Positions 1 through 64,000 of a DNA stretch of 64,000 nt are shown in pieces. Source of the DNA: Candidatus Tanganyikabacteria bacterium (lineage in GTDB: Bacteria; Cyanobacteriota; Sericytochromatia; S15B-MN24; VGJW01). The DNA lies in assembly GCA_016867235.1 (NCBI GenBank), contig VGJY01000001.1:4038-68037 (forward strand), in the 5' to 3' direction. Position numbers and translations under genes: made by a program. The notes below the pieces were generated by a model. That model was not told where the DNA came from, did not search any database, and worked only from the letters and a program-made list of their open reading frames with translations. How positions within the stretch are numbered: the stretch's first letter is position 1; each line of letters starts with the position of its first letter.

Positions 1-222
1 GAAGCGCACCTCGGCGCCCCGCACGCCGCGCAACGTCACGCGGGAGGGCATCCGCACCTGCTCGACGTGGCTGCCGGCGACTTCCACCACATCCCCGGGC
101 AGGGCCCGCCACAGGGCGTGCTGGATCACGTCCCGCGGGCCGACGAAGAGCACCGACCGCGCGTCCGCCGGCCAGGCCGCAAGGCCGGCCGCCAACCCCG
201 CCACCGCGATCGAGAATCGCAC
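1..222 (-). CDS. Partial CDS (N-terminus only; gene continues beyond window start). Secreted right-handed beta-helix (pectin-lyase/NosD-like) protein candidate
   Basis: Minus-strand frame from GTG at 222 reads MRFSIAVAGLAAGLAAWPADA (signal peptide) then SVLFVGPRDVIQHALWRALPGDVVEVAGSHVEQV..RVTLRG, resembling N-termini of parallel beta-helix proteins; high GC3. Confidence 0.35.
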   Translation of the reverse strand, partial: MRFSIAVAGLAAGLAAWPADARSVLFVGPRDVIQHALWRALPGDVVEVAGSHVEQVRMPSRVTLRGVRGAEVRF

Positions 223-324
223 GAGAGAGAATTACCCGGCCGGCCGGGCGTCCTCTCGGGCGCTGGCTTCCAGCAGGGCAGGGACGAAAAGGTGCGGCAC
301 CTGCACTGGCAGGCCGTGGCGGGC

Positions 325-1452
325 CTAGATGAGCTTGTACTGCCTCATGATCGTCAGGATGTTGTCCTGGTAGGTCGGGCTCGTGGCGTAGATGCCCTGG
401 ATGTCGCGGACGAACTGCACCGGGTCGCGATCGCGGGCGAAGCCCTTCACCGCCTTGTCGTAGTAGCCGTTGTGGAACAGCTTCCCGTGCAGGACCACGG
501 CCTCGTAGAAGTCGTTGTACCTGGCGAAGCGGGCGTTCTCGGTCACGTAGCGGCCGCCCCGCCATTCCTTGGTCTCCTTGACCACGCTGCCGGCGGGCCC
601 GCTGCCCTTGATGCCGAAGATGTTGTAGCCGCCAATGGGGTACTTGCCCCAGCCGCTCTCGAGGGCGGCCTGCGCCAGGGTGACCTGCCAGGGCACGCCG
701 TACTGCCGCTCGGCCTCGACGGCGGCGGGTTTGAGGACGGCGAAGAACTTGGCCTTGTCGGTGGCGCCAAGGTGCGCGAGTTGCTGCGGAGTGACGCGCT
801 TGAGGGCCTCGGGATCGCCCGCCGGTTCGGCCGGCGGCGTCGGCACGGGCACGGGGCGCACGGGCGGCGGAGCCGGCGGATTGGCCGGTTTGGCGCCCTG
901 CGGCAGGCGCAGGACCATGCCCGGGAGGATGACCTCGGGGTTGAGGATCTGATCCCGATTGAGCTCGAAAATCTCGACCCACCGCGACGCGTCGCCCAGG
1001 TAGCGCTGCGCCAGCTTTGGAAGGTTGTCCCCGATGAGCACCAGGGCGTGCCCGGCGGGCGCCTGGGCGGCGGCGAGTTGCCCGTAATCTGGGCCGTAGC
1101 CGGGGGCCAGCAGGGCGGCCGCGGTCGCGGCTTCCGCTGACGGCGCCGGAGCGGCTGCCACGGCTGGCGGCGCGGTGGCCAGGCCTTCAGGCGGGGCGGC
1201 CAGACCTTCCGGCGCGGCGGCCAGACCTTCCGGTGCGGCCGGTACGAGTTGGCCGCTGGCGTCGGTGGTCACCGGCGGCAGCTCGCCGATCGGCGCCATG
1301 CCGTCCCGGATCGGGGGTTGCGACACTGCCCATTGGTCCTGGGCAAGCTGCAGCGCCGGTTCGACCGGGAGGACCGCGGGCGTGACCGGCGCGGTGGCGG
1401 CAATCCAGGGCGATGCCGGATTGCTCGGCGCGTACGCGGTCACGGACGACAT
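325..1452 (-). CDS. Peptidoglycan hydrolase with LysM domain and mannosyl-glycoprotein endo-beta-N-acetylglucosaminidase (FlgJ C-terminal-like) domain
   Basis: LysM motif (LIGDNLPKLAQRYLGDASRWVEIFELNRDQILNPEVILPGMVLRLP) and glucosaminidase motif (AQAALESGWGKY...NIFGIKG...TSPTYQD); Pro/Ala-rich linker with PEGLAA repeats. Confidence 0.8.
   Translation of the reverse strand: MSSVTAYAPSNPASPWIAATAPVTPAVLPVEPALQLAQDQWAVSQPPIRDGMAPIGELPPVTTDASGQLVPAAPEGLAAAPEGLAAPPEGLATAPPAVAAAPAPSAEAATAAALLAPGYGPDYGQLAAAQAPAGHALVLIGDNLPKLAQRYLGDASRWVEIFELNRDQILNPEVILPGMVLRLPQGAKPANPPAPPPVRPVPVPTPPAEPAGDPEALKRVTPQQLAHLGATDKAKFFAVLKPAAVEAERQYGVPWQVTLAQAALESGWGKYPIGGYNIFGIKGSGPAGSVVKETKEWRGGRYVTENARFARYNDFYEAVVLHGKLFHNGYYDKAVKGFARDRDPVQFVRDIQGIYATSPTYQDNILTIMRQYKLI
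1178..1240. repeat. 3 x 21-bp tandem repeat (ggccagaccttccggcgcggc) inside the LysM/glucosaminidase gene, encoding PEGLAA(A/P)
   Basis: Direct reading of three consecutive near-identical 21-mers. Confidence 0.6.
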
Positions 1453-1546
1453 ATCCGGCTTTTCGCCCGGCCGGGCGGAAACACGGTAAAGCGAACCCTA
1501 AGCGAGCGCTAAGCTTCGGCCAAGATAGGCGGCGAACCGCCTCCGG

Positions 1547-2221
1547 CTACTCGAGATCCTTGCGGGCCTGGGCGATGACGTTGGGAATGGTGCGGCCCTG
1601 GATGAAGCCGACCAGCCAGCCGGGAATCCAGGTTCTCATGTCGCCGCGCACCCAGTAACGCACCAGCGTCCACTTCCGGTTGTCCGGGTACGGCGTCATC
1701 ACGTAAGAGCCCTGCATCTCGTCGACGTCGGCCGCGCAATCGCAGTCGCCGCCCGTATTCTTGGACCAGAAAATGTCGCCCCACTTGCCGGCCTCGCCCT
1801 GGCCCTCGAGATCCAGCACGAAGTTGCGGGTGCCGATGGGCCACGGCAGGACCATTTCGTACTTCAGGCGCCGGTAGCCGCCCTGCTCGCCCGCCGCGTT
1901 GCCGCGCTTGGGGGTCAGGTCCTCCTCGACCGAGATGCGCTTGATGGCGTTCTGGTACTTGGGGGTGTTGTTGTGGTCCTCGTAGTACCAGAAGACGTCG
2001 TCGACGCTCGCCTTGACGTAGCCGGCCGAGAAGAAGTCGTTGACCTGGCCCTTGTTGGAGTGGCGGACCGTGATGCCGCCCGCCTTGACCGTGTCCCACT
2101 CGTCGGCCGACAGGTCGAACCTCTGCGGCTTGGTCCGGACCGGCTTGCGATCGGCGGCAAAGGCTGCCGGCAGCAGGGAAATTGCTAGCAGCGTCGCAAC
2201 GCTGCCCAGGGCGAGTTTCAT
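1547..2221 (-). CDS. Hypothetical exported protein (possible SRPBCC/START-like fold)
   Basis: Internal ATG at 2219-2221 gives MKLALGSVATLLAISLLPAAFAADRKP, a signal peptide; high GC3. No confident family assignment. Confidence 0.55.
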   Translation of the reverse strand: MKLALGSVATLLAISLLPAAFAADRKPVRTKPQRFDLSADEWDTVKAGGITVRHSNKGQVNDFFSAGYVKASVDDVFWYYEDHNNTPKYQNAIKRISVEEDLTPKRGNAAGEQGGYRRLKYEMVLPWPIGTRNFVLDLEGQGEAGKWGDIFWSKNTGGDCDCAADVDEMQGSYVMTPYPDNRKWTLVRYWVRGDMRTWIPGWLVGFIQGRTIPNVIAQARKDLE

Positions 2222-2320
2222 CAAGGTCCAGACCCTCCGTAATACAAGCAGGCGTTTGCCCGTCCAGCAGACCTTTGTACCTGGTACCCGCGCAGGGGGC
2301 AAGTGATAGGATTCTCCGAC

Positions 2321-3346
2321 ATGGCGTCCGACATCTTCAACCGCAAGCAGGAGCACCTCGACATCTGCCTTACCCAGGACGTGTCGAGCCGGCTCACGAC
2401 GGGCTTCGAGAAACTCCGCTTCCGCCACCGGGCGCTCCCCGGCATCGATCTGTCCCAGGTCACCACCTGGACCACGTTCCTGGACAAGCCGCTGGGAGCG
2501 CCGCTGCTGATCGGCGCCATGACGGGCGGCACGGCTCGCGGGCGCGAGATCAACCGCAACCTGGCGATCGCGGCTCAGGCGCTCAAGGTCGGGATGGTGG
2601 TCGGCAGCCAGCGCATCGCCATCGAGCACCCCGAAGTCGCCCATACCTTCGCGATCGCCCGGGAGGAGGCTCCCGATATCCCCCTGGGGGCCAACCTCGG
2701 CGCCATCCAGCTGGTAAACGGCTATGGCGCCAAGGAATGCCAGAAGGCCGTGAAAATGCTCCAGGCCGACTTCCTGGTGCTGCACCTCAACGCCCTGCAG
2801 GAGGCCATCCAGCCTCGCGGGCAGACCAACTGGGGCCACGTGCTGCCCCGCATCGCCGAAGTCATCGCCAAGCTCGGGGTGCCGGTCGTGGTCAAGGAGG
2901 TGGGTTTCGGGATCTCGGGCGAGGATGCCCGCGCCCTGCGCGAGGCCGGGGTGGCGATCCTGGACGTGTCAGGCGCTGGCGGGACGTCCTGGGCCCTCGT
3001 GGAGGGCTACCGGCATCCCGACGCCATGTGGAAGAAAGTGGCGCTGCAATTCGGCAACTGGGGCATCCCCACGGTGGACTGCATCCGCGAGTGCCGCAAG
3101 GCGGCGCCGGACGTCCCGCTGATCGCGTCGGGCGGCATCCGCAACGGCATCGACGTGGCCAAGGCGCTGGCGCTGGGCGCTTCCTGGTGCTCGGTCTCCG
3201 GCGGCATCCTGGCCGCGGCCTCCGAATCCGCCGACGCCGTGCAGGAGTGGCTCGACAGCTACATGTCGGAGCTGCGCCTGGCGCTCTTCGCTCAGGGGCT
3301 CCAGTCGGTCTCCGAACTCAAGCCCGAGCACCTGGTCGTCGGTTAA
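2321..3346 (+). CDS. fni: Isopentenyl-diphosphate delta-isomerase type 2 (FMN-dependent)
   Basis: Full-length similarity to IDI-2: MASDIFNRKQEHLDI..., GAMTGG, VVVKEVGFGIS, ASGGIRNGIDVAKALALGA motifs. Confidence 0.85.
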   Translation: MASDIFNRKQEHLDICLTQDVSSRLTTGFEKLRFRHRALPGIDLSQVTTWTTFLDKPLGAPLLIGAMTGGTARGREINRNLAIAAQALKVGMVVGSQRIAIEHPEVAHTFAIAREEAPDIPLGANLGAIQLVNGYGAKECQKAVKMLQADFLVLHLNALQEAIQPRGQTNWGHVLPRIAEVIAKLGVPVVVKEVGFGISGEDARALREAGVAILDVSGAGGTSWALVEGYRHPDAMWKKVALQFGNWGIPTVDCIRECRKAAPDVPLIASGGIRNGIDVAKALALGASWCSVSGGILAAASESADAVQEWLDSYMSELRLALFAQGLQSVSELKPEHLVVG

Positions 3347-3595
3347 GAAACTCGCCGGCAAGTTTAAAGTCCGGATAACCGCCTACGGCTTCTTGACGCC
3401 CTAGATACCGATCGTGGGAATCAGCCCACAGGGTTGGGTGCCGTAAGAGGGACGGGCGCACGTGCGCCCAGGGTGCAGAGGGCCAAGAATGGGTCTACTG
3501 AGGGATATGCTCGCGCTTGCGGTGGGCCAGGGGGCCCAGGAGAGCGCGCCCGCACAGCATGATCTGGTGCTGGTGGCCGGACGCCGCTCGGGGTG

Positions 3596-5098
3596 TCAGC
3601 GGGATCCCAGCTGGATGCGCCGGTCTGCCGGCGGTTCCAGCGTGGGATTCCCCTTGATCCCGTCGAGGACGAAGTCCCTCAGCAGGACGCCCATGTCCTC
3701 GTAGCCCTTGGCCTCGGTGAACGGCGTGTACTTGTCGTTGCCTTGCGCGATGTAGTCGATCGTCGTGATGCGGTAGGTCTTGCCGGGATCCAGCGGGCCG
3801 CCCCCGACGGACAGGTCGGCGATCTGGCCTCCGTCGATGCGGAATGACAGGCCGCTCACCTGCAGCATGCTCACGCGCTTGGACGCGACCATGTCGAGCA
3901 CCTGCTTGAGCTGCGCGCCGGTCATGTCCACCCGGACGATGCGATTCTCGAACGGGAAGACGGTGAACACGTCGGCGACCCTGACGGGGCCGGGATTGAT
4001 CGGTGCGCGCAGGCCGCCGGAGTTGAGGATCGCGACGTCGGCATTGGTCCTGGCGCGGAGTAGATCGGTGGCCCAGTTGCCCAGCTCGCAATCCCGATCG
4101 TACTTGCCGTCGACCGACAGCCCCCTGGGAGCCTGGCCGATCACCTTGGCCATGCGGTCGCGAATCTGGGACTCGTAGCCCTCGACGATCTTCGCCACGC
4201 CGGCGTCCTCGGGCGTGTCGCCCGCGATAGGGACCAGGTAGCCGTTGCTCGAGACGATCTTCCCGCCGTCCACTTCCAGCTCCAGCCGGCCGAGGTACTC
4301 GCCCCACTGGTAGGCCTGCAGCACCAGCGTGGTCCAGTCGCCGCTCTTCACCGCAATCGGCGCATCCACCTTGGTATGGCTGTGCCCGCCCACGATGACG
4401 TGGATGCCCGGCACCTCGGCTGCGAGGCGCTTGTCCTCTTCGAGGCCGCTGTGGCTCATCATCACGATGAAGTCGGCGCCGCGGGCCTTGAGGTCCGCGA
4501 CGGCTTTCTGCGCCACGGGCACCGCCGGCAGGACCTTGAGGCCCTTGCGCTGCGCGGCGGCGATGGCATGCCAGGCGCTGCCCTCGCCCAGGATTCCGAA
4601 GACGCCGACCTTGAGGCCCGAGCGTTCGACCAGCCAGGATGGCACGAAAAGCGGCTTGCCGGTCTGATCGTCCACCAGGTTGGTGTTGATCAGCTTGAAC
4701 TTGCGGCCCTTGTAGACGCGCTGGAGGTTGAGCAGGCCGTCGTCGAGATCGTGATTGCCGACCGTGACCGCATCGTAGCCCGCGGCGTCCATGGCGGCGA
4801 ACTCGGCCTCGCCGTGGAAGAAGTTGAAGATGGGCGTGCCCTGGAAGCAGTCGCCGCCGTCCAGGACCAGCACCCGGCCCGCCTGCTGCGCCTGCTCCTT
4901 CTTGATGATCGTGGCCCGCCGGGCGATCCCGCCGATCGACTTGAGATCCTTCTTGTCGTAGGGCGAAAGGTGGGAGTGCGTGTCGTTGGTGTGCAGGATG
5001 ATCAGCCGCGACGGCGCGGCCTCGGCCGTGGCCGTGGCTCCGCCGAACCCGATGGCGGCGGTGGCGAGAACGATGAGGGCGAGTGTACGGCGAAGCAC
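3596..5098 (-). CDS. Bifunctional metallophosphatase / 5'-nucleotidase (UshA family), exported
   Basis: LHTNDTHSH, GNHDLD and GGHSHT calcineurin-like motifs plus a 5'-nucleotidase C-terminal domain. Maximal ORF reaches 5155, but GTG at 5098 is preceded by AAGGAG and begins the signal peptide LRRTLALIVLATAAIG. Confidence 0.8.
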   Translation of the reverse strand: MLRRTLALIVLATAAIGFGGATATAEAAPSRLIILHTNDTHSHLSPYDKKDLKSIGGIARRATIIKKEQAQQAGRVLVLDGGDCFQGTPIFNFFHGEAEFAAMDAAGYDAVTVGNHDLDDGLLNLQRVYKGRKFKLINTNLVDDQTGKPLFVPSWLVERSGLKVGVFGILGEGSAWHAIAAAQRKGLKVLPAVPVAQKAVADLKARGADFIVMMSHSGLEEDKRLAAEVPGIHVIVGGHSHTKVDAPIAVKSGDWTTLVLQAYQWGEYLGRLELEVDGGKIVSSNGYLVPIAGDTPEDAGVAKIVEGYESQIRDRMAKVIGQAPRGLSVDGKYDRDCELGNWATDLLRARTNADVAILNSGGLRAPINPGPVRVADVFTVFPFENRIVRVDMTGAQLKQVLDMVASKRVSMLQVSGLSFRIDGGQIADLSVGGGPLDPGKTYRITTIDYIAQGNDKYTPFTEAKGYEDMGVLLRDFVLDGIKGNPTLEPPADRRIQLGSR

Positions 5099-5225
5099 GA
5101 CCGGCGCTCCTTTTTGTTGAGGGTTGGTCACGCCGGCACTCGAAACCGGGTCCACGGCACTGCTGGGGTGGGGGCAGCCGGCGTTCCGTAATCCTGGCGA
5201 CGCGCCATGCTATCATGCCGCGTTG

Positions 5226-6116
5226 ATGGCCATCCCGGCGCCGGTCAAGGATCTGTGGACGTTCTGGCGCGACATCGAGGCCAAGACCATGAGAGCCGTC
5301 GATGTCGCGCTTGTCGCCGTGCCCGGTCCCACGCGGGACGCGTGGCGCGACGCCCTGCTGCTCGGCAGCGACCACCGCGAGCGCTTGAAAGTCGTGGATC
5401 CCGACGATACCCGGCCGGTCAGGGCCGATCTCGCTATCGTGCTGCTGGATCTCGCGGCCGCCCCGTGGCGCGATTCATTCCGGGCGCTGGATCGCTTCCC
5501 CCGGGAGCGGATCGTCGCCGTCATCGTCGGGACGGGCAATGCCGAGCCCGGTCGCCAGCGCGAGGCGATCCGGGCGCTGGGCGTCTCCGAGACGCACGTG
5601 CTCCCCGCCGGCAACCTGGCGGATCTCGCGGGCCCGCTCGCGGCGCGGCTGTTTGGCCTGTTTCACGATCTCATCATTCCGCTGGCACGCCACTTCCCTG
5701 TCCTGCGGAGCACGGCGGCGTGGGAGGAGATCCACGCGACCGCCAAGCAAAACGCCATCGTGGGAGTGATCCCGGTCCCGGGCGGCGACATGCCCATCAT
5801 GACCGCCAACCAGATCAAGATGCTGCTGCGCATGGCGGCGATGTTCGACATGCCTCTGAATGGCAAGCGGGCGCGGGAAATCGTCGCCGTCGTGGGCGGG
5901 GGATTCGGGTTGCGCACGCTGGCGCGGCAGCTCGTCAAGGTCGTGCCGGGACCCGGCTGGATAGTGGGCGGCACGCTCGGCTACGGCGGCACGCTCGCGA
6001 TGGGCCGGGCGGCCCTGGAGTACTTCCGGCGGACGGCCCCCGGAACCGGGCCAGTTACCGTGCGGGCCGAGGACTGGCCAGACAAGCGGGACAACGGGCG
6101 AGGAGGCGACGCTTGA
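5226..6116 (+). CDS. Hypothetical protein, DUF697/YcjF-like C-terminal Gly-rich membrane-associated region
   Basis: Internal ATG (MAIPAPVKDLW...). C-terminal IPVPGGDMPIMTANQIKMLLRMAAMF...VVGGGFGLRTLARQL...GGTLGYGGTLAMG resembles DUF697; strong GC3. Confidence 0.5.
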   Translation: MAIPAPVKDLWTFWRDIEAKTMRAVDVALVAVPGPTRDAWRDALLLGSDHRERLKVVDPDDTRPVRADLAIVLLDLAAAPWRDSFRALDRFPRERIVAVIVGTGNAEPGRQREAIRALGVSETHVLPAGNLADLAGPLAARLFGLFHDLIIPLARHFPVLRSTAAWEEIHATAKQNAIVGVIPVPGGDMPIMTANQIKMLLRMAAMFDMPLNGKRAREIVAVVGGGFGLRTLARQLVKVVPGPGWIVGGTLGYGGTLAMGRAALEYFRRTAPGTGPVTVRAEDWPDKRDNGRGGDA

Positions 6117-6121
6117 GCTAC

Positions 6122-6745
6122 ATGGTGGATCTCCACCTGGCCGGCAAGATGGTCCTTGTGGTGGGTGGGGGCCGACTGGCCGAAGCCCATGCCGAGCAAC
6201 TCCTGGTCGCGGGGGCCCGCCTGCGCGTCGTCGCTCCCGAACTCACGACCGGCATGGCCAAGGTCGTCGAAGCGGCCGGGCTCGAATGGGTTGAGCGGGA
6301 CTACCGGGCGGACGATCTTGCCGACGCCTGGCTCGTGCTCGCGCTGACCGACGATCCGGCCACTAACGCGGCAATTTGCCGGGAGGCCGACGAGGCAGGA
6401 CGCCTGGTGTGCGGCGATGGCGACGGGTACCGGGGCAACATTGGCCTGCCGGCGGTGCTGCGGCGCGGCAGCGTGCTGATCGCCGCTTCCGCGGGGGTGC
6501 CGCACCTGGCCCGCCAGATCTTGCTGGAGCTCGAAGAGGATTTCGGTCCGGAATGGGCCGAATATGCCAATCGCCTGGATGCCCTCCACGACCGGATCGC
6601 GGCCGTGCCGGAGGGCATGGAGCGGCAGCGCCTCATCCACCGGCTCACGAGCCCCGCCGTCCTCGGCCTGGTGCGCAGCGGCGACACGGCCGAGTGGCAG
6701 GAGCACCTCGAAGCGGCAATCGCCCATCTGCCGGAGAGGGTCTGA
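6122..6745 (+). CDS. Precorrin-2 dehydrogenase / sirohydrochlorin ferrochelatase family (siroheme synthase N-terminal domain, SirC-like)
   Basis: Rossmann motif LVVGGGRLAEAHAEQLLVAGARLRVVAPE; 207 aa; starts 6 nt after the preceding gene's stop. Confidence 0.7.
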   Translation: MVDLHLAGKMVLVVGGGRLAEAHAEQLLVAGARLRVVAPELTTGMAKVVEAAGLEWVERDYRADDLADAWLVLALTDDPATNAAICREADEAGRLVCGDGDGYRGNIGLPAVLRRGSVLIAASAGVPHLARQILLELEEDFGPEWAEYANRLDALHDRIAAVPEGMERQRLIHRLTSPAVLGLVRSGDTAEWQEHLEAAIAHLPERV

Positions 6746-7749
6746 GCCCGCTGCTGGTTCTGGGCATCGAATCCAGCTGCGACGAGACCTCGGTCGCCCT
6801 CGTCGCGGACGGCGCGGTCATCCGCGCCAACCTGATCTCTTCGCAGGCCGATGTCCACGCCCGCTTCGGCGGCGTGGTCCCCGAGGTGGCCTCCCGCCGC
6901 CATATCGAGGTCGTGTCGCCCCTGCTGGGCGAGGCGCTGGAGAAGGCGGGCGCGACCTGGGAGGACGTGGGCGCCGTCGCGACGACCCGCGGGCCCGGTC
7001 TGGCCGGCGCCCTGCTCGTGGGCATGATGGCCGCCAAGGGCATCGCCTGGGCCCGCGGCGTTCCGCTGGTGGGAGTCAACCACCTGGCCGCGCACATCTG
7101 GGCCAATCGCATGGCCTTCCCCGACCTGCCGCTTCCCTTCCTGTGCCTCCTGGTCTCGGGAGGCCACACGGCGCTGGTGCGGGTGGAAGGCCCGGGCGAC
7201 TTCCGGGATCTCGGCCACACGCGCGACGACGCCGCCGGCGAGGCGTACGACAAGGTCGCCCGGCTCCTCGACCTGGGGTATCCCGGGGGCCCGGCGATCG
7301 ACCGGCTGGCGCAGACCGGCGATCCGCGGGCGTTCGACCTGCCGCGAGCCTTCCTGGAGGGCACCCGGGACTTCTCGTTCTCGGGCCTCAAGACCGCCGT
7401 GCGGCGCCTCGTGGAGAAGCACCGGTTGGCCGGCATCCCGCTCGACGTCGCCGGCATGGCCGCTTCCTTCCAGGCGGCGGTGGTGGACGTGCTGGTGGGC
7501 AAGGCGATCGCCGCGGCTGAGGGTGAGGGTCTGGCCGTCGTGGGGGTGGCCGGGGGCGTAGCCGCCAACTCGGCGTTGCGATCGCGCCTCGGCGAGGCTT
7601 GCGAGGAGCGGGGCTGGCGTTTCGTCTGCCCGCCTTTTGCGCTCTGCACGGACAATGCCGCGATGATCGCGGGCCTCGGTTACGAACTGTTGCGCCTGGG
7701 GCGGGAGGATGACTTGGCGATGCCGGCCGCGGCCCGGTTCCCGCTTTGA
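6694..7749 (+). CDS. tsaD: tRNA N6-adenosine threonylcarbamoyltransferase TsaD (Kae1/YgjD family)
   Basis: LVLGIESSCDETSVALV, HIEVVSP, GVNHLAAH and VSGGHTAL motifs. Start uncertain: GTG at 6694 (overlapping the upstream gene) or CTG at 6742; there is no ATG/GTG/TTG immediately before LVLGIES. Confidence 0.85.
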   Translation: MAGAPRSGNRPSAGEGLSPLLVLGIESSCDETSVALVADGAVIRANLISSQADVHARFGGVVPEVASRRHIEVVSPLLGEALEKAGATWEDVGAVATTRGPGLAGALLVGMMAAKGIAWARGVPLVGVNHLAAHIWANRMAFPDLPLPFLCLLVSGGHTALVRVEGPGDFRDLGHTRDDAAGEAYDKVARLLDLGYPGGPAIDRLAQTGDPRAFDLPRAFLEGTRDFSFSGLKTAVRRLVEKHRLAGIPLDVAGMAASFQAAVVDVLVGKAIAAAEGEGLAVVGVAGGVAANSALRSRLGEACEERGWRFVCPPFALCTDNAAMIAGLGYELLRLGREDDLAMPAAARFPL

Positions 7750-7797
7750 CCGCAACTGGTATAGAATTGCAAAGAGAGGCGACGTAGGAGACGCGGC

Positions 7798-8082
7798 GTG
7801 GATGTAAGCAATTTCCGGACCCTGGGAGAGTGCGATTTCGGCACCATCTGGCTCGTCGAGGGCGAAAAGAAGGTGGTGGTCAACGCCTACCAGGCCGCCC
7901 TGTACTTCAGCGTCGAGGATTTCGCGGCGTTCGCCCGGATGGTCGGCGATGCGGAGCGCCGCTTCGGCGACATCTTCAACCGCAGGCCGCAAGCGCCCGC
8001 GCCGGCGCCCGCCGAGAAGCCGGCGAGCAACTCCAAGATCCGCCAGTTCCGCCCGCTGAACACGCCGGCGCCCGAGGATTAG
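7798..8082 (+). CDS. Hypothetical small protein (94 aa)
   Basis: Intergenic ORF with high GC3 coding bias; no recognisable family. Confidence 0.5.
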
Positions 8083-8147
8083 CCTCCTCGGCACCACCGG
8101 TCCGGCCTGTTTCGCATGCGTTCTCAACGAGGAGGAGGTAAGACGAG

Positions 8148-8810
8148 GTGGTGACGGATTCCGAAATCTTGGACCACGTCCATGCGGTCCTCACCCGCGA
8201 TCCGAGGGTGCGGGACCGCAGCGAAGGGGGAAACATCACGGTTTTCTGCCGGGACGGGCAGATAGTCTTGGCGGGCGAGGTCGAGGAACTGCCGGCCAAG
8301 ATGGTGTCCGAACGCCTGGCCCGGGCGGTCAACGGCGTGCGCTGCGTGGTCAACAACCTGCGGGTCAAGGCCATCCCCAGTCGCACCGACGCCGAGATCC
8401 AGGCGCACCTGATGGACGCCTTCGAGCAGGATCACAGCCTGGACGAGCGCCTGCTGTCGCCGATCGTGCAGGACAGCGTGGTGACGCTCACGGGGACGGT
8501 GGACGCCCTGGCCAAGAAGCGCCTGGCGGGCCTGCTGGCGTGGTGGATCGCCGGCGTCCGCGACGTCAAGAACCACCTGACCGTGGCGCCGGAGGAAGAG
8601 GATTCCGACGCGGAAATCCTGGACTTCGTGTGCATCGCGCTGGAGATGGACAAACTGGTCGACGAGTCGCGCATCGGCGTCAAGGTCAAGGACGGCATCG
8701 TCACCCTGGTCGGCGTCGCGCACAACAGCCAGGAGGTCAGGCTCGCGGAGGCCGACGCCTGGGCGGTCCACGGCGTCAGGGACGTCGTCAACAAACTGGA
8801 AATGGAGTAA
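8148..8810 (+). CDS. BON domain-containing protein (OsmY-like, three BON repeats)
   Basis: Repeated BON-like segments ([34 protein letters not shown]; [34 protein letters not shown]). GTG start preceded by AGGAGGAGG; stop overlaps the ppiB start (TAATG). Confidence 0.75.
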
Positions 8811-9241
8811 TGAAGAAAGCCATCATAAGCACGGAAAAGGGCAACATCGAACTCGAACTCTTCGATAAGGACGCGCCGGGGACCGTCGCCAACTTCGAGA
8901 AGCTCGCCAAGTCGGGCTATTACGACGGCCTGACCTTCCACCGGGTCATCGAGGGCTTCATGTCCCAGGGCGGCTGTCCCAAGGGGACAGGCACCGGGGG
9001 GCCCGGTTACACCATCAAGTGCGAGACCGACGGAAATCCCCACAAGCACGTCCCGGGCGCCCTCTCGATGGCGCACGCCGGCAAGGATACCGGCGGCAGC
9101 CAGTTCTTCATCTGCCACGAGAACGCCGACTGGCTGGACGGCAAGCACACCGTCTTCGGCCAGACCCTCGCGGGCCTGGACATCGTGCGTTCCATGAAAA
9201 ACGGCTTCCGGATGGAGAAGGTCGAAATCGTAGAAGGCTAG
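8810..9241 (+). CDS. ppiB: Peptidyl-prolyl cis-trans isomerase, cyclophilin type
   Basis: Cyclophilin motifs [20 protein letters not shown] and HTVFG; 143 aa. Confidence 0.9.
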
Positions 9242-9414
9242 TGTCCCGCCGCGCTAATTCGTGGTGGGTTGCGGGCTGCGTTTTTCGGTCATGGCGAGGC
9301 GCACGAGAGCGCCGTGTACTTGAAGCGGCGCGGGTACACAAGCTCTCGGGCAACGAAGGCAGGGCCGAAAGGGCGCCGCCGAAGGCGCAACGAGTTAGTG
9401 CGGCGGGACACTAG
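9238..9414. mobile_element. MITE-like element (177 bp) with 15-bp perfect (24-bp imperfect) terminal inverted repeats CTAGTGTCCCGCCGC...GCGGCGGGACACTAG
   Basis: Perfect inverted repeat read at both ends; fills the whole intergenic gap between convergent genes and contains both stop codons (TAG 9239-9241; TAG on the minus strand 9411-9413). Interior is GC-rich with several local hairpins. Confidence 0.4.
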
Positions 9415-9881
9415 GGATAGCGGAACCGGCCGAACTGGTCGGCCAGGCCGCCCTGGACGTACGCCTCGCCCGAGAACGTCAGGGTGAGGCGACCATCGAT
9501 CTCTTCGAGGTAGCCGCGCTCCAAGGCGTCGCGCCATAGGTCTGGCGTGAACGCGTCGTCGGGAAACTCCGCATGCCAGGCCTTGTTGAGCTCCGAGAGG
9601 TCGTACTTCGACCGGCCCTCGTACTTTTCGAGGAAGTAGGCGAGGGTCAGCAGGCGATCGACCAGGCTTTCGGGCTCCTTGAGCGCGAGAAAGTCCTGGA
9701 ACGAGATGTTCTTGCGTACGCGGATGGGTTCGCGGTCGGGCAGCCGCTCGGGTTCGCGGACGGCCGGGTAGTTGAAGACCCTGGCCGCCCACTGGGCCAC
9801 GTGCTGCTCGACGAAATCGCGATCGCCGCGCACCTCGAATTCGAGGTCGCCGCGCCGCATCTTGAAGTGGTGCTCCGCCAC
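9411..9881 (-). CDS. Hypothetical protein (156 aa)
   Basis: ORF with strong GC3 bias; no recognisable family. Confidence 0.5.
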   Translation of the reverse strand: MAEHHFKMRRGDLEFEVRGDRDFVEQHVAQWAARVFNYPAVREPERLPDREPIRVRKNISFQDFLALKEPESLVDRLLTLAYFLEKYEGRSKYDLSELNKAWHAEFPDDAFTPDLWRDALERGYLEEIDGRLTLTFSGEAYVQGGLADQFGRFRYP

Positions 9882-9983
9882 GAGCAGATCTTACCCAATG
9901 GTCGGCCAACCGCCCGCCAGGTATGCTAAAATCGAACTTTCACCATAGATTCACGGCCAAGGAAAAATAGAGGTTTCGCGCGC

Positions 9984-10679
9984 ATGCCTTCCGTGAGCCA
10001 GATCCTGCGTCAAACTCGGGAAGCCAAGGGCATCACCCTCGACGATGTCGCCCACAAGACCTACATCAAGCTGCCCTACCTGATAGCGCTCGAAGAAGGC
10101 CACATCGACCAGCTTCTCGCCCCGGTGTTCGTCTACGGCAACATCCGCCAGTACGCCCGGTTGCTGGGCCTCAATGCCGAAGAACTCGTGCTGCAGTACC
10201 AGCAGGAAGCCAGGCGCGAGCATCCGAAGCTGGCGGCGATGCCCGTGCTGTCGACCGCCGACGCCGACCTCGTGCGCATCCCGGTCTATGCCATGGCCGA
10301 GGCCGGAAACGGCAACGGCAACCTGCGCGCCGGCGCCAACGGCCATGCCGAGCCGGAGACCGGCTCCGTGCCCGCCGACGACGTCCTGCAGCCGATCACG
10401 GCCGCCGAAGTCCACCTGGTCGAAAGGAAGGTGTCAATGGAGCGCCCCCACCCCGTCGCCTTCCAGGGCTCCGACAAGGACGTCGCCGCCGCGCAGACCG
10501 AGGCGCAGCGCATCGTCGCCGAGGCGCAGCGGGAAGCCGACCGCCTCCGGCGGGACGCCGAGAAGTACGCCTTCCAGGTCCTGTCCGATCTGGAGGCCGA
10601 GCTGGGCCGCACCCTGGCCATCATCAAGAATGGCCGGCAGTACCTCCAGCAGCGCCGCCGCCAGCGCCCGGACGCCTGA
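9984..10679 (+). CDS. Helix-turn-helix domain protein (RodZ-like N-terminus, coiled-coil C-terminus)
   Basis: N-terminus LRQTREAKGITLDDVAHKTYIKLPYLIALEEGHIDQLLAPVFVYGNIRQYARLLGL matches the XRE/RodZ HTH module. TGcTAAAAT extended -10 about 55 nt upstream. Confidence 0.65.
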   Translation: MPSVSQILRQTREAKGITLDDVAHKTYIKLPYLIALEEGHIDQLLAPVFVYGNIRQYARLLGLNAEELVLQYQQEARREHPKLAAMPVLSTADADLVRIPVYAMAEAGNGNGNLRAGANGHAEPETGSVPADDVLQPITAAEVHLVERKVSMERPHPVAFQGSDKDVAAAQTEAQRIVAEAQREADRLRRDAEKYAFQVLSDLEAELGRTLAIIKNGRQYLQQRRRQRPDA

Positions 10680-10850
10680 TAGCGCAGCTCGCATGACTTC
10701 GCTCCGGCATGGCGGCCGGCACGGAGGCCGGCCCCACCCGCCGCATCGGTGGCGCAGGCCTCCGTGCCTGCGGCAGAGAGGCGCTAGGCCAATTGAGAAG
10801 CGCTGCTATGGCGTCGCCGGCTGCTTCGTTACGCCGCTGCCTCCCGGCCT
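10677..10850. repeat. Interspersed ~170-bp element, copy 1, containing a conserved stem-loop (GCACGGAGGCC...GGCCTCCGTGC)
   Basis: About 85% identical over >110 nt (weaker to ~170 nt) to the reverse complement of 40610-40786. Both copies begin exactly at a TGA stop (TGATAGCGC.GCTC...). Occupies the convergent gap between the HTH gene and flhG. Confidence 0.5.
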
Positions 10851-11728
10851 TACTTGAAAAGAACCTTGCCCAGCCTCGCGAAGAAGCTCTCCCGGGCGAC
10901 CGGCGCGTGGGATAGGTCCTGCGCCAGGATGGACGCGGCCAGCATGTTCACGCGCTTGCTGGCCAGCGAGTAGGGGTACGCCCGCAGGAAGGGCTGCTGC
11001 TGCAGGACGCTGCGGCCGACGTTGCCGTCCTTCTCGACCCAGCCCAGCAGGCCCACGCGGACCGTGAGGAAGCGCTCGATGATGCCCGAAACCTTGGCGT
11101 GGACGCTGCGCGCCTCCTGCTCGGACTCGACCATGTTGACCACCAGCGAGATCCGCGCCTGCGGATTGCGGCTGTCGAGGGTCTTGATGATGCCGTAGGC
11201 GTCCACGATGGCCGTCGGCTCGGGGGTCGTCACGACCAGGACCTCGGGCGCCGCCAGGACGAAGCCCAGGACGTTTGGCGAGATGCCGGCCCCCGTGTCC
11301 ACCAGGAGCAGTTCGGCGGCGTTTTCGAGCGTCGCCAGTTGCGCGAGTGTGTTGCTCAGCACCGGGGCGTCCAGCGAGGCAAGCTGCGCCACGCCAGAGC
11401 CGCCCGGCACGACGGCGAGGAACGGATCGACCGGGAAGACGATTTCCCAGAGGCCCTTGCGGCCGGCGATCACGTCGGTGATGGTATATGGCGGCGAGAT
11501 GTTGAGGATGACGTCGACGTTGGCCATCCCCATGTCGGCGTCGAAGAGCAGGACGCGGCGGCGCCGCGCCGCCAGCGCCAGGGCCAGGTTGACCGTGAGG
11601 TTGGTCTTGCCGACGCCTCCCTTGCCCGACGTGACGACCAGGATGCGGCTGCGGGGCGGGGCGGCAAGCGGAGCTGCGGCGGCCGGCTGGCTGCCGACCA
11701 GCTCGCGGAGCCGGGCGGCCTGGTCCAC
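10850..11728 (-). CDS. flhG: Flagellar number regulator FlhG/FleN (MinD/ParA-family ATPase)
   Basis: Deviant Walker A VTSGKGGVGKT; MinD-like body; immediately downstream of flhF. Confidence 0.8.
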   Translation of the reverse strand: MDQAARLRELVGSQPAAAAPLAAPPRSRILVVTSGKGGVGKTNLTVNLALALAARRRRVLLFDADMGMANVDVILNISPPYTITDVIAGRKGLWEIVFPVDPFLAVVPGGSGVAQLASLDAPVLSNTLAQLATLENAAELLLVDTGAGISPNVLGFVLAAPEVLVVTTPEPTAIVDAYGIIKTLDSRNPQARISLVVNMVESEQEARSVHAKVSGIIERFLTVRVGLLGWVEKDGNVGRSVLQQQPFLRAYPYSLASKRVNMLAASILAQDLSHAPVARESFFARLGKVLFK

Positions 11729-11759
11729 TAGAGCCTCCTCGGCGGGGCCGGCAGGCGCC

Positions 11760-13121
11760 TCATGGCTGTCCGCCCAGCATGGCCGCGGCCAGGGCCTTCG
11801 CGTCGGCCTCGCGCAGGTCGTCGGGCACCGACTGGCCGTGCGTCATGTACGAGAGGGGCTTGCCGGAGGCCTGGACGGCCGAGACCACGGAGCCGAGCGT
11901 CGCCGCTTCGTCGGTCTTGGTGATCAGCAGCCGATCGACACCGACCTGCGAGAAGCTCTCGATCGCCCGCAGCAAGTTGGCCCGCGTGGCGGTGGCCGAC
12001 AGCACCAGGTGCACCTCGCGCCGCGGCAAGGCTTCCAGGAAGCTCCGCAGCTCGTTGAGGTGCAGCTTGTGCGACGGCGAGCGGCCGGCCGTGTCCACGA
12101 GGATCACCTCGCGGTCGGCCAGGCGGGCGGTCGCGTCGCGCAAAGCGCCCGGCGTCTGCACGACCTCGACGGGGATGCCGATGATGTCGCCGTAGGTCTT
12201 GAGCTGCTCCACGGCCGCGATGCGGTAGGTGTCGATGGTGATGAGGCCGACGGCGCGGCCGCCGAGGCGGAACGTCGCGGCCAGCTTGGCGATGGTGGTG
12301 GTCTTGCCCACGCCGGTGGGGCCCACGAGGATGACGATGGCGGGCCGGGTGCCGGCCTCGCCGGGGGCGATCGGCCCGGCCACCTTCACGAAGCCGGCGA
12401 TGACGTCGGGCAGGCGCTCGGTCATCTGCGTCTCGCCGGCGGCGCCCGCGGCATGCAGCTTCACCAGGGCCTGGCGGGCGAGGGCCGGGTCGAGATCCGC
12501 CTTGACGAGCTGATCGTAGACCTTCTGCTGCGCCGGGGTCCACGACCCCTTGGCGGGCGCCGCGGACTCGAGGCGCGAGACCGCGGCCTCGACCTTGTCG
12601 CCCAGCTTGTCGGCCACCTCGCCCACGGCCGTGCCCACCGCGCGGGACACGACGTCGCGCACCTGATCGCTCAGCTCGCCCAGCACGGCGGTCTTGACCT
12701 GCTCGGCCACCTGGGCCGCAATAGCCGGCGCCGCCGCCGGTAGGCTGCCGGATTGCGCTAGCGCCGCCTCGGCGATGGCCTTGAGCGGATTGCCGGTGGC
12801 GATGGCTGGCCGCTCGTCGGGAGCGGGTGCGTCCCAGGGCCCGATTCCGCCGGCGGGCGCGAGCGGCGCCGTCGGGGTGCGCCGGGGGGCGGGGGGCGGC
12901 CCGAACTCCTCGGGCTCCGGCTCGATCTCTCGCTTCTTGCGCGGCGGCGGGGTCGTGTCGACGGCCGCGAGGACTTCCACAACTTCCTTGCCGAAGAAGC
13001 CAAGGAAGCCGCCCTTGCGAAGCTTGCGCTGGTGCAGGATGACGGCGTCGGGTCCGAGATCGAGCTTGATCTTGATCAGCGCTTCCTGCACAGTAGGCGC
13101 CGTATACTGGCGGATCTTCAC
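11760..13121 (-). CDS. flhF: Flagellar biosynthesis GTPase FlhF
   Basis: SRP-type GTPase motifs (GPTGVGKTTTIAKLA, DTAGR, TKTDE); N-terminal B-domain KIRQYTAPTVQEAL; Pro/Ala linker. Start taken at in-frame GTG 13119-13121, which matches the canonical FlhF N-terminus. Confidence 0.85.
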   Translation of the reverse strand: MKIRQYTAPTVQEALIKIKLDLGPDAVILHQRKLRKGGFLGFFGKEVVEVLAAVDTTPPPRKKREIEPEPEEFGPPPAPRRTPTAPLAPAGGIGPWDAPAPDERPAIATGNPLKAIAEAALAQSGSLPAAAPAIAAQVAEQVKTAVLGELSDQVRDVVSRAVGTAVGEVADKLGDKVEAAVSRLESAAPAKGSWTPAQQKVYDQLVKADLDPALARQALVKLHAAGAAGETQMTERLPDVIAGFVKVAGPIAPGEAGTRPAIVILVGPTGVGKTTTIAKLAATFRLGGRAVGLITIDTYRIAAVEQLKTYGDIIGIPVEVVQTPGALRDATARLADREVILVDTAGRSPSHKLHLNELRSFLEALPRREVHLVLSATATRANLLRAIESFSQVGVDRLLITKTDEAATLGSVVSAVQASGKPLSYMTHGQSVPDDLREADAKALAAAMLGGQP

Positions 13122-13198
13122 CCGAGACCGCCTATCCAGCACCATCTGCTTCGTTGCGCTGCGCCCGCCCGGCCCGCGGCCTCGATCATTCCCCAGCG

Positions 13199-13495
13199 CT
13201 ACTTCTTCTCGGGTGCGGGCTTCTCGGGGGGCACGGGCGGCTTCTTGAGGGCCTGCTTGAGGAGGGCGCCGGCGCTCGGGACGGCCGACGTGGACTTCGC
13301 GGCGGCGGCGGCGGCCTGGGCGGCGCGTTCGTTCTCGGCCTTGATCTCGAGGTAGATTTCCTGCCGGTACACCGGGATGTCGCGCGGCGCCTTCAGGCCG
13401 ATCTTGACCGAGTCGCCCTTGATCTCGAGGACCACGACCTCGATGTCCTCGCCGATCATGATCGACTGGTTCGTCTTGCGGCTAAGAACTAGCAA
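13199..13495 (-). CDS. csrA: Carbon storage regulator CsrA (flagellar, FliW-partnered) with a ~25-aa Ala/Pro/Lys-rich C-terminal extension
   Basis: [48 protein letters not shown] is canonical CsrA; lies directly downstream of fliW. Confidence 0.9.
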
Positions 13496-13539
13496 TGAAT
13501 GGTCTCCCGGCCTCTGCGATCGTAATCAGTATAGCGGGG

Positions 13540-14001
13540 TCAGACGGTGACCGGGGGAGTCTGCGACGCGATGGTCTCGTCCGAGATCAGGCGGGCGCGG
13601 ACCGGGTAGCCCGAATCGTGCAGGACCAGTTGCTTGCCCAGGCGGGTGACCGGATTGATGACAAGCGGACCCAGCAAGTTGGCCGTCATGGCCGCGGGAT
13701 CCTCGGGGATGGTGACCAGTGCGAGTACCAGCGGTTCTTCGCCCTTGGCCAGTTGCAGGGCCTGGCGATCCTCGCCGCCGAGCGAGACCCGGTAATCCGG
13801 GAAGAAGAGCAGCGGATCGATGACCGTGAACGCCAAGGCGGGATCGTCGATAGGCTGGAACCACCGCAGCGGCGCCACTTCGTCCTGGTCTATCAGGAGG
13901 TAGCGCGTGAAATTCTCGAAGCCCAGGATGCCTCCCGCAAACGTCAGGAGGGCGGACTCCTCGAATTCGAGGGTGCCGAACTGTTGAGTTTCGATGTTCA
14001 C
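13540..14001 (-). CDS. fliW: Flagellar assembly factor FliW
   Basis: FliW family similarity (FGTLEFEE..LLTF..GILGFE...YLLI); position between flgL and csrA. Confidence 0.85.
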   Translation of the reverse strand: MNIETQQFGTLEFEESALLTFAGGILGFENFTRYLLIDQDEVAPLRWFQPIDDPALAFTVIDPLLFFPDYRVSLGGEDRQALQLAKGEEPLVLALVTIPEDPAAMTANLLGPLVINPVTRLGKQLVLHDSGYPVRARLISDETIASQTPPVTV

Positions 14002-14011
14002 GGCCTAAGTT

Positions 14012-14917
14012 CTACCTCAGGTAGTCGATCAGCGTTGGTTGGATGACGCGGGAGCCGGCGGCGAGCGAAGCGCGATAGACCGAATCCTGGCGGTTGAGGT
14101 CCGTGATGAGCTTGCTCATGTCGGCATCCTCCGTCTCGCTCTTGAACCTCGAGAGTTCGACGTTTTGATCGGACAAACGCTGCCGGAGCAACTCGAGGCG
14201 CTGGACCTTGCCCCCCACGACGGACTGCTCGGTCAAGAACACCTGCTGGCGCTTGTCGATGACCGGGATCAGATCCTCGATCGCCGCTTGATCGTTGGCC
14301 CGGAGGGCAGCCGAGAGATTGGACATGAGCTGGAAGACGTTGGTCGGGTCTGCGGGATCACTGCCAATGGCCTTGGTCCGCCCGAACACGTCCACTCCCA
14401 AGGTGTTGTATTGTATCGTGACCGCCTTTCCAATGACCAACTGCATCCTGGTCGTATCGGTCGGGTCGGAGGCGTCATCGGGATAGGGTTTGGTGGACGT
14501 GTCGGCCCCGTTGAACAGATAGCGGCCTTCGAAGTCGGAGTTGGCGATGGCGCGCAGGTGGCCGCTCATCTGGTCGATTTCGTTGGCGATGGCGTTGCGC
14601 TCGTCGGAGCTGTTGGTATCCGAAGCGGCGCGCACGGCCAGTTCGCGCACGCGTTGCAGCACTTCGTTGCCCTCGCTGATGGCCTTGTCGGTGGTGTTCA
14701 GCCACGTGATGGCGAACTCGGCGTTCTTCTTGAGCTGATCGCCCACGTCGATGGCCGAGCGCAATGTGAGCGCCTGCGAGAAGCGCACGGGCGCGTCGGT
14801 GGGCTTGTTGATGTCTCGCCCGGTCGACAGTTTCTCCTGGATCGCCAGCATGGCCGAGAGGTTGCGATTGAGGTTGAACAGCGTGGTGTTCGACAGGATG
14901 CTCTGCGTGACGCGCAA
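14012..14917 (-). CDS. flgL: Flagellar hook-associated protein 3 FlgL
   Basis: N-terminal flagellin-like MRVTQSILSNTTLFNLNRNLSAM and a C-terminal flagellin domain. Confidence 0.85.
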   Translation of the reverse strand: MRVTQSILSNTTLFNLNRNLSAMLAIQEKLSTGRDINKPTDAPVRFSQALTLRSAIDVGDQLKKNAEFAITWLNTTDKAISEGNEVLQRVRELAVRAASDTNSSDERNAIANEIDQMSGHLRAIANSDFEGRYLFNGADTSTKPYPDDASDPTDTTRMQLVIGKAVTIQYNTLGVDVFGRTKAIGSDPADPTNVFQLMSNLSAALRANDQAAIEDLIPVIDKRQQVFLTEQSVVGGKVQRLELLRQRLSDQNVELSRFKSETEDADMSKLITDLNRQDSVYRASLAAGSRVIQPTLIDYLR

Positions 14918-14923
14918 GACGCG

Positions 14924-16483
14924 TTACCTCCCCACGGTACCCATCTGGTTGATCACGCGATCGAGCAGGCCGTCGAACGTGTTGATCATGCGTGCCGAGG
15001 CCGCGTACGTGTGCTGGAACTTGATCATGTTGGCCATCTCTTCGTCGAGATTGACGCCCTGTACCGTCTGGCGCAGGTTGTCCACGTGCTCGAGGAGGGC
15101 CTTCTGGTTGTCCAGCAGTTTCTTGGACGTCTGGCCCTGCACGCCCAGGCTCGTCAGCACGTTGCGGTAGAAGTCTTCGGCGGTGAACTTGCCGGCCGTG
15201 ACGGCCGAGGCGATCGTGCCGTCCGTGACGAGCTTGAACTGGAGCTGCGAGATGGCCAGGGCCGTGCCGTTGTCGCCCTTGGGCGGCCAGGTCTCGGAGC
15301 CCGGGGCCCCGCCTGGCGCCCGGCCGGCGGCGATCAGGTCGAGGGCGGCGCCGCCGTTGGCCGAGAATACCGGATTGAGCGACATGTTCGAGGCGTTGAT
15401 GATGGTGGCGTTGAACTGCGACGCGACGCCCTTGCTGGAGTCGATCGTGAAGAAGTCCGGGCCGTAGCCGGGCTGGAGCGTGCTGCCGGCGCGGTGCAGG
15501 TCGTTGACCGAGGTGGCGAGCTTGTTGGCCAGCACATCGAGCTGGTACGCCAGGCCGCCGGGCGTGTTTGGCTGGATCGAGCCGGGCGGCACGACCGGCC
15601 GGCCGATCACCTTGTCGCGCATGTCGAAGAGGCCCTTGAAGATCCCGCCCATGTACGCCGGCGGGATGGGCTCCTTGTCGTAGGCGACCGAGTTGAAGGA
15701 AAGCTCGCCGTTGTTGACCAGCTCCAGCTTCTGGGCCTTGTCGCCCTGCACGACGGCCTTGCCGAAGATGAAGACCCACGTGGTGCCGTCGGAACGCTGG
15801 CTCTGCTCAAGGCGAGTATAGCGGCTCAGCTTGTCGAGAAGCAGGTCGCGCTGGTCCATCAGGTTGTTTGGCTGGACGTTGGCGCCGAGCGCCGCCGAGA
15901 TCTGGGCGTTGAGCTGGGCGAGCTGGTCGATCATCCCGTTGACGTCCTTGACCGCCGCGCCGATGCGATCGTCGATGTCCTCGCGGAGCTTGAGCAGGCC
16001 GGAGCCGATTTCGTTGAAGCGGTTGGTCATCGCCGTGCCGGTCTCGCGGAGATTCGCGCGGGCCGCGGCCTCGGTCGGGCGCTTGGAAACTTCGTTCCAG
16101 GCCTCCCAGTACTTGCTCATCAGCTTCTGGAGGCCGGTATCGGAGGGTTCGTTGAACAGGCCCTCGATCTGGTTCATGATCCCCGAAAACGTGTCCTGCT
16201 CGCCGTACTTCACCGTGACGTCGCGGAACTGCTGGTCGAGGAACTGGTCGCGGACGCGGGTCACCATCTCGACGTCGACGCCGCTCCCGAGCGAGGACTT
16301 CGTCGGGTCGGCCTGCAGCGTGAGGGGGAACGCCGAACTGGCCGCGGCGACCTTCACGGTCTGCCGCGAGAAGCCTTCGGTATTGGCGTTCGCGATGTCG
16401 TGGCCGGCGGTGTTGATGGCGTTCTGCGCCGCCCACAGGCCGCGCGTGGATAGATTGATGCCGGCGAAATTGAGATCGGCCAG
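14924..16483 (-). CDS. flgK: Flagellar hook-associated protein 1 FlgK
   Basis: C-terminus GVNLDEEMANMIKFQHTYAASARMINTFDGLLDRVIN is typical. The conserved N-terminus (ADLNFAGINLSTRGLWAAQNAINTAGHDIANANTEGFSRQ, aligning to B. subtilis FlgK residues 5-40) lies in frame upstream of the first ATG/GTG/TTG (16357). 5' end is therefore set at CTG 16481-16483, which sits 8 nt after a GGGGAGGG Shine-Dalgarno. Confidence 0.8.
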   Translation of the reverse strand: MADLNFAGINLSTRGLWAAQNAINTAGHDIANANTEGFSRQTVKVAAASSAFPLTLQADPTKSSLGSGVDVEMVTRVRDQFLDQQFRDVTVKYGEQDTFSGIMNQIEGLFNEPSDTGLQKLMSKYWEAWNEVSKRPTEAAARANLRETGTAMTNRFNEIGSGLLKLREDIDDRIGAAVKDVNGMIDQLAQLNAQISAALGANVQPNNLMDQRDLLLDKLSRYTRLEQSQRSDGTTWVFIFGKAVVQGDKAQKLELVNNGELSFNSVAYDKEPIPPAYMGGIFKGLFDMRDKVIGRPVVPPGSIQPNTPGGLAYQLDVLANKLATSVNDLHRAGSTLQPGYGPDFFTIDSSKGVASQFNATIINASNMSLNPVFSANGGAALDLIAAGRAPGGAPGSETWPPKGDNGTALAISQLQFKLVTDGTIASAVTAGKFTAEDFYRNVLTSLGVQGQTSKKLLDNQKALLEHVDNLRQTVQGVNLDEEMANMIKFQHTYAASARMINTFDGLLDRVINQMGTVGR

Positions 16484-16531
16484 GGTCTGGTGCCCTCCCC
16501 GTCACTCCCCCGAGTGCTGGTTTCCTGGATG

Positions 16532-17038
16532 CTAGGCGGTCCGGTTCAGGAGTACGCTACCGGACTTCGCGGGGCCCTCCTGTTCGGGCCCGTATAACAT
16601 ATCGGCAAGCCGCTCCTCTGGGTTGAGGATGCTCCCGATGACTTCCATCGAGTATTTGACGAATTCGAGGGACGTCGAAAGCAGGAGTTCGCAACGCTCG
16701 TTGCCCTCGCGCAGGCGCGCGGCCCGCTCCAGGAGCGCTTCGCGCAGCTTGGCGAGGCGTACCCGGGACGCCGCGGGGAGCCGATCGATGATGTCGGACA
16801 GCGGCGCGCCGGTCGGCAAGCCGATCTCGGCTGCGAGCTCCGCGGATGCGACGGCGCGGTCGCGCTCGAAGGCGCGCAACTTCTGCTGCTCTTCGGCTTC
16901 CCTGGCCAGGAAGCGCTCGAGAGAGGCGACCTGCCCGCGCTTGATGAGCGCCAGCTTGAGCGGAAGCCGGGTCAAAAACGCCGAGTAGCCCTTGGCCTCC
17001 GCCTCGAGGATCGACTCCAGGCGGGTCGTGTCGGCCAT
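16532..17038 (-). CDS. flgN: Flagellar chaperone FlgN family protein
   Basis: Size, coiled-coil character and position between flgM and flgK. Confidence 0.7.
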   Translation of the reverse strand: MADTTRLESILEAEAKGYSAFLTRLPLKLALIKRGQVASLERFLAREAEEQQKLRAFERDRAVASAELAAEIGLPTGAPLSDIIDRLPAASRVRLAKLREALLERAARLREGNERCELLLSTSLEFVKYSMEVIGSILNPEERLADMLYGPEQEGPAKSGSVLLNRTA

Positions 17039-17041
17039 GGG

Positions 17042-17356
17042 CTACTTTCTCAGGTCGTCGATGTCGAGTTGCTCGGCACCGCGTTCGATGATGGCGTTGG
17101 CGACCGACTCGCCGGTTGGTTTGTAGGTTCCCTTTTCGACGGCCTCGCGCAGCTGAGCCACCTTCTCGGCCCGGGTCGCAGGACCCGCCTTGATGGCGGC
17201 GCCGAAGACTTTCAGAGCCTCTGCCGGCCCGGAAAGTTCGACATTGACGGCAGCATCGGCGGCTTTAGGTGGTGCCTTGACCGCCTCGGCTTCCTTCTTC
17301 CGCTGTGTCGCGGCCACATCGCTCGTCTGAGCGATCAGACGCGGATCGATTCTCAC
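17042..17356 (-). CDS. flgM: Anti-sigma-28 factor FlgM
   Basis: 104 aa; conserved C-terminal FlgM region (KVAQLREAVEKGTYKPTGESVANAII); GTG start; sigma-28 promoter upstream. Confidence 0.75.
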   Translation of the reverse strand: MRIDPRLIAQTSDVAATQRKKEAEAVKAPPKAADAAVNVELSGPAEALKVFGAAIKAGPATRAEKVAQLREAVEKGTYKPTGESVANAIIERGAEQLDIDDLRK

Positions 17357-17401
17357 GGTGTATCACCCCGATTTCACTTGGGATGCCCTGTCCCAATCAT
17401 C

Positions 17402-17429
17402 CTATCGGCTCCGATTCTCCGGAACTTTA
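17402..17429 (-). promoter_or_regulatory. Sigma-28 (FliA) class III flagellar promoter: TAAAGTTC-N12-GCCGATAG
   Basis: The minus strand reads TAAAGTTCcggagaatcggaGCCGATAG, ending 46 nt upstream of the flgM GTG; matches the TAAAGTTT-N11-GCCGATAA consensus. Confidence 0.55.
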
Positions 17430-17471
17430 GGGCCAATCCGCGAGGGCATCTCGGCAGGATGCGCGGTAACT

Positions 17472-17852
17472 TTAATGCCTGGCCTCCCGCTTTGGGGCCG
17501 GTGCGGGATCGCCGGCGCCATCGGCCGGCTCCCGCTCGCCGGTCAGCTCCTCGACCATCTTCTCGAAGCAATCCTGGCAGAACTCGCCGTGCTCGGGCGG
17601 CTTGCCGCAGCGGATGCACCTGAGCAGCTGGCGATTGAGGTGCTCGAACGCGACGTACTTGCCATGCTTGAGGAACCCCCGGACCTCCTTGGCGCCGAGA
17701 CCCAGGGCGCGCTCGATCTCCTCCAGGGTGGCCTCATGGTTCTCCGACAGGAACTGGAAAAGTTTCACGTAGGTTTCACGACAAGGCGCGCAAAGCTTTT
17801 CGGGGCCGACCTGGTTGAACGCGCGTTCGCAGTTTCGGCAGTTGACGAGCAC
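17472..17852 (-). CDS. Flagellar operon zinc-ribbon protein, TIGR03826 / YvyF-like
   Basis: CxxC...CxxC zinc-ribbon pairs (CRNCERAF, CAPCRE, CIRCGKPPEHGEFCQDC); position immediately upstream of flgM as in B. subtilis yvyF. Confidence 0.65.
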   Translation of the reverse strand: MLVNCRNCERAFNQVGPEKLCAPCRETYVKLFQFLSENHEATLEEIERALGLGAKEVRGFLKHGKYVAFEHLNRQLLRCIRCGKPPEHGEFCQDCFEKMVEELTGEREPADGAGDPAPAPKREARH

Positions 17853-17867
17853 GTCGCCCTCCGCGGC

Positions 17868-18293
17868 CTACCTGGCGTACTTGTCGCTCCGCAGCTCGTG
17901 GCCGAACTCGGTCCGGCGCCCCTGTTGCTGCGGCGCATCCTCGGCCTCGCCGCCCTGCGGCGCCAGGGCGTCGCCGATGCCGCCCATGACCGCTCCGGCG
18001 CACCGCTTGCATAGCCGACCGCGGTCGATCTCGGCCCCGCACTTCTCGCAAGTCCAGCGCACGTCGGAGTTGCCGGTCATCAGGCGCCCGGTGCGAAACC
18101 ATTCCAGGATGAGGCTTTCCTTGACCTGGGTCTGCTCGGAGATCACCGACACCTGGGTCTTCGGATTGTCGCGCAGAAACTGGTAGACCTTCTCGAACTG
18201 CGCGTCCTCGATGTCCTGGCAGTCGCGGCAAATCTTGACATTGGGGAGCTTGTTGAAGGTCTTGCCGCAGCGCGGGCAATTGGACAACGCCAT
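17868..18293 (-). CDS. Second TIGR03826 / YvyF-like flagellar operon zinc-ribbon protein (tandem paralog)
   Basis: MALSNCPRCGKTFNKLPNVKICRDCQDIEDAQFEKVYQFLRDNP parallels the downstream paralog (VNCRNCERAFNQVGPEKLCAPCRETYVKLFQFLSEN). Confidence 0.65.
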   Translation of the reverse strand: MALSNCPRCGKTFNKLPNVKICRDCQDIEDAQFEKVYQFLRDNPKTQVSVISEQTQVKESLILEWFRTGRLMTGNSDVRWTCEKCGAEIDRGRLCKRCAGAVMGGIGDALAPQGGEAEDAPQQQGRRTEFGHELRSDKYAR

Positions 18294-18337
18294 CCGGGGA
18301 CTCCTTTGCGCGGTGGGGGCGAAAGTTCGCCCCGAGG

Positions 18338-18748
18338 TTAGTCTAGTCCCTGAACGGGGGAAGGCGCAACCTTCGCGGGCTTTTCGGGGGGGACCGTGCG
18401 CACGAGCTCACGGTAGATCGAATCGGCGAAGCCCAGGCTGCTCCGGCGCGCCATCTCGCGGCTGGTCTGCTGGTCGAGCATGTCGCGGAAGATCTTGTTG
18501 GCCTGGCCCTTGCCCAGGAGGTCCTGCCCCAGGTGGGTGGCGCGCATCGCCGAGAGGATCTGCCCGACCATCACGGCCTCGAACTCGCGGGACAGGACCT
18601 TGAGCTTGCGCCGCTCCGGGTCCAGCTTTGCATCCTCCGGGGAGAGCAGCGGCGGTCCGAAGGCCGTGCCGCCAAGGCCCGAGCGCTCGAGGCCCGAGCC
18701 CTGGATGACACGCGTGCTCGCCGGGAGGGGGGCGAGGTAGTCCGACAT
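18338..18748 (-). CDS. Flagellar rod-binding protein (FlgJ N-terminal-domain-like; Rod-binding family)
   Basis: Rod-binding motif region FEAVMVGQILSAMRAT; follows flgG. Confidence 0.7.
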   Translation of the reverse strand: MSDYLAPLPASTRVIQGSGLERSGLGGTAFGPPLLSPEDAKLDPERRKLKVLSREFEAVMVGQILSAMRATHLGQDLLGKGQANKIFRDMLDQQTSREMARRSSLGFADSIYRELVRTVPPEKPAKVAPSPVQGLD

Positions 18749-18760
18749 TGCCTAGCGCCC

Positions 18761-19543
18761 CTACCGCTTGAGCGTGTTGGCCATCGCGAGCATCTCGTCG
18801 GACGTCTGGATGGCCTTGGAATTGGCTTCGTAGGCGCGCTGCGCGACGATCAGGTTGACCATCTCGTCCACGACGCGGACGTTGGAATTCTCGAGGAAGC
18901 CTTGCAGCACGTTGCCGAGGCCTTCGGTGCCCGGGAGGCCCTCGATGGGCTCGCCCGAGGCGCTGGTCACGCCGTAGAGGTTGTGGCCCAGATTGGTCAG
19001 GCCGGCCGGATTGATGAAGCGCACGAGCTGGATCTGGCCGAGCGTGACCTGGCTCCCGTTCAAGGAGCCCGTCACCAGGCCCTCCTGGCTCACGTTCGGG
19101 CGGATGATGCCCTGCGGGAGCGAGATGTTCGGGATGAGGAGCAGGCCTTCCTGGGTGAGGATCTGGCCGCTCCGGTCGATCTTGAAGGAGCCGTCCCGCG
19201 TGTAGCCTCGCGTGCCGTCCGGCATCTGGATCTGGAAGAAGCCGTCGCCCTCGATGACCATGTCCAGCGGATTCTCGGTCTGCACGAAGTCGCCCTGCGA
19301 GAAGACGCGCATGATGGCCACCGAGCGCACGCCCGAGCCCACCTGGGTACCCACCGGGATCACCGTGCCGCCCGAGACCGGGACTCCCGCTTCCGCGGCG
19401 GTGCGGTAGAGCAGGTCCTGGAACTCGGCGCGGGCCTTCTTGTAGCCCGTCGTGTTCACGTTCGAGAGGTTGTTGGAAATCACGTCGGTGTTCAGCTGCT
19501 GCGCCTTCATGCCGGACGCGGCGCTGTACAACGCTCCCATCAT
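18761..19543 (-). CDS. flgG: Flagellar basal-body rod protein FlgG
   Basis: N-terminus ALYSAASGMKAQQLNTDVISNNLSNVNTTGYK and C-terminus NVRVVDEMVNLIVAQRAYEANSKAI. Confidence 0.85.
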   Translation of the reverse strand: MMGALYSAASGMKAQQLNTDVISNNLSNVNTTGYKKARAEFQDLLYRTAAEAGVPVSGGTVIPVGTQVGSGVRSVAIMRVFSQGDFVQTENPLDMVIEGDGFFQIQMPDGTRGYTRDGSFKIDRSGQILTQEGLLLIPNISLPQGIIRPNVSQEGLVTGSLNGSQVTLGQIQLVRFINPAGLTNLGHNLYGVTSASGEPIEGLPGTEGLGNVLQGFLENSNVRVVDEMVNLIVAQRAYEANSKAIQTSDEMLAMANTLKR

Positions 19544-19595
19544 GGCCGGTGGGGTCTCCTCTCTTGCTCTCTGGCGATGCTTCGGCGCGGGCGGC

Positions 19596-20375
19596 CTACG
19601 CGGGCCTGGCGATGTCGTTGACGGCGCGGCCCAGGGTCTCGTCCAGCGTGGTCATCGTGCGCTGGGACGCCTCGTAGGTGCGCAGGGCGCTGATCATGTT
19701 GACCATCTCGGTGATCGGGCTGGCCGACGACATCTCGAGGAACCCCTGGTGGACCGTGAAGTTCCTGGATGTGAAGACGGGGATGCCCGGCCCCGGGACG
19801 TAGTAGTTGGCCCCCTGCTTCTTGAGCTGGTTCATCGGGTCGGGGACGGTCACGATGCGGAGCTTGTCGATTTCCTGCGTGCCCGCGATGACGGTGCCGT
19901 CATCCGAGATGGTGAGCCTGCCGCGGTCGGGGAGGAGGATCTCGCCGGCTCGGCCCAGGACGGGGTTGCCCTCGCCGTCCACCAGGCGGCGCTGCGGGTC
20001 CACATGGAACTCGCCGTTGCGCGAAAGTACCTCGTTGCCCTGGCGATCGCGGATGACGAAGAAGCCGTCCCCGCGGAGGGCGAGGTCGCTCGGGTTGTCG
20101 GTGTCCTTGAGATCGCCCTGGGAGTGCGCCGCGCTGATCTGGTCGACCATCGCGTCGATGTAGATCGTGCCCAGACTGTTGATCATGGCCGGGGCACCGA
20201 GGCCGGGCACCGCGGGCTGCATCTTGAGCATGTGCATCGGCGTACGGGCGCGGAACAGCGCCAGGTCGCGCTTGAACCCCACGGTGTTCAGGTTGGCCAG
20301 GTTGTTGGAAATGACATCCTGCTGCGCCATCTGGGTCACCATGGCCGAAGCGGACGTATAGATCCCGCGGATCAA
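19596..20375 (-). CDS. flgF: Flagellar basal-body rod protein FlgF (FlgG paralog)
   Basis: Rod-protein N- and C-terminal conserved domains (GIYTSASAMVTQMAQQDVISNNLANLNTVGFK ... VNMISALRTYEASQ). Confidence 0.75.
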   Translation of the reverse strand: MIRGIYTSASAMVTQMAQQDVISNNLANLNTVGFKRDLALFRARTPMHMLKMQPAVPGLGAPAMINSLGTIYIDAMVDQISAAHSQGDLKDTDNPSDLALRGDGFFVIRDRQGNEVLSRNGEFHVDPQRRLVDGEGNPVLGRAGEILLPDRGRLTISDDGTVIAGTQEIDKLRIVTVPDPMNQLKKQGANYYVPGPGIPVFTSRNFTVHQGFLEMSSASPITEMVNMISALRTYEASQRTMTTLDETLGRAVNDIARPA

Positions 20376-20449
20376 ATGGTGCTACTCCCTCCCACATGCG
20401 GCCCCCGTACGGCCGCCTGAATTATCAATTCGGCAGCCTTGCCCGGAAG

Positions 20450-21025
20450 TTAAGGCTGGTTGCCTTGGTAGATATCCAGGACCCGGCGGACGAAGGCCTG
20501 GGTCTCGCGGTAAGGGGGGACGCCCTTGTGGCGGGACACGGCGTTTTCGCCGGCGTTGTACGCGGCCAGGCCCAGCGACAGGTCGCCGCCGAACTTGCCG
20601 ATCATCCGCTTGAGGTACTTGCCGCCCCCCGTCATGTTGTCGACCGGGTCGTAGGGGTTGCGCACGCCGTAATCCCGCGCCGTCTCGGGCATGAGCTGCA
20701 TGAGGCCCATGGCGCCCTTGTGGCTGCGCGATCGGGGATCGCCGCCGGATTCGACCCGGACCACCGCGGCCAGGAGCTTGGGGTCCATGCCGGACTTGCC
20801 GGCCGCCTTGGCGAGGGCGGCCGCGAAATCGTAGCTCTGGGTGCTGGCCTCGCCCGGGTCAATCTGATCGGGGCCGGCATCGCCAGGGGCATAGGATAGT
20901 CGGGTGGGGCCGGCCTCCGTGCCGGCCTCGGGAGGCCGCGGCGGAACGGGCGGTGGCACGAAACGGGCCTCGATCTCGCGGATCCGCGAGAGGATCTGGT
21001 CGAGGCCCGACGGCTCCAGGCTCAT
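20450..21025 (-). CDS. Lytic transglycosylase (SLT domain), flagellum-associated
   Basis: SLT catalytic region VVRVESGGDPRSRSHKGAMGLMQLMPETA...AAYNAG; located within the rod gene cluster. Confidence 0.8.
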   Translation of the reverse strand: MSLEPSGLDQILSRIREIEARFVPPPVPPRPPEAGTEAGPTRLSYAPGDAGPDQIDPGEASTQSYDFAAALAKAAGKSGMDPKLLAAVVRVESGGDPRSRSHKGAMGLMQLMPETARDYGVRNPYDPVDNMTGGGKYLKRMIGKFGGDLSLGLAAYNAGENAVSRHKGVPPYRETQAFVRRVLDIYQGNQP

Positions 21026-21034
21026 CGCCCGAGC

Positions 21035-23041
21035 TTACACCCCCAGCAGCCAGTCCAGCTTGCGGGCCGGATCGTCGCCCTGCGTGGGTTTGGGGCGTGG
21101 GCGGGGGCGCGGCGCGACTTGCGGCGCCAGCGGCGCGGCGGACCTGGGTGCGGCCGGAGCGGTGGACAGGCGCTCGACCTGATCGGCCAGCGCCGCCAGG
21201 GTGCGGCGGATGTCGGCGAGTTCGTCGCCGCCTTCGCCGCCAGGCCGGCGGGTACGCATGGACAGGTCGGAAAGCTTCGTGCTGACCTGCTCCTGCCAGG
21301 ACGACAGGCGCTCGGTCCGATCGATCAGGCGGGCCTGCTCGGCCCGCAGGGGCTCAACCAGCTGGCGCAGATCGTCTCGCTCCGCCGTTATCTCCGCCAG
21401 TTGCCCGGCCAGTGCGTCGCGTTCTTCCCGGAGCTTGTCCATGTCGGCCTCGATTCCACGTAGTACGGCTAGTTCTTCTTCGCGTTGCGCCAGGCGGGCT
21501 TCGAGATCGCCGGCTCGCTTATGTAGGGTTTCGGCAGTGGCGCTGGCCGTCTGGAGGGTGATGGCCGCCTGGTTGGCTCGCTCGAGCGCGGCATCGCATT
21601 CGACCTTTGCGGCGTCCCGCGCGGCTTCGGCCATTGCGAGCCGCTGCCGCAACTCGCCTGCCTCGTCGGCGGCCTTGGCTGCCACGTCGGCCTGCTCGGC
21701 GGCGTTTGCCGCGGCGGCGGTATCCAGGTCGGCACGCAGGGCCGCCACCGCCTCGCGCAGCTGGGCGATCTGGTCCCTGAGGCCCTCCGCCTCGATTTCG
21801 GCGGCCTTCCGCGCGGCGGCGGCAGCGTCCGCCTTGGCCAGGGCCTCCTGCCGCTGGTTGCCGGCGGCCTCCAGCTTCACCTCGGCGATGCGCGCCGCCT
21901 CGCGCGCTTCCTTGAGCGCGTCTTCGAGCCGGGTCCCATGCTCGAGAGCTTCATGGAGCCGGCCGGCCAGGTCTCCGACGGCCTGCTCGCCGGCGGCCTC
22001 GCGCTCGGGTAGATCCTGGAGCTGCTGCTCGATGAGATCCCGCTCGGCCGCCAGTTTGTCCCGCTCGGCGACCAGATCCGCGTGCATCGCGACCAGCTTG
22101 TCGTGGGCTTCGGACAGCGCGGCGAACTCGGTCTCCACCGCGGCCAGCCGCTCCTGCGCCGCCTGCTTGTCCGCTTGCAACTCGGCGAGCTTCTCCTGGA
22201 GGTGCGCGTCTCGCGCGCCGTCCGGCTGCTCGGTGCCGCCTTGCGGGCCGTCCGGCTGGTCGGCGAGCCTGGACCCGCCGCCCGGCGCCGCCTCGCTGGA
22301 AGCTGCAAGTCGCTCCTCGACCTCGGCCAGTCGGTCTTCGAGCCGCCGACGCTCGTCTACGGCTTCCTGGAGCTGGGCCCGCAAAGCGGACTTCTCGCTG
22401 TCGGCCTCGACCAGGCGCAGGGCCGAAGCCCGCGCCTCCTCGGCCTGCGCCAGCCGGGTCTCGAGGTCCCTGATCTGCTCCTGCTGGTCGGACCCGGGTG
22501 GCGGCCCGGCCTCGTCGCGATCGCGGGCGGCGCGGGCCTGCTCCTCGCGCAGCGTGCTGACCAGCGCTTCGGCGGCGGCCAGGCGGCTCTGGAGCGCCGC
22601 CAGATCGTGCTCGTGATCGGCTATCTGCGTCCCGAGGATTTCCCGCTCGGACGTCATGCGCGACACTTCGCGCTCCCGCGCCTCGATCTCCTCGCCCCGG
22701 GCGACGACTTCCGCCCGCAATCGCTCCACTTCGCCCTCGAGGTGATCCACCGCGACGCGGAGGTCGGCCGCCGCCTGGTCGGCGGGGCCCCCCTCGGGCT
22801 CCTGCCGGGCCGCCCTCTCGAGGTCGGCGCGAGCCGCGGCGAGTTGCTCTTCGGCCTCCTTGAGCGTCGTGCGCTGCTCGTCCACGGTGACCTTGAGCCG
22901 CCGATTCTCGTCGCGCAGCGAGTTGTACTTGCCCTCGATGGACTTGAGTACGACCTTGAGCTGCTCGGGGGTGATCGTGCCGAGCGGATCGTCGGTCTTC
23001 TTGAGAAGACCGCCGAGTTGCTTGCTCAGCTGATCAAACAA
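21035..23041 (-). CDS. Large coiled-coil protein (668 aa; E/A/R/L-rich heptad repeats), function unknown
   Basis: Long ORF with uniform coiled-coil composition and strong GC3. The opposite-strand Ser/Ala-rich ORF is its shadow. Starts 6 nt downstream of the ParM-like gene. Confidence 0.65.
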   Translation of the reverse strand: MFDQLSKQLGGLLKKTDDPLGTITPEQLKVVLKSIEGKYNSLRDENRRLKVTVDEQRTTLKEAEEQLAAARADLERAARQEPEGGPADQAAADLRVAVDHLEGEVERLRAEVVARGEEIEAREREVSRMTSEREILGTQIADHEHDLAALQSRLAAAEALVSTLREEQARAARDRDEAGPPPGSDQQEQIRDLETRLAQAEEARASALRLVEADSEKSALRAQLQEAVDERRRLEDRLAEVEERLAASSEAAPGGGSRLADQPDGPQGGTEQPDGARDAHLQEKLAELQADKQAAQERLAAVETEFAALSEAHDKLVAMHADLVAERDKLAAERDLIEQQLQDLPEREAAGEQAVGDLAGRLHEALEHGTRLEDALKEAREAARIAEVKLEAAGNQRQEALAKADAAAAARKAAEIEAEGLRDQIAQLREAVAALRADLDTAAAANAAEQADVAAKAADEAGELRQRLAMAEAARDAAKVECDAALERANQAAITLQTASATAETLHKRAGDLEARLAQREEELAVLRGIEADMDKLREERDALAGQLAEITAERDDLRQLVEPLRAEQARLIDRTERLSSWQEQVSTKLSDLSMRTRRPGGEGGDELADIRRTLAALADQVERLSTAPAAPRSAAPLAPQVAPRPRPRPKPTQGDDPARKLDWLLGV

Positions 23042-23047
23042 GGGGAC

Positions 23048-24082
23048 CTAGGCCTCGAGGACTTCGGCCATCTCCCGCTGCGGCACGCGCAGGGCGAATT
23101 CGTAGGCGCCCTTGACGTTGTAGTAGCGGCAGTCGTTTGCCAGGATGAGGTCGCGCAGGTACGGGAACTGGACGAGCAGCGGGTAGAGCACCTGGCCGAA
23201 GCCGCCGACCAGCAGCATGTGGTCGATGGACAGGTCGCGCCAGACCTGCTTGACCGTGAGCGCGATTTGCTGGGCCATGAGCTCGCACAGCTCCTGGTTC
23301 ATGTCGCCAGGGATGGCGATTTCCTGGCCGTTTTCGATGTAGCGGCCGGTGGTCACGGCCTCCATGGCGGCCAGCGGATTGACCCGCGCCACGCCGCTCG
23401 CCGTGAGGAAATCCGAGATGGCTTCGACGAGCCGGATGCCCGCGGCCGACGTGTTGTGCCCGCTGAACTTCGCCAGCTCCTTGGGCAGCTTCACCACCAC
23501 CCAGTCGGTCGAGAGGTGCCCGGGGTCGATGACCGCCGTGAGCTCGTCGGGATTGGGATCTAACTGGCCCTCGAGGGTCGCGGCGTAGATGGCGCCCAGC
23601 GGCCGCGGCAGCACGTCCACCTGCGCGATGTCGAGCGTCATGGGATGCCCGCAGAACTCGAAGCGATGGGTGCGAGCCCAGGTCGCCACGTGCTCCTCCG
23701 CGTAGCCGGGACGCCTCGCGACGAACACCGGGATGCCCAGGCCCAGCTTGAACCGGGGCGTGCCCTGCAGGCGGCGCTTGCGCGTGTAGAGCCCGAGTGC
23801 GGCCAGCAGCAGCACCAGGTTGAGATCGTCCTGGAAGAGGTCGATGTCGTTGACCGGGAACAGGAAGGGCTGCTCGCTGGCGTGGCGGCCCACGGTGTAC
23901 AGGTGCTTGCCGGCCTTCACCGACAGGTTGCTTTCGAGGGACTCCTCGAGGAGCTTGCTCGAACCCCGGGACACGGCCGACACCGGTCCCCCGACGAGGG
24001 TCGGAAAGGTGTAGAGCGCCTCGCCGTCGTAAATGCGAATCTCGCTGCGGCCTAGGTCGACGCCAAGCGTAATCGGTTCCAT
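23048..24082 (-). CDS. Actin-like ATPase, ParM/StbA family
   Basis: Actin-fold motifs: phosphate-1 LGVDLGRSEIRIY, phosphate-2 VIDPGHLSTDWVVV, adenosine MLLVGGFGQVL. Confidence 0.7.
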   Translation of the reverse strand: MEPITLGVDLGRSEIRIYDGEALYTFPTLVGGPVSAVSRGSSKLLEESLESNLSVKAGKHLYTVGRHASEQPFLFPVNDIDLFQDDLNLVLLLAALGLYTRKRRLQGTPRFKLGLGIPVFVARRPGYAEEHVATWARTHRFEFCGHPMTLDIAQVDVLPRPLGAIYAATLEGQLDPNPDELTAVIDPGHLSTDWVVVKLPKELAKFSGHNTSAAGIRLVEAISDFLTASGVARVNPLAAMEAVTTGRYIENGQEIAIPGDMNQELCELMAQQIALTVKQVWRDLSIDHMLLVGGFGQVLYPLLVQFPYLRDLILANDCRYYNVKGAYEFALRVPQREMAEVLEA

Positions 24083-24234
24083 GGGCGGTCTGCGCTCCTA
24101 CAAGATCGAGGTGGGTCGTCACTCCGGGACAAGCCCGAGGTTTGAAGTGGGGGCGGGTTGCCCAATTGTAGCAACAAACACGTGCGGCGTCGGTGGAAAA
24201 CTCGAACTTCCGCTCGTGCTAGAGTGGCCAGCGT

Positions 24235-25143
24235 ATGCGGGTTTGGGCAGTACTCGGGTTCGCCGCCTTGGCGGCGGGATGCCGGGACGCGGCGCCACGA
24301 CTGCCTCCGATGGCAATGCGCACCCTCGCCGCCGGGCCGGCCGCAGCCGTCGGGATGCTGCCCGACCGGTCGCTGCTCGTGGGCGCCGGCGGAGCCCTCT
24401 GGGTGGTGTCGTCCGCCGACGGCGCGACCCGGCCGGTGGCCCTCGATTACGGCGCGGCGAAGCGCCGGTTGCAGGACGTTCGCGCCATCGCATGCAATCC
24501 GGCGGGCACCTGCGCCATCGCCGATCTGGCCAACAACCGGGTGTGGGCCTGGGAGCAGACCGGCACGCGGCCCGGCGCGGTCACCGCGTCGCTCAAGCCC
24601 CTGGCCGGGAGCGGAACCGCCTTCTACCCCATCGGCGACGGCGGGCTCGCGGCTTCCGCGCAACTCGACGCCCCGCGGGGCGTGGCCTGGCTTCCCGACG
24701 GCTCGCTCGCCCTGTCCGACACCGGCCATGGCCGGGTGCGCCTCGTCGCGGCGGATGGCCGGATCGTCACCTTGGCGGGCACCGGCCTTGCCGGCGCGCC
24801 CGGCGACGCGGGGCCTGCCGGCAAGGCCGTCCTGCTGGCACCAGGTCCCCTTGCCGCGGGGCCCGACGGGAGCCTGTTCGTCGTCGAGACGGGCGCTCCC
24901 CGCGTGCGCCGGATCAATCCGGATCGGCAGATCGAGACCCTCGCGACCGAACCGGTCGCCGCCCTCGCGGTGACGCCCGGCGGCGTCGTCGTGGCCGCGG
25001 TGGGCCGCGAGATCCGGACCGTCGGCGCCGGCGACGGCCAGGCGGTGGCCCGCGACCTGCATGGTCCGGCGGGCCTGGCCGTCGCGGCGGACGGCACCCT
25101 CGCAGTCGCGGACACCGATCGGGTGGTCCTCCTGGAGCCCTGA
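24235..25143 (+). CDS. NHL-repeat beta-propeller lipoprotein
   Basis: Lipobox LAAGC; repeated units of the form PxGVA...DGSL.V.D.G..RVR. Confidence 0.6.
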   Translation: MRVWAVLGFAALAAGCRDAAPRLPPMAMRTLAAGPAAAVGMLPDRSLLVGAGGALWVVSSADGATRPVALDYGAAKRRLQDVRAIACNPAGTCAIADLANNRVWAWEQTGTRPGAVTASLKPLAGSGTAFYPIGDGGLAASAQLDAPRGVAWLPDGSLALSDTGHGRVRLVAADGRIVTLAGTGLAGAPGDAGPAGKAVLLAPGPLAAGPDGSLFVVETGAPRVRRINPDRQIETLATEPVAALAVTPGGVVVAAVGREIRTVGAGDGQAVARDLHGPAGLAVAADGTLAVADTDRVVLLEP

Positions 25144-25217
25144 GAGAAAGGTTATCTCCGGGTTAAGAAAAGTTGAGGACGGCACCAAGGTGTGCGATAA
25201 ACAGATCAGTCTCGACC

Positions 25218-26630
25218 ATGAGCCCACGTTCCCTGATCGTCCTCCTAGCCGCTCTCCTGGCCGCCGCCTGCGGGCAGGCGCCGTCGGGCTCCGGGGGCGG
25301 CGGGTGGAGCTTGCCGCCATGGCCCGGCCAGGCGCCGCCCGACCGGCCCGAGGTGGTCACGGCTTTCCCCAGGGGCTTCATGTGGGGCGTTGCGACGGCC
25401 GGCCACCAGACCGAAGGGTACGACCAGACGTCGCAGTGGGCCAAGTGGGCCGCGGCGGGGCGCACCGCGCAGTTGCCGGGCCGGGCCACCGACTCGTGGC
25501 ACCGGTACCGCGAGGACTACGACCTGGCGAAGGGGATGGGCCTCAACTCGTTCCGGTTCTCTATCGAATGGGCCAAGGTCGAACCGCAGCGCGACCGGAT
25601 CGATCAGGCCGTGGTCGACCACTACGTGCGCGTGGTGGATGCCGCCCGGGAACGCGGCCTGGAGCCCATCGTGACGCTGCACCACTTCACGTACCCGGCG
25701 TGGCTCGACACCTACAAGCAGCCGACCGGCGGCTATCCCGGGTGGGAAGACGTCTATACCGCCCAGGAGTTCGCGGATTACTCCCGGCTCATGGCCCGGG
25801 TGCTGCGGGGCAAGGTCAAGTACTACGTGACGCTCAACGAGCCCAACATCCAGGCCATGCTGGGCTACCTGGCCGGCATCACGGTCCCGGGAAAGCGGAG
25901 CCGGGCGGCGTTCGGCAGCGTGCTCGAGAACTTCTCGCGGGGCCACGCCCTGGCCTACGACGCGATTCACGAGGAGGATCCGCAGGCCCTGGTCTCCACC
26001 AATCTCTTCCGGATGCTCAACGCCACGAATCCGTCCGCCGAATTCCCGGTGGACCCGGCCGAGGGCTTCATGGACGGGCTGTTCGGCTGGCGGGACGGCG
26101 CCAGTGCCCCGCTCATCAAGGTCGGTCCGGACGCGGAGCCGCCCAAGGGCCTGCGCAAGCTCGACTACGTGTCTTTCGACTACTACTTCGCCTACCGCTG
26201 GATGGAGGCGTTGCGGATCGCGACGCAATGGGACTGGCCGGTCGTTCCGGAAGGCATCTACACATCGCTCAGGTACTATCACGACCGCTACCACCTGCCG
26301 ATCCTGATAGCCGAGAACGGCATGGCGACCGAGGATGGCAAGCCTCGGCCCGACGGCTGGTCCCGGGAATCCTTCCTGGTCAACCACGTCTTCCAGGTCC
26401 GCAAGGCGGTCCTGGAGGGCGTCAAGGTCCTCGGCTACGTGCACTGGTCGCTGCTGGACAACTACGAGTGGGGCTCGTTCAAGCCGCGGTTCGGCCTGTA
26501 CCGGGTCGACTACGCCAAGCCGGACCTTCCCCGCATCCCGACCCCGGCGGTCGGCGTGTTCAAGCGCATCGCCGAGGCCAACGATCTGCCGGCCGATCTC
26601 GAAAAGCGCTACGTCGGAAAGAAAAACTGA
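25218..26630 (+). CDS. Glycoside hydrolase family 1 protein (beta-glucosidase-like), lipoprotein
   Basis: GH1 signatures FMWGVATAGHQTEG, TLNEPN (acid/base Glu), IAENGMA (nucleophile Glu) and HWSLLDNYEWG; lipobox LLAAACG. Confidence 0.8.
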   Translation: MSPRSLIVLLAALLAAACGQAPSGSGGGGWSLPPWPGQAPPDRPEVVTAFPRGFMWGVATAGHQTEGYDQTSQWAKWAAAGRTAQLPGRATDSWHRYREDYDLAKGMGLNSFRFSIEWAKVEPQRDRIDQAVVDHYVRVVDAARERGLEPIVTLHHFTYPAWLDTYKQPTGGYPGWEDVYTAQEFADYSRLMARVLRGKVKYYVTLNEPNIQAMLGYLAGITVPGKRSRAAFGSVLENFSRGHALAYDAIHEEDPQALVSTNLFRMLNATNPSAEFPVDPAEGFMDGLFGWRDGASAPLIKVGPDAEPPKGLRKLDYVSFDYYFAYRWMEALRIATQWDWPVVPEGIYTSLRYYHDRYHLPILIAENGMATEDGKPRPDGWSRESFLVNHVFQVRKAVLEGVKVLGYVHWSLLDNYEWGSFKPRFGLYRVDYAKPDLPRIPTPAVGVFKRIAEANDLPADLEKRYVGKKN

Positions 26631-26710
26631 CTCTCAACCTGAAACCAGCGGGCCGGTGCTTTCGTCCTAGATCACGCACGTAGTATCGTGCAAGCTTGCT
26701 TCGCACGCAC

Positions 26711-28129
26711 ATGAAAGATCTGTTTTCCGAACTCGTCGCCTACGTCTCGGCGCTCGGCCTGACTTTCGGCTCGCCGGCGTACGCGCCTGCTCCGCCGCAG
26801 GAGCCGCAGGCCCGCCCCGCGGCGGCGCTCGCCAGGCTGGGCGAGGACGGCCGCAGGCCCCTCTCGTACCTCGAGGCGCAGCGGACCATCCCGGTCGAGC
26901 CGGGCGCGGCGCTCCGGTTCCCGCGGGGCTTCATGTGGGGCGTGGCGGTGTCGGGTACCCAGGTGGAGGGCAACGACCACCACTCGAGCTGGGCGGCATG
27001 GGAACGCATGGGACGCACCCGCGAGCCCAAGGGCCTGGCTACCGCTTCCTGGGAGCGTTACGAAGAGGATCTCGCGCTTGCCGCCCGCACGGGGGCCACG
27101 GCCTTCCGGATGTCGGTCGAGTGGAGCCGGGTCGAGCCGCGCCCGGGCGAATTCGACCACGCGGCGCTGGCCCGCTACGCCTCGGTCGTGGCCACCGCGC
27201 GGCGCCTGGGCATCGAACCGGTCGTCACCCTTTACCATTTCGCGTATCCGGCCTGGCTGGAGGGCGGCTGGGAAAACGTGGCGGCGCCGGCGGCGTTCGC
27301 CCGCTACGTCGAGACCGTGGCGGCCGCGTTCCGCGGGAAGGTGCGCTACTGGATCACCATCAACGAGCCGAACCTCGAACCCGGGCTCGGCTACCTGGTG
27401 GGCGTCTTCCCGCCGGGGCGGATGAGCCCGCTGGCCTTCGCGCGAGCCACCGAGAGCATCCTGCGGGCGCACGTGGCGGCCTACGACGAGCTGCATCGCG
27501 CCGATCCGGGCGCGCTGGTGTCCACCAACGTCTTCCGGATGGTGCGGCGCCAGGGCCAGGAGACCGTCACCTGGCTGCCTGCGATGGAGCCGGGCGAGGT
27601 GATGATGGACAGGCTCGCCGCGTGGGTGGACGCGCCGGGCGCCCGGCCGCGCCGGACGCTGGACTACGTGGCGTTCGACTACTACTACGCGTTCACCCTT
27701 CCGGAGTTCTTCCAGCTTGCCGATTACTGGCGGTGGCCGGTACACCCCCCCGGAATCTACGACGCGGCCCGCTACTACCATGACAGGTACCGGTTGCCGG
27801 TGCTCGTGGCCGAGAATGGCATGGCCGAGCAGCGCCGCCAGGTCCGCCCTGACGGCTGGACGCGCGAGGCGTTCCTGGTCAACCACGTCTACGAGTTGCA
27901 GCGGGCAGCCGCCGAGGGCGTGCCGGTGCTCGGCTACTTCTACTGGTCGCTGATGGACAACTACGAGTGGGGCTCCTACACGCCGACCTTCGGGCTGTAC
28001 CGGGTGGATCGCGACGATCCGCTCCTGCGGCGCAAGCCCACGCAGGCCGCCGACGTTTACCGGCGCATGGCTCGCGACAACGGCATCCCGGGAGATCTCC
28101 TCGACAGGTATCTCTACCGGCGATCGTGA
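26711..28129 (+). CDS. Glycoside hydrolase family 1 protein, tandem paralog
   Basis: Same motif set (FMWGVAVSGTQVEG, TINEPN, VAENGMA, YWSLMDNYEWG); paralogous to the upstream gene. Confidence 0.8.
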   Translation: MKDLFSELVAYVSALGLTFGSPAYAPAPPQEPQARPAAALARLGEDGRRPLSYLEAQRTIPVEPGAALRFPRGFMWGVAVSGTQVEGNDHHSSWAAWERMGRTREPKGLATASWERYEEDLALAARTGATAFRMSVEWSRVEPRPGEFDHAALARYASVVATARRLGIEPVVTLYHFAYPAWLEGGWENVAAPAAFARYVETVAAAFRGKVRYWITINEPNLEPGLGYLVGVFPPGRMSPLAFARATESILRAHVAAYDELHRADPGALVSTNVFRMVRRQGQETVTWLPAMEPGEVMMDRLAAWVDAPGARPRRTLDYVAFDYYYAFTLPEFFQLADYWRWPVHPPGIYDAARYYHDRYRLPVLVAENGMAEQRRQVRPDGWTREAFLVNHVYELQRAAAEGVPVLGYFYWSLMDNYEWGSYTPTFGLYRVDRDDPLLRRKPTQAADVYRRMARDNGIPGDLLDRYLYRRS

Positions 28130-28136
28130 CGGCTCG

Positions 28137-28391
28137 TCAGCTCGCCTGGTCCCGCCGCCACTTCTCGAGGTCGGACACCCGGCTCTCGAGCGACACGTGG
28201 GCATCGTGCAATCGACCGAGCGCATCCAGGACAGCCGCTTCGAATCCGGCGGTGCGGGAATCGGCTTCGACGATCTCCTGGCGGATTTCATCCAGAGACC
28301 CGAGAATCCGCTGCACGCCCGCCTGCCGCGCGTCGCGCTCCGAGGCGATCATCGCCGTCAGATCCTTGTATGCTCGGCTGAGTTCGTCCAT
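28137..28391 (-). CDS. Hypothetical small coiled-coil protein (~84 aa)
   Basis: ORF with good GC3; internal ATG start; no family assignment. Confidence 0.4.
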   Translation of the reverse strand: MDELSRAYKDLTAMIASERDARQAGVQRILGSLDEIRQEIVEADSRTAGFEAAVLDALGRLHDAHVSLESRVSDLEKWRRDQAS

Positions 28392-28572
28392 CTCGCTGAC
28401 CGTTGCTTGACAGCATACCATAGTGACGGCAGGAAGTCAAATTCCGGGATTCCGTGGGCTGCCACGTGCCTGTAACCTCGGCGGGACTCCCGGAACGCGA
28501 TCGGCAATCGGAAGATCCAGGAGCTCTCCGGGACGCTGTTCGAATACCTGGAGAGCCGATCCAGGCGGTAAC

Positions 28573-29337
28573 ATGGGCGATATGGAGAACCAAGACGTCG
28601 CGACGCTCGATCCCGTAAGTACTCCCGAGGCGCCGCCGCCGGACCCGGTCGAGGCACAGGCAGCCGATGCCGAGCTCGATCGGCTGATCGGCATCGTGCG
28701 GGAACCCCTGGCCAGGCTGGCCGTGCTGATCCACCGCATCCGCGAGCGGCGGCTCTACCAGGCGCTGGGGCACGAGTCGTTCGAGGCCTACATCGGCGGC
28801 AAGCAGCTCCAGTTCAGCCGCTCGTTCGTGTTCCAGCTCGCCAAGGTGGGCAAGATGCTCGACGCCGTGGGCGTCGATCCGATTGCGCTTCCCGAGCAGA
28901 ATCTGGAGATCACCAAGCTCGCCCAGATCGCGCGGCTGCCCGATCCGCTCGAGCAGCGGCAGATCATCGAATCCGGGGCCTTCGCGGCGGGCGAGGAAGA
29001 AGCCCGGCAGCTCGCCGACATCCCGGTGCGCGAGCTCTCCACGCTGGTAGATCAGCGACTGGGCAAGGAGCCGCGGGCTGGCCGGGGCATCCGCACGCTT
29101 TCGCAAACCTACGACGAGGAGATGCCCTGGGAGGGGCCCAACCAGTTCGACGACGCGACGGCGGGCGCCATCCCCCACCAGTTCGCCCGGGAACTGCGCA
29201 TTCCCGGGCCGGCGGACGGCGAGTGGCGCCGCCTGATCGACGAGCTGGGACAGGCCATCCGGCCGCTGGCCGGTCCCGAGCGGGACGACGCCATCAACGC
29301 CCTGTCGCGCCTGTACCAGGAGCTGGTGGGGTACTGA
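28573..29337 (+). CDS. Hypothetical protein (254 aa), possible HTH/DUF3102-like region
   Basis: Internal ATG (MGDMENQ...); LYQALGHESFEAYIGGKQLQFSRSFVFQLAKVG is reminiscent of DUF3102-type DNA-binding modules (weak). Confidence 0.5.
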   Translation: MGDMENQDVATLDPVSTPEAPPPDPVEAQAADAELDRLIGIVREPLARLAVLIHRIRERRLYQALGHESFEAYIGGKQLQFSRSFVFQLAKVGKMLDAVGVDPIALPEQNLEITKLAQIARLPDPLEQRQIIESGAFAAGEEEARQLADIPVRELSTLVDQRLGKEPRAGRGIRTLSQTYDEEMPWEGPNQFDDATAGAIPHQFARELRIPGPADGEWRRLIDELGQAIRPLAGPERDDAINALSRLYQELVGY

Positions 29338-29347
29338 CGGGGGCAGA

Positions 29348-29376
29348 TTGAACCGGCAGGACTGACGTGCTAGCAT
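29348..29376 (+). promoter_or_regulatory. Sigma-70-like promoter TTGAAC-N17-TAGCAT for vapBC; the -10 element lies 7 nt before the vapB ATG (near-leaderless)
   Basis: Direct reading of hexamers and spacing. Confidence 0.4.
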
Positions 29377-29383
29377 CTGATGC

Positions 29384-29629
29384 ATGCGCACCACCCTGAA
29401 CATCGATGACGACGTCCTGGCGGCCGCGAAGGAACGGGCGCGGCGGGAGCGCCGGAGCGCCGGGGAGGTCCTTTCCGAGCTGGCGCGCCGCGGGTTGACC
29501 GCCTCGACCGGCGGCCCGGGCGATGGCGAGGGTGAGGCGTTTTTCGGATTCCGGCCGCTCCGTCGGCGCACGGGCACGATCGTAACTACCGAGCTGATCG
29601 ACAGACTGCGCGACGAAGGCCCGTACTGA
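29384..29629 (+). CDS. vapB: Type II antitoxin VapB (ribbon-helix-helix)
   Basis: MRTTLNIDDDVLAAAKERARRERRSAGEVLSELARRGL; 5 nt before the PIN gene. Confidence 0.8.
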   Translation: MRTTLNIDDDVLAAAKERARRERRSAGEVLSELARRGLTASTGGPGDGEGEAFFGFRPLRRRTGTIVTTELIDRLRDEGPY

Positions 29630-29633
29630 ACCG

Positions 29634-30062
29634 ATGCGAGCCCTGCTCGACATCAACGTCCTTCTCGCGCTTTTCGATACCGGCCACCAATCTCATGGGC
29701 GGGCCCGGGAATGGCTTGAGCAGCATATCGAAGAGGGATGGGCCTCGTGCCCGATCACGCAGAACGGGTTCGTTCGCATCGCCAGCCTGCCAGCATTTCC
29801 GAATCACGTCTCACCCGCGGAGGCCGTCGATCGGTTGGCGGAGGCGACCCGGTCCGGGTACCACGAGTTCTGGCCGGACGACCTGAGCATCCTGGACGCC
29901 GCGGTGGCAGACCGAACGCGCATCCATGGCGCCAAGCAGATCACCGACGTCTACCTTCTGGCGCTCGCCGTCCAGCACGGCGGATGCTTCGTCACGTTCG
30001 AAGACCGGATCCCGCGCTCCGCGGTCCGCGGCGCGAAGCCGAGCCACTTGCTGACACTCTGA
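29634..30062 (+). CDS. vapC: Type II toxin VapC (PIN-domain ribonuclease)
   Basis: PIN domain with acidic residues (LLDINVLLALFD..., ...DVYLLALA...). Confidence 0.85.
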   Translation: MRALLDINVLLALFDTGHQSHGRAREWLEQHIEEGWASCPITQNGFVRIASLPAFPNHVSPAEAVDRLAEATRSGYHEFWPDDLSILDAAVADRTRIHGAKQITDVYLLALAVQHGGCFVTFEDRIPRSAVRGAKPSHLLTL

Positions 30063-30106
30063 CCGGCCCCGGCAACACCGCGGTGGCCGGGGCCGGATCC
30101 TGCCTC

Positions 30107-31348
30107 CTACTCCAGGTTCGCCAGTTCGGTCTTGACGATGCCGACCACCAGGTCGTCGAGGTTGTTTTCCTGGACCGGGCCGACGTGGTGCGGGGTGTCG
30201 CCGCCGTAGGTGATGTAGAGGAACTTGCCGCCGGTGTACTGGGCGAACTGCCGGAAGACGTACTCCCCCTGGTTGTCCAGGCCGGACGCGGCGATCGGGA
30301 AGATCTTGATGCCGGCCGCCGCCGCCTTGCGCAACTGCTCGGGATACGGGAAGTCCTGCGCGTAGTCCAGGTGCGGCGGGGCGTCGCCCACCACGAACAT
30401 CAGCCGCACGCTGTCGGTCTCGGTCCACGAGAGCTTGTTGATTGCGGCGTGCAGGGCTTCCTGCACGGCCTCCGGGTAGTCGCCGCCGCCCACGGCGGCC
30501 AGGGCCGCGAGGCGCTCCTTGAATGCCGGCAGGTCCTGGGTGAAGTCGTGGGTGCGGGTCACGAAGTCGTCGTTTCGGTCGCGGTAGGCGACCAGGCCGT
30601 AGCGGACCGCGAGCGATCCGGCCGGCAGGCTCTTGATGCGGGCCGAGATGTCCCCGGTGGTCTGCTGGATGCGGGCCAGTTCGTCGCCCATGCTGCCGGT
30701 CACGTCGAGCACGAAGGCGATGTCGAGCGTCTGCGGCACCGCGCCGCGGGAACCCGGCAGTGCGAGGGTCGCGCTGCGATCGGCAAGCGTGGACTCCAGC
30801 GCCATCTCGCCCTTGCGGACCTGCACGGCGAGATCCCCGGTTGCCGCGCCGGCGGGCGCGAAGACCAGGGCGCGGCCGTCGCTGCCGCTCTTGAGCGTCG
30901 CGACGGGGGACGTGCCGGCCAGGACCGTCAGGGAGGCGTCCGGCACGCTCTTGCCGGCGGCGTCCACCACCCGCACCACGAAGCGGTTCGAGACCTCCAT
31001 CCGGCGGACGTCGGGTGCCTGGTAGGACGCGAGGTAATCCAGATACCGCCCGAATTGGGCGTTGTCGTCGAGTTCGCCACCCTTCAGTCCCGACTGGCCC
31101 TGGCCTTTCTCGGGCGCGTATGCGTCGGACGCGACCAGTCCGGCCGCGCTGTTGCCCACCGCCGGCGCGCCCTCGGCGGACGGTCTCGGGAGGTAGACGG
31201 CGTCGGTCGGGGCGGAGCCCGGCCCGCCGCCGGCGGCGAAGCCCTTCGCGGGTACGCCGCCGGTCACGACCATGCCCGAGGCGCAACCGGCCAGCAGGGC
31301 CCCCAGCAACGCCAGGGAGAGCGGAGCGGCGAAGAATCTGCGTGCCAT
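30107..31348 (-). CDS. von Willebrand factor type A domain lipoprotein
   Basis: Lipobox LLAGCASG; VWA/MIDAS motif DIAFVLDVTGSMGDEL. Confidence 0.8.
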   Translation of the reverse strand: MARRFFAAPLSLALLGALLAGCASGMVVTGGVPAKGFAAGGGPGSAPTDAVYLPRPSAEGAPAVGNSAAGLVASDAYAPEKGQGQSGLKGGELDDNAQFGRYLDYLASYQAPDVRRMEVSNRFVVRVVDAAGKSVPDASLTVLAGTSPVATLKSGSDGRALVFAPAGAATGDLAVQVRKGEMALESTLADRSATLALPGSRGAVPQTLDIAFVLDVTGSMGDELARIQQTTGDISARIKSLPAGSLAVRYGLVAYRDRNDDFVTRTHDFTQDLPAFKERLAALAAVGGGDYPEAVQEALHAAINKLSWTETDSVRLMFVVGDAPPHLDYAQDFPYPEQLRKAAAAGIKIFPIAASGLDNQGEYVFRQFAQYTGGKFLYITYGGDTPHHVGPVQENNLDDLVVGIVKTELANLE

Positions 31349-31450
31349 CGGAAACCTCCTCGTGAGCGCCTTGACGCTCCAGAAGATGGCTTCCGGCAGT
31401 AACGCTACCGATAACGCGTTCCGGGTAGATCAGATTAAGATGTTGGCTCC

Positions 31451-32791
31451 ATGCAGCTAGTTGTCGGCATAGGAAAAGGCAAGCTAAGCGCCCACGTGGT
31501 AATCCCCGAGGGCTATCAGCCCACGGCCCTCGAGGTCCGCAAGTCGCTCCTGAACGCGGGCGTGACCTACGGCTTCCTCGAGGACGTGATCTCGCAGCTC
31601 GGCGATGAGGCCGCGCCTGGAGAGTACGAGGTGGCCAAGGGCGAGCCCGCCATCCAGGGCGAGGATGCGTCGGTCGAGTACTTCTTCCGTACGGGCAAGC
31701 CCGACCTGACGCCCCGCATCCTGGAGGACGGCAAGACCGATTACTTCAATCTCGGCGTGGCCGAGAACGTCCCGGAGGGGCAGGTCCTGGCGCGCAAGAA
31801 GCCGGCGGTTCCGGGTCAGTCGGGGCGGGCCGTGACCGGCGAGGAAATCCTGCCCAAGGGCGTCCGGGACATCCCGATCCGGGCCGGCAAGGGGGCGACG
31901 ATGTCGGCCGACGGTCTGGAGGTGATCGCCGACGTCCCGGGCATGCCGAGCATCTACCGGGGCGTCATCTCGGTGTCGCAGATCTTCGTGGTGGAGGGCG
32001 ACGTCGACTTCTCGGTGGGCAACATCGACTTCGACGGGCACGTCGAGGTCGCGGGCACCGTGCGCAACAACTTCCGCGTACGCGCCAAGGGAAACATCAT
32101 CGTGCAGGGCACGGTGGAGGGAGGAATCCTCGAGGCGGGCGGCTTCATCATGGTGATGGGCGGGGTACGCCAGAATTCCTCCCTGACGTCCGAGGGCGAC
32201 ATCCAGGTGAGCTTCATGGAGCACTCGCGGGCCCGGACGCCGCAGAACCTCTTCGTGAAGGACGATCTGCTCTTCTCCGAGGTGGACGTGGACGGGTCGG
32301 TGGTGGTCGAAGGGTCCCTGATAGGCGGCCAGTGCAAGGCCGACGTCGCGGTAAAGGCCGACACCTTCGGCAGCAAGATGGGCACGCCCACCCACGTGAT
32401 TCTCGCGCCGCGGGAGAAATGGTTCGGCGTGCTGCACCAGCACGAGGACCGCATGACGGACATCAAGTCCAACCTCGAGAAGGTCGAGGAAGGCATGCGC
32501 ACGCTCGATAACTTCCGCGAGCGGTACAAGGGGCTGCATCCCGACAAGGAAGCCCTCTACCAGCGGCTTTCCGAGGTGGCGACCGGGCTGAAGCAGGAGA
32601 CCGTCGAGGTCACGAAGCTCGTCATGCAAGCCAAGGCCAAGTGCGATTCGCTCCCCGACCCCAAGATCATGGTGCGCAAGTTGATCCATCCGGGCGTGCA
32701 TGTACGCCTCAACGACTCGTTTCTCCACAACGAGTCAGATCTCCTGGTTACGTCTTTGTACGAGGCGGAAGGGCGAATTCAGTACCTCTGA
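31451..32791 (+). CDS. FapA / DUF342 family protein (flagellar assembly protein A-like)
   Basis: About 450 aa with the characteristic Gly-rich beta-helical repeats (VEGDVDFSVGNIDFDGHVEVAGTVRNNFRVRAKGNIIVQGTVEGG...) followed by a C-terminal coiled coil. Confidence 0.7.
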   Translation: MQLVVGIGKGKLSAHVVIPEGYQPTALEVRKSLLNAGVTYGFLEDVISQLGDEAAPGEYEVAKGEPAIQGEDASVEYFFRTGKPDLTPRILEDGKTDYFNLGVAENVPEGQVLARKKPAVPGQSGRAVTGEEILPKGVRDIPIRAGKGATMSADGLEVIADVPGMPSIYRGVISVSQIFVVEGDVDFSVGNIDFDGHVEVAGTVRNNFRVRAKGNIIVQGTVEGGILEAGGFIMVMGGVRQNSSLTSEGDIQVSFMEHSRARTPQNLFVKDDLLFSEVDVDGSVVVEGSLIGGQCKADVAVKADTFGSKMGTPTHVILAPREKWFGVLHQHEDRMTDIKSNLEKVEEGMRTLDNFRERYKGLHPDKEALYQRLSEVATGLKQETVEVTKLVMQAKAKCDSLPDPKIMVRKLIHPGVHVRLNDSFLHNESDLLVTSLYEAEGRIQYL

Positions 32792-32921
32792 GCCCTGGTC
32801 TGATTAGTGGGAAATCCCCGACGAATCTTCAGACTTGTTCATATAGGATTCGTAATCGAGAGATCGGTTGCCGGGTATAACCGGTAATAGAGGCTATCCC
32901 GGCCTCCGGAGATCAGGTGCG

Positions 32922-34277
32922 ATGGGCGAAGATGCCGATAGCGGCCTGCTGCATACCTACACGGTAGAGGTGGCGCGTGACCGAATGTCCGCGCGCGTGG
33001 CCGTCAGCGTGGAGGGGAGGCGCCCCACCTATCTCGAACTCTCGGCGGCACTCGAGCGGGCCGGCGTCGTGTACGGGGTGGACGATGTCATCGTGCACCG
33101 GATCGCGGCGGGCATCGAACCCGGAGAGTACGTCGTGGCCAAAGGCGAACCCCCGGTGGCGCCGATCGACGGCCGCGTGGATTTCTTCTTCCGTACGGGT
33201 CCGCGCGTCCTGATGCCCAACCTCCTGGCCGACGGCCGCGTCGACCATCACGACCTGGGCGCGTTCGAACTGGTCGAGGAAGGCCAGTTGCTTGCCCGAA
33301 GAACGCCGCCGGTGTCGGGTCAGCCCGGGATGACCGTCACCGGCGAAGAGATCCCTGCCAAGACTCCGCGTGACGTGTCGCTGAAGGGTGGCCGAGGCAC
33401 CCAGGTTTCCCTAGACGGCTTGCTGGTATTCGCTGCGATCAAGGGACAACCGGTCTTCAGCCGGGGCCTCATCGTGGTCAACCCCAACTTGCGGATCGAG
33501 GGCGATATCGACTACGGCACGGGCGACGTCGGCTTCGACGGCAACGTCGAGATCCTGGGCGAGGTCAAGCGGCAGTTCACGGTCCGGGCCACGGGAAACA
33601 TCTACGTCCACGGCGCGGTGGACGGCGGCGTACTCCAGGCCGGCGGCTCCATCGTCGTGGAGGGCGGGTGCCGGGCCGGAGCCGTGCTGACGGCCGGATC
33701 GGACGTCCGCGCCCGCTACATCGAGTACTCGCGCGTCACCTGCGACGGGCACCTGATCGTCCGGGACGATCTGATGTTCACCCAGGTCGAGTGCGGCGGC
33801 ACCGTGCAGGTCGAGGGTGGTCTCGTCGGCGGCTACTTGGAGGCCGACATCTCGGTCCGGGCCGAGTCCCTCGGGAGCCGCCTGGGTACGCCTACCGAGA
33901 TCTGCCTGCGGCCCCGCGCCAAGTGGGCGGCCAAGATGCGCGAGGCCGAGGAGACCGCCGAGGAGATGCGGGCGCACATCGCCGAGATAGAGGCGGCCGT
34001 CGGCGAGGCGCGCGGCAGGCAACGGACCGACTTCGACGGCGTCATGACCAAGCTAGCCATGGCGCTCGACAAGTTCCGGGCCGAACTCGCGACCGCGACG
34101 GCCAGGCAACTGATGGCTCGCAAGCGCTTCGAGGCCCTGGGACATCCCAAGGTGTTCGTGACCACCGTGATCCATCCCGGAGTGCGCATCTTCCTCAACG
34201 AGGCCGTGGCGAAGTTCGAGTCCGACCAGCTATGCACCACCTGCTACGAGGAGGGCGGCAGGGTCCACGTCGCTTGA
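32922..34277 (+). CDS. FapA / DUF342 family protein, tandem paralog
   Basis: Collinear with the upstream paralog (IEGDIDYGTGDVGFDGNVEILGEVKRQFTVRATGNIYVHGAVDGG...). Internal ATG at 32922 was chosen by alignment with the paralog's N-terminus. Confidence 0.7.
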   Translation: MGEDADSGLLHTYTVEVARDRMSARVAVSVEGRRPTYLELSAALERAGVVYGVDDVIVHRIAAGIEPGEYVVAKGEPPVAPIDGRVDFFFRTGPRVLMPNLLADGRVDHHDLGAFELVEEGQLLARRTPPVSGQPGMTVTGEEIPAKTPRDVSLKGGRGTQVSLDGLLVFAAIKGQPVFSRGLIVVNPNLRIEGDIDYGTGDVGFDGNVEILGEVKRQFTVRATGNIYVHGAVDGGVLQAGGSIVVEGGCRAGAVLTAGSDVRARYIEYSRVTCDGHLIVRDDLMFTQVECGGTVQVEGGLVGGYLEADISVRAESLGSRLGTPTEICLRPRAKWAAKMREAEETAEEMRAHIAEIEAAVGEARGRQRTDFDGVMTKLAMALDKFRAELATATARQLMARKRFEALGHPKVFVTTVIHPGVRIFLNEAVAKFESDQLCTTCYEEGGRVHVA

Positions 34278-34376
34278 GCCGCCGGATAGAGATGTTGGTG
34301 ACGTTCGGCATAAGCGTTCGCGAGGGGCCCGATTTAGTGTTAGGATTGCCGCCCGAGAACCCCTACGAACGAAGGA

Positions 34377-37037
34377 TTGCAGCCGATGCCGCTGGACCGC
34401 CGCCTGCTCGTCGCAGGCACTGTCGCCCTCCTGGCGATCGGAGGAATCGCCGTCGCGGTGACGCGCCAGAGCGAAGGCGATGCCCCGAAGGGCAGACAGG
34501 CTGACCCACCGCGGGCCGCGGTTCCCGCGCAAAACGGCGCCGTGGCGGCCGCGCCGGCCGCCACAGGGGGCCTCCCGCCCAACGAGCTTGGGCTCGTGCC
34601 GATCCTCGAGTACCACGGCATCGGCCGCACCGAGGCGCGCTGGGTACGCACGGTCGATAATTTCCGCCTGGATCTCGCGTGGCTCGAGAAGCATGGCTAC
34701 GTGACCGCGACCGTGCTTGACATGCTGGCCGGCTTCCCCGACATGCCGGCCGGAAAGAAACCGGTGGTCCTGACCTTCGACGACGCCCGCGGCGACCAGT
34801 TCGTGGCCAGCGGCATCGATGCCGGCGGCCTGGCCGTCCCGGCTCCCGCCAGCGGCGTCGGGGTGATGATGGACTTTTCCCGGAAGCACCCCCATTTCGG
34901 CCACCGCGCCAGTTTCTATGTCCTGCCCACCTTCTTCGAGGACGACAAGACCGCCGGTGCCAAGCTCCGTTTCCTGGCGGCCAACGGCTTCGAAATCGGC
35001 AACCACACCTGGTCGCATCTGATGATGAAGAAGGCGCCGCCGGCCAAGATCCGCGACGAGCTCACCCGGCTGCAGGCGGCCGTGCGCGAGCACCTCGGGC
35101 CCGACGGCGCCGAGTTCCGCACGCGCACGATCGCCCTGCCCAACGGGTCGATCCCCGGGACCCCGGCCCAGCAGGCGGCGGCAGTGGGCGGGCCGACCGA
35201 ACCCATCCACGTCGAGGCCCTCTTGCTGGTCGGCGCCAATCCGGCGCACTCGCCGTACTCGAAGGACTTCAACCCGCTGCGCCTGGCCCGCATCCAGGCC
35301 GTGGACGATCAGTGGCGGCAATGGTTCGGCCGCAAGAACCCGAAGGACATGGCCGGCAAGGAGACCTTCGAGCCGTACGTCTCCGACGGCAACAAAGCTG
35401 CGGTGACGTTCCCGCCCAGGTTCGAGTCTCGCCTCGACAAGGGCCGCCTGCGGGGGGCGCAGCCCCGGATCTGGACCGCCGAGCCGGGCGACGTGGCCGC
35501 CTCGCCCGCCGCGGCTTCCGGGTCGCCTCTGGCCAGCGCCAGCGCCCAGGACGCCGCGGCACCAGACGCCAGCGACAGTGTGGCGGACGCCGCGGCGCCG
35601 GAGCCCAGCGCCAGTCAGCAGGATGCAGCGGCGCCGGAGGCGAGCACGACCGCGCAGGTCGCCGCCGCGTCCGGCTCCCACCTCCACCCCGGCTACGGCG
35701 AGCCGCTGCCCTCCGGCGGCCGGTACCAGGACGGGCGCATCTTCCACACGGTCCAGAAGGGCCAATCGTTCGACGGCCTGTTCTGGAAGTACCTGAAGTT
35801 CACGGACTCCTACACCGGCCCCGAGTTGCGCGACCGCATCATGAAGGTCAACGCATTCAAGCATCCGTGGGTGACTACCGGCCAGGTCTTCGAGGTGCCC
35901 GACGTGCGCAAGGCGCCGCCGCGGCCGGTCCCCAACGGCCTGCCGCCCACCTCCGACATCCGCGGTATCTATTGCACGTCCACGACGGCGAGCTTCGACC
36001 GCATCTTCAAGCTGGCCAAGGCGCTCAAGGCGGTAGGGGGCAATGCGGTGGTCTTCGATGTCAAGGACGGGCCGATCGCCTACCTCTCCAAGGATTCCAA
36101 GGTCCGGGAGATGAGCCAGTGGGACAACACTATCCGCGATCTGCCCAAGCTGGTCGAGAAGCTGCATGCCATGGGGATGCACGTCATCGCCCGCCAGGTG
36201 CTCTTCAACGACCCCGTCCTGGCCAAGAGGCGACCCGACCTGGCCATCCGCAGCAAGGCCACCGGGAAGCCGTGGCTCGAAAACGGCAAGCTGCGCTGGG
36301 TGGATCCGGGCCATCCCGAGGTCCAGGACTACAACCTGCGCCTCGCCAGGGAACTGGCCGAGTCGGGGGTCGACGAGATCCAGTTCGACTACGTGCGCTT
36401 CCCGGCCCAGGGCAACACGAAGGACTGCAAGTACTCCTTCGACGACACCAAGACCGCCAAGCACGAGATCATCACCGGCTTCCTGAAGCGGGCGCATGAC
36501 GACCTACGTGCTCACAAGGTCCTGCTGGCGATAGACGTCTATGGCGTGATGGCCTGGCAGAAGGACGTCGACCTGCGCGTGACGGGGCAGAAACTCGACG
36601 ACATGGCCAAGTACGTCGACGTCATCTGCCCGATGGTCTATCCGTCGCATTTCTATCCGCCGTTCGACGGCTACAGCCGGCCCGCCAACGAGCCCTACTA
36701 CTTCGTCTCCCAGGGCGTCGAACGGGTGCGGCGCATGGTCGGCCCCGACGGGCCGGCCATCCGGCCGTGGCTGCAGGCCTTCCCGTACATGGTGAGCAAT
36801 TACAACCCGGGCTACGTGAGTCGCCAGATCCAGGCGAGCCGGGACGGCAAGGGCATCGGCTGGCTGCTCTGGAACGCGAGCAACAAATACGACATCGCCT
36901 TTGCCGGCGTCGGCAACTGGAACAAGATCGCCAGATCGACTCCGGTGGTCCCGGTACGGGTCAAGGGCGACGAAGCGCGAGCCGCGAAGGCCGCGAAGGC
37001 GGCCAACGCGGCCCCGGCGCCATCCCGGACCCCCTAG
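34377..37037 (+). CDS. Fusion protein: N-terminal polysaccharide deacetylase (NodB/CE4) plus C-terminal putative glycoside-hydrolase TIM-barrel (DUF4015-like)
   Basis: NodB motifs VVLTFDDARGDQF and GFEIGNHTWSH. C-terminal NAVVFDVKDGPIAYLSK...WVDPGHPEVQDYNLRLARELAESGVDEIQFDYVRFP matches DUF4015. N-terminal TM/signal segment; Ala/Pro/Asp-rich linker. Confidence 0.75.
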   Translation: MQPMPLDRRLLVAGTVALLAIGGIAVAVTRQSEGDAPKGRQADPPRAAVPAQNGAVAAAPAATGGLPPNELGLVPILEYHGIGRTEARWVRTVDNFRLDLAWLEKHGYVTATVLDMLAGFPDMPAGKKPVVLTFDDARGDQFVASGIDAGGLAVPAPASGVGVMMDFSRKHPHFGHRASFYVLPTFFEDDKTAGAKLRFLAANGFEIGNHTWSHLMMKKAPPAKIRDELTRLQAAVREHLGPDGAEFRTRTIALPNGSIPGTPAQQAAAVGGPTEPIHVEALLLVGANPAHSPYSKDFNPLRLARIQAVDDQWRQWFGRKNPKDMAGKETFEPYVSDGNKAAVTFPPRFESRLDKGRLRGAQPRIWTAEPGDVAASPAAASGSPLASASAQDAAAPDASDSVADAAAPEPSASQQDAAAPEASTTAQVAAASGSHLHPGYGEPLPSGGRYQDGRIFHTVQKGQSFDGLFWKYLKFTDSYTGPELRDRIMKVNAFKHPWVTTGQVFEVPDVRKAPPRPVPNGLPPTSDIRGIYCTSTTASFDRIFKLAKALKAVGGNAVVFDVKDGPIAYLSKDSKVREMSQWDNTIRDLPKLVEKLHAMGMHVIARQVLFNDPVLAKRRPDLAIRSKATGKPWLENGKLRWVDPGHPEVQDYNLRLARELAESGVDEIQFDYVRFPAQGNTKDCKYSFDDTKTAKHEIITGFLKRAHDDLRAHKVLLAIDVYGVMAWQKDVDLRVTGQKLDDMAKYVDVICPMVYPSHFYPPFDGYSRPANEPYYFVSQGVERVRRMVGPDGPAIRPWLQAFPYMVSNYNPGYVSRQIQASRDGKGIGWLLWNASNKYDIAFAGVGNWNKIARSTPVVPVRVKGDEARAAKAAKAANAAPAPSRTP

Positions 37038-37225
37038 GGGCCCGCTTCTCACACGGGCAAGCCCGCCGCAAACCCGGCGCAACGATTCGCGCGGACAAGA
37101 CCCTTGGAGCGGAAGAGGATCGAGCGGGAGCCCGGCATGCCGATGGAACTGCGGCCGGCGGGCTACCCGATGCCCGGGCGCATGGATGTGCCCGCTCCGG
37201 CACGGATGGCCATTTCCAGGTTGCG

Positions 37226-38362
37226 GTGGTGTCGACGAGCGGATTTGCGACGCATGACGCGCGCTGCGGGTTGTGCCAGTTCACCTTCGAGGCGCTTGCC
37301 CCCCGAGCGCGAGGTAGCGTGCTGCGGTGGCGCGACTCGGATCGGTGCCCGTGGTACGAGGGACCGAACCCGGTGTTCTACGCGGTCTGGGTCTGCCCAA
37401 GCTGCCACTTCGCGGCCTTCAGGGAGGAGTTCGCGAGCTCTCCCGGAAAGGCGCGGGACGCTGTCCAGGAGGCCCTTGCCGCGAGCGCCCCGTCCGCGGC
37501 GGCCGTCGCATTCGACGGCACCGAGCGCAGCCTGTTCGCGGCACTCACCAGTTACCAGCTGGCCCTGACCTGCTACGAGGCGCGCAAGGCGGCGCCGGAG
37601 GTGCTGGCGGGCTTGGCGCTTCGCGCCGCCTGGATCTGCCGCTACGCCGGCGAATTGCGGCGCGAGATAGGGTTCCTGGCCAAGGCGCGCGACCAGTATC
37701 TCGAGGCGTTCGAGCGCGGCGTGCGCCGTGACGCGCTCCTGGACGATCTGGCGATCGCGTTCCTGGTCGGCGAGCTGCAACTGCGTACGGGGCAAATCGG
37801 CGAGGCGTGGCAGTACTTTCGCGTGGTCCAGGAGGCGAAGGATACCGCGCCCGTCCTGGCGGCCCTGGCCCGCGAACGGCAGGGTGACGCCATGCGCGCG
37901 CAGCGGGTGCGGGAGTTCCTCGAAAAGGTGCCGATGTTCGTGCCGCTGGGCGAGCGGGGGCTCTCGCTCGTCTCGGTCCACGGGAGTGAGCAGACGTACC
38001 GGCCGGGCGCGGCCATCGTGAGCAAGGGTGGCGCCGGCGAGGCGATGTTCGCCATACTCTCGGGCGAAGTGCGACTGTACAATGCCGAGGAGCCCCAGGG
38101 CGAGCCGATCGTCACGCTGCGGCCCGGCGAGACCTTCGGCGAGATGGCGCTGTTCACCGGCGACGCGCACCCCGAGACCGCCGTGGCCTGGGCTCCGGCC
38201 CGGGGCGGCGACAAGGTTGTGGTGCTGGAGATCAACCGCACCGTGTTCCGCAACCTCGTAAAGGCCGTACCGGACGTGGCGTTGCGGGTGGCCGTCGCCA
38301 TGTCGCAGCGCTACGCGCGGGCCGCGCATGCCGAGGTGTTGCCGGAGCCTTCTCCGGTGTGA
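37226..38362 (+). CDS. DUF2225-like zinc-ribbon/TPR-like domain fused to a cyclic-nucleotide-binding (cNMP) domain
   Basis: CGLCQ...CPWYEGPNPVFYAVWVCPSCHFAAF then a cNMP fold (GGAGEAMFAILSGEVRLY...GETFGEMALFTG). Paralog of 60470-61738. GTG start inferred by alignment with the paralog. Confidence 0.65.
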   Translation: MVSTSGFATHDARCGLCQFTFEALAPRARGSVLRWRDSDRCPWYEGPNPVFYAVWVCPSCHFAAFREEFASSPGKARDAVQEALAASAPSAAAVAFDGTERSLFAALTSYQLALTCYEARKAAPEVLAGLALRAAWICRYAGELRREIGFLAKARDQYLEAFERGVRRDALLDDLAIAFLVGELQLRTGQIGEAWQYFRVVQEAKDTAPVLAALARERQGDAMRAQRVREFLEKVPMFVPLGERGLSLVSVHGSEQTYRPGAAIVSKGGAGEAMFAILSGEVRLYNAEEPQGEPIVTLRPGETFGEMALFTGDAHPETAVAWAPARGGDKVVVLEINRTVFRNLVKAVPDVALRVAVAMSQRYARAAHAEVLPEPSPV

Positions 38363-38381
38363 ACCGGGCTGCGTTTCTGCC

Positions 38382-38476
38382 TGGGCACGGCTTGCCGTCC
38401 TTCACGCAGGCAGGCAGCCGCCCGCCATCGTGACGCTTTTCGTAGGTTCCCCGCGGGCGGGGATAGCGTGTTAGGA
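38382..38476. repeat. ~95-bp direct repeat, copy A (flanks the COG1373 ATPase gene; overlaps its last 6 nt)
   Basis: About 85% identical to 40011-40105 in the same orientation; contains the CCCCGCGGGCGGGG hairpin. Confidence 0.6.
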
Positions 38477-39802
38477 GCCGGACCCTGCACCTCTGGCCGC
38501 GCCGTCGAGCAGGAAGCGCCAGGCAGGAGTCACCTCGATTCGCCGGCCTTCGCTCTCGAGAACCTCCTGCTCGCTCCACGTCACCACGGTTGCCGCCTTG
38601 GCCTCCACCTCGCGCATCGCCTCCCCGAGGGCCGCCAACTCGCGCTTGCGAGTCGCCCGGTCCGCCAACGACTGGCTGACTTGGACGAGTGCGGGGACGC
38701 GACCGCGATCCGGTATCGCGAAGTCCACTTCGCGGCCCGTCCGGGTCCGGTAGTAGCGGATCTCGGAGTGCCGGCGCCGCAGCGCCATGAATACCAGGTT
38801 TTCGAGGAGGTGGCCCGAGTTGACGAGGAGCCCTGACGTCACCGACGTGACCAGGGAGTGGTCAACGCAGTAGATCTTCTTCGGGTTGGCGAGGCTCCTG
38901 GTCAGCGAGGCGTCGTGGAGACGCACGGTGAACAGGAAGTATGCATCCTCGAACCACTCCAGGTACTCGGAGACCGCGGCCTTGGGTGCCCTGTGCCCGA
39001 GAGCCTTGAGATGCCCGGTGAGACCGTTGATGGAGTAAAGCGACCCCGCGTTGTCGATCAGCCAGTAGGCCAGATCCGTCAGAGCCTTGGGGTGAGAGAT
39101 GTCGTGGCGTTCGATCAGGTCCCTGAACAGGATCGCGTTCAGGTAGTCCTGGTGGGTGGCGATCCGCAGATCGCGCCGCAGTCCGGCTACCTCGGGAAAT
39201 CCCCCCTCGGCCCAGTAGCGCTCGAAGGCGTCCTGCACCAGCAGCCTGCCGCGTGTGGAGAGGGCTTCTCCGGCCGGCACGCCCGCGAATCTCAGGTATT
39301 CCCGGAAAGAAAACGGGAACAGCTCCCAGGACAGGGCACGGCCACGCATCTGCGTGGCGACTTCCTTCGACAGGAGCTTCGCCGACGAGCCGGTCAGGTA
39401 GATCTGGCACTTCTCGGTGCGCAAGAGCCGGTCGATGAAGGGCTCCCAGCCCGGCACCATCTGGATCTCGTCGAAGAAGCAGTGGACGGTCTCGGTATCC
39501 TTCTTCGCCGGATAGAGGCCGAAGTAGGCCTCGACGATCGCGCCGAGGTCGTCGTGCCGCATACCGTGAAGGCGGTCGTCGAAGAAGTTGAGGTACAGGA
39601 TGTTCTCGCGAGGCACATCGCGGGCGAGCAAGCCATGCATGACCTGGGACAGGTAGGTCGACTTGCCGCACCGGCGAACGCCCACCAGGACGGTGGCCTT
39701 GCCCGGGACAGGTGCCACCTGCAACTCCCTCGGAACGCCCGGCTCCAGACGACCATCCTGAGAATCCAGGATGAGCGCCTTGAGCATCTCGACGAGGGAC
39801 AT
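38471..39802 (-). CDS. AAA+ ATPase of the COG1373 family (AAA_14 + DUF4143)
   Basis: Walker A VGVRRCGKST; conserved COG1373 architecture; 443 aa. Confidence 0.8.
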   Translation of the reverse strand: MSLVEMLKALILDSQDGRLEPGVPRELQVAPVPGKATVLVGVRRCGKSTYLSQVMHGLLARDVPRENILYLNFFDDRLHGMRHDDLGAIVEAYFGLYPAKKDTETVHCFFDEIQMVPGWEPFIDRLLRTEKCQIYLTGSSAKLLSKEVATQMRGRALSWELFPFSFREYLRFAGVPAGEALSTRGRLLVQDAFERYWAEGGFPEVAGLRRDLRIATHQDYLNAILFRDLIERHDISHPKALTDLAYWLIDNAGSLYSINGLTGHLKALGHRAPKAAVSEYLEWFEDAYFLFTVRLHDASLTRSLANPKKIYCVDHSLVTSVTSGLLVNSGHLLENLVFMALRRRHSEIRYYRTRTGREVDFAIPDRGRVPALVQVSQSLADRATRKRELAALGEAMREVEAKAATVVTWSEQEVLESEGRRIEVTPAWRFLLDGAARGAGSGS

Positions 39803-39817
39803 CGTCTTGTCTCCTGA

Positions 39818-39833
39818 GATCGGTAAAGAACTT
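39818..39833. promoter_or_regulatory. Perfect 16-bp palindrome GGTAAAGAACTTTACC between the putative promoter and the RBS of the COG1373 ATPase gene (candidate operator)
   Basis: Direct reading; located 16-31 nt upstream of the ATG (39802), minus strand. Confidence 0.35.
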
Positions 39834-39955
39834 TACCACTTTTTGCAGAAACCGGCAACAAGAGTTTCCGATCGGGCAGGCGAGGCGGTCCAACGGGCTC
39901 TGCTTCATGCCGGCGCCGAGCAGCATGGCCTCGGTGCCGGCGTCGCGCCGATCGG

Positions 39956-39998
39956 TGTCGAGACGGTCGGCGTCGAGACGGTCGGCGTCGCGGCCGGC
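39956..39998. repeat. Short tandem repeat (~2.7 x 15 bp, gtcgagacggtcggc)
   Basis: Direct reading. Confidence 0.4.
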
Positions 39999-40010
39999 CT
40001 GGCGCTCAGG

Positions 40011-40105
40011 TGGGCACGGTCGGCCGTCCTTCACGCAGGCAGGCGACCGCCTGGCATCGTGACGTTTTTCGTAGATTCCCCGCCGGCGGGGCTGGCGTGT
40101 AAAGA
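40011..40105. repeat. ~95-bp direct repeat, copy B
   Basis: Matches 38382-38476. Confidence 0.6.
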
Positions 40106-40221
40106 TTGATGTGAATTCACCGCCGGTGTTGAGAATCTCTCTCAACAAGCCCCTCGAATGTGTCGTAGTGTCACTTTCGAGGTTAACTTAACCTTTCGGG
40201 TCGTGATGGGCCTGGACCGAC

Positions 40222-40473
40222 CTATCGGGCGCCATCTCGGGGGGCGACCCAGAATGGCGGTGTCCTTCCTGTGCGAGAGACAAGCACGCGTCCGACCCCG
40301 CCGCGTAACGCGGTCTTGATGCGCTTCGCCATCGGCTCGCGCTGCGGGGTCCTCCAGCGGTCGGTGAAAACGCACGGCAGAACCTGCTCGAAGCCCAGGT
40401 CCCGTCGCGCCTGCTCGACCTTGTGGTAGGTCGAGCAGGCGCGACGTCCACGACGACGAGCCATGTCCCGAAG
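40222..40473 (-). pseudogene. Possible gene remnant encoding a basic 83-aa peptide (MARRRGRRACSTYHKVEQARRDLGFEQ...)
   Basis: ORF with atypically low GC3 and rare CGT codons for this genome, inside a degenerate segment between repeats; no confident homology. Confidence 0.2.
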
Positions 40474-40609
40474 CTCACCATCGGATGCGTAGCGCCTGGA
40501 GCGGGGGACCACCTTGGAGCCAGTCTCGCAGGCGGACGGCGTGGTGATCCAGGTGGGCCGCAAGGGGGCGTTCCTCGCCTCCCCACGGCGTGGGCCTCTG
40601 CAGCGCCTC

Positions 40610-40786
40610 GGTCCGCCCGGGGAAGGGGTCGCCAAGCACTTGCTTGATGGCGCCTCATAGCGGCGCTCAAATGACCTGGCGCCTATCGGACGCAGGCACG
40701 GAGGCCTGCGCCACCGATGCAACGGGTGGGGCCGGCCTCCGTGCCGGCCGCGATGCCGGAGCGAAGTCATCAGAGCCGCGCTATCA
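40610..40786. repeat. Interspersed ~170-bp hairpin-containing element, copy 2 (inverted relative to copy 1)
   Basis: Reverse complement aligns to 10677-10850; begins at the TGA stop of the 66-aa ORF (40784-40786). Confidence 0.5.
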
Positions 40787-40984
40787 GTAGAGCGATCCCG
40801 CCCGGCCTGCGGCCGCGAAGATCTTCCGCCGGGCGGCGGCGATGTCCTTGGCGTCGATGTAGTCCAGGGAGTCGGCGCCTTTCCTGATCTCCTCGGCGAC
40901 GTCACGGAGTGTGGACCCGACGGGCGTCTTGAGCCGTCCCTGGTACTTCGCCAGGTACCTGAGCATCCGGTCCTGGTTGCGCAT
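40784..40984 (-). CDS. Hypothetical small protein (66 aa)
   Basis: ORF with protein-like composition immediately downstream of the second COG1373 ATPase; no family assignment. Confidence 0.4.
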   Translation of the reverse strand: MRNQDRMLRYLAKYQGRLKTPVGSTLRDVAEEIRKGADSLDYIDAKDIAAARRKIFAAAGRAGSLY

Positions 40985-41131
40985 CTTGGCACCGATGAGA
41001 TCCCGGGAAACCGGGATGGAAAGAGGACCCTGTCTACCGACCCCAGCGAGGTCGCAATGACGGGCACCCCTTCACTCATTGACCCTTGCTTGGTTATCTT
41101 TTCCCCGGCCAAGGCGCGACAAAGCAGATCC

Positions 41132-42400
41132 TCATGGCCCCAGGGCCCCGACCGGAATGACGAGCACTCCGTCGTCGCGCCGGTACGTGTATCCCGTGGC
41201 GGTGAGGACTCCGAGACAGGCGGGCTTGCGAACGGTTCGCCCGGCCAACCTGAGCAGGGCCGTCGCGGCGGCGTCGATGTCGGCTGCGCCGAGCTTCACC
41301 TCGAAGGCGGCCCAGGCGCCGTCTTCCCTTTCGATCACCGCGTCGCATTCGAGATCTCCCTTTTCCTCGCGATAGTGCAGCACGGAGGCACGGGCGGCCT
41401 GGGCGAAGACCCTGAGATCCCGCACCACCAGCGACTCGAACAGGAAGCCAAAAGTACGCAGATCCCCGAGGAGGCCGGCCGCGTCGCGATGCAAGAGGGC
41501 GGCCGCAAGGGCGGGATCGGCCAGGTGCCGCTTGGGCGCGGCGGTCAGACGCGAGCGCGATCTCAGTTCCGGCTGCCAGGCTGGCTGGTCTTCCACGACC
41601 ATGAGCCGTGCAAGTGCATCGAGATACTCCGTTCCTGTCCATCTCGAAGGGCCGCCGCCAGCGCCGCCGCCAGCATCCTCGCCCGCCGCCCGCTGGACGA
41701 TCGTGGCGAGCCTGGCGGGGTGAGCGACGACCTGCGCGAAGGCGTGCAAGAAGCGCCGGACGCGCACCGGATCGCGACGAACGCCGTCGACGGTGTGGAT
41801 GTCGATGTCGACGATCGTATCGACGTAACCGCGATTGAACCGTACGGCTGCTTGCTCGTCTGCCATGAGGAGAGCGGGCCAGCCCCCTGTTGCGACTTCG
41901 CTGGCATAGTCCCTCACGGTCAATTCTGATCGCGCCGGCTCCGGTCCCTCTCCGTCGAGCAGCCGGGAAATGGAGGCTGCGCCCGAAGACTTCCCGCGTT
42001 CGAACAGCGTCATGGGGCGCATCTGCACTATCGAGAACCTTCCAGCTCCGCCATGGCGCCGGATGTCGGCCGGACGCCGTGCCGAACCCGTCAACAGGAA
42101 CTGTCCCGCCAGGCCTCGATCGTCCACGGCGCGCCGGACCGCGTTCCAGATCTCCGGAACGATTTGCCACTCATCCAGCAAGCGCGGCGTCGGGCCGTCA
42201 AGGACCAACCGGGGATCCACTCTCGCAGCCAGCGCCGCCTGGGGGTCCAGGTCGAGCAAGACCTCGCTTCCGGCATGTTGGCGAGCGGACTCGGTCTTGC
42301 CGCAGGCCTTCGGCCCCTCGATCGCGACCGCTCCAAGGGCACTCATGGCGTCGCTGACCTCGCGGTCCACGACGCGGGGTCGGTAGGTTCTTCTGGTCAT
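41132..42400 (-). CDS. AAA+ ATPase of the COG1373 family (second copy)
   Basis: Walker A IEGPKACGKTE; DUF4143-type C-terminus; 422 aa. Confidence 0.8.
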   Translation of the reverse strand: MTRRTYRPRVVDREVSDAMSALGAVAIEGPKACGKTESARQHAGSEVLLDLDPQAALAARVDPRLVLDGPTPRLLDEWQIVPEIWNAVRRAVDDRGLAGQFLLTGSARRPADIRRHGGAGRFSIVQMRPMTLFERGKSSGAASISRLLDGEGPEPARSELTVRDYASEVATGGWPALLMADEQAAVRFNRGYVDTIVDIDIHTVDGVRRDPVRVRRFLHAFAQVVAHPARLATIVQRAAGEDAGGGAGGGPSRWTGTEYLDALARLMVVEDQPAWQPELRSRSRLTAAPKRHLADPALAAALLHRDAAGLLGDLRTFGFLFESLVVRDLRVFAQAARASVLHYREEKGDLECDAVIEREDGAWAAFEVKLGAADIDAAATALLRLAGRTVRKPACLGVLTATGYTYRRDDGVLVIPVGALGP

Positions 42401-42426
42401 TACCGACAGTTCTCGAGACGAGAGTC

Positions 42427-42518
42427 CACAGTATCCGAAGATCCAAGTCTACAGTTACCGACCGATTCAGTCTACGGTTTCCGAGCGAACCGGTCAACAA
42501 CTTCCGAGGATGCCAATC
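42427..42518. repeat. Four tandem 23-bp direct repeats (consensus tACAGTTtCCGAnnnannnaGTC) in the divergent region between the COG1373 ATPase and the alpha-2-macroglobulin gene
   Basis: Motif starts at 42428, 42451, 42474 and 42497 with exact 23-bp spacing. Confidence 0.5.
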
Positions 42519-42686
42519 GGGCTCGCCTAGCCACCGCCGTCTGTCGAGGTCGGAGCGGGGCCTGGCATCCAGGGGATTCGACGCTGCATCCGACAGTCTG
42601 AAACTTTGCTCGCAAGCAATCCGGTCTAAGATGCATTAGCCAGCCAGGTCGGGTTGGTTGGCCTTGAGAGACAGGCGGGACTCGAA

Positions 42687-45600
42687 ATGTCGCATGCATC
42701 CCGGAATGCTCGGCGCGCGCGTTTTCTGGCAATCGGCGCCGCGATCGCCGCGGTCGGCCTGGCGGCCGGCCTCGCCCTCTGGAGTCCCCACGGGACGGCG
42801 GCTCCCACCCCCGGCAAATCGCCCGAAGTGCACCTCAAGCTCGACGATCGCTGGAAGCTGGTAGACAAGCTCATCGAGGAGCAGAAGTTCGAGGCGGCGG
42901 CCAAGGAGGTCCGGGGCATCCTGACCGCGGCCAAGGCGACCGGGGACCAGGCGCAGTGGACCCGCGCGCTGATCCGCGAGGTGCAGTTGCGCATGGGGTT
43001 GCACGGCTACGAGACCGCCGTCCGTTTCCTCAAGGAAGAGCCGTGGCCCGAGGCGCCGTTGCACCGGACGACGCTGAACCTGTTCTACGGCCACGCGCTC
43101 GTGCAGTACGCGCAGGCCTATGCATGGGAAATCGGCAAGCGCGAACGCGTCGCCGCCGCGGGGCCGGTGGACCTCAAGAAGTGGACCCGGGAACAGATAC
43201 ACGACGCGGCGGCGGCGGCATACGCCCACGCGTGGCGGGATCGGGTCGCGCTGGGGCGCGAGCCTGTGGGGCGGCTGGCCGAATACCTCTCGCCAAACGA
43301 CTATCCGGCCGGCATCCGCGGGACCTTGCGCGATGCGGTCACCTACCTGTTCGTCGAGTTGCTGGCGAACTCGGGCGGGTGGACGCCCGAGCAGGCAAAC
43401 GACCTGTTCAGGCTGCCGCTCGCCGACCTCATCGCCGGCGACCCGGGCAAGTCGGCGGCAATCGACCCCGCCAACCCCGCGGTGCATCCGCTCCTGCGCG
43501 TCGGGGCGCTCCTCGACGATCTCGAGAGCTGGCACCGCGAGCGGCGGAGCGCCGAAGGTGCCCTGGAGGCGCGGCTCGAGCGCTTGCGCCGGCTGCACGC
43601 CGCTTTCGATCTGCCCGCCGACCGCGAGCGGATCACCGGGCACCTGCGCCAACGCCTGCCGGCGTTCCGGGGCGTGCCGTGGTGGAGCATGGGCATGGCG
43701 ACGCTCGCCGAGTTCGTGCAGGCCGAACCGGTCGCCGATAACCTGGTGCGGGCCAGGCAGATCGCGATCGAGGGCCAGCGAGCCTACCCCGATTCGGTCG
43801 GCGGGCAGCGCGCCAACCACATCGCCCGGCGCATCGAGGCGCCCGACTTCCAGGTGACGGCCATGGCGGCCGACGGGCCCGGTCGGCGGAGTGTGCTGGT
43901 CAGCCACCGCAATCTGCCCGAGTTGCACTTCCGGGCGTATCCGGTCGATTTCGAGGCGCGCCTGGCCAGGACCGTGGAGAGCGGCCTCCTGCCGAGCTAC
44001 CGCGATCTCGAGCAGATCGTCCGGGGGCAGAAGCCCGCGCACGCCTGGCGGGTGAAGCTCCCCGCGACGCCCGACTTCAAGGACCATCGCACCTTCGTCA
44101 CGCCGCCCATGGCCAGCCCGGGCGTGTATGTGGTGGCCGCCTCGGCGCGCGCGGATTTCGGCTCCGGGGACAACCGGGTGATGGCGGTCAACGTCAACGT
44201 CACGGACCTGGTCATGCTGTCCCGGGAAGACGGTGAGGGCGGTTTGGCGGTCACCGTGCTGTCGGGCCGGACGGGCAAGCCGGTCGCCGGGGCGACCGTG
44301 TCCCTGTACCGCTACTCCTGGCGCAAGCCGCCAGAGCGCATGCGCCGCGACCGCACCGGTGAGGACGGCGAGGCGGCCTTCCCGTGGCAGTCGCGGGAAG
44401 ATGTCGGCGAGTCGAAGTTCCTGGTGGGGCGGCTGGGAGAGCACCTGGCGCTCGACCAGAGCTATTTCTCGCTCTACAAGCCTTCGGCTCCCACCGAGTC
44501 GGATGCCGCGCTGATCTACACGGATCGGAGCATCTACCGGCCCGAGCAGGAAGTGCGCTTCAAGATCGTGGCGTTCCGCGGCCGCGGCGACCAGGCCCGG
44601 TACCGCACGCTGCCGGGCCGCGACCTGCGGGTGTCGCTCTACGACGCCAACGGCCAGGAGGTGGACGGGAAGAAGGTCCGTACCAATCGCTACGGCACGG
44701 CTTCCGGCATTTTCCGCGTACCGGCCGGCCGCGCGCTCGGCCAGTGGCATGTCGCCACGTCGGTCGGCGGCTCGCAGTACGTGCGCGTCGAGGAGTACAA
44801 GCGGCCGACTTTCGAGGTCAAGCTCGAGGATCCCGAGGCCGCGTTGCGGCTCAACAAGCCGGCGACGGTGGCGGGCACGGCGCGCTACTACTTCGGCCTG
44901 CCGGTCACTGCCGGGAGCGTGCGCTGGCGCGTCACGCGCGAACCGGTGTATCCCTGGTGGTGGGACTGGGACTGGTGGGGAGCGGGCCAGGGGCGGTCCG
45001 GGGCGCAGGCCATCGCCGGGGGCACGGCGACGCTGGGCGCGGACGGCAAGTTCAAGTTCACCTTCACGCCCGAGGCGGACGAGCGCGCGGCCAAGGGCCT
45101 GTCATACCGGTACGCGGTGGCGGCCGACGTGACCGACGAGGGCGGCGAGACGCGATCCGCCGACCGGGCCTTCCGGCTCGGCACGGTGGCGATCGAGGCC
45201 GCATTTCGCACCGACGCGGCCTTCTTCCGGCCCGACGCCACCGGCGCGATCGTCGTCACCCGCACCGATCTGGACGGCGTTCCGCGGGCGGGAAAGGGCT
45301 CCTGGCGCCTGATCGCCCTGCGGCAGCCCGCCGCGGCGACATTGCCCGCCGACATGTCCCGCACGGCCGGTCCCGCGGCCGACGGGTCCGAGCAGGCGGG
45401 CGACACCGAGGAGGCGGACGGCGAGGCCGATCCGGACGAGCCGGGCGAGACCTCGGCCGGACCGGGTGCGCCGCTGACCAAGGGCGACCGGTTGCGAGCG
45501 CGCTGGGAGACGGGCTACGGCGCCGAGGCCGCGTTGCGGCGCTGGGCGGATGAAAAGCAGCTTTCCCGGGGCGACCTGGCGCACGGCGCCGACGGCGAGG

Positions 45601-48600
45601 CCCGGGTGGCGATCGAGGGCCTGGCGCCCGGCGCCTACCGCCTCCGCTACCGCACCGAAGATCCGTACGGCGCGACCTTCGAGGCGGCCAGGGAATTCGT
45701 GGTCGCGGGCGCGCCGATGGCCCTGCCGGCCGTGCTCATGGCCGAGCATTCCGCCGTGCCCGTCGGCGGCACGGCGCGGATCCTGGTGGCTTCGGGGCTC
45801 CCGGACCAGGTCCTGCTCTTCGATCTCTACAAGGCGGGCAAGCTCGTGCGCCGGCAGCGGCTGGCTTCCGGCCGCGAACGGCACGTCGTCGAGATCCCCG
45901 TGGGCGAGGGGGACCGCGGCGGCTTCGGCGTGAAGCTGACGGTCCTGCGCGATCACCAGCTCATGACCTTGACGCAGGCGGTCTTCGTCCCGTGGGACGA
46001 TAAGCAGCTCCAGGTGTCGTTCTCGACTTTCCGCGACAAGCTCCGGCCGGGCGGGCGCGAGACATGGAAGGTTACGGTCAAGGGGCCGAAGGGCGCGCCG
46101 GTGGAAGCCGGCGGGGCCGAACTGCTGGCCTACATGTACGACCGCAGCCTCGACCTCTTCGCACCCCACGCGCCCGCCGACCCCCTGGCCCTTTACCCCA
46201 ACCGCACGGGCGTTTCATGGGCGCGGGCCAGCCTGGGGAGCGTGTCGCCGCAGTGGCTCTGGAGCGATTTCGCCGGGTTGCCCTACTACCCGTCGCTCTC
46301 GGGCGATCGGCTGATCTTCTTCGACAGCTACGGCATCGGCGGCCCGGGGTACCGCCACGGCGGCTACCGGCTGCGATCGGCCATGCCGATGGCGCCGGCC
46401 CCGGCCGGCGCGCCCGCGATGGAGGCGGCCGACCGCATGGAGCAGGCGCCGGCCCGGAAGGCGGAGAGCCGCAGCGACCGGAACGGGGAGGACGAGCGCA
46501 AGTCGACCGAGGGCGACAAGACCAAGGGGTTTGGCGTGGCGTCCGGGCGCGGCCAGGCCGAGGGTCCGCAACCGGCGCCGCTGCGGAGCAACTTCGCCGA
46601 GACGGCTTTCTTCCAGCCCCACCTCGAGGTGGACGAGGACGGCGCCGTCGGCTTCGAGTTCGAGGTGCCCGATTCGGTCACCGCCTGGAACGTGTGGGTC
46701 CACGCGATCACCGCCGACCTGAAGGGCGGCGCGGTGCGCAAGGAGGCCCGGAGCGTCAAGGACCTGATGGTGCGGCCGTACATGCCGCGCTTCCTGCGCG
46801 AGGGGGACAAGGCCGAGTTGCAAGTGGTGGTCAACAACGCCACCGACAAGCCGCTGACCGGCCAGGTGACGCTGGACATCGTCGATCCCGACTCGGGCGC
46901 CAGCATCCTGGGCGAGTTCGGTCTGGCGGGAGCGAAGCCGCTCGCATTCAAAGCCGCCGCCAAGGGATCGGGCAAGGTCTCCTTCCCGATCGCCGCCCCG
47001 AAGCGAGTACGGCCGGCGGCATTCAAGGTGGTGGCCCGGGCGGGCGACGATTCGGACGGCGAACTGCGGCCCCTGCCGGTGCTCCCGGGCCGGATGCATC
47101 TGGCCCAGTCCCGGTTCGTGACGCTGCGCGACGTCGAGAAGCGGGACATGGTCTTCGCGGACATGGCCGCGGCCGGCGCGGATCCGAGCCTGGTGCACGA
47201 CTCGCTCGTCGTCACCGTGGATGCGCAACTCTTCTACCAGGTGCTCGAAGCGTTGCCGTACCTCATCGAGTACCCGTACGAGTGCACCGAGCAGACCATG
47301 AATCGCTTCGTCTCGACGGGCATCGTGTCCTCGGTCTTCGAGCAGTTCCCGGCGATCGGGAAGATGGCGGCCGAGTTCGCGAAACGCGAGACGCAGTACG
47401 CCTCTTGGGCCGACGACGACCCCAACCGCAAGCTGACGCTCGAGGAGTCGCCATGGCTGCGCATCGCCAGGGGCGGCAGCGGCCAGGACAAGGGCCTGGC
47501 GAAGATCCTCGATCCGCGCATCGCGCGGGCCACCCGCGACACCTCTCTGGCCAAGCTCCGGCAGGCGCAACTGCCGTCGGGCGCCTTCCCCTGGTGGGCC
47601 GGCGGCCCGCCGTCGCCCTACATCACGCTCTACCTGATGCACGGCTTCGCCAAGGCGGTCGAGTTCCAGGTGGACGTGCCCAAGGACGTGGTACAGCGCG
47701 GCTGGAACTACCTGGCCGACGAGGTCCGCAGGGACATGCAATGGGCCTTCGCGCACGACTGCTGCTGGGAGTTCTTGACCTTCGTGAACTACGTGGCGAG
47801 CTCGTATCCCGACCAGTCCTGGACCGGCGATGCGCTCACCGCCAAGGAGCGCAAGCAGATACTCGACTTCAGCTTCCGGCACTGGAAGCGCCACTCGCCC
47901 TACCTCAAGGGCTACCTCGCCCTCACGCTCAAGCGCATGGGCAGGCCAGCGGACGCGAAACTGGTCTGGGACGGCGTGATGGATTCCGCGAAGACCACCC
48001 GCGACGAAGGCACCTCGTGGGCGCCCGAGGATCGCGCGTGGCTCTGGTACAACGACACGATCGAGACCCACGCGTACGCCCTGCGGACGCTCATGGAACT
48101 CGAGCCGCGAGACGCCCGGCGCGACGGCATCGTCCAGTGGTTGCTGCTCAACAAGAAGCTCAACCACTGGAAGAGCACCCGCGCGACGGCCGAGGTCATC
48201 TATTCGCTGGTCCACTATCTCAAGGCCGAGAAGCAACTGGGCATCCCGGAGCACCTGGCGGTGCAGGTCGGCCCGCGCTCGCAGGAGTTCCGCTTCGATC
48301 CCGAGAAGTACACGGGCAAGAAGAACCAGGTCGTGGTGCCGGGCGCAGAGGTCGACCCGAAGACCATGCACAAGGTCGTCGTCTCGAAGACGACGAAGGG
48401 CTTCGCCTTCGCCTCGGCGACCTGGCACTATTCCACCGAGAAGCTCCCGGCGGCCGACCGGGGTGATCTGCTCGGCGTCAACCGGAGCTACTTCCGGCGC
48501 GAGCACACGTCCGGAGGGTGGGTGCTGCGGCCATTGCAGGAGGGAACCAAGGTAGCCGTGGGCGACCAGGTGGAAGTGCACCTGTCCATCCGGGCCCGGC

Positions 48601-48905
48601 ATCCGGCCGAGTACGTCCACCTGCGCGATCCGCGGCCGGCGGGCTTCGAGCCAGACTCGCAGCTCTCGAAGTGGAAGTGGGATCTGGGGTTGGCCTGGTA
48701 CGAAGAGATCCGCGACAGCGGGACCAACTTCTTCTTCGAGGCCCTGCCCCAGGGCGAGTACACGCTCAAGTACCGCCTGCGCGCCGCCATGCCCGGCACC
48801 TTCCGGGTCAGCCCGGCAACGCTCCAGTCGATGTACGCCCCCGAGTTCAACGCCTTCTCGGCGGGAACCATCGTCGGCGTCGCCGGGTCGGGAGATCAGC
48901 AATAG
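42687..48905 (+). CDS. Bacterial alpha-2-macroglobulin family protein (~2070 aa) with thioester motif
   Basis: Thioester site EYPYECTEQTM; MG/A2M domain organisation; N-terminal signal/anchor MSHASRNARRARFLAIGAAIAAVGLAAGLALW. Confidence 0.85.
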   Translation: MSHASRNARRARFLAIGAAIAAVGLAAGLALWSPHGTAAPTPGKSPEVHLKLDDRWKLVDKLIEEQKFEAAAKEVRGILTAAKATGDQAQWTRALIREVQLRMGLHGYETAVRFLKEEPWPEAPLHRTTLNLFYGHALVQYAQAYAWEIGKRERVAAAGPVDLKKWTREQIHDAAAAAYAHAWRDRVALGREPVGRLAEYLSPNDYPAGIRGTLRDAVTYLFVELLANSGGWTPEQANDLFRLPLADLIAGDPGKSAAIDPANPAVHPLLRVGALLDDLESWHRERRSAEGALEARLERLRRLHAAFDLPADRERITGHLRQRLPAFRGVPWWSMGMATLAEFVQAEPVADNLVRARQIAIEGQRAYPDSVGGQRANHIARRIEAPDFQVTAMAADGPGRRSVLVSHRNLPELHFRAYPVDFEARLARTVESGLLPSYRDLEQIVRGQKPAHAWRVKLPATPDFKDHRTFVTPPMASPGVYVVAASARADFGSGDNRVMAVNVNVTDLVMLSREDGEGGLAVTVLSGRTGKPVAGATVSLYRYSWRKPPERMRRDRTGEDGEAAFPWQSREDVGESKFLVGRLGEHLALDQSYFSLYKPSAPTESDAALIYTDRSIYRPEQEVRFKIVAFRGRGDQARYRTLPGRDLRVSLYDANGQEVDGKKVRTNRYGTASGIFRVPAGRALGQWHVATSVGGSQYVRVEEYKRPTFEVKLEDPEAALRLNKPATVAGTARYYFGLPVTAGSVRWRVTREPVYPWWWDWDWWGAGQGRSGAQAIAGGTATLGADGKFKFTFTPEADERAAKGLSYRYAVAADVTDEGGETRSADRAFRLGTVAIEAAFRTDAAFFRPDATGAIVVTRTDLDGVPRAGKGSWRLIALRQPAAATLPADMSRTAGPAADGSEQAGDTEEADGEADPDEPGETSAGPGAPLTKGDRLRARWETGYGAEAALRRWADEKQLSRGDLAHGADGEARVAIEGLAPGAYRLRYRTEDPYGATFEAAREFVVAGAPMALPAVLMAEHSAVPVGGTARILVASGLPDQVLLFDLYKAGKLVRRQRLASGRERHVVEIPVGEGDRGGFGVKLTVLRDHQLMTLTQAVFVPWDDKQLQVSFSTFRDKLRPGGRETWKVTVKGPKGAPVEAGGAELLAYMYDRSLDLFAPHAPADPLALYPNRTGVSWARASLGSVSPQWLWSDFAGLPYYPSLSGDRLIFFDSYGIGGPGYRHGGYRLRSAMPMAPAPAGAPAMEAADRMEQAPARKAESRSDRNGEDERKSTEGDKTKGFGVASGRGQAEGPQPAPLRSNFAETAFFQPHLEVDEDGAVGFEFEVPDSVTAWNVWVHAITADLKGGAVRKEARSVKDLMVRPYMPRFLREGDKAELQVVVNNATDKPLTGQVTLDIVDPDSGASILGEFGLAGAKPLAFKAAAKGSGKVSFPIAAPKRVRPAAFKVVARAGDDSDGELRPLPVLPGRMHLAQSRFVTLRDVEKRDMVFADMAAAGADPSLVHDSLVVTVDAQLFYQVLEALPYLIEYPYECTEQTMNRFVSTGIVSSVFEQFPAIGKMAAEFAKRETQYASWADDDPNRKLTLEESPWLRIARGGSGQDKGLAKILDPRIARATRDTSLAKLRQAQLPSGAFPWWAGGPPSPYITLYLMHGFAKAVEFQVDVPKDVVQRGWNYLADEVRRDMQWAFAHDCCWEFLTFVNYVASSYPDQSWTGDALTAKERKQILDFSFRHWKRHSPYLKGYLALTLKRMGRPADAKLVWDGVMDSAKTTRDEGTSWAPEDRAWLWYNDTIETHAYALRTLMELEPRDARRDGIVQWLLLNKKLNHWKSTRATAEVIYSLVHYLKAEKQLGIPEHLAVQVGPRSQEFRFDPEKYTGKKNQVVVPGAEVDPKTMHKVVVSKTTKGFAFASATWHYSTEKLPAADRGDLLGVNRSYFRREHTSGGWVLRPLQEGTKVAVGDQVEVHLSIRARHPAEYVHLRDPRPAGFEPDSQLSKWKWDLGLAWYEEIRDSGTNFFFEALPQGEYTLKYRLRAAMPGTFRVSPATLQSMYAPEFNAFSAGTIVGVAGSGDQQ

Positions 48906-48941
48906 GTGAGAGGGAGCCCCCGGGGCCCCAAAAAGAAAGGT

Positions 48942-48964
48942 GGAGGGACCTCGGGGGTCCCTCC
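48942..48964 (-). terminator. Rho-independent terminator for the minus-strand carboxypeptidase gene (9-bp GC stem followed by a T-rich run on the minus strand)
   Basis: ggagggacc-tcggg-ggtccctcc; the minus strand continues acctttcttttt. Confidence 0.4.
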
Positions 48965-49065
48965 GGGCTACCTAGTGCCTTGCTGCGTTGAAACTGCGAC
49001 GGTTACGACAACTGCGGGAAGGTTTCGAGAGGTGCGGGATGTCGCACTAGGAGATTTTTAAAAGC

Positions 49066-50532
49066 TTACCGTGACCAGGCCACTTCCGTCGGACCCCAGG
49101 GGCCGTTGCCGACCCGCGCGCGGACGTAGACGAGCCGCTTTCCGCCGGTTGTAGGTAGTTTCCCCGCAATTTTGCTTCCGGTGCCGGGAGCCGCCGGCCG
49201 GTCCACGAAGGCCTCCACGGTCGCGCCGTCGGGGGCCGTGACTCGCCCATCGGCGGCCACCTTGACCTCGGGCCCGAAGACGGCGCCCGGGTTGTCGGCG
49301 GTCTTGAGCAGGTAGCGGGCACCTGGCTCGCTCTCCTTCCAGAACGTGGCGACGCGGCTGTAAGGTGGATCGAAGCCGTCGCCCCACGAGCCCATCTCGG
49401 TCGTGTAGGACAGGATGCCCTGCTGGCCGAAGGCCCAGTCGGTGGTGTCGCCGCTGGTGCGGTAGAGATCCTTGCTCTGCTGCGGCTTGTAGCCCGAGAG
49501 CTGGCCAAGCTTCTTGCCGATGGCCGGGAGCCGGCCGTCCGGCGGCGGATCGTCGGTGTAGCCCCAGGGCCACAGGATCAGGTTGGAAAAGCTGTGGTAG
49601 GTCATCAGGTAGGTGAACTTCCGCGAGCTCACCAGCTTCATCACGGCCTGCACCTCGGGCTCGGAGCCGGCGGCCTTGCCGCGGTAGGTCGGATCGTCTG
49701 GCCGAGTGGACGCGCCGCCCTCGCCCCAGTGGTAGGCGTAGTTGCGATTGAGGTCCACGCCGGGGCCATAGGCGCCCCAGAACACGTTTACCAGGCTGGT
49801 CTCGGGATCGGTGTTCTTGCGCCAGTCCTCGCCCTTGGCGGCGCGGGCATGCCCGTCGGGATTGACCATCGGCACCACCCATATGTCGCGGTTTTCCACG
49901 GCGGCGGTGACCTCGGGATCCTTGCCGTAGCCGTCCACGAGCATCTTGGCGACGCCCAGAGCGACTTCCGGCGTCGCTATTTCGCGGGCGTGGTGGCAGG
50001 CGAGGAAGACCACGCCGGGCTTGTCGGCGGCATCGCCCTTGCGGATGTGCAAGCCCCAGATGCGGCGGTCGGCCTTGCCCTTGATGGTCTCGTACGTGGG
50101 GCCGAGGTCGACCAGTTCGGCGATCTGGTCGCCCTTGGCGGCCAGGCTCTTGAGGTCGGCGAGCATCGTGTCGTAGGTGTGATAGCCCTTGTCGAAGTTG
50201 TTGAAGGTGCGGAGGCGATCGGGAGCGGGCTGCACGTTGATGCCCAGCCCCTTGACCACGCCGAGCTGGCCCTTCGTGAGCGTGCCGAACGCCCGCTTTG
50301 CCGCTTCGTCCACGCCCCAGACGTCCATGCCGGCGTCGGCGAGCTTCGTGAGGACCCCGGCGTCTTTGTAGTCGACGGCCACGCGGACCACGTCGCGGCC
50401 TTTCGCGAAGGCGGTCTCCAGCCAGGCGGTGTCGACCCCTTGTACGCGGGTCTGCACCGGCAGGCCGCAGCCGGCGACGATTCCGAGGGTGGCGGCAGCC
50501 GCAGACAGGGACTGCCAGGCTCTCCGGGTCAA
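49066..50532 (-). CDS. M14-family zinc carboxypeptidase, lipoprotein
   Basis: M14 motifs HAREIATPE and HSFSNLILWPWGY; TTG/CTG start at 50532 gives MTRRAWQSLSAAAATLGIVAGCG (lipobox). Confidence 0.8.
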   Translation of the reverse strand: MTRRAWQSLSAAAATLGIVAGCGLPVQTRVQGVDTAWLETAFAKGRDVVRVAVDYKDAGVLTKLADAGMDVWGVDEAAKRAFGTLTKGQLGVVKGLGINVQPAPDRLRTFNNFDKGYHTYDTMLADLKSLAAKGDQIAELVDLGPTYETIKGKADRRIWGLHIRKGDAADKPGVVFLACHHAREIATPEVALGVAKMLVDGYGKDPEVTAAVENRDIWVVPMVNPDGHARAAKGEDWRKNTDPETSLVNVFWGAYGPGVDLNRNYAYHWGEGGASTRPDDPTYRGKAAGSEPEVQAVMKLVSSRKFTYLMTYHSFSNLILWPWGYTDDPPPDGRLPAIGKKLGQLSGYKPQQSKDLYRTSGDTTDWAFGQQGILSYTTEMGSWGDGFDPPYSRVATFWKESEPGARYLLKTADNPGAVFGPEVKVAADGRVTAPDGATVEAFVDRPAAPGTGSKIAGKLPTTGGKRLVYVRARVGNGPWGPTEVAWSR

Positions 50533-50720
50533 GTTCGCACCTCCGCGCACGATCGCGTAATCCGCTCCCACGTTCCGATCGAGTTTAGGTCCATTTGAAG
50601 GGAAAGTAAAGAGGAAGTTAAGAGGATGGATGGTCGGGGGCGGAGGGGGACAGCCGGCGCCAGTCACAGCGGGAAACCCGGCGCCCGGGTTAGAATGGGC
50701 GCGAGGAGCCGATCAACTTC

Positions 50721-51710
50721 TTGCTGGACAACGCCATCCTCGAAGCAAACGAGCGCGTCCGCGGCGTCGCGGAGCGCTTCTCCGAGATCATCGGGGAGGT
50801 TCGGCGGGTTATCGTGGGCCAGGCGGCCCTGCTTGACCGGCTGCTGATCGCCCTTCTGGCCGACGGGCACATCCTGCTCGAGGGCGTGCCGGGGCTGGCC
50901 AAGACGCTCAGCATCAGCACCCTGGCGCGAGTCATGCAGGCCGAGTTCAGCCGCATCCAGTTCACGCCGGATCTGCTGCCTGCCGACATCCTGGGCACGT
51001 CCATCTTCGACGCCAAGAAGGGCCGTTTCACCACCAAGCGCGGCCCGATTTTCGGCAACCTGGTGCTGGCCGACGAGGTCAACCGCGCGCCCGCCAAGGT
51101 GCAGAGCGCCCTCCTCGAGGCGATGCAGGAGCGGCAGGTGACGATCGGCGGCGAGTCGATGCCGCTTCCCGACCCCTTCCTGGTCATGGCGACGATGAAC
51201 CCGCTGGATCAAGAGGGGACCTACGCCCTGCCCGAAGCGCAACTCGACCGCTTCATGCTCAAGGTGCGGGTCAGTTATCCCAGCAAGGCCGAGGAACTCG
51301 AGATCATCGACCGCATGAGCACCCGCACCGACGTTCGGCTTGAGAAACTGGGCACGCCCGACCTGGTCCTGGAGGCCCGGCGCCTGGTCGACGACATCAT
51401 CGTGTCGGACAAGATCAAGAAGTACGTCGTGGACCTCGTCTTCGCGACGCGCTTCCCGAAGGAAGCGGGCTTCGACGATCTGGCCGGTCTCATCGCCTAC
51501 GGCGCTTCCCCGCGCGCCAGCATCTACCTGACCAAGGCCGCCAGGGCGCACGCCTTCCTGCGCAAGCGGGCCTACGTCCTGCCCGACGACGTCAAGGCGG
51601 TCTGCGCCGACGTCCTGCGTCACCGCATCTCGCTCACCTACGAAGCCGAGGCCGAGGATGTCTCGGTGGAAGCCGTCATCCGGCGCATCCTGGCCATGAA
51701 GGTCCCGTGA
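50721..51710 (+). CDS. moxR: MoxR-family AAA+ ATPase
   Basis: Walker A LLEGVPGLAKT, Walker B LADEVNR, sensor motifs; TTG start after a GAGGAG RBS. Confidence 0.9.
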   Translation: MLDNAILEANERVRGVAERFSEIIGEVRRVIVGQAALLDRLLIALLADGHILLEGVPGLAKTLSISTLARVMQAEFSRIQFTPDLLPADILGTSIFDAKKGRFTTKRGPIFGNLVLADEVNRAPAKVQSALLEAMQERQVTIGGESMPLPDPFLVMATMNPLDQEGTYALPEAQLDRFMLKVRVSYPSKAEELEIIDRMSTRTDVRLEKLGTPDLVLEARRLVDDIIVSDKIKKYVVDLVFATRFPKEAGFDDLAGLIAYGASPRASIYLTKAARAHAFLRKRAYVLPDDVKAVCADVLRHRISLTYEAEAEDVSVEAVIRRILAMKVP

Positions 51711-51834
51711 GTTCTTCTCCGGCTACCCTTTCACCCGTACGCGAGCACCACGCCGGGCAGGGATGCCCGGCGAACCGTCATGGACGGCACTGCGGGGGGG
51801 CTCGGGGGGGCGGCACCCCCCCGAGAAGGCGACA

Positions 51835-52860
51835 ATGAGCCCCGAACCCAGGGATTTCCGCCGCCGCCCCGGGCCGAAGAGCGGTACCGGGCCTCTCGCA
51901 TTCAAGAAGGCGGCCAGGCGCGCCGGCCAGGCGGGGCGCATCGTCACAGGCACCTCGGCCGCTCAGGCGACTCCCGAGAGCGTGGCGCGGCGCATCCGCC
52001 GCCTGGAGATCCGCACCGATCGCCTGGTCAGGACGATCCTGGGCGGCGAGTACCGCAGCGTCTTCAAGGGGCGGGGCATGCAGTTCGACGAAGTGCGCGA
52101 GTACCAGGAGGGCGACGATCCACGCACCATCGACTGGAACGTCACGGCCCGCATGGACCGCCTGTTCGTCAAGAAGTACGTGGAAGAGCGCGAGCTCACG
52201 GTCATCCTGGCGGTCGACATCTCGGCGAGCCTCGATTTCGCCACGGCGGGAGAGGATCTCAAGCGCGACCTCGCGGCCAAGTTCGCGATGGCCATCGCGT
52301 TGACGGCGATCGCCAACAACGACCGCGTGGGCCTGTTCCTGTTCACCGACGGCACCGAACGATTCATCCCCCCGCGGCGCGGCCGCACCCACGGCCTGCG
52401 GCTCATCCGGGACATGCTGGCCTACCGGGCGCGCGGGCGGCAGACCGACTTCACCGCGGCCGCCGGCGCCCTCGCCCGCTTGCTCTGCAAGCCCGCCACG
52501 GTCTTCGTTTGCTCGGATTTCCTCGCGTCGGACCTCGACGCCCTCAAGCGCCTCACGGGCAAGCACGACGTCGTTGCCGTCACCCTGGCCGATCGCGCCG
52601 AAGAGGACTTGCCCGAACTCGGTCTGGTGGAGTTCCGGGATCCCGAGACCGGCCAGCAGATCGTCGTCGATACCGGCGACCGGGGGGTGCGGGAGCACTA
52701 TCGCGAGAAGGCGCAGGCGCGGCGGCGGCGGCGCCAGGCGGCATTCCGCGCCATGGGCGTCGACGAGGTCGAACTGTACACCCACGAGTCGTTCCTGCGA
52801 CCGCTGTTCGCGTTCTTCCGGCAGCGGGGGTCGCGGCGGGTGCGCCGGCGGGCCCGATGA
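51835..52860 (+). CDS. DUF58 domain protein (MoxR-associated, VWA-like)
   Basis: DUF58 core DDPRTIDWNVTARMDRLFVKKYVEERELTVILAVDISASL; follows moxR. Confidence 0.8.
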   Translation: MSPEPRDFRRRPGPKSGTGPLAFKKAARRAGQAGRIVTGTSAAQATPESVARRIRRLEIRTDRLVRTILGGEYRSVFKGRGMQFDEVREYQEGDDPRTIDWNVTARMDRLFVKKYVEERELTVILAVDISASLDFATAGEDLKRDLAAKFAMAIALTAIANNDRVGLFLFTDGTERFIPPRRGRTHGLRLIRDMLAYRARGRQTDFTAAAGALARLLCKPATVFVCSDFLASDLDALKRLTGKHDVVAVTLADRAEEDLPELGLVEFRDPETGQQIVVDTGDRGVREHYREKAQARRRRRQAAFRAMGVDEVELYTHESFLRPLFAFFRQRGSRRVRRRAR

Positions 52861-54524
52861 TCCCGCCCCCCTGCGGCGAGGTTCCGCTGCTTGCGGCGCT
52901 CCCGCCGGCGCTGATCGCGGATGCCCGGCCCGGAGCGCCGATCGTCATCCCGCTGGCCGCCGATCCGGCGACACCCTCGGCGGCAGGCGGGCCGACCGGG
53001 GATGCGCTCGAGATCCTGGCCGATCGGGTGGAGGTGGATCTGGACGACGAGGTCCTTCAGGCGCGTGGCGGTGTCCAGGTGGCTTACCTCGACTATCGCC
53101 TCAGGGCGGCCGAACTGCTCTACGACGCCATCAACGATCGGGGCCGCGCGGGCGGAAAGATCCACCTGCGGACGACCGCCTACCAGATCGACTCCGAGCA
53201 CATCGAGTTCGACATCCGCAACGAGCAGGCGATGGTCGGGCCATGGAGCGGGGTCGCGGCCGGCCGCGGGCGCCTGTCGGGAGCGTTCCTGTTCGTGTCG
53301 CCGTCGTACGCCTACGCGTCGGGCGCCACTTACAGCCCATGCATGGCCGACGACCCGGGTTACTTCCTGGCCAGCGAGAAGTTCGAATGGTTTCCGTACA
53401 ACGGCCGGCAGCACTTCGAGGGGGACAACGTCACGGTCCACCTGTCCGGCGCGCCGGTCGCGAAGGTGCCGTTGCTGCGCACCGCGGTGGAGCCGGGGGA
53501 AGAACTCGAGCGCGAGCGGCGCCGCCCCGGGCAGGCCGTCGACACGCAGCTTGGCTACAACACCTATGACGGCGCCTTCGCCACGGGCAAGGGGACGTTC
53601 CAGCTCGCGGACGGCCACCTGGGCACCATTCCGGTGCGCATCACCCAGGGGCGCGGCCTGCTCATCGGCACCACCCAGAATTTCGCCTGGGAGCGCTGGT
53701 CGTTCTCCGGCGACGCCACCTACCAGACGCGGTATCAGGGCGGAACCGCCGGGCCCCGCGCCAACGTGACCGGGCTGACGACCATCCCGCGCGGCCCGGC
53801 CCTCTCGGTCGGCCTCGGCTATCGCTCCGACGTGGCGGGCCAGGCGGTGCACCGCTTTCCCGAGGTGGGCGTGACCTTCCCGGGCGTCTCGCTGGGGCCG
53901 CTCGCGCTGACCGCGGGAACCCGCCTGGGCTACATGATGGAAAACTATCCCGATCCGACCGCACCCCCGCCCGATCCCATCAACCCGTTCGCCCAGCAAC
54001 CCGAGAAGATCGGCGTGCGCGCCGCGGCGGCCGGCTATCGGCTGGGCGTCGCGGCACCTGCCTGGCGGCCCAACGGCTTCTGGGAGTCGCAACTGTACAC
54101 CGCGGGTTCGGTCGCCATGTACCTCGAGCGCGACGAGCCCGGGGAGTGGAGCCGCAGTCCGCGGCACCAGGCGGTAGGTACGCTGGGTTTGCGCAACACG
54201 CAGCGCTGGACGGATTTCCTGTCGACCCAGGTGGGCCTCGAGTCGCACCGCACTGAAGGCCTGTCCCCCTTCCTGCACGACCGCGCCTATCCGTCCGACA
54301 TGATCTCGCTGGGGTTCACGCTGCAGCCCCATGCACGGTGGGCGCTGTCAGCCGGCACGCTCTTCTCGCGACCGCCCGACCAGCCCAGTTTCGCCCGCAA
54401 CGACCTCACGGTGCGACTGGGATACAGCGGTCCCTGCCTGTCGTGGGCGATCTCGATGCAGATTCTGTCTTTCCAGCCGTTTTCGCCCGCGATTTCCTTC
54501 GACTATCAGATCGGCTCCCTCTGA
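52857..54524 (+). CDS. LptD/OstA-like outer-membrane protein (putative LPS-assembly protein)
   Basis: OstA-like N-terminal domain (LEILADRVEVDLDDEVLQARGGVQVAYLDYRLRAAELLYD...GKIHL), an LptD-like TSC/YSPC region, and a Gly/Tyr-rich beta-barrel C-terminus; ATGA overlap with the DUF58 gene. Confidence 0.5.
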   Translation: MIPPPCGEVPLLAALPPALIADARPGAPIVIPLAADPATPSAAGGPTGDALEILADRVEVDLDDEVLQARGGVQVAYLDYRLRAAELLYDAINDRGRAGGKIHLRTTAYQIDSEHIEFDIRNEQAMVGPWSGVAAGRGRLSGAFLFVSPSYAYASGATYSPCMADDPGYFLASEKFEWFPYNGRQHFEGDNVTVHLSGAPVAKVPLLRTAVEPGEELERERRRPGQAVDTQLGYNTYDGAFATGKGTFQLADGHLGTIPVRITQGRGLLIGTTQNFAWERWSFSGDATYQTRYQGGTAGPRANVTGLTTIPRGPALSVGLGYRSDVAGQAVHRFPEVGVTFPGVSLGPLALTAGTRLGYMMENYPDPTAPPPDPINPFAQQPEKIGVRAAAAGYRLGVAAPAWRPNGFWESQLYTAGSVAMYLERDEPGEWSRSPRHQAVGTLGLRNTQRWTDFLSTQVGLESHRTEGLSPFLHDRAYPSDMISLGFTLQPHARWALSAGTLFSRPPDQPSFARNDLTVRLGYSGPCLSWAISMQILSFQPFSPAISFDYQIGSL

Positions 54525-54553
54525 GATATGCTCCGCGCCGGGGGGCGAGGAAG

Positions 54554-54805
54554 ATGGCAGAATTCACGGTCGGCAGGCATGCGCGGAAGTTCGGGGTGGC
54601 GGCGGTACTGGAGGCGGTCTCCGACGTGTCCTTTCCGCTCAGCAGGGAGCGCCTGATCCTCCTTTGCGGCGACCGCGAGGTCGAGGTCCGCCCCGGCACG
54701 CGGCGAAAGCTGGGGGATCTGGTCTCGCGGTGCGCCGAGTGCGAGGATTTCAACTCGGCGGAAGATCTGATCTCGCAGATCGAGAGCGAGATGGTGACCA
54801 CCTAG
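54554..54805 (+). CDS. Small protein, DUF2795-like
   Basis: AVLEAVSDVSFPLSRERLILLCGDREVEV...LGDLVSRCAECEDFNSAEDLISQIE fits the DUF2795 pattern; GAGGAAG RBS. Confidence 0.5.
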   Translation: MAEFTVGRHARKFGVAAVLEAVSDVSFPLSRERLILLCGDREVEVRPGTRRKLGDLVSRCAECEDFNSAEDLISQIESEMVTT

Positions 54806-54812
54806 CAGCCTG

Positions 54813-55454
54813 CTAGGGCGGCTGATCCCACTCGTGCTTCGCCTCCGATTCGGCGAGCTTCTCCACCTGTTCGCGAGTCGCCCGCAAGTGGACGGCCGCG
54901 CCTTCGACTCGCTCGATCCAGCCGGGCGGGATCAGCAGGTCCCGGCCGAAGACGAAGCCGCGGCGCACCATGATTCCGGCGAGGGCGCCGCATTCGGCGA
55001 TGACGTCGGAGACCTCGCCGCAGCGCCCGTCGAGGCACTCGACTCTCATCCCCTTGTCGATCACGGCCTGGGTGTCGCTGACGGCCACATGCTCGATCGG
55101 CAAGGGCGTCGGATGCTGCTCCCCGGCCAGCGAGGGCGGGACGCGCGTCCAGAGCACCGGGCAGGGTGTCTCGGTGGTCGCGCCTTGCCACGCCAGGCCC
55201 TCGGTCGTCGGCAGGCAGTAGTCCACGACCACGAAGCGGGGCATGCCGGCGATCTCGGCGCGCGTGGCGTCGACCACCAGGCGATCGTCGCGCCGGGAGA
55301 CCAGCGAGATGGGCACGACCACGGCCCCCGCCGGACCGTACTCGACGACCAGGCTGTCGACCTTGCGGCTGGCCGGGTCGACGATGACGCGCTGGATCGA
55401 TCCGCACGGTTCCCCGGTCCGCGTCCAGATCGCGCTGCCCAGCTTGATGTCCAT
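54813..55454 (-). CDS. PRC-barrel domain protein (two PRC-barrel-like repeats)
   Basis: 213-aa ORF with two repeated PRC-like segments (G..CG.I..V.VD...R..D.LVV); divergent from fliH. Confidence 0.7.
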   Translation of the reverse strand: MDIKLGSAIWTRTGEPCGSIQRVIVDPASRKVDSLVVEYGPAGAVVVPISLVSRRDDRLVVDATRAEIAGMPRFVVVDYCLPTTEGLAWQGATTETPCPVLWTRVPPSLAGEQHPTPLPIEHVAVSDTQAVIDKGMRVECLDGRCGEVSDVIAECGALAGIMVRRGFVFGRDLLIPPGWIERVEGAAVHLRATREQVEKLAESEAKHEWDQPP

Positions 55455-55572
55455 CGGCGGCCTCCGCAGGAGGAGGCTGCCAGGGTCCCGGGATGGCGTA
55501 AAGGGCCGGCTGGCCGCAGGCTCTCCCGGGCGCCGGCCGCGGCACGCTGATTCCCTCCTCTCTCCCGGGTAC

Positions 55573-56943
55573 ATGCGGGATGTGGCCCTGATCAAGGGAA
55601 GCAAGGTAAACCAGGCCGGGGTCGTCGTCGTCCAGGGCGAGCAGGTCATCCAGGAAGAGGCGAAGGCCCCGACCGGGCGCGCGCGCGAGCGCAAGGGGAC
55701 GGGCTCGCTCAAGGCCGACCCAGTGATCGTGGGCGGCAATGCGCCGATCGCCCCGTCCCCCGTGGAAGACACGTCCCCCGAGCCCACCGCGCCGGCGGCC
55801 GCCGAGGAAGCGGAAGGGCCAGAGCCGGCATGGCAGCGCGAGGAGGCGGTACCGGCGGCCGACCCGCCGCCGCCCGGCGACGGAGGTGACCCGGTCGAGG
55901 CCTGGGACACGGCCCGGGACCAGGTTCTGCGTGCCGCGGGTTCGCTGGCGGAGCTCGCGGCCGAGAATGCGGCAGCCGAGGGCGAGTGCGCCGCGGACCT
56001 GTACGACCAGCTCTTCGGGGAGGCGTCCGGGCGCATCACCGGAGCGCTCGGCGACGGGCCAGAAGGCGAGAACGCCCTGGACGCCATCGTGCCGGCGCTC
56101 GAGCGCCAGGCGGCTGCGCAGGCGGAACTCGCCGCGGCGCGCGCGGCGGCGCGGGCCCGGTGGCGGGAAATGGCGACGGCCGAGGAGCAGATCGCCGCCC
56201 TCCTGAGCCAGTTCGACGTGCCGGAGAGCGCGAGCTCCCGGATCCTGGGGGAACGCGAGCAACTGCTGGCCGAGGCCCGCCTGAAGGCGGCGCAGATCCT
56301 GACCGACGCCCAGGAAGAGGCCGCCCGGATCCGCGCCGATGCGGAGCAACAGGGGGCACAGGCCCTCGAGGACTTCGAGCTGACGCGGCTGGAGCGTTTC
56401 GAGCAGCTGCGCGAGGAAGCGCGGGCGGCCGGCTACACGGAGGGCCGGGCGCAGGCCGACGAAGAAGGCGCCAAGATCATCGAGGAGGCCATCGAGACGC
56501 TGAACCGGGCGCGCCTGTCGTATCCGCGGGCCGTCAAGGAGAACCAGGAGAAGCTCATCGAACTGGCGTTGCAGGTCGCCGAGAAGATCATCGGGGCGGA
56601 AATCGAGGCCCGCCCCGACGTGGTGCTGGAAACCCTCGACGTGGCCCTCACGCGGGTCACCGATCTGGAGTCGGTGCAGATCCGCGTCCATCCCGACGAC
56701 CTGCCGATCGTCAAGGAGAAGGAAGACGAGTACCGCGACCTGCTCGCCCAGGTGAAGAAGCTGGAGTTCGTGCCGTCGCCCAAGATCCAGCGGGGCGGGG
56801 TCTTCATCGAGACGAGTTCCGGCACGGTGGACGCCACCCTCAAGACCCAGCTATCCATCATTGCGGAGGTGCTTCGCGGCGTCCGGAAGGAACTCGACGA
56901 GATCGCCGACGCCGAGAACGAGGCGTTCGAGGAGCTGGGCTGA
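55573..56943 (+). CDS. fliH: Flagellar assembly protein FliH with a long low-complexity N-terminal extension
   Basis: C-terminal FliH domain (LALQVAEKIIGAEIEARPDVVLETLDVAL...VQIRVHPDD...GGVFIETSSGTVDATLKTQL); directly upstream of fliI. Confidence 0.7.
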   Translation: MRDVALIKGSKVNQAGVVVVQGEQVIQEEAKAPTGRARERKGTGSLKADPVIVGGNAPIAPSPVEDTSPEPTAPAAAEEAEGPEPAWQREEAVPAADPPPPGDGGDPVEAWDTARDQVLRAAGSLAELAAENAAAEGECAADLYDQLFGEASGRITGALGDGPEGENALDAIVPALERQAAAQAELAAARAAARARWREMATAEEQIAALLSQFDVPESASSRILGEREQLLAEARLKAAQILTDAQEEAARIRADAEQQGAQALEDFELTRLERFEQLREEARAAGYTEGRAQADEEGAKIIEEAIETLNRARLSYPRAVKENQEKLIELALQVAEKIIGAEIEARPDVVLETLDVALTRVTDLESVQIRVHPDDLPIVKEKEDEYRDLLAQVKKLEFVPSPKIQRGGVFIETSSGTVDATLKTQLSIIAEVLRGVRKELDEIADAENEAFEELG

Positions 56944-56968
56944 TGAGTTGCCCCCCGAGGAGGCTCTC

Positions 56969-58306
56969 ATGATCTTCCCCGTAGAGCCTTACAGGCTTGC
57001 GCTGCGCGACATGGAGCCGGTCCGCGCCCGCGGCCAGGTCACGCAGTTGGTCGGGCTGATCGTCGAGGCGTTGCTCCAGGGCGTACGGATGGGCGAGCTC
57101 TGCTACATCTACTCGCAGGATCGCAAGACGATCTTCCCGTGCGAGGTGGTGGGCTTCAAGCCGCGCCGCGTCATGCTGATGCCGCTGGTCGATCTCGAGG
57201 GGATCGGGGCAGGCTGCGACGTGGTCGCGACCGGCCGCATGGTCAGCGTCAAGGTCGGCCCGAAGCTGCTGGGGCGGGTCCTCGACGGTCTGGGCAACCC
57301 GATCGACGGCAAGGGGCCGCTGGAGTACGAGACGACCTACGCCCAGATGAATCCGCCGCCCAACTCGATGAAGCGCGCGCTCATCGACACGGTGGTTCCG
57401 ACCGGCATCCGGGTCATGGACGGCTTCCTCACGCTCGGCAAGGGCCAGCGCATCGGGATCTTTGCCGGATCGGGCGTGGGCAAGAGCATGATGCTCGGCC
57501 AGATCGCCCGCCAGACGAAGGCCGACCTGTCGGTCATCGGCCTGGTCGGGGAGCGCGGGCGCGAGGTCCGCGAGTTCCTGGAGCAGTCGCTGGGCGAGGA
57601 GGGCCTCAAGCGCTCGGTCGTCGTGGTCGCCACGTCCGATTCGCCGAGCCTCATGCGCTTCAAGGCGCCGCTCGTGGCGACCAGCATCGCGGAGTACTTC
57701 CGGGACCAGGGCAACGACGTGTTCCTCATGATGGACTCGATGACCCGCTTCGCGATGGCGATGCGCGAGATCGGCCTGGCGGTGGGCGAGCCGCCGGCCC
57801 AGAAGGGCTACACCCCGTCGGTGTTCGCGCTCATTCCGAAACTGCTCGAACGGGCCGGCACCAGCGATGTCGGGTCGATCACGGCCATCTACACGGTGCT
57901 CGTGGACGGCGGCGACATGGACGAGCCGATCGCCGACTGCGTCCGGGGCGTACTCGACGGCCACATCGTCATGCTGCGCAGCATCGCGGCGCAGGGCATC
58001 TTCCCGGCCATCGACGTGCTGCAAAGCGTATCCCGTCTCATCGAGGTGCTGGCCAGCCGGGAGCACAAGCTCGCGCGCCAGGCCGTGTTCCAGATGATCG
58101 CCGACTACAAGGAAGTCCAGGACCTGCTCAACGTGGGGGCGTACGTGCGGGGCTCGAACCCGGCGTACGACCGGGCCATCTCGATGTGGGACCAGATCAA
58201 GGGCTTCCTCAAGCAGGATCTGAACGACAACACGCCGTTCGACGAGACCGTCAAGCAACTCAGGATGCTCGGGTCCACGACGTCGGCCGCGTCGATGTTC
58301 ACATAG
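56969..58306 (+). CDS. fliI: Flagellum-specific ATP synthase FliI
   Basis: Walker A GSGVGKSM and full F1/T3SS-ATPase similarity; GAGGAGG RBS. Confidence 0.9.
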   Translation: MIFPVEPYRLALRDMEPVRARGQVTQLVGLIVEALLQGVRMGELCYIYSQDRKTIFPCEVVGFKPRRVMLMPLVDLEGIGAGCDVVATGRMVSVKVGPKLLGRVLDGLGNPIDGKGPLEYETTYAQMNPPPNSMKRALIDTVVPTGIRVMDGFLTLGKGQRIGIFAGSGVGKSMMLGQIARQTKADLSVIGLVGERGREVREFLEQSLGEEGLKRSVVVVATSDSPSLMRFKAPLVATSIAEYFRDQGNDVFLMMDSMTRFAMAMREIGLAVGEPPAQKGYTPSVFALIPKLLERAGTSDVGSITAIYTVLVDGGDMDEPIADCVRGVLDGHIVMLRSIAAQGIFPAIDVLQSVSRLIEVLASREHKLARQAVFQMIADYKEVQDLLNVGAYVRGSNPAYDRAISMWDQIKGFLKQDLNDNTPFDETVKQLRMLGSTTSAASMFT

Positions 58307-58358
58307 ATTTGCCCGAAAATTTCGCCCTCGCTCACTTCTCTGCGGGGCCGGCTGGGTA

Positions 58359-58868
58359 TTGATACGTTGGCGAGATTTGACGTATCGCCCCAGGAAGGCG
58401 TCCCAAATTAACAGCAGAAGTCGTGTCAACAGACCGAGGAGGCCTGCGCCGAGCCGCAGCACGGCGCTTGCGGCGTTCCTGTCGGTCCCGCCGAACTCGA
58501 TCATCGGGCACTTGAGCGATCCCTGGTGCTACACGGTCGGCGACGACACGTACTTCGTGCTGACCCAGGAAGAAGCCCGCTCGACGTGCGCCCACGGGAT
58601 CGAGACGCTTCTGCCGGCGGGAATTCCCGCGGAGGTGCTGGCGCGGTACTGGCGCGGGGTGCCCCGCGAGGCGGCCCTCGAGCAGGTTCGCCGCATCCAG
58701 CGCAGACGCGACCGGGACTCCGCGGCCGAGGATCTGCTCGATGCCCTCGACGAGCGGTGGGCTACCGACCTGATCGAACGCGACGGCTTGGAGCATTGGC
58801 TCGAACGAACGTTGAAGATGTCCTTCGTCGGCCGCCGGGAGGCGTACTCGATCTTCAAGGCCGGCTAG
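58359..58868 (+). CDS. Hypothetical protein (start uncertain; not convincingly FliJ-like)
   Basis: ORF after fliI with reasonable composition in its C-terminal two-thirds; possible TTG start near 58512. Confidence 0.35.
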   Translation: MIRWRDLTYRPRKASQINSRSRVNRPRRPAPSRSTALAAFLSVPPNSIIGHLSDPWCYTVGDDTYFVLTQEEARSTCAHGIETLLPAGIPAEVLARYWRGVPREAALEQVRRIQRRRDRDSAAEDLLDALDERWATDLIERDGLEHWLERTLKMSFVGRREAYSIFKAG

Positions 58869-59046
58869 CTCGGAGAACGGGCGGCTACGCGATCGCGGAT
58901 CGGAGGTCCCGTTCTGTTAAATCCTCGTTAGGCAAGAATAAATCTCTGTTGGCAGGGTTTCGTTCGTACGGGTTAAGCCTTAGACTCGATTTCGTAAACG
59001 TCAGGTTAAGAACAGCCTAACGCTCAACGAAGGAGTCGAGTAAGAG

Positions 59047-60378
59047 ATGCGGCGGATTGGGTTGGCCCTCGGGGCCGTCACGGTAGCGGCGAGCCTGGCC
59101 GGCTGCGGGATGTCCCCGGCGAACGGGCTGGGCACGAATGCCTTCAAGGGTCTGGGGTTCACGACGAAGAGCAGCGATGCCGAGTGGACGATCATGCTCC
59201 ACCTGGCCGCTTCCAACAACCTCGAGTCGTTCGCCTACATCAACCTCAACGAGGCCGAAGCCGGTATCAACAGCGACAAGGTCAACTTCATCGTGCTCTT
59301 CGACGGCAACAAGAAGGGCGACTCGAAGATCATGAAGGTCGTCCGGGATCCCAAGGGCATGAACACGACGCTCGTCAGCCCGACGATCGACGACAACGGC
59401 GCGGTGGTCCCCAAGGACACCAAGGAGATCGACTCGGGCGACTACCGCACCGTCCAGAAGTTCGTGCAGTGGACCGCCGCCAACTACCCCGCCAAGAAGT
59501 TCGCCTACGTGAGCTGGGACCACGGCAGCGGCATCTTCGCCCCCAACGGCCAGCGCATCAATCTCGGCCCCGGCGTCGATCGGATGGCCCTCAAGCGGCA
59601 GATGCGGGCGAGCAACCAGCCCATCAGCTCCCAGGGCTTCGCGTGGGATGACGAAACCGGCAACCACGTCACCACCGCCCAGTTCACCGACATCCTCAAG
59701 GCTGCTCCCAAGCCGTTCGAAATGACCGGCATGGACGCCTGCCTGATGGCGCACGTCGAGATGGCGTACCAGATGCAAGGCTACGGCAAGAACCTGGTCG
59801 CATCCGAAGAGCTCGAGCCGGGCCTCGGCTGGGACTACAACGAGTGGCTGTCGGCCCTGTCGGCCAATCCGTCCGCCGACGGCGCCGCGCACGGCGCGAT
59901 GATCGTCAAGGGCTTCCACAAGAGCTACACCCCGGGTGGCGCTCACTACGGCGGCCGCCAGCAGGACGTCACGCTGTCCAACCTCAGCTACGACGCGGTG
60001 AAGAACGACCTGACCCCGGCGCTCAACAACCTGTCGGATCAGCTCCTCGCGCAGATGGCCACCGACAAGGCCGCTATCAAGGCCGCCCGCAGCGGTTCGG
60101 TCGAGTTCTACAACTCCGATTGCGCCGACCTGGGCAGCTTCGTAGCCAAGATCGAGTCGGTGGCGAGCCTCAAGGGCGCCGCCAAAGCCGTCCGCGATGC
60201 GTATGGCAAGGCCGTCACGGCCGAAGCGCACGCCGGGTCGGGCGTCGAGGGCGCCAGCGGCGGAGTCGTCTACTTCCCCGAGAGCAAGTGGTCGTGGAAG
60301 AAGGATTACGACGATGCCAGCAAGATCGCCTTCGCCGGTGAGAAGTGGCGCACCTTCCTCGCCGAGTTCATCAAGTAG
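59047..60378 (+). CDS. Clostripain-like cysteine peptidase (family C11), lipoprotein
   Basis: C11 catalytic dyad context (YVSWDHGSGI; GMDACLMAHVEMAYQM); lipobox LAGCG; AAGGAG RBS. Confidence 0.8.
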   Translation: MRRIGLALGAVTVAASLAGCGMSPANGLGTNAFKGLGFTTKSSDAEWTIMLHLAASNNLESFAYINLNEAEAGINSDKVNFIVLFDGNKKGDSKIMKVVRDPKGMNTTLVSPTIDDNGAVVPKDTKEIDSGDYRTVQKFVQWTAANYPAKKFAYVSWDHGSGIFAPNGQRINLGPGVDRMALKRQMRASNQPISSQGFAWDDETGNHVTTAQFTDILKAAPKPFEMTGMDACLMAHVEMAYQMQGYGKNLVASEELEPGLGWDYNEWLSALSANPSADGAAHGAMIVKGFHKSYTPGGAHYGGRQQDVTLSNLSYDAVKNDLTPALNNLSDQLLAQMATDKAAIKAARSGSVEFYNSDCADLGSFVAKIESVASLKGAAKAVRDAYGKAVTAEAHAGSGVEGASGGVVYFPESKWSWKKDYDDASKIAFAGEKWRTFLAEFIK

Positions 60379-60393
60379 GACAGAGCAAAGCAG

Positions 60394-60419
60394 GTCCCCC
60401 CGGGAACTCCCGGGGGGAC
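60394..60419. terminator. Bidirectional terminator hairpin (11-bp GC stem) between convergent genes
   Basis: gtccccccggg-aact-cccggggggac. Confidence 0.45.
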
Positions 60420-60469
60420 TTCTTCGTGCGCAGGGGCCTACCCAACCGGGAGGCGCGCCTTGACCTGCC

Positions 60470-61738
60470 CTACTCTTCCGCGTGGACGCCGAAGAAGCGC
60501 TTGATCTTGTCCAGCAGGATCGACTGCTCGTGCTCGCGGGCGGCATCCGACGCCCCGGCGGCCGCCACTTCGCGCGGCGGCGCTTCGGCCGGCGCACCGG
60601 CCGCGACATGGGCAGGCACTCCGGCGTTCTGGGCCTTGCGCGAGGAGATCTTCTCGGCCACGCCCTGCGCGACCTCCGGCACGACCTTCAGCAGGTTGCG
60701 CACCGCCGGCTTGCGGATCTCGATCAGTTCGACGTACGGTTCGGGCTGCCCCTTGCGGTGCGGCGCGTCGTCGCCGGCGACGACAGTGGCGCTGCGCGGC
60801 TCGCCGGTGAACAGGCTCATCTCGCCGATGGTGTCGCCCGCGCCGAGGACCGCGACCGGATCGCAGGCGGCGGGATCGTCGAGGTACACCCGCACCTTGC
60901 CGCTCGCGATGACGTACATCGACTCCCCGGCCTCGCCCTTGGTGCACACGGTCGTGCCCGGCTTGAAGGACTTGATCTCCGTGTTGACGGCCAGGAGACC
61001 GCGGCCCTGATCGCCCATGGGGCCAAGGAGCGCGATGTCGTCCAGGATCTCCTTGACGCGGACGGCCTGCTTCGAGTCGTAGAGCCGATCCTTCGCGGAG
61101 CGGCCCAGGTTGTCCTTGGCGTCCGGCGCCTGGATCAGCAGCATGAAATAGCGCATCGCGTCGGGTATCTTGCCGGTGCGGAGCATCAGCTCCCCGATCA
61201 GGAAGGCGACCTGGAGATCGTCGACGTGCTTGTCGCGCCGCAGGCCGCCCTCGAACGCCTCCTTGTAGAGGTCGCGGGCCATCTCCAGGAATCCCAGCTC
61301 GCGGCGCAACTCGCCGGAGTAGCGGCACATCCAGCCGGCTCGCAGGGCCACGCCGGCACGGACCTCGGCCGGGAAGGAGCGGGCGGTGTAGCTGTTGAGG
61401 GCTAGCTGGAAGCTTCGGAGAGCCGCGAACAGGGAGCGCTCGACCTGGTTGTAGTTGACCGCCATCCCTAGCTGATCGGCCTTGAGGAGATCGCGCAGCG
61501 GGCCGAGGGAGCGCGGCTCGAGGGTCTTGAAATCATCCTTGTACGCCGCGAACTTGCAGGATGGACAGACCCAGACCAGGTAGTAGAGCGGATTCGGGCC
61601 CGAGTAGTACGGGCAGAAGTCGTTGTCGCGCCGCAGCAGGCTCGCGGAATGGGCGCGCGGCGTATAGTACGTGAACACCGCCTCGCAGAGCGGGCACGTA
61701 ACCTCGCGGCTGACCATCGCGTTTCCGCTCTGGGACAT
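60470..61738 (-). CDS. DUF2225-like zinc-ribbon/TPR-like domain fused to a cNMP-binding domain (paralog of 37226-38362)
   Basis: CPLCE...CPYYSGPNPLYYLVWVCPSCKFAAY plus a cNMP fold (GEAGESMYVIASGKVRVY...GDTIGEMSLFTG). Confidence 0.7.
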   Translation of the reverse strand: MSQSGNAMVSREVTCPLCEAVFTYYTPRAHSASLLRRDNDFCPYYSGPNPLYYLVWVCPSCKFAAYKDDFKTLEPRSLGPLRDLLKADQLGMAVNYNQVERSLFAALRSFQLALNSYTARSFPAEVRAGVALRAGWMCRYSGELRRELGFLEMARDLYKEAFEGGLRRDKHVDDLQVAFLIGELMLRTGKIPDAMRYFMLLIQAPDAKDNLGRSAKDRLYDSKQAVRVKEILDDIALLGPMGDQGRGLLAVNTEIKSFKPGTTVCTKGEAGESMYVIASGKVRVYLDDPAACDPVAVLGAGDTIGEMSLFTGEPRSATVVAGDDAPHRKGQPEPYVELIEIRKPAVRNLLKVVPEVAQGVAEKISSRKAQNAGVPAHVAAGAPAEAPPREVAAAGASDAAREHEQSILLDKIKRFFGVHAEE

Positions 61739-61798
61739 ACGTTTCCACTATAGCAAGAACGTGAAGGAAGCCGAAAGGGAATCGATCAAAAACTGTCA

Positions 61799-61822
61799 CG
61801 CGGCCCACATGCGTGGGCCGCG
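61799..61822 (-). terminator. Rho-independent terminator (10-bp stem cgcggcccac/gtgggccgcg; T-run follows on the minus strand)
   Basis: Perfect hairpin then tgacagttttt on the minus strand, downstream of the small minus-strand ORF. Confidence 0.45.
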
Positions 61823-61862
61823 TTGACGCGGTGTTCGAGAGCTTGCGCCTGAAACAGATCTC

Positions 61863-62090
61863 TTATGGCCGATGGAACGAACGAACGGCCTGCTCCACCG
61901 CGTCGAGGAGCTTCTTGAGCATGTCGAGCCGGGTCTGCATGTCGAGCATGTAGGCCTGGAACTCTTCGGGCGACATCCCGCCGGCCTTGCCGACGTTGGC
62001 GGCCTTCGCCTTGATGTCGCGCAGCAGGTCCTGTACGCCTGCGCTGATGGTTTCAACTGTGTTGACACCTGTTACGTGAATGGAACCCAT
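61863..62090 (-). CDS. Hypothetical small protein (~75 aa)
   Basis: MGSIHVTGVNTVETISAGVQDLLRDIKAKAANVGKAGGMSPEEFQAYMLDMQTRLDMLKKLLDAVEQ; good GC3; terminator downstream. Confidence 0.45.
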   Translation of the reverse strand: MGSIHVTGVNTVETISAGVQDLLRDIKAKAANVGKAGGMSPEEFQAYMLDMQTRLDMLKKLLDAVEQAVRSFHRP

Positions 62091-62243
62091 CGTCCCGTCC
62101 TTTCTCTTGGGCGCCGACCGCTCCCGACCCACCGCGGGCCAACGTTCAGCTTGATATCCCGCTTTCGTTATCCCCAGGGCCTTTCAGCCCTTGCGGGTTT
62201 TAATGAAAAAACAAAGCTACCCGCTCCCCGCTTAACGAGCGGC

Positions 62244-63662
62244 TTACGAGGAGGCAACGGGAGCCTTCAGGCGGTCGATGGCCTCTCCGAGGCGGCGCAA
62301 CGTGCGCTCCCGGCCGAGCAGGTGCGCGACCTCGAACATGCCCGGAGATACCTTCCCGCCGGTGAGCGCGACCCGCACGGGCTGGATCACCTGGCCGGCC
62401 TTCAAGCCCGACTCGCCGGCCTGCTCGCGGAAGGCCGCCTCGATCGCCGGGACGGTCCACTCGGAGAGCGCGCCAAGCTTGCCGGCCAGCGCTTCCAGGA
62501 CCGGGAGGATATTCGGCGTCAGCAGCTCCTGGCGGGCCGCCTCGTCCCAGGTGAGATCGTCCGCGAAGAAGTAGCGCGCCTGGTCGACCAGATGGACCAG
62601 CGTGCGGCTCCGCTCGATGAGGGCGGCGACTACTCCCGGCAGGCGCGGTTCGGCGGCGCCCGGCGCGATGAGCCCGCGCGCTTCGAAGTAGGGGCGCGCG
62701 CGGCGCGCTATTTCCTCTACTCCCAGGCGCCGGATCCAGTCCCCGTTGAGCCACTCGAGCTTGGCATAATCGAACACGGCGGCGGACTTTCCGACGCCGG
62801 AGAGGTCGAAGGCGGCGATCATCTCGTCCCTCGTGAAAATCTCCTGGTCGCCGCTGGCCCACCCCAGGCGCGCGATGTAGTTGACAAGCGCCTCGGGCAG
62901 GTAGCCGTCGTCGCGGAACGCCTGGATGGAGACCGCGCCGTGACGCTTGGACAGGCGCTTCTTGTCGGGCCCGAGGATCATCGGAATGTGGCCGAAGCGA
63001 GGCTGCGGCAGGCCCAGCGCCTCGTACAGCATGACCTGCCTGGGCGTGTTGGAGAGGTGATCGTCGCCGCGCAGCACGCGGGTGATCCTCATGGCGGCGT
63101 CGTCCACGACCACGGCGAAGTTGTAAGTGGGGACGCCGTCCGCCTTCAAGACGATGAAGTCGTCGATCTCGGCGTTGTCGAAGCTCACGGCGCCATGAAT
63201 CAGGTCGTCGACCGTGGTCCGGCCCTCGTGCGGCGTGCGAAAGCGAATGGCACCTGGCACTCCGGCGTCGGCCCCGACGGGGGCGTCGGCGCAACGGCAC
63301 TTCTCAACGTGGTCAGGGTCGTCGGTCTTGGCCTGGCAAACGCACCGGTAGGCCTTGCCCGCGGAGAGCAGGCGCTCGGCCGCCTCCTGGTACATGGCGA
63401 GGCGCTCCATCTGGAAGTAGGGCCCGTCCGGCCCGCCGACCTCGGGGCCTTCGTCCCAGTCCAGGCCCAGCCAGCGGAGCGCGTCGAAGATGGCGGCCGT
63501 GTACTCGGCGGTGGACCGCGCGGTGTCGGTGTCCTCGATGCGGAGCACGAACGCGCCGCCTTGGTGGCGGGCCAGCAGCCAGTTGAAGAGCGCGGTGCGC
63601 GCCCCGCCGACATGCAGGTAGCCGGTGGGCGAGGGGGCGAAGCGAAGCCTGGGAGCGTCCAT
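62244..63662 (-). CDS. gltX: Glutamate--tRNA ligase
   Basis: Class I aaRS motifs HVGGARTALFN (HIGH) and KLSKR (KMSKS) with full-length GluRS similarity. Confidence 0.9.
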   Translation of the reverse strand: MDAPRLRFAPSPTGYLHVGGARTALFNWLLARHQGGAFVLRIEDTDTARSTAEYTAAIFDALRWLGLDWDEGPEVGGPDGPYFQMERLAMYQEAAERLLSAGKAYRCVCQAKTDDPDHVEKCRCADAPVGADAGVPGAIRFRTPHEGRTTVDDLIHGAVSFDNAEIDDFIVLKADGVPTYNFAVVVDDAAMRITRVLRGDDHLSNTPRQVMLYEALGLPQPRFGHIPMILGPDKKRLSKRHGAVSIQAFRDDGYLPEALVNYIARLGWASGDQEIFTRDEMIAAFDLSGVGKSAAVFDYAKLEWLNGDWIRRLGVEEIARRARPYFEARGLIAPGAAEPRLPGVVAALIERSRTLVHLVDQARYFFADDLTWDEAARQELLTPNILPVLEALAGKLGALSEWTVPAIEAAFREQAGESGLKAGQVIQPVRVALTGGKVSPGMFEVAHLLGRERTLRRLGEAIDRLKAPVASS

Positions 63663-63743
63663 TTGCCTCAATTATATCGGGCGGCGCGCCGGAGCCAAAT
63701 GGCGCGCGCGGGCGCTACTACCGGAGACGGAAGGTTGCGAGAG

Positions 63744-64000
63744 AGAGGACCAGGTTGCTGGTGGCCTTGCTCGCGGCCGGCACCGTCCTGGTGCCGGTCG
63801 CGGGAGATCAGTTCCGGTACTCGGTCTCTACCGGCGAGCACGTCACGCTCGAGGTGCTGCGCGTGGAGCCGCGCGCCGAGCAACTCGTCGCGACGGTGCG
63901 GGAGCGCCGGGTCTGGCCCGACGGCACGAGCGAGGAGGCGCAGTTCGACCTCGTCCGCACCGCCCAGGCACTCGCCTTGGACATGCCGCCGGCCGCCGAC
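63744..64000 (+). CDS. Partial CDS (5' portion), exported hypothetical protein
   Basis: Open frame to the window end that begins with a hydrophobic signal-like segment (LLVALLAAGTVLVPVAG) after a GAGAGAGAGG purine tract. Confidence 0.3.

Follow-up and report, generated by a model that had tools for sequence, protein, structure and literature searches.

An actin-like protein of the ParM superfamily and a long coiled-coil partner are encoded side by side at the head of a string of flagellar genes in a 64,000-nucleotide stretch of DNA (hereafter the window) from Candidatus Tanganyikabacteria bacterium. The conserved position of the pair at the head of the rod operon suggests a filament-plus-adaptor system, new to description, that is linked to flagellum assembly. 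We put the chances at about even that the pair is a lineage-specific, chromosomal ParMR-like cytoskeletal filament and adaptor that was recruited to the flagellar regulon.

The actin-like gene (ALP; 23048..24082, minus strand) encodes 344 amino acids from an ATG start, and the partner gene (21035..23041, minus strand) encodes a 668-amino acid protein of a new family from a TTG start. The spacing between them is exactly 6 nt (TAG, GTCCCC, TTG), and both reading frames, as well as this gap, lie where a sequence-only reading of the window had placed them. Their composition is of the coding type (GC3 of 0.92 and 0.85), the TTG start of the partner is kept in orthologues, whose proteins open MFDQL or MLDSL, and we take both to be real genes because their orthologues are conserved at 41-94% identity. 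Directly downstream on the same strand, at gaps of 9-74 nt, we confirmed the genes that this reading had also reported. The third gene of the string encodes an SLT-domain lytic transglycosylase of 191 amino acids (20450..21025; Pfam SLT, 1e-27), and it is followed by flgF (proximal/distal rod protein; 19596..20375; Pfam and NCBIfam matches), flgG (distal rod protein; 18761..19543; NCBIfam FlgG, 342-357 bits) and a gene for a rod-binding protein of the single-domain FlgJ N-terminal type (18338..18748; Pfam Rod-binding, 4e-15), all on the minus strand. The rest of the string (10850..18293, minus strand; Pfam and NCBIfam) holds two copies of yvyF, then flgM, flgN, flgK, flgL, fliW, csrA, flhF and flhG. 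The whole comprises 16 genes on one strand, with ALP first, flhF-flhG last and a largest intergenic gap of 174 nt. The order yvyF-flgM-flgN-flgK-flgL-fliW-csrA matches the Bacillus layout. Two FapA genes lie near the string.

Judging by their spacing, and by a search for minus-strand terminator-like sites between 16400 and 24400 (ALP through flgN) that returned none, ALP, its partner and the downstream genes are probably co-transcribed. The presumed promoter region, read from the sequence, is the intergenic region upstream of ALP (24083..24234, minus strand), which ALP has in common with a divergent NHL-repeat lipoprotein gene. It contains an extended -10-like element, TGCTACAAT (24165-24173, minus strand), as a putative promoter element, and a scan of this region found no full sigma-70 consensus. 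Upstream of ALP in 25 loci, the best scores for a sigma-28 consensus were no better than those of shuffled sequence. Since rod genes do not normally depend on sigma-28, the missing sigma-28 promoter is weak evidence either way.

By fold and profile, as judged from sequence comparison and a predicted structure, ALP is a member of the ParM superfamily. The match to Pfam ALP_N (37.1 bits) clears the cut-off of 26.3, and the AlphaFold model (pLDDT 88.6, pTM 0.88) retrieves ParM, Ta0583, Alp12 or CorM at Foldseek ranks 1-24 (E 3e-18 to 1e-12, TM up to 0.74), led by Dh-cParM1 (2.9e-18), pCBH ParM, Ta0583, pSK41 ParM, CorM (5e-17) and R1 ParM (E 3e-18 to 1e-14). A profile of the ALP family matches pCBH ParM at 6.5e-19, CorM at 1.2e-10 and Dh-cParM1 at 3e-9; comparison of the single ALP sequence with CorM gives an E of 0.75. 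These three lines of evidence bear out the initial description of ALP as ParM/StbA-like rather than MreB. An MreB identity was rejected, as no MreB_Mbl Pfam match was found at E ≤ 0.01 and MreB structures rank behind all of the ParMs (E ~1e-11, TM ~0.58). The NCBIfam ParM equivalog models score far under their cut-offs (18.7 vs 417 bits), making ALP a divergent member of the superfamily. The actin signatures noted at the outset are all present and, in an alignment of 29 family members, invariant at their core positions: G7, D9, L10, G11, R12, S13 and E14 in phosphate-1 (GVDLGRSE, residues 7-14; 24041..24064, minus strand), D186 and G188 in phosphate-2 (VIDPGHLST, residues 184-192; 23507..23533, minus strand), and G293, G294 and G296 in the adenosine motif (LLVGGFGQ, residues 290-297; 23192..23215, minus strand).

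All 51 ALP homologues come from Sericytochromatia-type MAGs. Family members were found only among these homologues and in 20 species-level genomes, nearly all of which bear the label Sericytochromatia or Tanganyikabacteria. In the family search, scores fall from 292 bits or more for seven representatives to ~118 bits for the next match. In these comparisons ALP forms a clade of its own, with the window protein as its founding member here, that is restricted to Sericytochromatia, a non-photosynthetic group related to the cyanobacteria. The nearest relatives outside the clade are chromosomal Firmicute ParM/StbA proteins at ~100 bits, and in the outgroup loci that we inspected these genes sit among housekeeping genes. 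Desulfitobacterium hafniense and Clostridium botulinum carry chromosomal polymerising ParMs whose cellular roles are unknown (J Biol Chem 2025, PMC12270681; PDB 8X1I). Dh-cParM1 is the top Foldseek match of ALP and, like these proteins, the ALP outgroups are chromosomal; the D. hafniense and C. botulinum cassettes differ in that they retain candidate cParRs of the RHH type and lie outside any flagellar context (PMC12270681).

The partner is not a small ParR, as the sequence-only reading had recognized, but a predicted all-helical coiled coil. Heptad a/d positions are strongly enriched (z = 12.5 vs shuffles), AlphaFold predicts ~90% helix with no beta strand, and we found no transmembrane segment, no significant Pfam or PDB relative and no RHH or ParR Pfam match. 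Across relatives its length ranges from 248 to 822 amino acids, with conserved termini and a rod of variable length. The N-terminal amphipathic helix (residues 1-14, MFDQLSKQLGGLLK; 23000..23041, minus strand; AlphaFold helix 2-14) has a hydrophobic moment of 0.56, which exceeds the 95th percentile for 14-mers from the interior, and is conserved as MFxxLQxQLGxLLG. It is followed by a conserved head, the hallmark of the family in the orthologue alignment (residues 18-50, DPLGTITPEQLKVVLKSIEGKYNSLRDENRRLK; 22892..22990, minus strand), with the motif ITPEQLK..SIEGKYN and with I23, L32, I35, E36, Y39 and N46 invariant across 16 divergent orthologues; one clade also has the head in duplicate as a separate short gene. 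At the other end, a Pro-rich linker (628-657, disordered in the AlphaFold model) leads to a predicted short C-terminal helix (658-667; ..DDPARKLDWLLGV; 21038..21079, minus strand). Other clades have RRRE(L/M)LxRLIG at this position, and the C-terminal motif is kept in every complete orthologue.

In its layout the partner is reminiscent of CorR and ParR. In Anabaena sp. PCC 7120, the chromosomal ParMR system CorMR has been repurposed to control cell shape (bioRxiv 10.1101/2025.06.27.661541; PDB 9RMI), and its adaptor CorR carries an amphipathic helix at the N-terminus and binds CorM through a C-terminal peptide (bioRxiv 10.1101/2025.06.27.661541). ALP and CorM are both chromosomal ParM-superfamily actins of a cyanobacterial lineage, CorM serving in a role other than DNA segregation, and the partner is predicted to follow the same end-to-end logic as CorR, with an amphipathic helix at the N-terminus and a further helix at the C-terminus. 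The systems nonetheless differ. CorMR is tied to MinC and multicellularity, with flagella unmentioned in its description (bioRxiv 10.1101/2025.06.27.661541). The ALP family is confined to Sericytochromatia. ALP is probably not a CorM orthologue, pCBH ParM being the closer profile match, and CorR is a ParR-derived protein of ~160 amino acids, unlike the partner family, which reaches 822 amino acids and in which ParR ancestry is undetectable. MamK-MamJ, the analogy first proposed, likewise combines an actin-like filament with a dedicated non-DNA adaptor that organises a supramolecular organelle, but MamK is the weaker structural match (Foldseek, 3e-11 to 1e-10), MamJ is an acidic repetitive protein and not a coiled coil, and magnetosome genes are absent here; ParMR and CorMR are the closer comparison.

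On the reading that we favour, ALP would bind nucleotide and presumably polymerise into a filament, while the partner would serve as its dedicated adaptor, a parallel coiled-coil rod of lineage-variable length whose extended form could span ~30-100 nm. Of its two conserved termini, one would dock on the ALP filament, and we favour the short C-terminal amphipathic helix for this because ParR binds ParM, and CorR binds CorM, through the C-terminus in that way; the other terminus, comprising the N-terminal amphipathic helix and head, would bind cargo, either the membrane or a basal-body component. ALP and partner would be translationally coupled, and the pair would head an operon supplying the peptidoglycan-cutting SLT enzyme, the distal rod proteins FlgF and FlgG and the rod-cap scaffold FlgJ-N. 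Given the products of this operon, the pair is proposed to position, space or anchor basal bodies as they form or, alternatively, to mark the site at which the wall is breached by the rod and lytic enzyme. We infer both the assignment of the partner's ends and the flagellar function, and the adjacency to flagellar genes may be historical. If the pair positions flagella, its functional analogue would be FlhF/FlhG together with FapA. These proteins are encoded in the same operon or neighbourhood, but their folds (an SRP-type GTPase and a MinD/ParA ATPase) are unrelated to those of ALP and partner. With FlhF and FlhG in the operon and both FapA genes nearby, flagellar placement is nominally covered, which argues against the flagellar reading, and placement need not rest on the pair alone. 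The absent sigma-28-type promoter, a divergent clade in which flgF/flgG do not adjoin the pair and a substitution at the catalytic position of ALP (Arg160), both described below, also count against it.

Synteny with flagellar genes extends to relatives, as the sequence-only reading required. A partner-family gene, recognized by the partner N-domain, directly follows ALP in every locus examined, usually 0-12 nt apart. Among the 16 informative genomes (species-level, with enough downstream contig), flgF-flgG lie downstream of the pair on the same strand in 15, and in these the pair heads the string.

The main rival sees in the pair a general cytoskeleton for morphogenesis or the cell wall, like CorMR or MreB/Mbl. 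Filament and adaptor would direct the remodelling of peptidoglycan in cell growth or shape, SLT being the effector, and the conserved rod-gene neighbourhood would not imply a dedicated flagellar role. We consider this somewhat unlikely. CorMR offers a precedent within the cyanobacterial lineage, where a chromosomal ParMR was repurposed for shape via a membrane-binding adaptor helix (bioRxiv 10.1101/2025.06.27.661541), and in Firmicutes the shape protein Mbl is encoded upstream of flgF-flgG-flgJ with no known flagellar role (PMC3720852). Gene content in relatives also leans this way: the pair of the most divergent clade (41-44% identity) is found with SLT and an LCP cell-wall ligase and not with flgF/flgG, the conserved block being LCP, ALP-partner-SLT, and several relatives have wall-related genes for M23/PcsB-like and CtpB-like peptidases upstream of the pair. 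No flagellar genes were found within 8 kb of the UBA8530 pair locus. In favour of a flagellar link, one member of the clade with ALP-partner-SLT but not flgF/flgG has fliJ/fliI 1.3 kb away. Against a general wall function, the synteny of the pair with rod genes persists down to 48% ALP identity, and one clade has lost SLT while retaining ALP-partner together with flgF. The SLT protein itself is easier to reconcile with flagellar export than with a housekeeping role in the periplasm. In NCBIfam it matches best the 'flagellar assembly lytic transglycosylase' model BB0259, and its orthologues, all of which share a GLxxVLxRIxxI motif, lack a hydrophobic N-terminus, a Sec signal peptide and a membrane anchor in every clade. 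This is what one would expect of a protein exported by the flagellar apparatus, by which it would presumably travel.

A more doubtful alternative, which we judge improbable, is that ALP is an actin-fold ATPase that forms no filaments and that, together with its partner, chaperones, regulates or scaffolds rod-stage assembly or export, much as PilM-PilN or FtsA do their work. This alternative draws on Arg160 of the window protein (23603..23605, minus strand; alignment column (I/L)P(Q/R/T)P(V/L)G), which occupies the catalytic Glu/Gln position that we take, from motif alignment, to be equivalent to E148 of ParM and Q137 of actin; with Arg at this position, the ATPase activity and filament dynamics of ALP could be atypical or lost. 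It draws also on a degenerate phosphate-2 motif (DPGHLS vs DxGGGT) and on the faster evolution of ALP relative to flagellar proteins (48-49% identity vs 73% for FlgG in the Sericytochromatia comparison). However, Arg is found only in the window protein and its near clade, with Thr in one member and Gln in most of the family, as in the filament-forming pCBH ParM, which aligns FPQGAG here (CorM aligns MPEGYG). Moreover, the closest structural and sequence relatives of ALP are all polymerising ParMs, and in Foldseek similarity to PilM or FtsA never ranks above them.

The pair does resemble plasmid ParMRC systems (R1, pSK41 and pCBH of C. botulinum) in its actin-like fold and nucleotide motifs and in having the actin gene first and a tightly coupled adaptor gene second; pCBH ParM is the best sequence match, sharing the catalytic Gln of most ALP family members, and there are weak NCBIfam matches to plasmid ParM and PRTRC-D models. 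Yet that the pair is a degenerate type II partition cassette from a plasmid or ICE, landed by chance near flagellar genes, is extremely improbable and effectively refuted: the window pair lacks parC, an RHH ParR and any plasmid or mobile context, its adaptor is a giant coiled coil without ribbon-helix-helix or beta strand, and its genomic partners are flagellar rod genes, the same chromosomal neighbours recurring, on contigs of up to 636 kb, across genomes with just 48-75% ALP identity. Among 72,556 plasmids the best matches are 25-27% identical over two-thirds of ALP, no phage match was found and GC content is uniform. Direct repeats in 23900-24400 are limited to chance-level two-copy matches and tandem repeats in 20000-25500 to short coding-region repeats, with no iteron or parC-like array upstream of ALP or nearby; neither close plasmid relatives nor the partition-site repeats against which the sequence-only reading had cautioned were found.

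A wider possibility is raised by the mbl-flgF-flgG-flgJ and mbl-flhO-flhP operons of Firmicutes, an arrangement whose significance is unknown (PMC3720852). The sequence-only reading had missed this parallel, which is positional only: in both cases an actin-superfamily gene lies upstream of two distal-rod genes and a FlgJ-type gene, but the Firmicute actin is MreB-like and ALP is ParM-like, and a coiled-coil partner between mbl and flgF has not been reported. In Terrabacteria, flagellar rod assembly could have had actin-family filaments as an ancestral accessory that has so far gone unrecognised, with ParM-like and MreB-like proteins displacing one another while function was preserved, a proposal that we hold to be unlikely. 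The head of the distal-rod operon (flgF-flgG-flgJ) would then be filled by an MreB-like gene in Firmicutes and, through non-orthologous displacement, by a ParM-like gene and coiled-coil tether in Sericytochromatia. The pair would physically tie nascent basal bodies, at their cytoplasmic face, to a track of the cytoskeleton, and this link would set where the rod and lytic transglycosylase breach the wall. If this is true, FlhF/FlhG and the polar landmark proteins would be joined by the pair as a third kind of system for placing flagella.

We found the paired open reading frames that the sequence-only reading had placed at the head of the flagellar rod genes, both on the minus strand and 6 nt apart. 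The first encodes an actin-like protein of 344 aa (hereafter ALP; 23048..24082, ATG start), and the second a heptad-repeat coiled-coil protein of 668 aa (hereafter the partner; 21035..23041, TTG start). Third-position GC was 0.92 for ALP and 0.85 for the partner, values typical for a genome of roughly 68% GC, so both look like real genes. The two frames are in register, with a TAG and two codons between them, so stop-codon read-through would yield a fusion protein. Directly downstream of the partner lies the gene for an SLT-domain lytic transglycosylase of 191 aa (20450..21025, minus strand), after which the same strand continues with flgF, flgG, a single-domain FlgJ-type Rod-binding protein, two YvyF zinc-ribbon paralogues, flgM, flgN, flgK, flgL, fliW, csrA, flhF and flhG. 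From ALP to flhG, this string comprises 16 genes over 13.2 kb, every gap being at most 174 nt, and its yvyF-flgM-flgN-flgK-flgL-fliW-csrA order has the same arrangement as the Bacillus-type layout. A simple scan of 16400-24400 (ALP through flgN) returned no minus-strand terminator-like site, and sigma-70 and sigma-28 promoter searches at the ALP locus gave nothing exceeding background; ALP and the partner are presumably co-transcribed. The YvyF-type paralogues ('flagellar region protein', TIGR03826) stand in tandem at 17868-18293 and 17472-17852 (minus strand), between the rod-binding gene and flgM, and are represented by a single copy in most relatives.

Elsewhere in the window are a second flagellar cluster (fliH-fliI) and two FapA genes. 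Given these and the 16-gene string, we take the organism to be flagellated. The FapA (flagellar assembly protein A) genes are tandem paralogues at 31451-32791 and 32868-34277 (plus strand), ~7 kb upstream of the operon, and a FapA gene is also close to the orthologous locus in the Tanganyikabacteria-type relative L003. The separate fliH-fliI cluster, perhaps including fliJ, occupies 55243-58868 (plus strand); its FliH has an unusual length of 566 aa, the FliH domain taking up residues 431-537 only, and the ORF overlaps that of fliI by ~80 nt. Other genes in the window include a probable VapBC-type toxin-antitoxin pair at 29384-30062 (plus strand), in which an 81-aa ORF without Pfam match is followed after 4 nt by a PIN-domain protein (PF01850, 2.5e-9), and a 2083-aa bacterial alpha-2-macroglobulin (MG2, A2M and bMG10 domains; 42654-48905, plus strand), behind which lie an M14 carboxypeptidase, on the opposite strand, and a MoxR-DUF58 (VWA) pair.

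ALP exceeded the gathering threshold of the Pfam model ALP_N and had no match to MreB_Mbl. An AlphaFold model built from a 29-sequence alignment gave a confident actin fold (pLDDT 88.6, pTM 0.88), and its top Foldseek matches in the PDB were all ParM-type (Dh-cParM1, pCBH ParM, Ta0583, pSK41 ParM, CorM, BtParM, Alp12 and R1 ParM; E 3e-18 to 1e-14), with MreB and MamK ranking lower (E about 1e-11). The ALP-family sequence profile matched pCBH ParM (6.5e-19), CorM (1.2e-10) and Dh-cParM1 (3e-9). Domain match, structure comparison and profile thus support the original assignment of ALP to the ParM/StbA type, and the Pfam result and fold ranking rule out a divergent MreB/Mbl. The phosphate-1, phosphate-2 and adenosine motifs are invariant throughout the family. 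At the column of the R1 ParM catalytic Glu, most members (P0005, for example) have Gln, the same residue as in the filament-forming pCBH ParM; the window ALP and its close clade have Arg (Arg160). Since the motifs are invariant and the catalytic column is Gln in most members, nucleotide binding is likely on sequence grounds, while hydrolysis kinetics in the Arg160-bearing window orthologue are uncertain.

The ends of the protein vary among orthologues. One set (P0024-P0037, P0043) carries an N-terminal extension with a conserved MTTENAPQMVRLTYVLPAKMxGKVF, then a Pro/Ala-rich disordered region, recalling the N-terminal IDR of CorM; another (P0005-P0020, P0046-P0050) has a C-terminal tail whose last residues are xEVEA or EVEV, and the window ALP ends in EVLEA (23048-23065). 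The Tanganyikabacteria-type loci L003, L018 and L019 are nearest to the window by FlgG (73%), FlgM and FlgN, with ALP only 48-49% identical. Judged from these identities, ALP evolution in this lineage is accelerated relative to that of FlgG, and the acceleration goes together with the replacement of Gln by Arg at the catalytic position.

A search of 5.8 billion proteins returned 51 ALP homologues (41-94% identity), and every named one came from a Sericytochromatia or 'Cyanobacteria bacterium' MAG. Scanning one genome per GTDB species, we found the family in 20 genomes, nearly all labelled Sericytochromatia or Candidatus Tanganyikabacteria; the exceptions were three labelled just 'bacterium' and two short contigs with photosynthetic-cyanobacterial MAG labels. 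Only 9 further loci, mostly duplicates, came from a metagenome scan. The nearest public contig to the window is L032 (Ga0194128_10024731; 94% ALP identity), and L019 is a Lake Tanganyika MAG contig (Candidatus Tanganyikabacteria, K_Offshore_40m). The identifiers of these two contigs belong to one numeric series (Ga0194128 and Ga0194133), a hint that the DNA comes from a freshwater relative of the Sericytochromatia. When 1.84 billion cluster representatives were searched exhaustively with HMMER, seven ALP-family representatives scored at least 292 bits, below which came a few fragments and then a gap down to about 118 bits. Proteins just under the gap matched ParM and PRTRC-D models, well short of the cut-offs. 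Those with names were Firmicute ParM/StbA proteins (e.g. Desulfitibacter, Symbiobacterium), joined by an unnamed Halanaerobiales protein, and the two outgroup loci visible were both chromosomal, among housekeeping genes. Because of the Sericytochromatia-type sources, the bit-score gap and the Firmicute outgroups, the ALP family is, by sequence comparison, a discrete, deep and lineage-restricted branch of the ParM superfamily.

Partner orthologues vary in length between 248 and 822 aa, with middle regions that scarcely align and three conserved elements. The first is an N-terminal amphipathic helix, MFxxLQxQLGxLLG (helix 2-14 in AlphaFold), whose hydrophobic moment of 0.56 exceeds the 95th percentile of interior segments. 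The second is a head, DPLGxITPEQLKxVLKSIEGKYNxLRxEN, six residues of which are invariant in 16 divergent sequences, and the third a short basic amphipathic C-terminal helix preceded by a Pro-rich disordered linker (DPARKLDWLLG in the window clade, RRRE(L/M)LxRLIG in other clades). The central region forms a genuine heptad coiled coil (z = 12.5 vs shuffles; about 90% helix in AlphaFold). The partner has no transmembrane segment and no detectable Pfam or PDB relatives; we treated as noise the matches of its head to a calmodulin EF-hand-like GxIsxxELkxVL, the Ffh N-terminus (E about 0.02), DivIVA, ZapB and a phage scaffold (the last three all E > 1e-4). In the Ffh match, partner residues 1-35 (MFDQLSKQLGGLLKK...GTITPEQLKVVLKSI; 22937-23041, minus strand) resemble, in a PDB profile search, residues 1-34 of the Ffh/SRP54 N-domain, and FlhF, encoded in the same operon, is an SRP-type GTPase; the likeness is probably a convergence of amphipathic helices. 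A search with the first 70 residues alone yielded no homologue (2 candidates), and a full-length alignment search recovered 5 true orthologues, all Sericytochromatia-type, from a candidate list dominated by unrelated coiled coils. Source databases mis-annotate partner orthologues as 'SbcC' or 'chromosome segregation ATPase'.

From the predicted model and by analogy, the partner would have one end that binds membrane or cargo, then a spacer and, at the other end, a small helix. This layout follows the logic of ParR and, most strikingly, of CorR from the CorMR system, in which an N-terminal amphipathic helix binds membrane and a C-terminal peptide binds CorM; a similar polarity of binding may apply here. 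In one Sericytochromatia clade, two tandem partner-head genes follow ALP, a short one first and the long coiled coil second. The short gene (11024-11449 in locus L014) starts 3 nt past the ALP stop and encodes 141 aa with an acidic tail, lacking the C-terminal RRRxxLxRLIG; tandem head genes also occur at L009 ~11046, L013 ~11064, L016 ~5815 and L017 ~11069. That a short paralogue of the head stands beside the long partner in this clade suggests that the head is the partner's core functional unit.

No orthologue of the SLT protein, divergent clade included, has a hydrophobic signal peptide, and orthologues of all clades (L001-L026 and the window) are without a membrane anchor. They share an N-terminal helix motif, GLxxVLxRIxxI (in full GLxxVLxRIxxIxxRF), ahead of a Pro/Ala linker, and in NCBIfam the best-matching model is that of the Borrelia flagellar lytic transglycosylase. 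Salmonella FlgJ is exported via the flagellar apparatus and has no Sec signal. By analogy, the likewise missing Sec signal of the SLT protein, along with its NCBIfam match, points to a flagellar enzyme; the N-terminal motif may direct its export by, or docking to, the flagellar type III apparatus.

A gene with the partner head followed ALP in every locus, usually at a spacing of 0-12 nt that is kept among relatives; apparent gaps of 200-665 nt in one clade are the room taken by the short partner-head paralogue. Synteny was judged in the 16 of the 20 species-level genomes with enough downstream sequence, and flgF-flgG lay downstream on the same strand in 15 of them (directly after the partner or SLT gene in 14, after a 5.6-kb insertion in one). 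The flagellar neighbourhood claimed from the window thus recurs across relatives. In the clade with 248/251-aa partners (three scanned genomes and the separately fetched L004), there is no SLT gene, and flgF comes immediately after the partner. The most divergent clade (41-44% identity) has an LCP ligase gene, then ALP-partner-SLT, without flgF/G; there, one contig carries fliJ-fliI 1.3 kb beyond this trio, and the UBA8530 contig has no flagellar gene within 8 kb.

The best-supported reading, to which we would give an even chance, is that ALP and the partner are a ParMR-like pair repurposed to the flagellar rod and wall-penetration operon. A polymerising ALP and its adaptor, detached from DNA segregation, would have been wired into this operon, where the pair probably holds basal bodies in place or sets their position, or marks the spot at which the wall is breached. 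The main rival, which we consider unlikely though serious, takes the pair for a general cytoskeleton of wall or shape, comparable to CorMR or Mbl, whose flagellar neighbourhood is historical; it gains from the divergent clade, with its LCP ligase and no flgF/G, and from the conventional placement factors FlhF/FlhG and FapA already being present. It is also possible, if rather improbable, that ALP is a non-polymerising regulator, a role for which Arg160 at the catalytic column counts.

A plasmid or phage origin was rejected. Nothing above background resembled an iteron array or parC-like repeats upstream of or around the ALP-partner operon, and the partner lacks an RHH or ParR signature and any predicted beta strand. 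Among 72,556 plasmids, the best matches to ALP were PRTRC-D genes, weak hits that cover two-thirds of the protein with 25-27% identity, and 50,697 phage records gave none. Composition is uniform across the window, and chromosomal neighbours recur in relatives (a divergent NHL-repeat lipoprotein gene, GH1 genes). Neither outcome that the sequence-only reading had set against itself, a mobile-element remnant or a pair not syntenic with flagellar genes in any relative, holds, and we regard a plasmid remnant as all but excluded.

For a long time, chromosomal ParM homologues were written off as leftovers of plasmids. They are newly recognised: the Desulfitobacterium and Clostridium cParMs were first shown to polymerise in 2025 (PMC12270681), and CorMR, shown in 2025 to act in cell shape, is the only chromosomal ParM with an assigned non-segregation function (bioRxiv 10.1101/2025.06.27.661541). 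Flagella and coiled-coil adaptors go unmentioned in both papers, and among the literature searched we found no precedent for a flagellar operon that encodes a ParM-like or actin-like protein. Closest in position is the Firmicute mbl-flgF-flgG-flgJ (mbl-flhO-flhP) operon, whose significance is unknown according to its authors (PMC3720852). ALP, of a different actin lineage, fills the same slot; a conserved function may have been kept through non-orthologous displacement, or the match may be coincidental. The ALP locus gives a handle on why mbl heads this operon in many Firmicutes, a question open since at least 2013, and although the hosts have yet to be cultured, both proteins are of a size suited to heterologous expression, polymerisation assays and AlphaFold-Multimer, making the hypothesis directly testable. 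What is new would be the adaptor and the context of a ParM-type cytoskeleton put to another use. The locus would be a second, independent repurposing of a chromosomal ParM, differing from the earlier one in that the adaptor is a long coiled coil rather than ParR, that the cellular partner is the flagellar rod with peptidoglycan-penetration genes, and that a class-wide conservation pattern argues for function.

Follow-up and report, generated by a model that had tools for sequence, protein, structure and literature searches.

The DNA analysed here, a 64-kb stretch that is referred to below in its entirety as the window, carries two genes of the AAA_14 + DUF4143 type on its minus strand, in agreement with the initial annotation, which had called a COG1373/DUF4143 ATPase gene and a second copy nearby. 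The first gene, ATPase1 (38471–39802), encodes a protein of 443 aa that matches Pfam AAA_14 (7.6e-35) and DUF4143 (1.4e-15) as well as the PADLOC PDC-S01 model PDLC04787 (9.8e-106, 352 bits), retains Walker A, Walker B and all family-invariant residues, and has exactly the sequence of MBM3266046.1, a protein of a Candidatus Sericytochromatia/Tanganyikabacteria MAG. The second gene, ATPase2 (41132–42400), matches the PDC-S01 model PDLC04790 (9.5e-66, 220 bits) and has a GC3 of 0.77, which is lower than that of the host; the two proteins could not be aligned with each other by BLASTP. The window is otherwise ordinary chromosome, with flagellar genes, TsaD, GluRS and MoxR-type genes.

PDC-S01 has been described as an ATPase fused to a PD-(D/E)XK domain and as the fourth commonest defence-type locus in prokaryotes (PMC12988326), and PMC3424549 places DUF4143 among the PD-(D/E)XK families without an assigned function. 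Both window proteins resemble PDC-S01 in profile match and, via AAA_14 + DUF4143, in the fusion of an AAA ATPase to a PD-(D/E)XK-superfamily domain. The defence association proposed earlier for the COG1373 ATPase is borne out in that the family is catalogued as a candidate; membership of PDC-S01 is decided by protein profile alone, and an antiviral role is not experimentally validated, validation being described as pending for most PDCs (PMC12988326). The PDC candidates originate from genes "embedded" in other defence systems (bioRxiv 10.1101/2024.01.29.577857). The literature on PDC-S01 that we searched describes neither direct repeats around the gene nor a conserved operator, nor movement in the manner of a cassette.

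The predicted N-terminal AAA+ fold of ATPase1 is supported by the AlphaFold model and Foldseek, the support being confined to this N-terminal part; the model is mediocre (pLDDT 65), the Foldseek matches are to generic AAA+ proteins only, and no solved structure of a relative was found. Relatives of ATPase1 number in the hundreds at 65–70% identity, with none above 70%, and occur in Betaproteobacteria, Acidobacteriota, Desulfobacterota, Spirochaetes, Actinomycetota and others. Plasmid homologues reach at most 36% identity, phages carry distant homologues only, and E. coli genomes have no homologues. Among the contigs carrying homologues there is an excess of lengths of 1.55–1.78 kb, which is suggestive of a repeat-length unit and, as an uncontrolled statistic, is given no evidential weight.

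ATPase1 is preceded by a promoter-operator region on the minus strand (39803–39905) with repeated TTACCG/CCGG half-sites. The perfect palindrome GGTAAAGAACTTTACC (39823–39838), which overlaps the ribosome-binding site of ATPase1, is the last inverted pair of these half-sites, and a 15-nt tandem repeat of 3.5 copies (39938–39990) lies between the operator region and the second copy of the direct repeat treated below; both the palindrome and the tandem repeat had been noted earlier in the upstream region of the gene, and both are present. The operator layout begins with a -35 box and continues as far as the ribosome-binding site with four or five TTACCGG/CCGGAAA-type half-sites; it is conserved in front of 15 homologues of other lineages. 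The nucleotide homology across lineages comprises the gene together with the 60–125 nt that precede its ATG, and does not extend beyond the stop codon. Therefore, the ATPase1-type gene travels as a self-regulated module, a mode of transfer indicated by the sharing of the promoter-operator among 65–70%-identical homologues in many phyla.

Both ATPase genes lie within a lineage-specific islet of 4.25 kb (38327–42577; boundaries from the junction alignment, good to about ±5 nt), which is placed in the 3' end of a plus-strand gene for a DUF2225 and cNMP-binding protein (gene A, 37319–38362; assigned by Pfam and by comparison of its C-terminus with the orthologues P0122 and P0125). Two relatives, L047 and L048, were found as long contigs via their gene A orthologues (75% and 69% protein identity) and are collinear with the window over about 28.8–52.4 kb. 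In these relatives gene A is directly followed by the alpha-2-macroglobulin (A2M) gene for 2,100 aa, with gaps of 93 and 54 nt, compared with 4.29 kb in the window; the segment 38327–42577 is therefore a lineage-specific insertion, and the suspicion of a discrete insertion in the initial annotation is supported for the whole 4.25 kb between the two genes. The homology to the relatives ends about 14 codons before the stop of gene A, whose last 12 codons (AHAEVLPEPSPV and the stop) come from the islet. The displaced original 3' end of gene A (ending in RRCIRQSETLLASNPV and a stop, comparable with DDETLPAGLSV and a stop in L048) is found at 42578–42631 on the plus strand, and just beyond it, ahead of the A2M gene, comes a conserved GGTCTAAGA motif.

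The islet is clearly composite. In addition to the ATPase genes, it contains a 135-nt palindromic element with a central hairpin (40656–40787), which belongs to a second repeat family and whose other copy lies inverted 30 kb away (10676–10810, 88% identity); a minus-strand ORF of 66 aa (40784–40984) with a host-like GC3 of 0.90 and no family match; 2.7 copies of 23-nt iterons upstream of ATPase2 (42423–42484); and about 550 nt with no convincing gene. No transposase domain was detected in the islet, no integrase or other recombinase was detected among the islet ORFs or the approximately 35 window proteins scanned, and no terminal inverted repeats were seen at the ends of the islet or of the repeat-bounded unit around ATPase1. 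The islet ends also showed no significant repeat, a suspected 12-nt repeat being not above chance.

A repeat finder applied to the 64-kb window returned a 95-nt family of exactly two copies, which are 81/95 identical (85%), lie in the same plus orientation and are spaced by 1629 nt: copy 1 at 38382–38476, starting 55 nt inside the left edge of the islet, and copy 2 at 40011–40105. When aligned with 130 nt of context, the copies show sharp similarity edges on both sides, and the conserved blocks are found at two places in the window, where 0.00–0.05 occurrences would be expected by chance. The repeat pair is a real, non-chance feature, as the initial annotation had reported from the same positions, and the CCCCGC(C/G)GGCGGGG hairpin ascribed to it was found in both copies. 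The description of the pair as precisely bracketing the ATPase gene holds at the 3' end of ATPase1, where copy 1 overlaps the gene by 6 nt and so covers its last sense codon and stop codon; it fails at the 5' end, where 208 nt separate the start codon from copy 2. Two further readings of the DNA at copy 2 were discarded: a decayed third ATPase gene beside it, for which tblastn found nothing, and a continuation of gene A, for which no similarity to the tail of the paralogue was seen and whose real tail is the one at 42578–42631.

No third copy of the 95-nt repeat was found in the 64-kb window by self-BLAST, nhmmer or a covariance model. Both copies belong to the one 4.25-kb islet, with none in about 50 other intergenic regions of the window and none in 42 kb of the syntenic relatives, and the covariance model run over 208 kb of loci recovered the two copies only. 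The 19-mer GTCCTTCACGCAGGCAGGC gave six matches in 185,579 species genomes and six in JGI metagenomes, both of them collections without the source genome; these matches extend over 19–22 nt only (one over 28 nt with two mismatches) and were dismissed as chance. A second block of the repeat had no match in viral contigs, and both 95-mers had none in plasmids and phages. Rfam yielded no match at the gathering score and none at E<=10, ARAGORN detected no tRNA or tmRNA in the window, and the origin of the 95-nt repeat is not in the local target sequence. Since the copies are 85% identical and their longest shared perfect block is 22 nt, present-day recombination between them would be inefficient.

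Concerning the structure of the repeat, RNAalifold predicted a plus-strand fold of 24 pairs in which 0/14 of the differences between the copies disrupt the pairing; in two neighbouring pairs both partners are exchanged (C-G/U-A to U-A/C-G), and three pairs become G-U wobbles, which would be A-C mismatches on the other strand. In an alternative three-hairpin fold, six of the differences fall in loops. The folding energies are unremarkable and no better than those of shuffles, and the structural signal comes from two sequences only, a number with which no statistical test is possible. As none of the differences breaks a predicted pair, both copies seem to keep the structure, and therefore the reading of one copy as a decaying scar fits poorly. 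The repeat was also considered as protein-coding, one plus frame being open in both copies; this was rejected, with 8 non-synonymous against 1 synonymous changes and no family match.

A REP unit is a GTAG-type tetranucleotide next to an imperfect GC-rich palindrome. The 3' third of the 95-nt repeat has this appearance, with GTAG followed by a GC-rich hairpin (GTAGGTTCCCCGCGGGCGGGG), and GTAG(G/A)TTCCCCGC(G/C)GGCGGGG is present in both copies; an intergenic site and a composite of several hairpins in about 100 nt are further features that the repeat shares with REP, BIME and REPIN sequences. The 95-nt sequence could thus be a species-specific dispersed repeat (REP/BIME- or MITE-like) of which two members flank ATPase1 by accumulation in intergenic, newly acquired DNA and not as boundaries of a cassette. 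The conservation of the stems in both copies is compatible with this, as is the presence in the genome of another dispersed palindromic repeat, the 135-nt family. However, REP and BIME sequences occur in many scattered copies, and the 95-nt repeat has only two in 64 kb, confined to the same islet and orientation; no RAYT gene was seen, and a chance pair would leave the bracketing by unrelated repeats in other lineages, described below, unexplained. On the 64 kb and the relatives covered, we consider a dispersed repeat unlikely.

The same structural data bear on another reading, according to which the two copies would be structured 3' elements or insulators (for example an antisense RNA, or a terminator that halts read-through from gene A) of the ATPase1 and ATPase2 modules, joined by tandem accretion without any insertion event. 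The changes between the copies are compatible with an RNA fold of the plus strand, given that the G-U pairs would be A-C mismatches otherwise; copy 1 lies 20 nt after the new stop of gene A and holds a stem followed by TTTT, and the composite nature of the islet suits accretion. Nevertheless, about 1 kb of unrelated DNA separates copy 2 from the ATPase2 stop, the terminator scan called neither copy, the energies are no more favourable than those of shuffles, and nothing comparable is seen at the 3' side of the homologues in other lineages. We consider a role as 3' elements unlikely as well.

The bracketing of the gene was compared across the 64–70%-identical family by aligning 1 kb upstream against 1 kb downstream in the 16 lineages with usable flanks. 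Strong flanking direct repeats were found in 4/16 lineages (E 2e-11 to 4e-93), whereas 0/47 of the other window genes had them, showing 12–17-nt chance matches only. In the window lineage, the 95-nt, 85%-identical repeat has an E of 2e-19, scored on a 69-nt, 90%-identical segment; in L016–L019 the repeat is 184–191 nt long and 96–97% identical (E 4e-93); in L027–L030 it is 29 nt and 97% identical (E 2e-11); and in L037–L040 there are blocks of 68 and 77 nt with 87–88% identity (E 4e-14 and 4e-17). The repeated segment in L037 had been considered as a fragment of a RayT/Y1 transposase, which neither Pfam nor NCBIfam confirmed; it is an ORF with no assigned family. The flanking repeats have no conserved sequence across lineages, and their lengths (29–190 nt) and their positions relative to the gene vary widely. 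The unique DNA between them measures 1534 nt in the window and 1583, 1514 and 1512 nt in the three other lineages, and in all four lineages its content is the promoter and a single ATPase gene. The gene stands without flanking repeats in 12/16 lineages, which, by the criterion that the initial annotation had set, weakens the idea that the repeats form an obligatory cassette boundary; the IMG/VR loci had none (0/9 at the level of lineages).

The repeat in L016 corresponds to the 3' half of the tmRNA gene (184–191 nt), on the strand opposite to the ATPase. A complete tmRNA gene (Rfam 176 bits, tag ANDYVYAQAA) is located after the stop codon of the ATPase; on the upstream side, ahead of the ATPase promoter, there is a decayed 3' fragment of the tmRNA that still has the original terminator. 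In strain L019, this upstream fragment looks intact and abuts a tyrosine integrase gene, in place of which L017 and L018 carry a HipA gene. The L016–L019 locus has the look of a classical integration hot spot with tandem elements, where the ATPase unit is an att-flanked module without an integrase of its own. A different form of evidence comes from L027, whose unit reappears in L031 in different flanks with 99.9% identity from -143 to +64.

As the ATPase gene is the sole ORF between the repeats in four lineages and near-identical units occur in different flanks (L027 and L031), the unit might also be an autonomous minimal mobile element, in which the ATPase/PD-(D/E)XK nuclease would catalyse its own insertion and the repeats of 29–190 nt would be target duplications arising from widely staggered cuts or from repair synthesis. 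To our knowledge, no transposition chemistry yields duplications of 95–190 nt. The ATPase and the predicted nuclease domain are joined in one protein (PMC3424549), and the "embedded" state from which the family was recognised (bioRxiv 10.1101/2024.01.29.577857) is how an insertion element would look as well. Against self-mobility, the units have no terminal inverted repeats or conserved ends, the length and position of the repeats vary widely, most lineages lack them, and a classical integrase adjoins the tmRNA case in L019. This explanation is improbable in our judgement. Its extension to the family is equally doubtful: a large PDC-S01 subfamily would be a one-gene mobile unit of about 1.5 kb whose ATPase-nuclease drives its own insertion with long target duplications into sites such as ssrA, so that "embedding" would reflect insertion behaviour and not immunity.

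The explanation that we tentatively prefer, holding it at somewhat less than an even chance, is that the 1629-bp unit, consisting of one repeat copy, the ATPase-nuclease gene (PDC-S01/COG1373) and its own promoter-operator, is an att-flanked cassette without an integrase that is mobilised in trans, similar to a CIME. According to this model, a circular form with one 95-nt copy would recombine with a resident 95-nt copy in the Campbell manner, and two direct repeats would remain as attL/attR-like boundaries; the cassette may have entered the small two-gene islet or may have been assembled within it. The recombinase would act in trans and could be either the tyrosine integrase of a co-resident element or host homologous recombination, and the ATPase would be cargo, as a candidate defence gene, and not the mobility enzyme. 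We infer the role of the 95-nt copies as recombination sites, the circular intermediate and the acting enzyme from features that were observed directly, namely the repeats with their single-gene content, the islet insertion, the recurrent bracketing and the tmRNA-att/integrase case.

The cassette idea of the initial annotation is supported in part: its att-like or circularising version is favoured because the bracketing of a single gene recurs in three other lineages, one of which has a tmRNA duplication beside a tyrosine integrase; the circular form itself was not found. The absence of the islet from two syntenic relatives and its interruption of gene A, the former tail of which is kept beyond the islet, count for the cassette, as do the similar sizes of the single-gene inserts, the spread of homologues with a conserved promoter-operator over many phyla, the difference between 4/16 and 0/47 in bracketing, the L027 and L031 units in different flanks and the apparent keeping of structure in both copies. 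What counts against it is that no recombinase was seen in the islet or among the window proteins scanned, that the repeat has no tRNA, tmRNA or Rfam match and is absent from the empty site of the relatives, that the two copies would now recombine inefficiently, and that 12/16 lineages lack repeats. An empty site in which 38381 is linked to 40106 through one repeat copy had been anticipated; the empty sites of the relatives lack the whole islet together with the repeat, and the searches found neither a single-repeat empty site nor a circular junction.

A repeat-bounded single-gene unit thus sits in a small defence-type islet, and the data across lineages suggest that its family is often found in such units. 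PDC-S01 is a very common but uncharacterised family (PMC12988326), and the window together with three other lineages presents it as the sole content of a repeat-bounded insert of about 1.5 kb. This gives a testable picture of how PDC-S01 may move, probably with a borrowed recombinase in the form of an att-flanked cassette and less probably by means of its own nuclease, and it carries the warning that "guilt by embedding" can pick genes that are prone to insertion. If the repeats are ordinary REP-type elements, the finding is reduced to a small defence islet in a non-photosynthetic relative of the cyanobacteria.

Integrated tRNA/tmRNA islands likewise have direct repeats around a discrete insert, and the L016 repeat, as the 3' half of ssrA with the gene reconstituted, corresponds to them; it is the only one to do so, unlike the window, whose repeat is neither a tRNA/tmRNA fragment nor part of the local target. 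Such islands carry an integrase, which the window unit lacks, and those described are far larger than this unit of 1.6 kb with one gene. CIMEs (cis-mobilisable elements) are derivatives of integrated genomic islands that have no integrase. The window unit agrees with them in that direct repeats bound a unit without its own recombinase, and an integrase beside the repeat was seen in the analogous L019 case only. Insertion sequences, in contrast, have terminal inverted repeats, a short duplication of fixed length and a transposase, and the window unit shows none of these, the repeats around such units being 29–190 nt long depending on the lineage.

Integron cassettes are similar in that they consist of one gene with a structured repeat of about 60–140 nt behind it, and in that similar repeats bracket the gene in direct orientation. 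However, attC is an imperfect palindrome with complementary RYYYAAC/GTTRRRY ends, whereas the 95-nt repeat is a series of several local hairpins. Copy 1 ends in GTTAGGA and copy 2 in GTAAAGA; with ends that lack complementarity, and with no GTT core in copy 2, the repeat is unlike attC, and no IntI was seen. The ORF of an integron cassette is also promoterless, whereas ATPase1 has its conserved promoter-operator.

The promoter-operator region of ATPase1 (39803–39905), one of the two AAA_14 and DUF4143 ATPase genes of the islet inserted at 38327–42577, has a layout that is kept across phyla in this gene family, as the upstream regions of the homologue loci L014–L065 revealed. A -35 element (TTGAC) is followed by an array of half-sites, repeated as AACCGG, ATTACCGG or ACCGGAAA, which ends at the ribosome-binding site. 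This conserved arrangement suggests that the ATPase1-family protein regulates its own promoter.

Upstream of the second gene, ATPase2 (41132–42400), 23-nt iterons are present in 2.7 copies (AGTCTACAGTTTCCGACAGATCC, 42423–42484), together with a sigma-70-like promoter match at 42497–42469. The third-position GC of ATPase2 (0.77) is lower than that of ATPase1 (0.86) and of the host genes (about 0.90), and this composition suggests that ATPase2 was acquired more recently or separately.

The window also carries a second repeat family, a 135-nt element with a long hairpin at its centre, whose two copies are mutually inverted and share 88% identity. The copy at 10676–10810 is flanked by two convergent genes, one HTH_25 and one ParA/MinD-like; its partner (40656–40787) is located within the islet. 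Additionally, an inverted repeat with perfectly matching 19-nt arms, 6 nt apart (40403–40446), was observed in a gene-poor stretch, with the second copy of the 95-nt direct repeat (40011–40105) on one side and the 135-nt element on the other.

The insertion cost the DUF2225-cNMP gene its final roughly 14–17 codons; the gene now extends 12 codons into islet DNA (38327–38362), and its original tail is still present at 42578–42631, 4.25 kb off. A paralogue with 46% identity (60470–61738, minus strand) has a longer, low-complexity tail and is convergent with a clostripain-family peptidase gene, and no 95-nt repeat was found near it.

Concerning the homologue loci in other lineages, the region just past the displaced tmRNA fragment at ssrA contains, in the L016 lineage, a tyrosine integrase gene (L019, 1–951) or a HipA toxin gene (L017, 322–1626), depending on the strain; therefore, this locus is an integration hot spot with polymorphic content. 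The Geobacteraceae homologue is surrounded by repeats (L037, 2456–2801 and 4314–4486) that represent one segment in two diverged versions, which differ by a 172-nt indel. The segment encodes an unannotated ORF of 100 aa on the opposite strand, and a TumE/HVO_A0114 pair adjoins the repeat region. Further, the contigs carrying the ATPase homologue P0055 (L027–L033) start 237–238 nt upstream of the ATG in six samples, and this shared start suggests a recurrent assembly break at the point where the flanks diverge.

Follow-up and report, generated by a model that had tools for sequence, protein, structure and literature searches.

A head-to-tail array of direct repeats with a period of 23 bp lies immediately upstream of an AAA+ ATPase-nuclease gene in the 64-kb window (the whole stretch of DNA that was analyzed). 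The array is a conserved feature of this ATPase subfamily and is unconnected with the alpha-2-macroglobulin (A2M) gene on its other side. Homologues of the ATPase with 28 to 72% amino acid identity, found in more than 10 phyla, on plasmids, and on prophage-like contigs, nearly all carry 2 to 10 direct 23-bp repeats just upstream, and the ATPase gene is the only conserved neighbor of the array. On the strength of these sequence comparisons, we moderately favor the explanation that the repeats would form a head-to-tail docking array for the gene's own ATPase-nuclease, with one protomer per 23 bp and a primarily autoregulatory role.

The array occupies the divergent intergenic region between the second of two ATPase genes and the A2M gene, where the preliminary description had placed it, and the four tandem 23-bp repeats reported there were recovered by sequence reading, motif search, and lag scan. 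On the plus strand, the cores ACAGTATCCGA, ACAGTTACCGA, ACGGTTTCCGA, and ACAACTTCCGA start at 42428, 42451, 42474, and 42497, respectively, spaced by exactly 23 bp and each with one or two mismatches to ACAGTTTCCGA. A fifth, degenerate copy (ACAGTTCTCGA), absent from that description along with the longer core given here, lies at 42406, offset by 22 bp; the start codon of the minus-strand ATPase gene (ATG at 42400) is 6 nt away. The conserved core is GTCyACrGTwwCCGA on the plus strand, or TCGGwwACyGTrGAC as read on the gene strand; it spans about 15 to 17 nt and is followed by a variable linker of about 6 to 7 nt. Upstream of the ATPase gene, the whole array (42402..42513, minus strand) thus consists of five units, each of about 23 bp and all head to tail: the degenerate unit 0 (plus-strand sequence ACCGACAGTTCTCGA, 42402..42416, offset by 22 bp from unit 1, ending 2 nt from the start codon at 42400, and with two mismatches to the 11-nt core), followed by the cores of unit 1 (GTCCACAGTATCCGA, 42424..42438), unit 2 (GTCTACAGTTACCGA, 42447..42461), unit 3 (GTCTACGGTTTCCGA, 42470..42484), and unit 4, the most diverged (GTCAACAACTTCCGA, 42493..42507), all on the minus strand and likewise given as plus-strand sequences.

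This array gives the strongest lag-23 signal in the window. Self-matching at lag 23, scored over 69 nt (mean, 18.5; standard deviation, 3.9), peaks at 45/69 at position 42416, which is the 64-kb maximum and is matched nowhere else. Three pairs of motif sites exactly 23 bp apart were found in the window, compared with none in 300 shuffles. Outside the array, the motif is not enriched: allowing up to two mismatches, the 64-kb window contains 12 matches versus 9.6 expected, and the array accounts for 5 of these. Because TRF detects just 2.7 copies (42423-42484) with 77% matches, the copies are fairly diverged and the array is old. The GC content over 42150-42900 is 0.60 to 0.64, with no AT-rich dip. 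CRISPR arrays have repeats of 23 to 47 bp separated by unique spacers of similar length; the array does not have this form, its entire period of 23 bp being made up of a core of about 16 nt and a linker of about 6 to 7 nt.

The array is flanked by the A2M gene (42687-48905, plus strand; Pfam bMG10, A2M, and MG2) and by the gene of its proposed binder, here called ATPase #2 (41132..42400, minus strand), which encodes a 422-amino-acid AAA_14 plus DUF4143 (PD-(D/E)XK) protein. With the PADLOC HMMs for PDC-S01, ATPase #2 matches PDLC04790 (E = 9.5e-66) over residues 5 to 420. PDC-S01 is a single-gene candidate defense system in which an ATPase is fused to a PD-(D/E)XK domain; with about 39,000 instances, it is reported to be the fourth most common candidate defense system in prokaryotes and to be enriched in archaea (PMC12988326). 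Judged by its profile match and domain architecture, ATPase #2 is a bona fide member of this candidate defense family. Its P-loop ATPase domain (AAA_14) has a Walker A motif at G29-T36 and a Walker B motif at D76-E77, and the catalytic residues of the DUF4143/PD-(D/E)XK domain are intact (D353 and E367-x-K369), with D353 invariant and E367 and K369 nearly invariant among homologues. AAA_14 and DUF4143 are the only Pfam domains in the protein, which has no NCBIfam match and no relative in the PDB detectable by sequence. It is identical to a protein of a "Candidatus Sericytochromatia" metagenome-assembled genome (MAG), and its nearest relatives (55 to 72% identity) come mostly from Actinomycetota MAGs. 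The surrounding window is of chromosomal type, with housekeeping-like genes.

ATPase #1 (38471-39802), which lies 1.3 kb from ATPase #2, is a very divergent AAA_14-DUF4143 gene whose product matches another PDC-S01 profile, PDLC04787 (E = 9.8e-106). The two window proteins have no significant BLASTP similarity and have in common only their Pfam and PADLOC families. A degraded third ATPase between them (40106-41131) was considered and rejected; tblastn found no ATPase remnant in this interval, and Pfam gave nothing convincing in its small open reading frames. A 95-nt repeat around ATPase #1 was absent from 78 ATPase #1-type loci and is unrelated to a GC-rich element found upstream of some loci of that type. 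The literature covered on PDC-S01, DUF4143, and COG1373, from which subscription journals were mostly absent, mentions neither a repeat array nor sequence-specific DNA binding.

Close homologues of ATPase #2 (L001 to L005; 65 to 72% identity) have three to five units of TCGGAAAYGGTAGRYT, which is the window's unit as read on the gene strand, with a 23-bp period and reaching the start codon. Their genomic contexts are unrelated, and the DNA around four close homologues contains ABC transporters, PIN and RES toxins, and methylmalonyl-CoA mutase as neighbors. A profile built from 22 homologues yielded 80 loci in named genomes of the Actinomycetota, Gemmatimonadota, Acidobacteriota, Bacteroidota, Spirochaetia, Elusimicrobia, Chloroflexota, Gammaproteobacteria, Latescibacterota, Nitrospirales, Lentisphaerae, and cyanobacteria. 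In homologues at 43 to 57% identity, a regular-expression search for the window's core found almost none. We also scanned the 150 nt upstream of each gene for self-similarity at any lag, independently of sequence, using in-gene and downstream regions as controls. A lag of 23 was the best self-similarity period in approximately 73 of 79 genome loci, covering more than 10 phyla; scores of at least 30/46 were reached in 52 of the 79, all at lag 23, and in none of the in-gene or downstream controls.

The same lag was best for 23 of the 25 relatives found on viral or prophage contigs, whose identity is 35 to 42%, and on all three cultured-isolate plasmids (Collinsella aerofaciens ATCC 25986, Bacteroides ovatus 3725, and Prosthecochloris aestuarii DSM 271), none of which carries a repeat feature annotation. 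Unit sequences differ completely between lineages (for example, CCGCTATACTCTCTGCATTCTCC, AAAAGTTCGACAAATCACCGGTT, TGCACAATAAAATATCTTAATAA, and TTCATATTTTCCCGGTTATAATC). A conservative caller finds two to seven units per array, and L067 has at least 10 perfect copies. No A2M gene was found near any of about 190 other array-bearing loci. The array belongs to the ATPase subfamily, because the same architecture recurs at the homologues of ATPase #2 and none of these lies near an A2M gene. The preliminary description had treated the repeats as a feature of the A2M gene, a view that must be given up; conservation in related genomes, which it had proposed to look for, does exist, though it follows the ATPase and its orthologues rather than A2M.

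Several lines of evidence suggest that the units are protein-binding sites. When arrays are aligned to a common register, mismatches between adjacent copies amount to 40% at linker positions 3 to 8 compared with 14% elsewhere (chi-square p = 3e-19). Because mismatches are concentrated in the linker, the core of about 16 nt is, by this measure, under selection rather than a product of neutral slippage. Of 34 loci, 29 have unit cores in the upstream array only, the exceptions being array extensions or a second array; within 3 kb on either side, reverse-strand units were found in 2 of 34 loci and forward units outside the array in 3 of 34, most of them array extensions. Paralogues in one genome carry different units (L053 versus L041 and L029 versus L036), so a shared host factor does not fit.

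Unit sequence also covaries with protein sequence. Among 53 loci, unit similarity is correlated with protein identity (Mantel r = 0.377; permutation maximum, 0.203), and with whole-protein identity controlled, the top 20-residue windows are 241-260, 236-255, and 246-265 (partial correlations of 0.21, 0.17, and 0.16, respectively; maximum over all windows in 200 label permutations, 0.178), statistics that take no account of phylogeny. Many lineages fit a single register, with the consensus TGnAnnTnCGCCAAATCACCCGC. In that register, histidine or glutamine at alignment position 254 is accompanied by TG at unit positions 18 and 19 in 5 of 5 loci from two protein clusters, compared with 0 of 21 loci with D, E, or S at that position (Fisher p = 1.5e-5, which ignores phylogeny; the link involves at least two, perhaps three, independent clades). 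The preliminary description saw no obvious regulator gene nearby, which does not hold if, as is likely, the array is bound by the ATPase-nuclease encoded beside it; no other neighbor is conserved, and the sequence of this protein covaries with that of the repeat. The PDC-S01 protein is very probably a sequence-specific DNA binder. The earlier suggestion of an array of cooperative sites is favored in its iteron-like form, with phased units, a fixed period, a core and a variable linker, and covariation with the protein; response-regulator sites are unlikely. Sites of the OmpR/PhoB type are not indicated: no regulator gene is conserved nearby, the arrays of paralogues within one genome differ, and the motif is not enriched in the window.

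In an AF2 model of ATPase #2 (mean pLDDT, 67; mostly above 85 in the C-terminal half and below 50 at residues 240 to 255), the AAA+ domain is followed by a lid, a helix-helix-helix-hairpin segment at residues 211 to 293, and the PD-(D/E)XK core. A Foldseek search against the PDB returned weak matches only, with nothing at E <= 0.001, and we infer the winged-helix-like character of the segment at about residues 205 to 295 from these matches and from the topology of the model, in a region of partly low confidence. Position 254, which is W254 in ATPase #2, is at the start of the third helix of this segment in the model. We propose W254 as a candidate specificity position, at which a recognition helix would enter the major groove.

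A sigma-70-like promoter is predicted inside the array by consensus match (42469..42497, minus strand), with a -35 hexamer TTGACC at 42497-42492, a 17-nt spacer, and a -10 hexamer TAGACT at 42474-42469. It is the only sigma-70-like site in 42300-42750 and lies on the ATPase strand (1 found versus 0.0 expected in shuffles), and its two hexamers fall at equivalent positions of units 4 and 3 because 6 plus 17 equals 23. Units 2, 1, and 0 would then sit between the transcription start and the ATG, a repressive geometry. A strict sigma-70 match occurs in 10 of 53 arrays, with the -35 hexamer within the last one to three units in 8 of the 10, and AT-rich relatives have promoter-like sites that start at the last unit (TTGCAA-17-TATAAT in L174 and TGGTATAAT in L167). 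Because the gap between array and start codon ranges from about 0 to 115 nt across loci, the regulatory geometry may not be uniform. The ATPase #1 subfamily has an analogous layout with a different period. Among 80 metagenome loci of this subfamily, a near-consensus promoter (TTGAC[AT]-N16-18-TANNNT) was found in 34 of 77, and CCGG-type sites at -13, +19, +35, +51, and +67 relative to the -35 hexamer keep a strict 16-bp register in which the -35 hexamer fills one slot, interleaved with a TTGACA-17-TATATT promoter.

In the docking explanation, the module would consist of two parts, with the repeat array as the cis-acting half and the PDC-S01 ATPase-nuclease gene as the other half. Each unit of about 23 bp would dock one copy of the protein encoded immediately downstream, with recognition by residues around 254, where the third helix of the winged-helix-like segment begins. 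Because the units are head to tail with a constant period and a sequence that drifts with the protein, contacts between the protomers of an ATPase-driven oligomer would most likely fix their spacing, with 23 bp corresponding to about 2.2 helical turns per protomer. As far as consensus matches indicate, the array abuts or overlaps the promoter of the ATPase gene, and autoregulation would be the most likely primary role. In the window's clade, where units separate the predicted promoter from the ATG, this would probably take the form of repression of a potentially toxic nuclease. We infer binding by the ATPase itself, oligomeric binding, and the direction of regulation. Counting against the docking explanation, simple autorepression would not need as many as three to ten sites, and the sharp array-plus-gene boundary of transferred DNA hints that the array may be doing more than regulating.

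That boundary is seen in locus-versus-locus blastn comparisons, in which cross-phylum nucleotide identity of 72 to 89% extends from the distal edge of the array to 1 to 16 nt past the stop codon. Homology with such sharp boundaries was found in more than 20 locus pairs, including L051 with L070, L065, and L067; L056 with L068; L075 with L076; and L042 with L049. Pseudomonadales are paired in this way with Latescibacterota and Vicinamibacterales, Prochlorococcaceae with Sulfopaludibacter, and Chitinophaga with Lutibacter. In other comparisons, one flank alone is common to related genomes and the breakpoint falls at the module edge (L065, L070, and L074; L022 versus L059). Judged from these boundaries, array and gene clearly move as one cassette of about 1.4 kb. 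The main alternative, conceivable though in our view unlikely, gives the array a role in cis beyond or besides transcription, either as a nucleation or parking platform at which the ATPase-nuclease oligomer would be loaded or kept inactive or as a recombination or mobility site of the self-contained cassette. The homology boundaries and flank breakpoints are consistent with such a site, as are the dynamic copy number (L067, with its perfect copies), the intact nuclease motif of the protein, and a number of sites that exceeds the need of a simple operator.

The mobility version of this alternative is opposed by what was found at the junctions and elsewhere. Neither a target-site duplication nor a common flanking motif was detected at module junctions, and no recombinase or transposase is tied to the module. 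The far end of the gene lacks inverted or extra units (the 2 and 3 of 34 loci given above), and paralogues within a genome are diverged rather than identical, giving no sign of recent transposition bursts. The shuffling of cassettes in defense islands can likewise give sharp boundaries. The stronger proposal, that PDC-S01 is not a single-gene system but a protein-plus-DNA module in which the array is essential beyond promoter control, as a platform for a filament with one protomer per 23 bp that is kept inactive or loaded onto DNA from it, or as a recognition site for cassette mobility between phyla, is doubtful, and we put it forward as a tentative possibility.

The placement of the promoter hexamers allows another account of the period, in which the units are tandem promoters, each hexamer serving as the -10 element of one promoter and the -35 element of the next (6 + 17 = 23), so that the geometry of RNA polymerase sets the spacing. 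The TTGACC and TAGACT hexamers of the window, at equivalent slots of adjacent units with a 17-nt spacer, agree with this account, as does L077, whose TTTACA-17-TATATT site takes up the first hexamer of the last unit plus the slot that follows; TAGACT, TAGGAT, or TAGATT, all of the form TANNNT, occur in the units of the window's clade. We nevertheless consider it improbable. Units of most lineages, such as CGCCGAATCACCCGC and CTCTGCAATCTCCCCGC, have no promoter-like hexamers, and the strict match is confined to the 10 of 53 arrays noted above. Tandem promoters would also leave the covariation of the unit with protein residues 241 to 260 unexplained, and paralogues that share one polymerase have different units.

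That the repeats act as RNA, either in a repetitive 5' leader or through small RNAs processed from such a leader, is slightly more improbable still. Should the predicted promoter be real, units 2, 1, and 0 would form a transcribed leader of about 62 nt. A search of Rfam gave no matches at E <= 1, however, and the predicted fold is no better than that of shuffled sequences (z = -1.47; 16 of 200 shuffles fold as well). In many loci, the apparent promoter is located at or past the last unit, which would leave the array untranscribed, and a conserved RNA structure is not what direct repeats joined by a variable linker would suggest.

Control of the A2M gene by a separate host transcription factor, for example, a response regulator, would suit the position of the array, which lies between divergent genes and about 170 bp from the start of A2M, and is very improbable on the comparative evidence. 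The array is closer to the ATPase start (2 to 113 nt) than to the A2M start (174 to 285 nt), and it tracks the ATPase through unrelated contexts, with no A2M gene at any other array-bearing locus and with unit sequences that differ between paralogues of the same genome. Chance or replication slippage without function is scarcely credible: perfect multicopy arrays such as that of L067 do show that slippage or unequal exchange alters copy number, but period and position persist down to about 29 to 35% protein identity in more than 10 phyla, mismatches avoid the core, and the controls have no such periodicity.

These findings indicate that one large PDC-S01 subfamily is nearly always accompanied by a coevolving 23-bp array and that a second subfamily has an array in a 16-bp register. 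They provide a mechanistic handle on PDC-S01, namely, very probable DNA binding with a predicted specificity residue (254) and predicted cognate sites. An open reading frame cloned alone or under a foreign promoter may miss biology, and matched protein-site pairs with a fixed geometry are a possible source of orthogonal DNA-binding parts. For the annotation of the window, a spurious regulatory link to the A2M gene is removed. If the array should prove essential beyond promoter control, it would represent a new organizational principle for an abundant candidate immune gene or a new minimal mobile element.

Among known systems, the iterons of theta-replicating plasmids such as pSC101, P1, F, R6K, and RK2 are head-to-tail repeats of about 17 to 22 bp with a period of about 22 to 23 bp, located upstream of the gene for their binder; the repeat is specific to its cognate Rep protein, and binding feeds back on the protein's own promoter. 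The window's array likewise has multiple direct repeats with a period in this range and lies directly upstream of the gene for its putative binder. In contrast to iterons, the adjacent protein is an AAA+ ATPase with a PD-(D/E)XK nuclease domain rather than a WH1-WH2 Rep initiator, the loci are overwhelmingly chromosomal (9 of 72,556 plasmid records carry the gene), and neither an AT-rich unwinding element nor DnaA boxes are evident by the window's array, where GC is about 60 to 62%. A replication function for the array is not implied. Like ATPase #2, the archaeal Orc1/Cdc6 proteins combine an AAA+ domain and a lid with a winged helix (winged-helix-like here), and they bind repeated elements beside their own genes, as is proposed for ATPase #2. 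Unlike ATPase #2, they have no nuclease domain, and the fold match in Foldseek is negligible (2qby; probability, 0.06); their ORB elements typically flank an unwinding element in inverted orientation, whereas the array described here is head to tail with a fixed period.

A functional resemblance exists to the array of boxes bound by MalT, a STAND-type ATP-dependent regulator of the MalT/LAL family. MalT has a LuxR-type helix-turn-helix and no nuclease, and it regulates other operons, whereas the only putative target here is the protein's own gene; MalT boxes are shorter and lack a fixed 23-bp period. The ends of Tn7 and Mu contain several transposase sites of about 22 bp, and Tn7 uses the PD-(D/E)XK protein TnsA together with the AAA+ protein TnsC. 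The present array similarly places several tandem sites of about 22 to 23 bp at the edge of a horizontally moving unit; an identification as Tn7- or Mu-type transposon ends was rejected, since the other end has no inverted set of sites and there is no target-site duplication and no DDE transposase. The array thus resembles iteron and operator arrays but is a member of neither the iteron nor the MalT group, and with respect to the definition of PDC-S01 as one protein-coding gene, it would constitute an additional part.

Array-plus-gene modules, each consisting of an ATPase gene of the second type (41132-42400, minus strand, in the window) and the array of ~23-bp units directly upstream of it, are 72 to 89% identical at the nucleotide level across phyla (loci L051, L065, L067, L070, L073, L074, L056/L068, L075/L076, and L042/L049). 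This cross-phylum homology ends on one side at the array's distal edge and on the other no more than 16 nt from the stop codon, and the related genomes from Latescibacterota (L065, L070, and L074) have just one flank each in common. The module behaves like a cassette of ~1.4 kb, and no mobility machinery is visible with the array-plus-gene modules in the compared loci. The array copy number can expand, as seen in a Vicinamibacterales locus (L067), which contains at least 10 perfect 23-bp copies at about positions 2709 to 2936. A second array (2072-2117) was found in L069, another homologue locus, ~215 nt downstream of the ATPase gene and at the contig end, which suggests that modules occur in tandem, like the two adjacent ATPase genes of the window.

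The first of these two genes (38471-39802, minus strand) belongs to a subfamily with 65 to 70% identity that spans many phyla (loci L086 to L165) and has its own upstream layout, composed of CCGG-type sites (TCCGGAAAT, AACCGGCTA, CCCGGATAA, and AACCGGAAA) and a TTGACA-17-TATATT promoter. The sites lie at -13, +19, +35, +51, and +67 relative to this promoter, corresponding to a 16-bp register. The window carries a diverged form of the design at 39803-39880, with the sites TCGGAAAC, CCGGTTTC, GGTAAAG, and TTACCGA. The first site upstream of the gene (39861-39871; TCGGAAACTCT on the gene strand) has the 9-mer TCGGAAACT in common with the units of the second ATPase gene (42406-42507), and the unit core of a close homologue of the latter (L004; 114-192) is identical to the TCCGGAAAT site of the first subfamily. 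This sharing of sequence between the sites of one ATPase type and the units of the other could reflect an ancestral half-site, cross-talk, or coincidence.

The first ATPase gene is bracketed by two copies of a 95-nt direct repeat (38382-38476 and 40011-40105) that are 85% identical to each other and are the only two within the window. One copy overlaps the stop codon of the gene, while the other lies ~210 nt upstream of its start and has no match in Rfam. The repeat, which was not found in 78 metagenome loci of the first ATPase type, may mark the insertion or duplication of a cassette containing this gene. It is unrelated to a GC-rich, conserved element of ~105 nt with hairpin potential (GCGCCGTGTGGCGGGGAAAGCCCGCCCCTGGGG...) that 17 of the 78 loci carry (e.g., L099, positions 1296 to 1400, and 16 others), in every case on the gene strand and 100 to 205 nt upstream of the gene.

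Several other features surround the two genes. A gene for a DUF2225 and cyclic-nucleotide-binding protein (37160-38362, plus strand) is found directly upstream of the first ATPase cassette, and 3.5 tandem copies of a 15-bp repeat (CGGCGTCGAGACGGT; 86% matches, 39938-39990) sit between the promoter region of the first ATPase gene and the upstream 95-nt copy. The stretch separating the two ATPase genes (40106-41131) is apparently noncoding, with no recognizable gene remnants except one 66-amino-acid open reading frame (40784-40984, minus strand) with a subthreshold match to DUF934. Also within this stretch, the two 19-nt arms of an inverted repeat (40403-40421 and 40428-40446) match perfectly and enclose a loop of 6 nt.

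Modules with a clear 23-bp array are also present on plasmids of three cultured strains, namely, pCaero1 of Collinsella aerofaciens ATCC 25986 (L195; NZ_CP048434.1), a plasmid of Bacteroides ovatus 3725 D1 iv (L196; NZ_CP041396.1), and pPAES01 of Prosthecochloris aestuarii DSM 271 (L197; NC_011061.1). These carriers are experimental systems at hand, and the unit of P. aestuarii, GGCGAAAYGGTAGCGTA, resembles that of the window.
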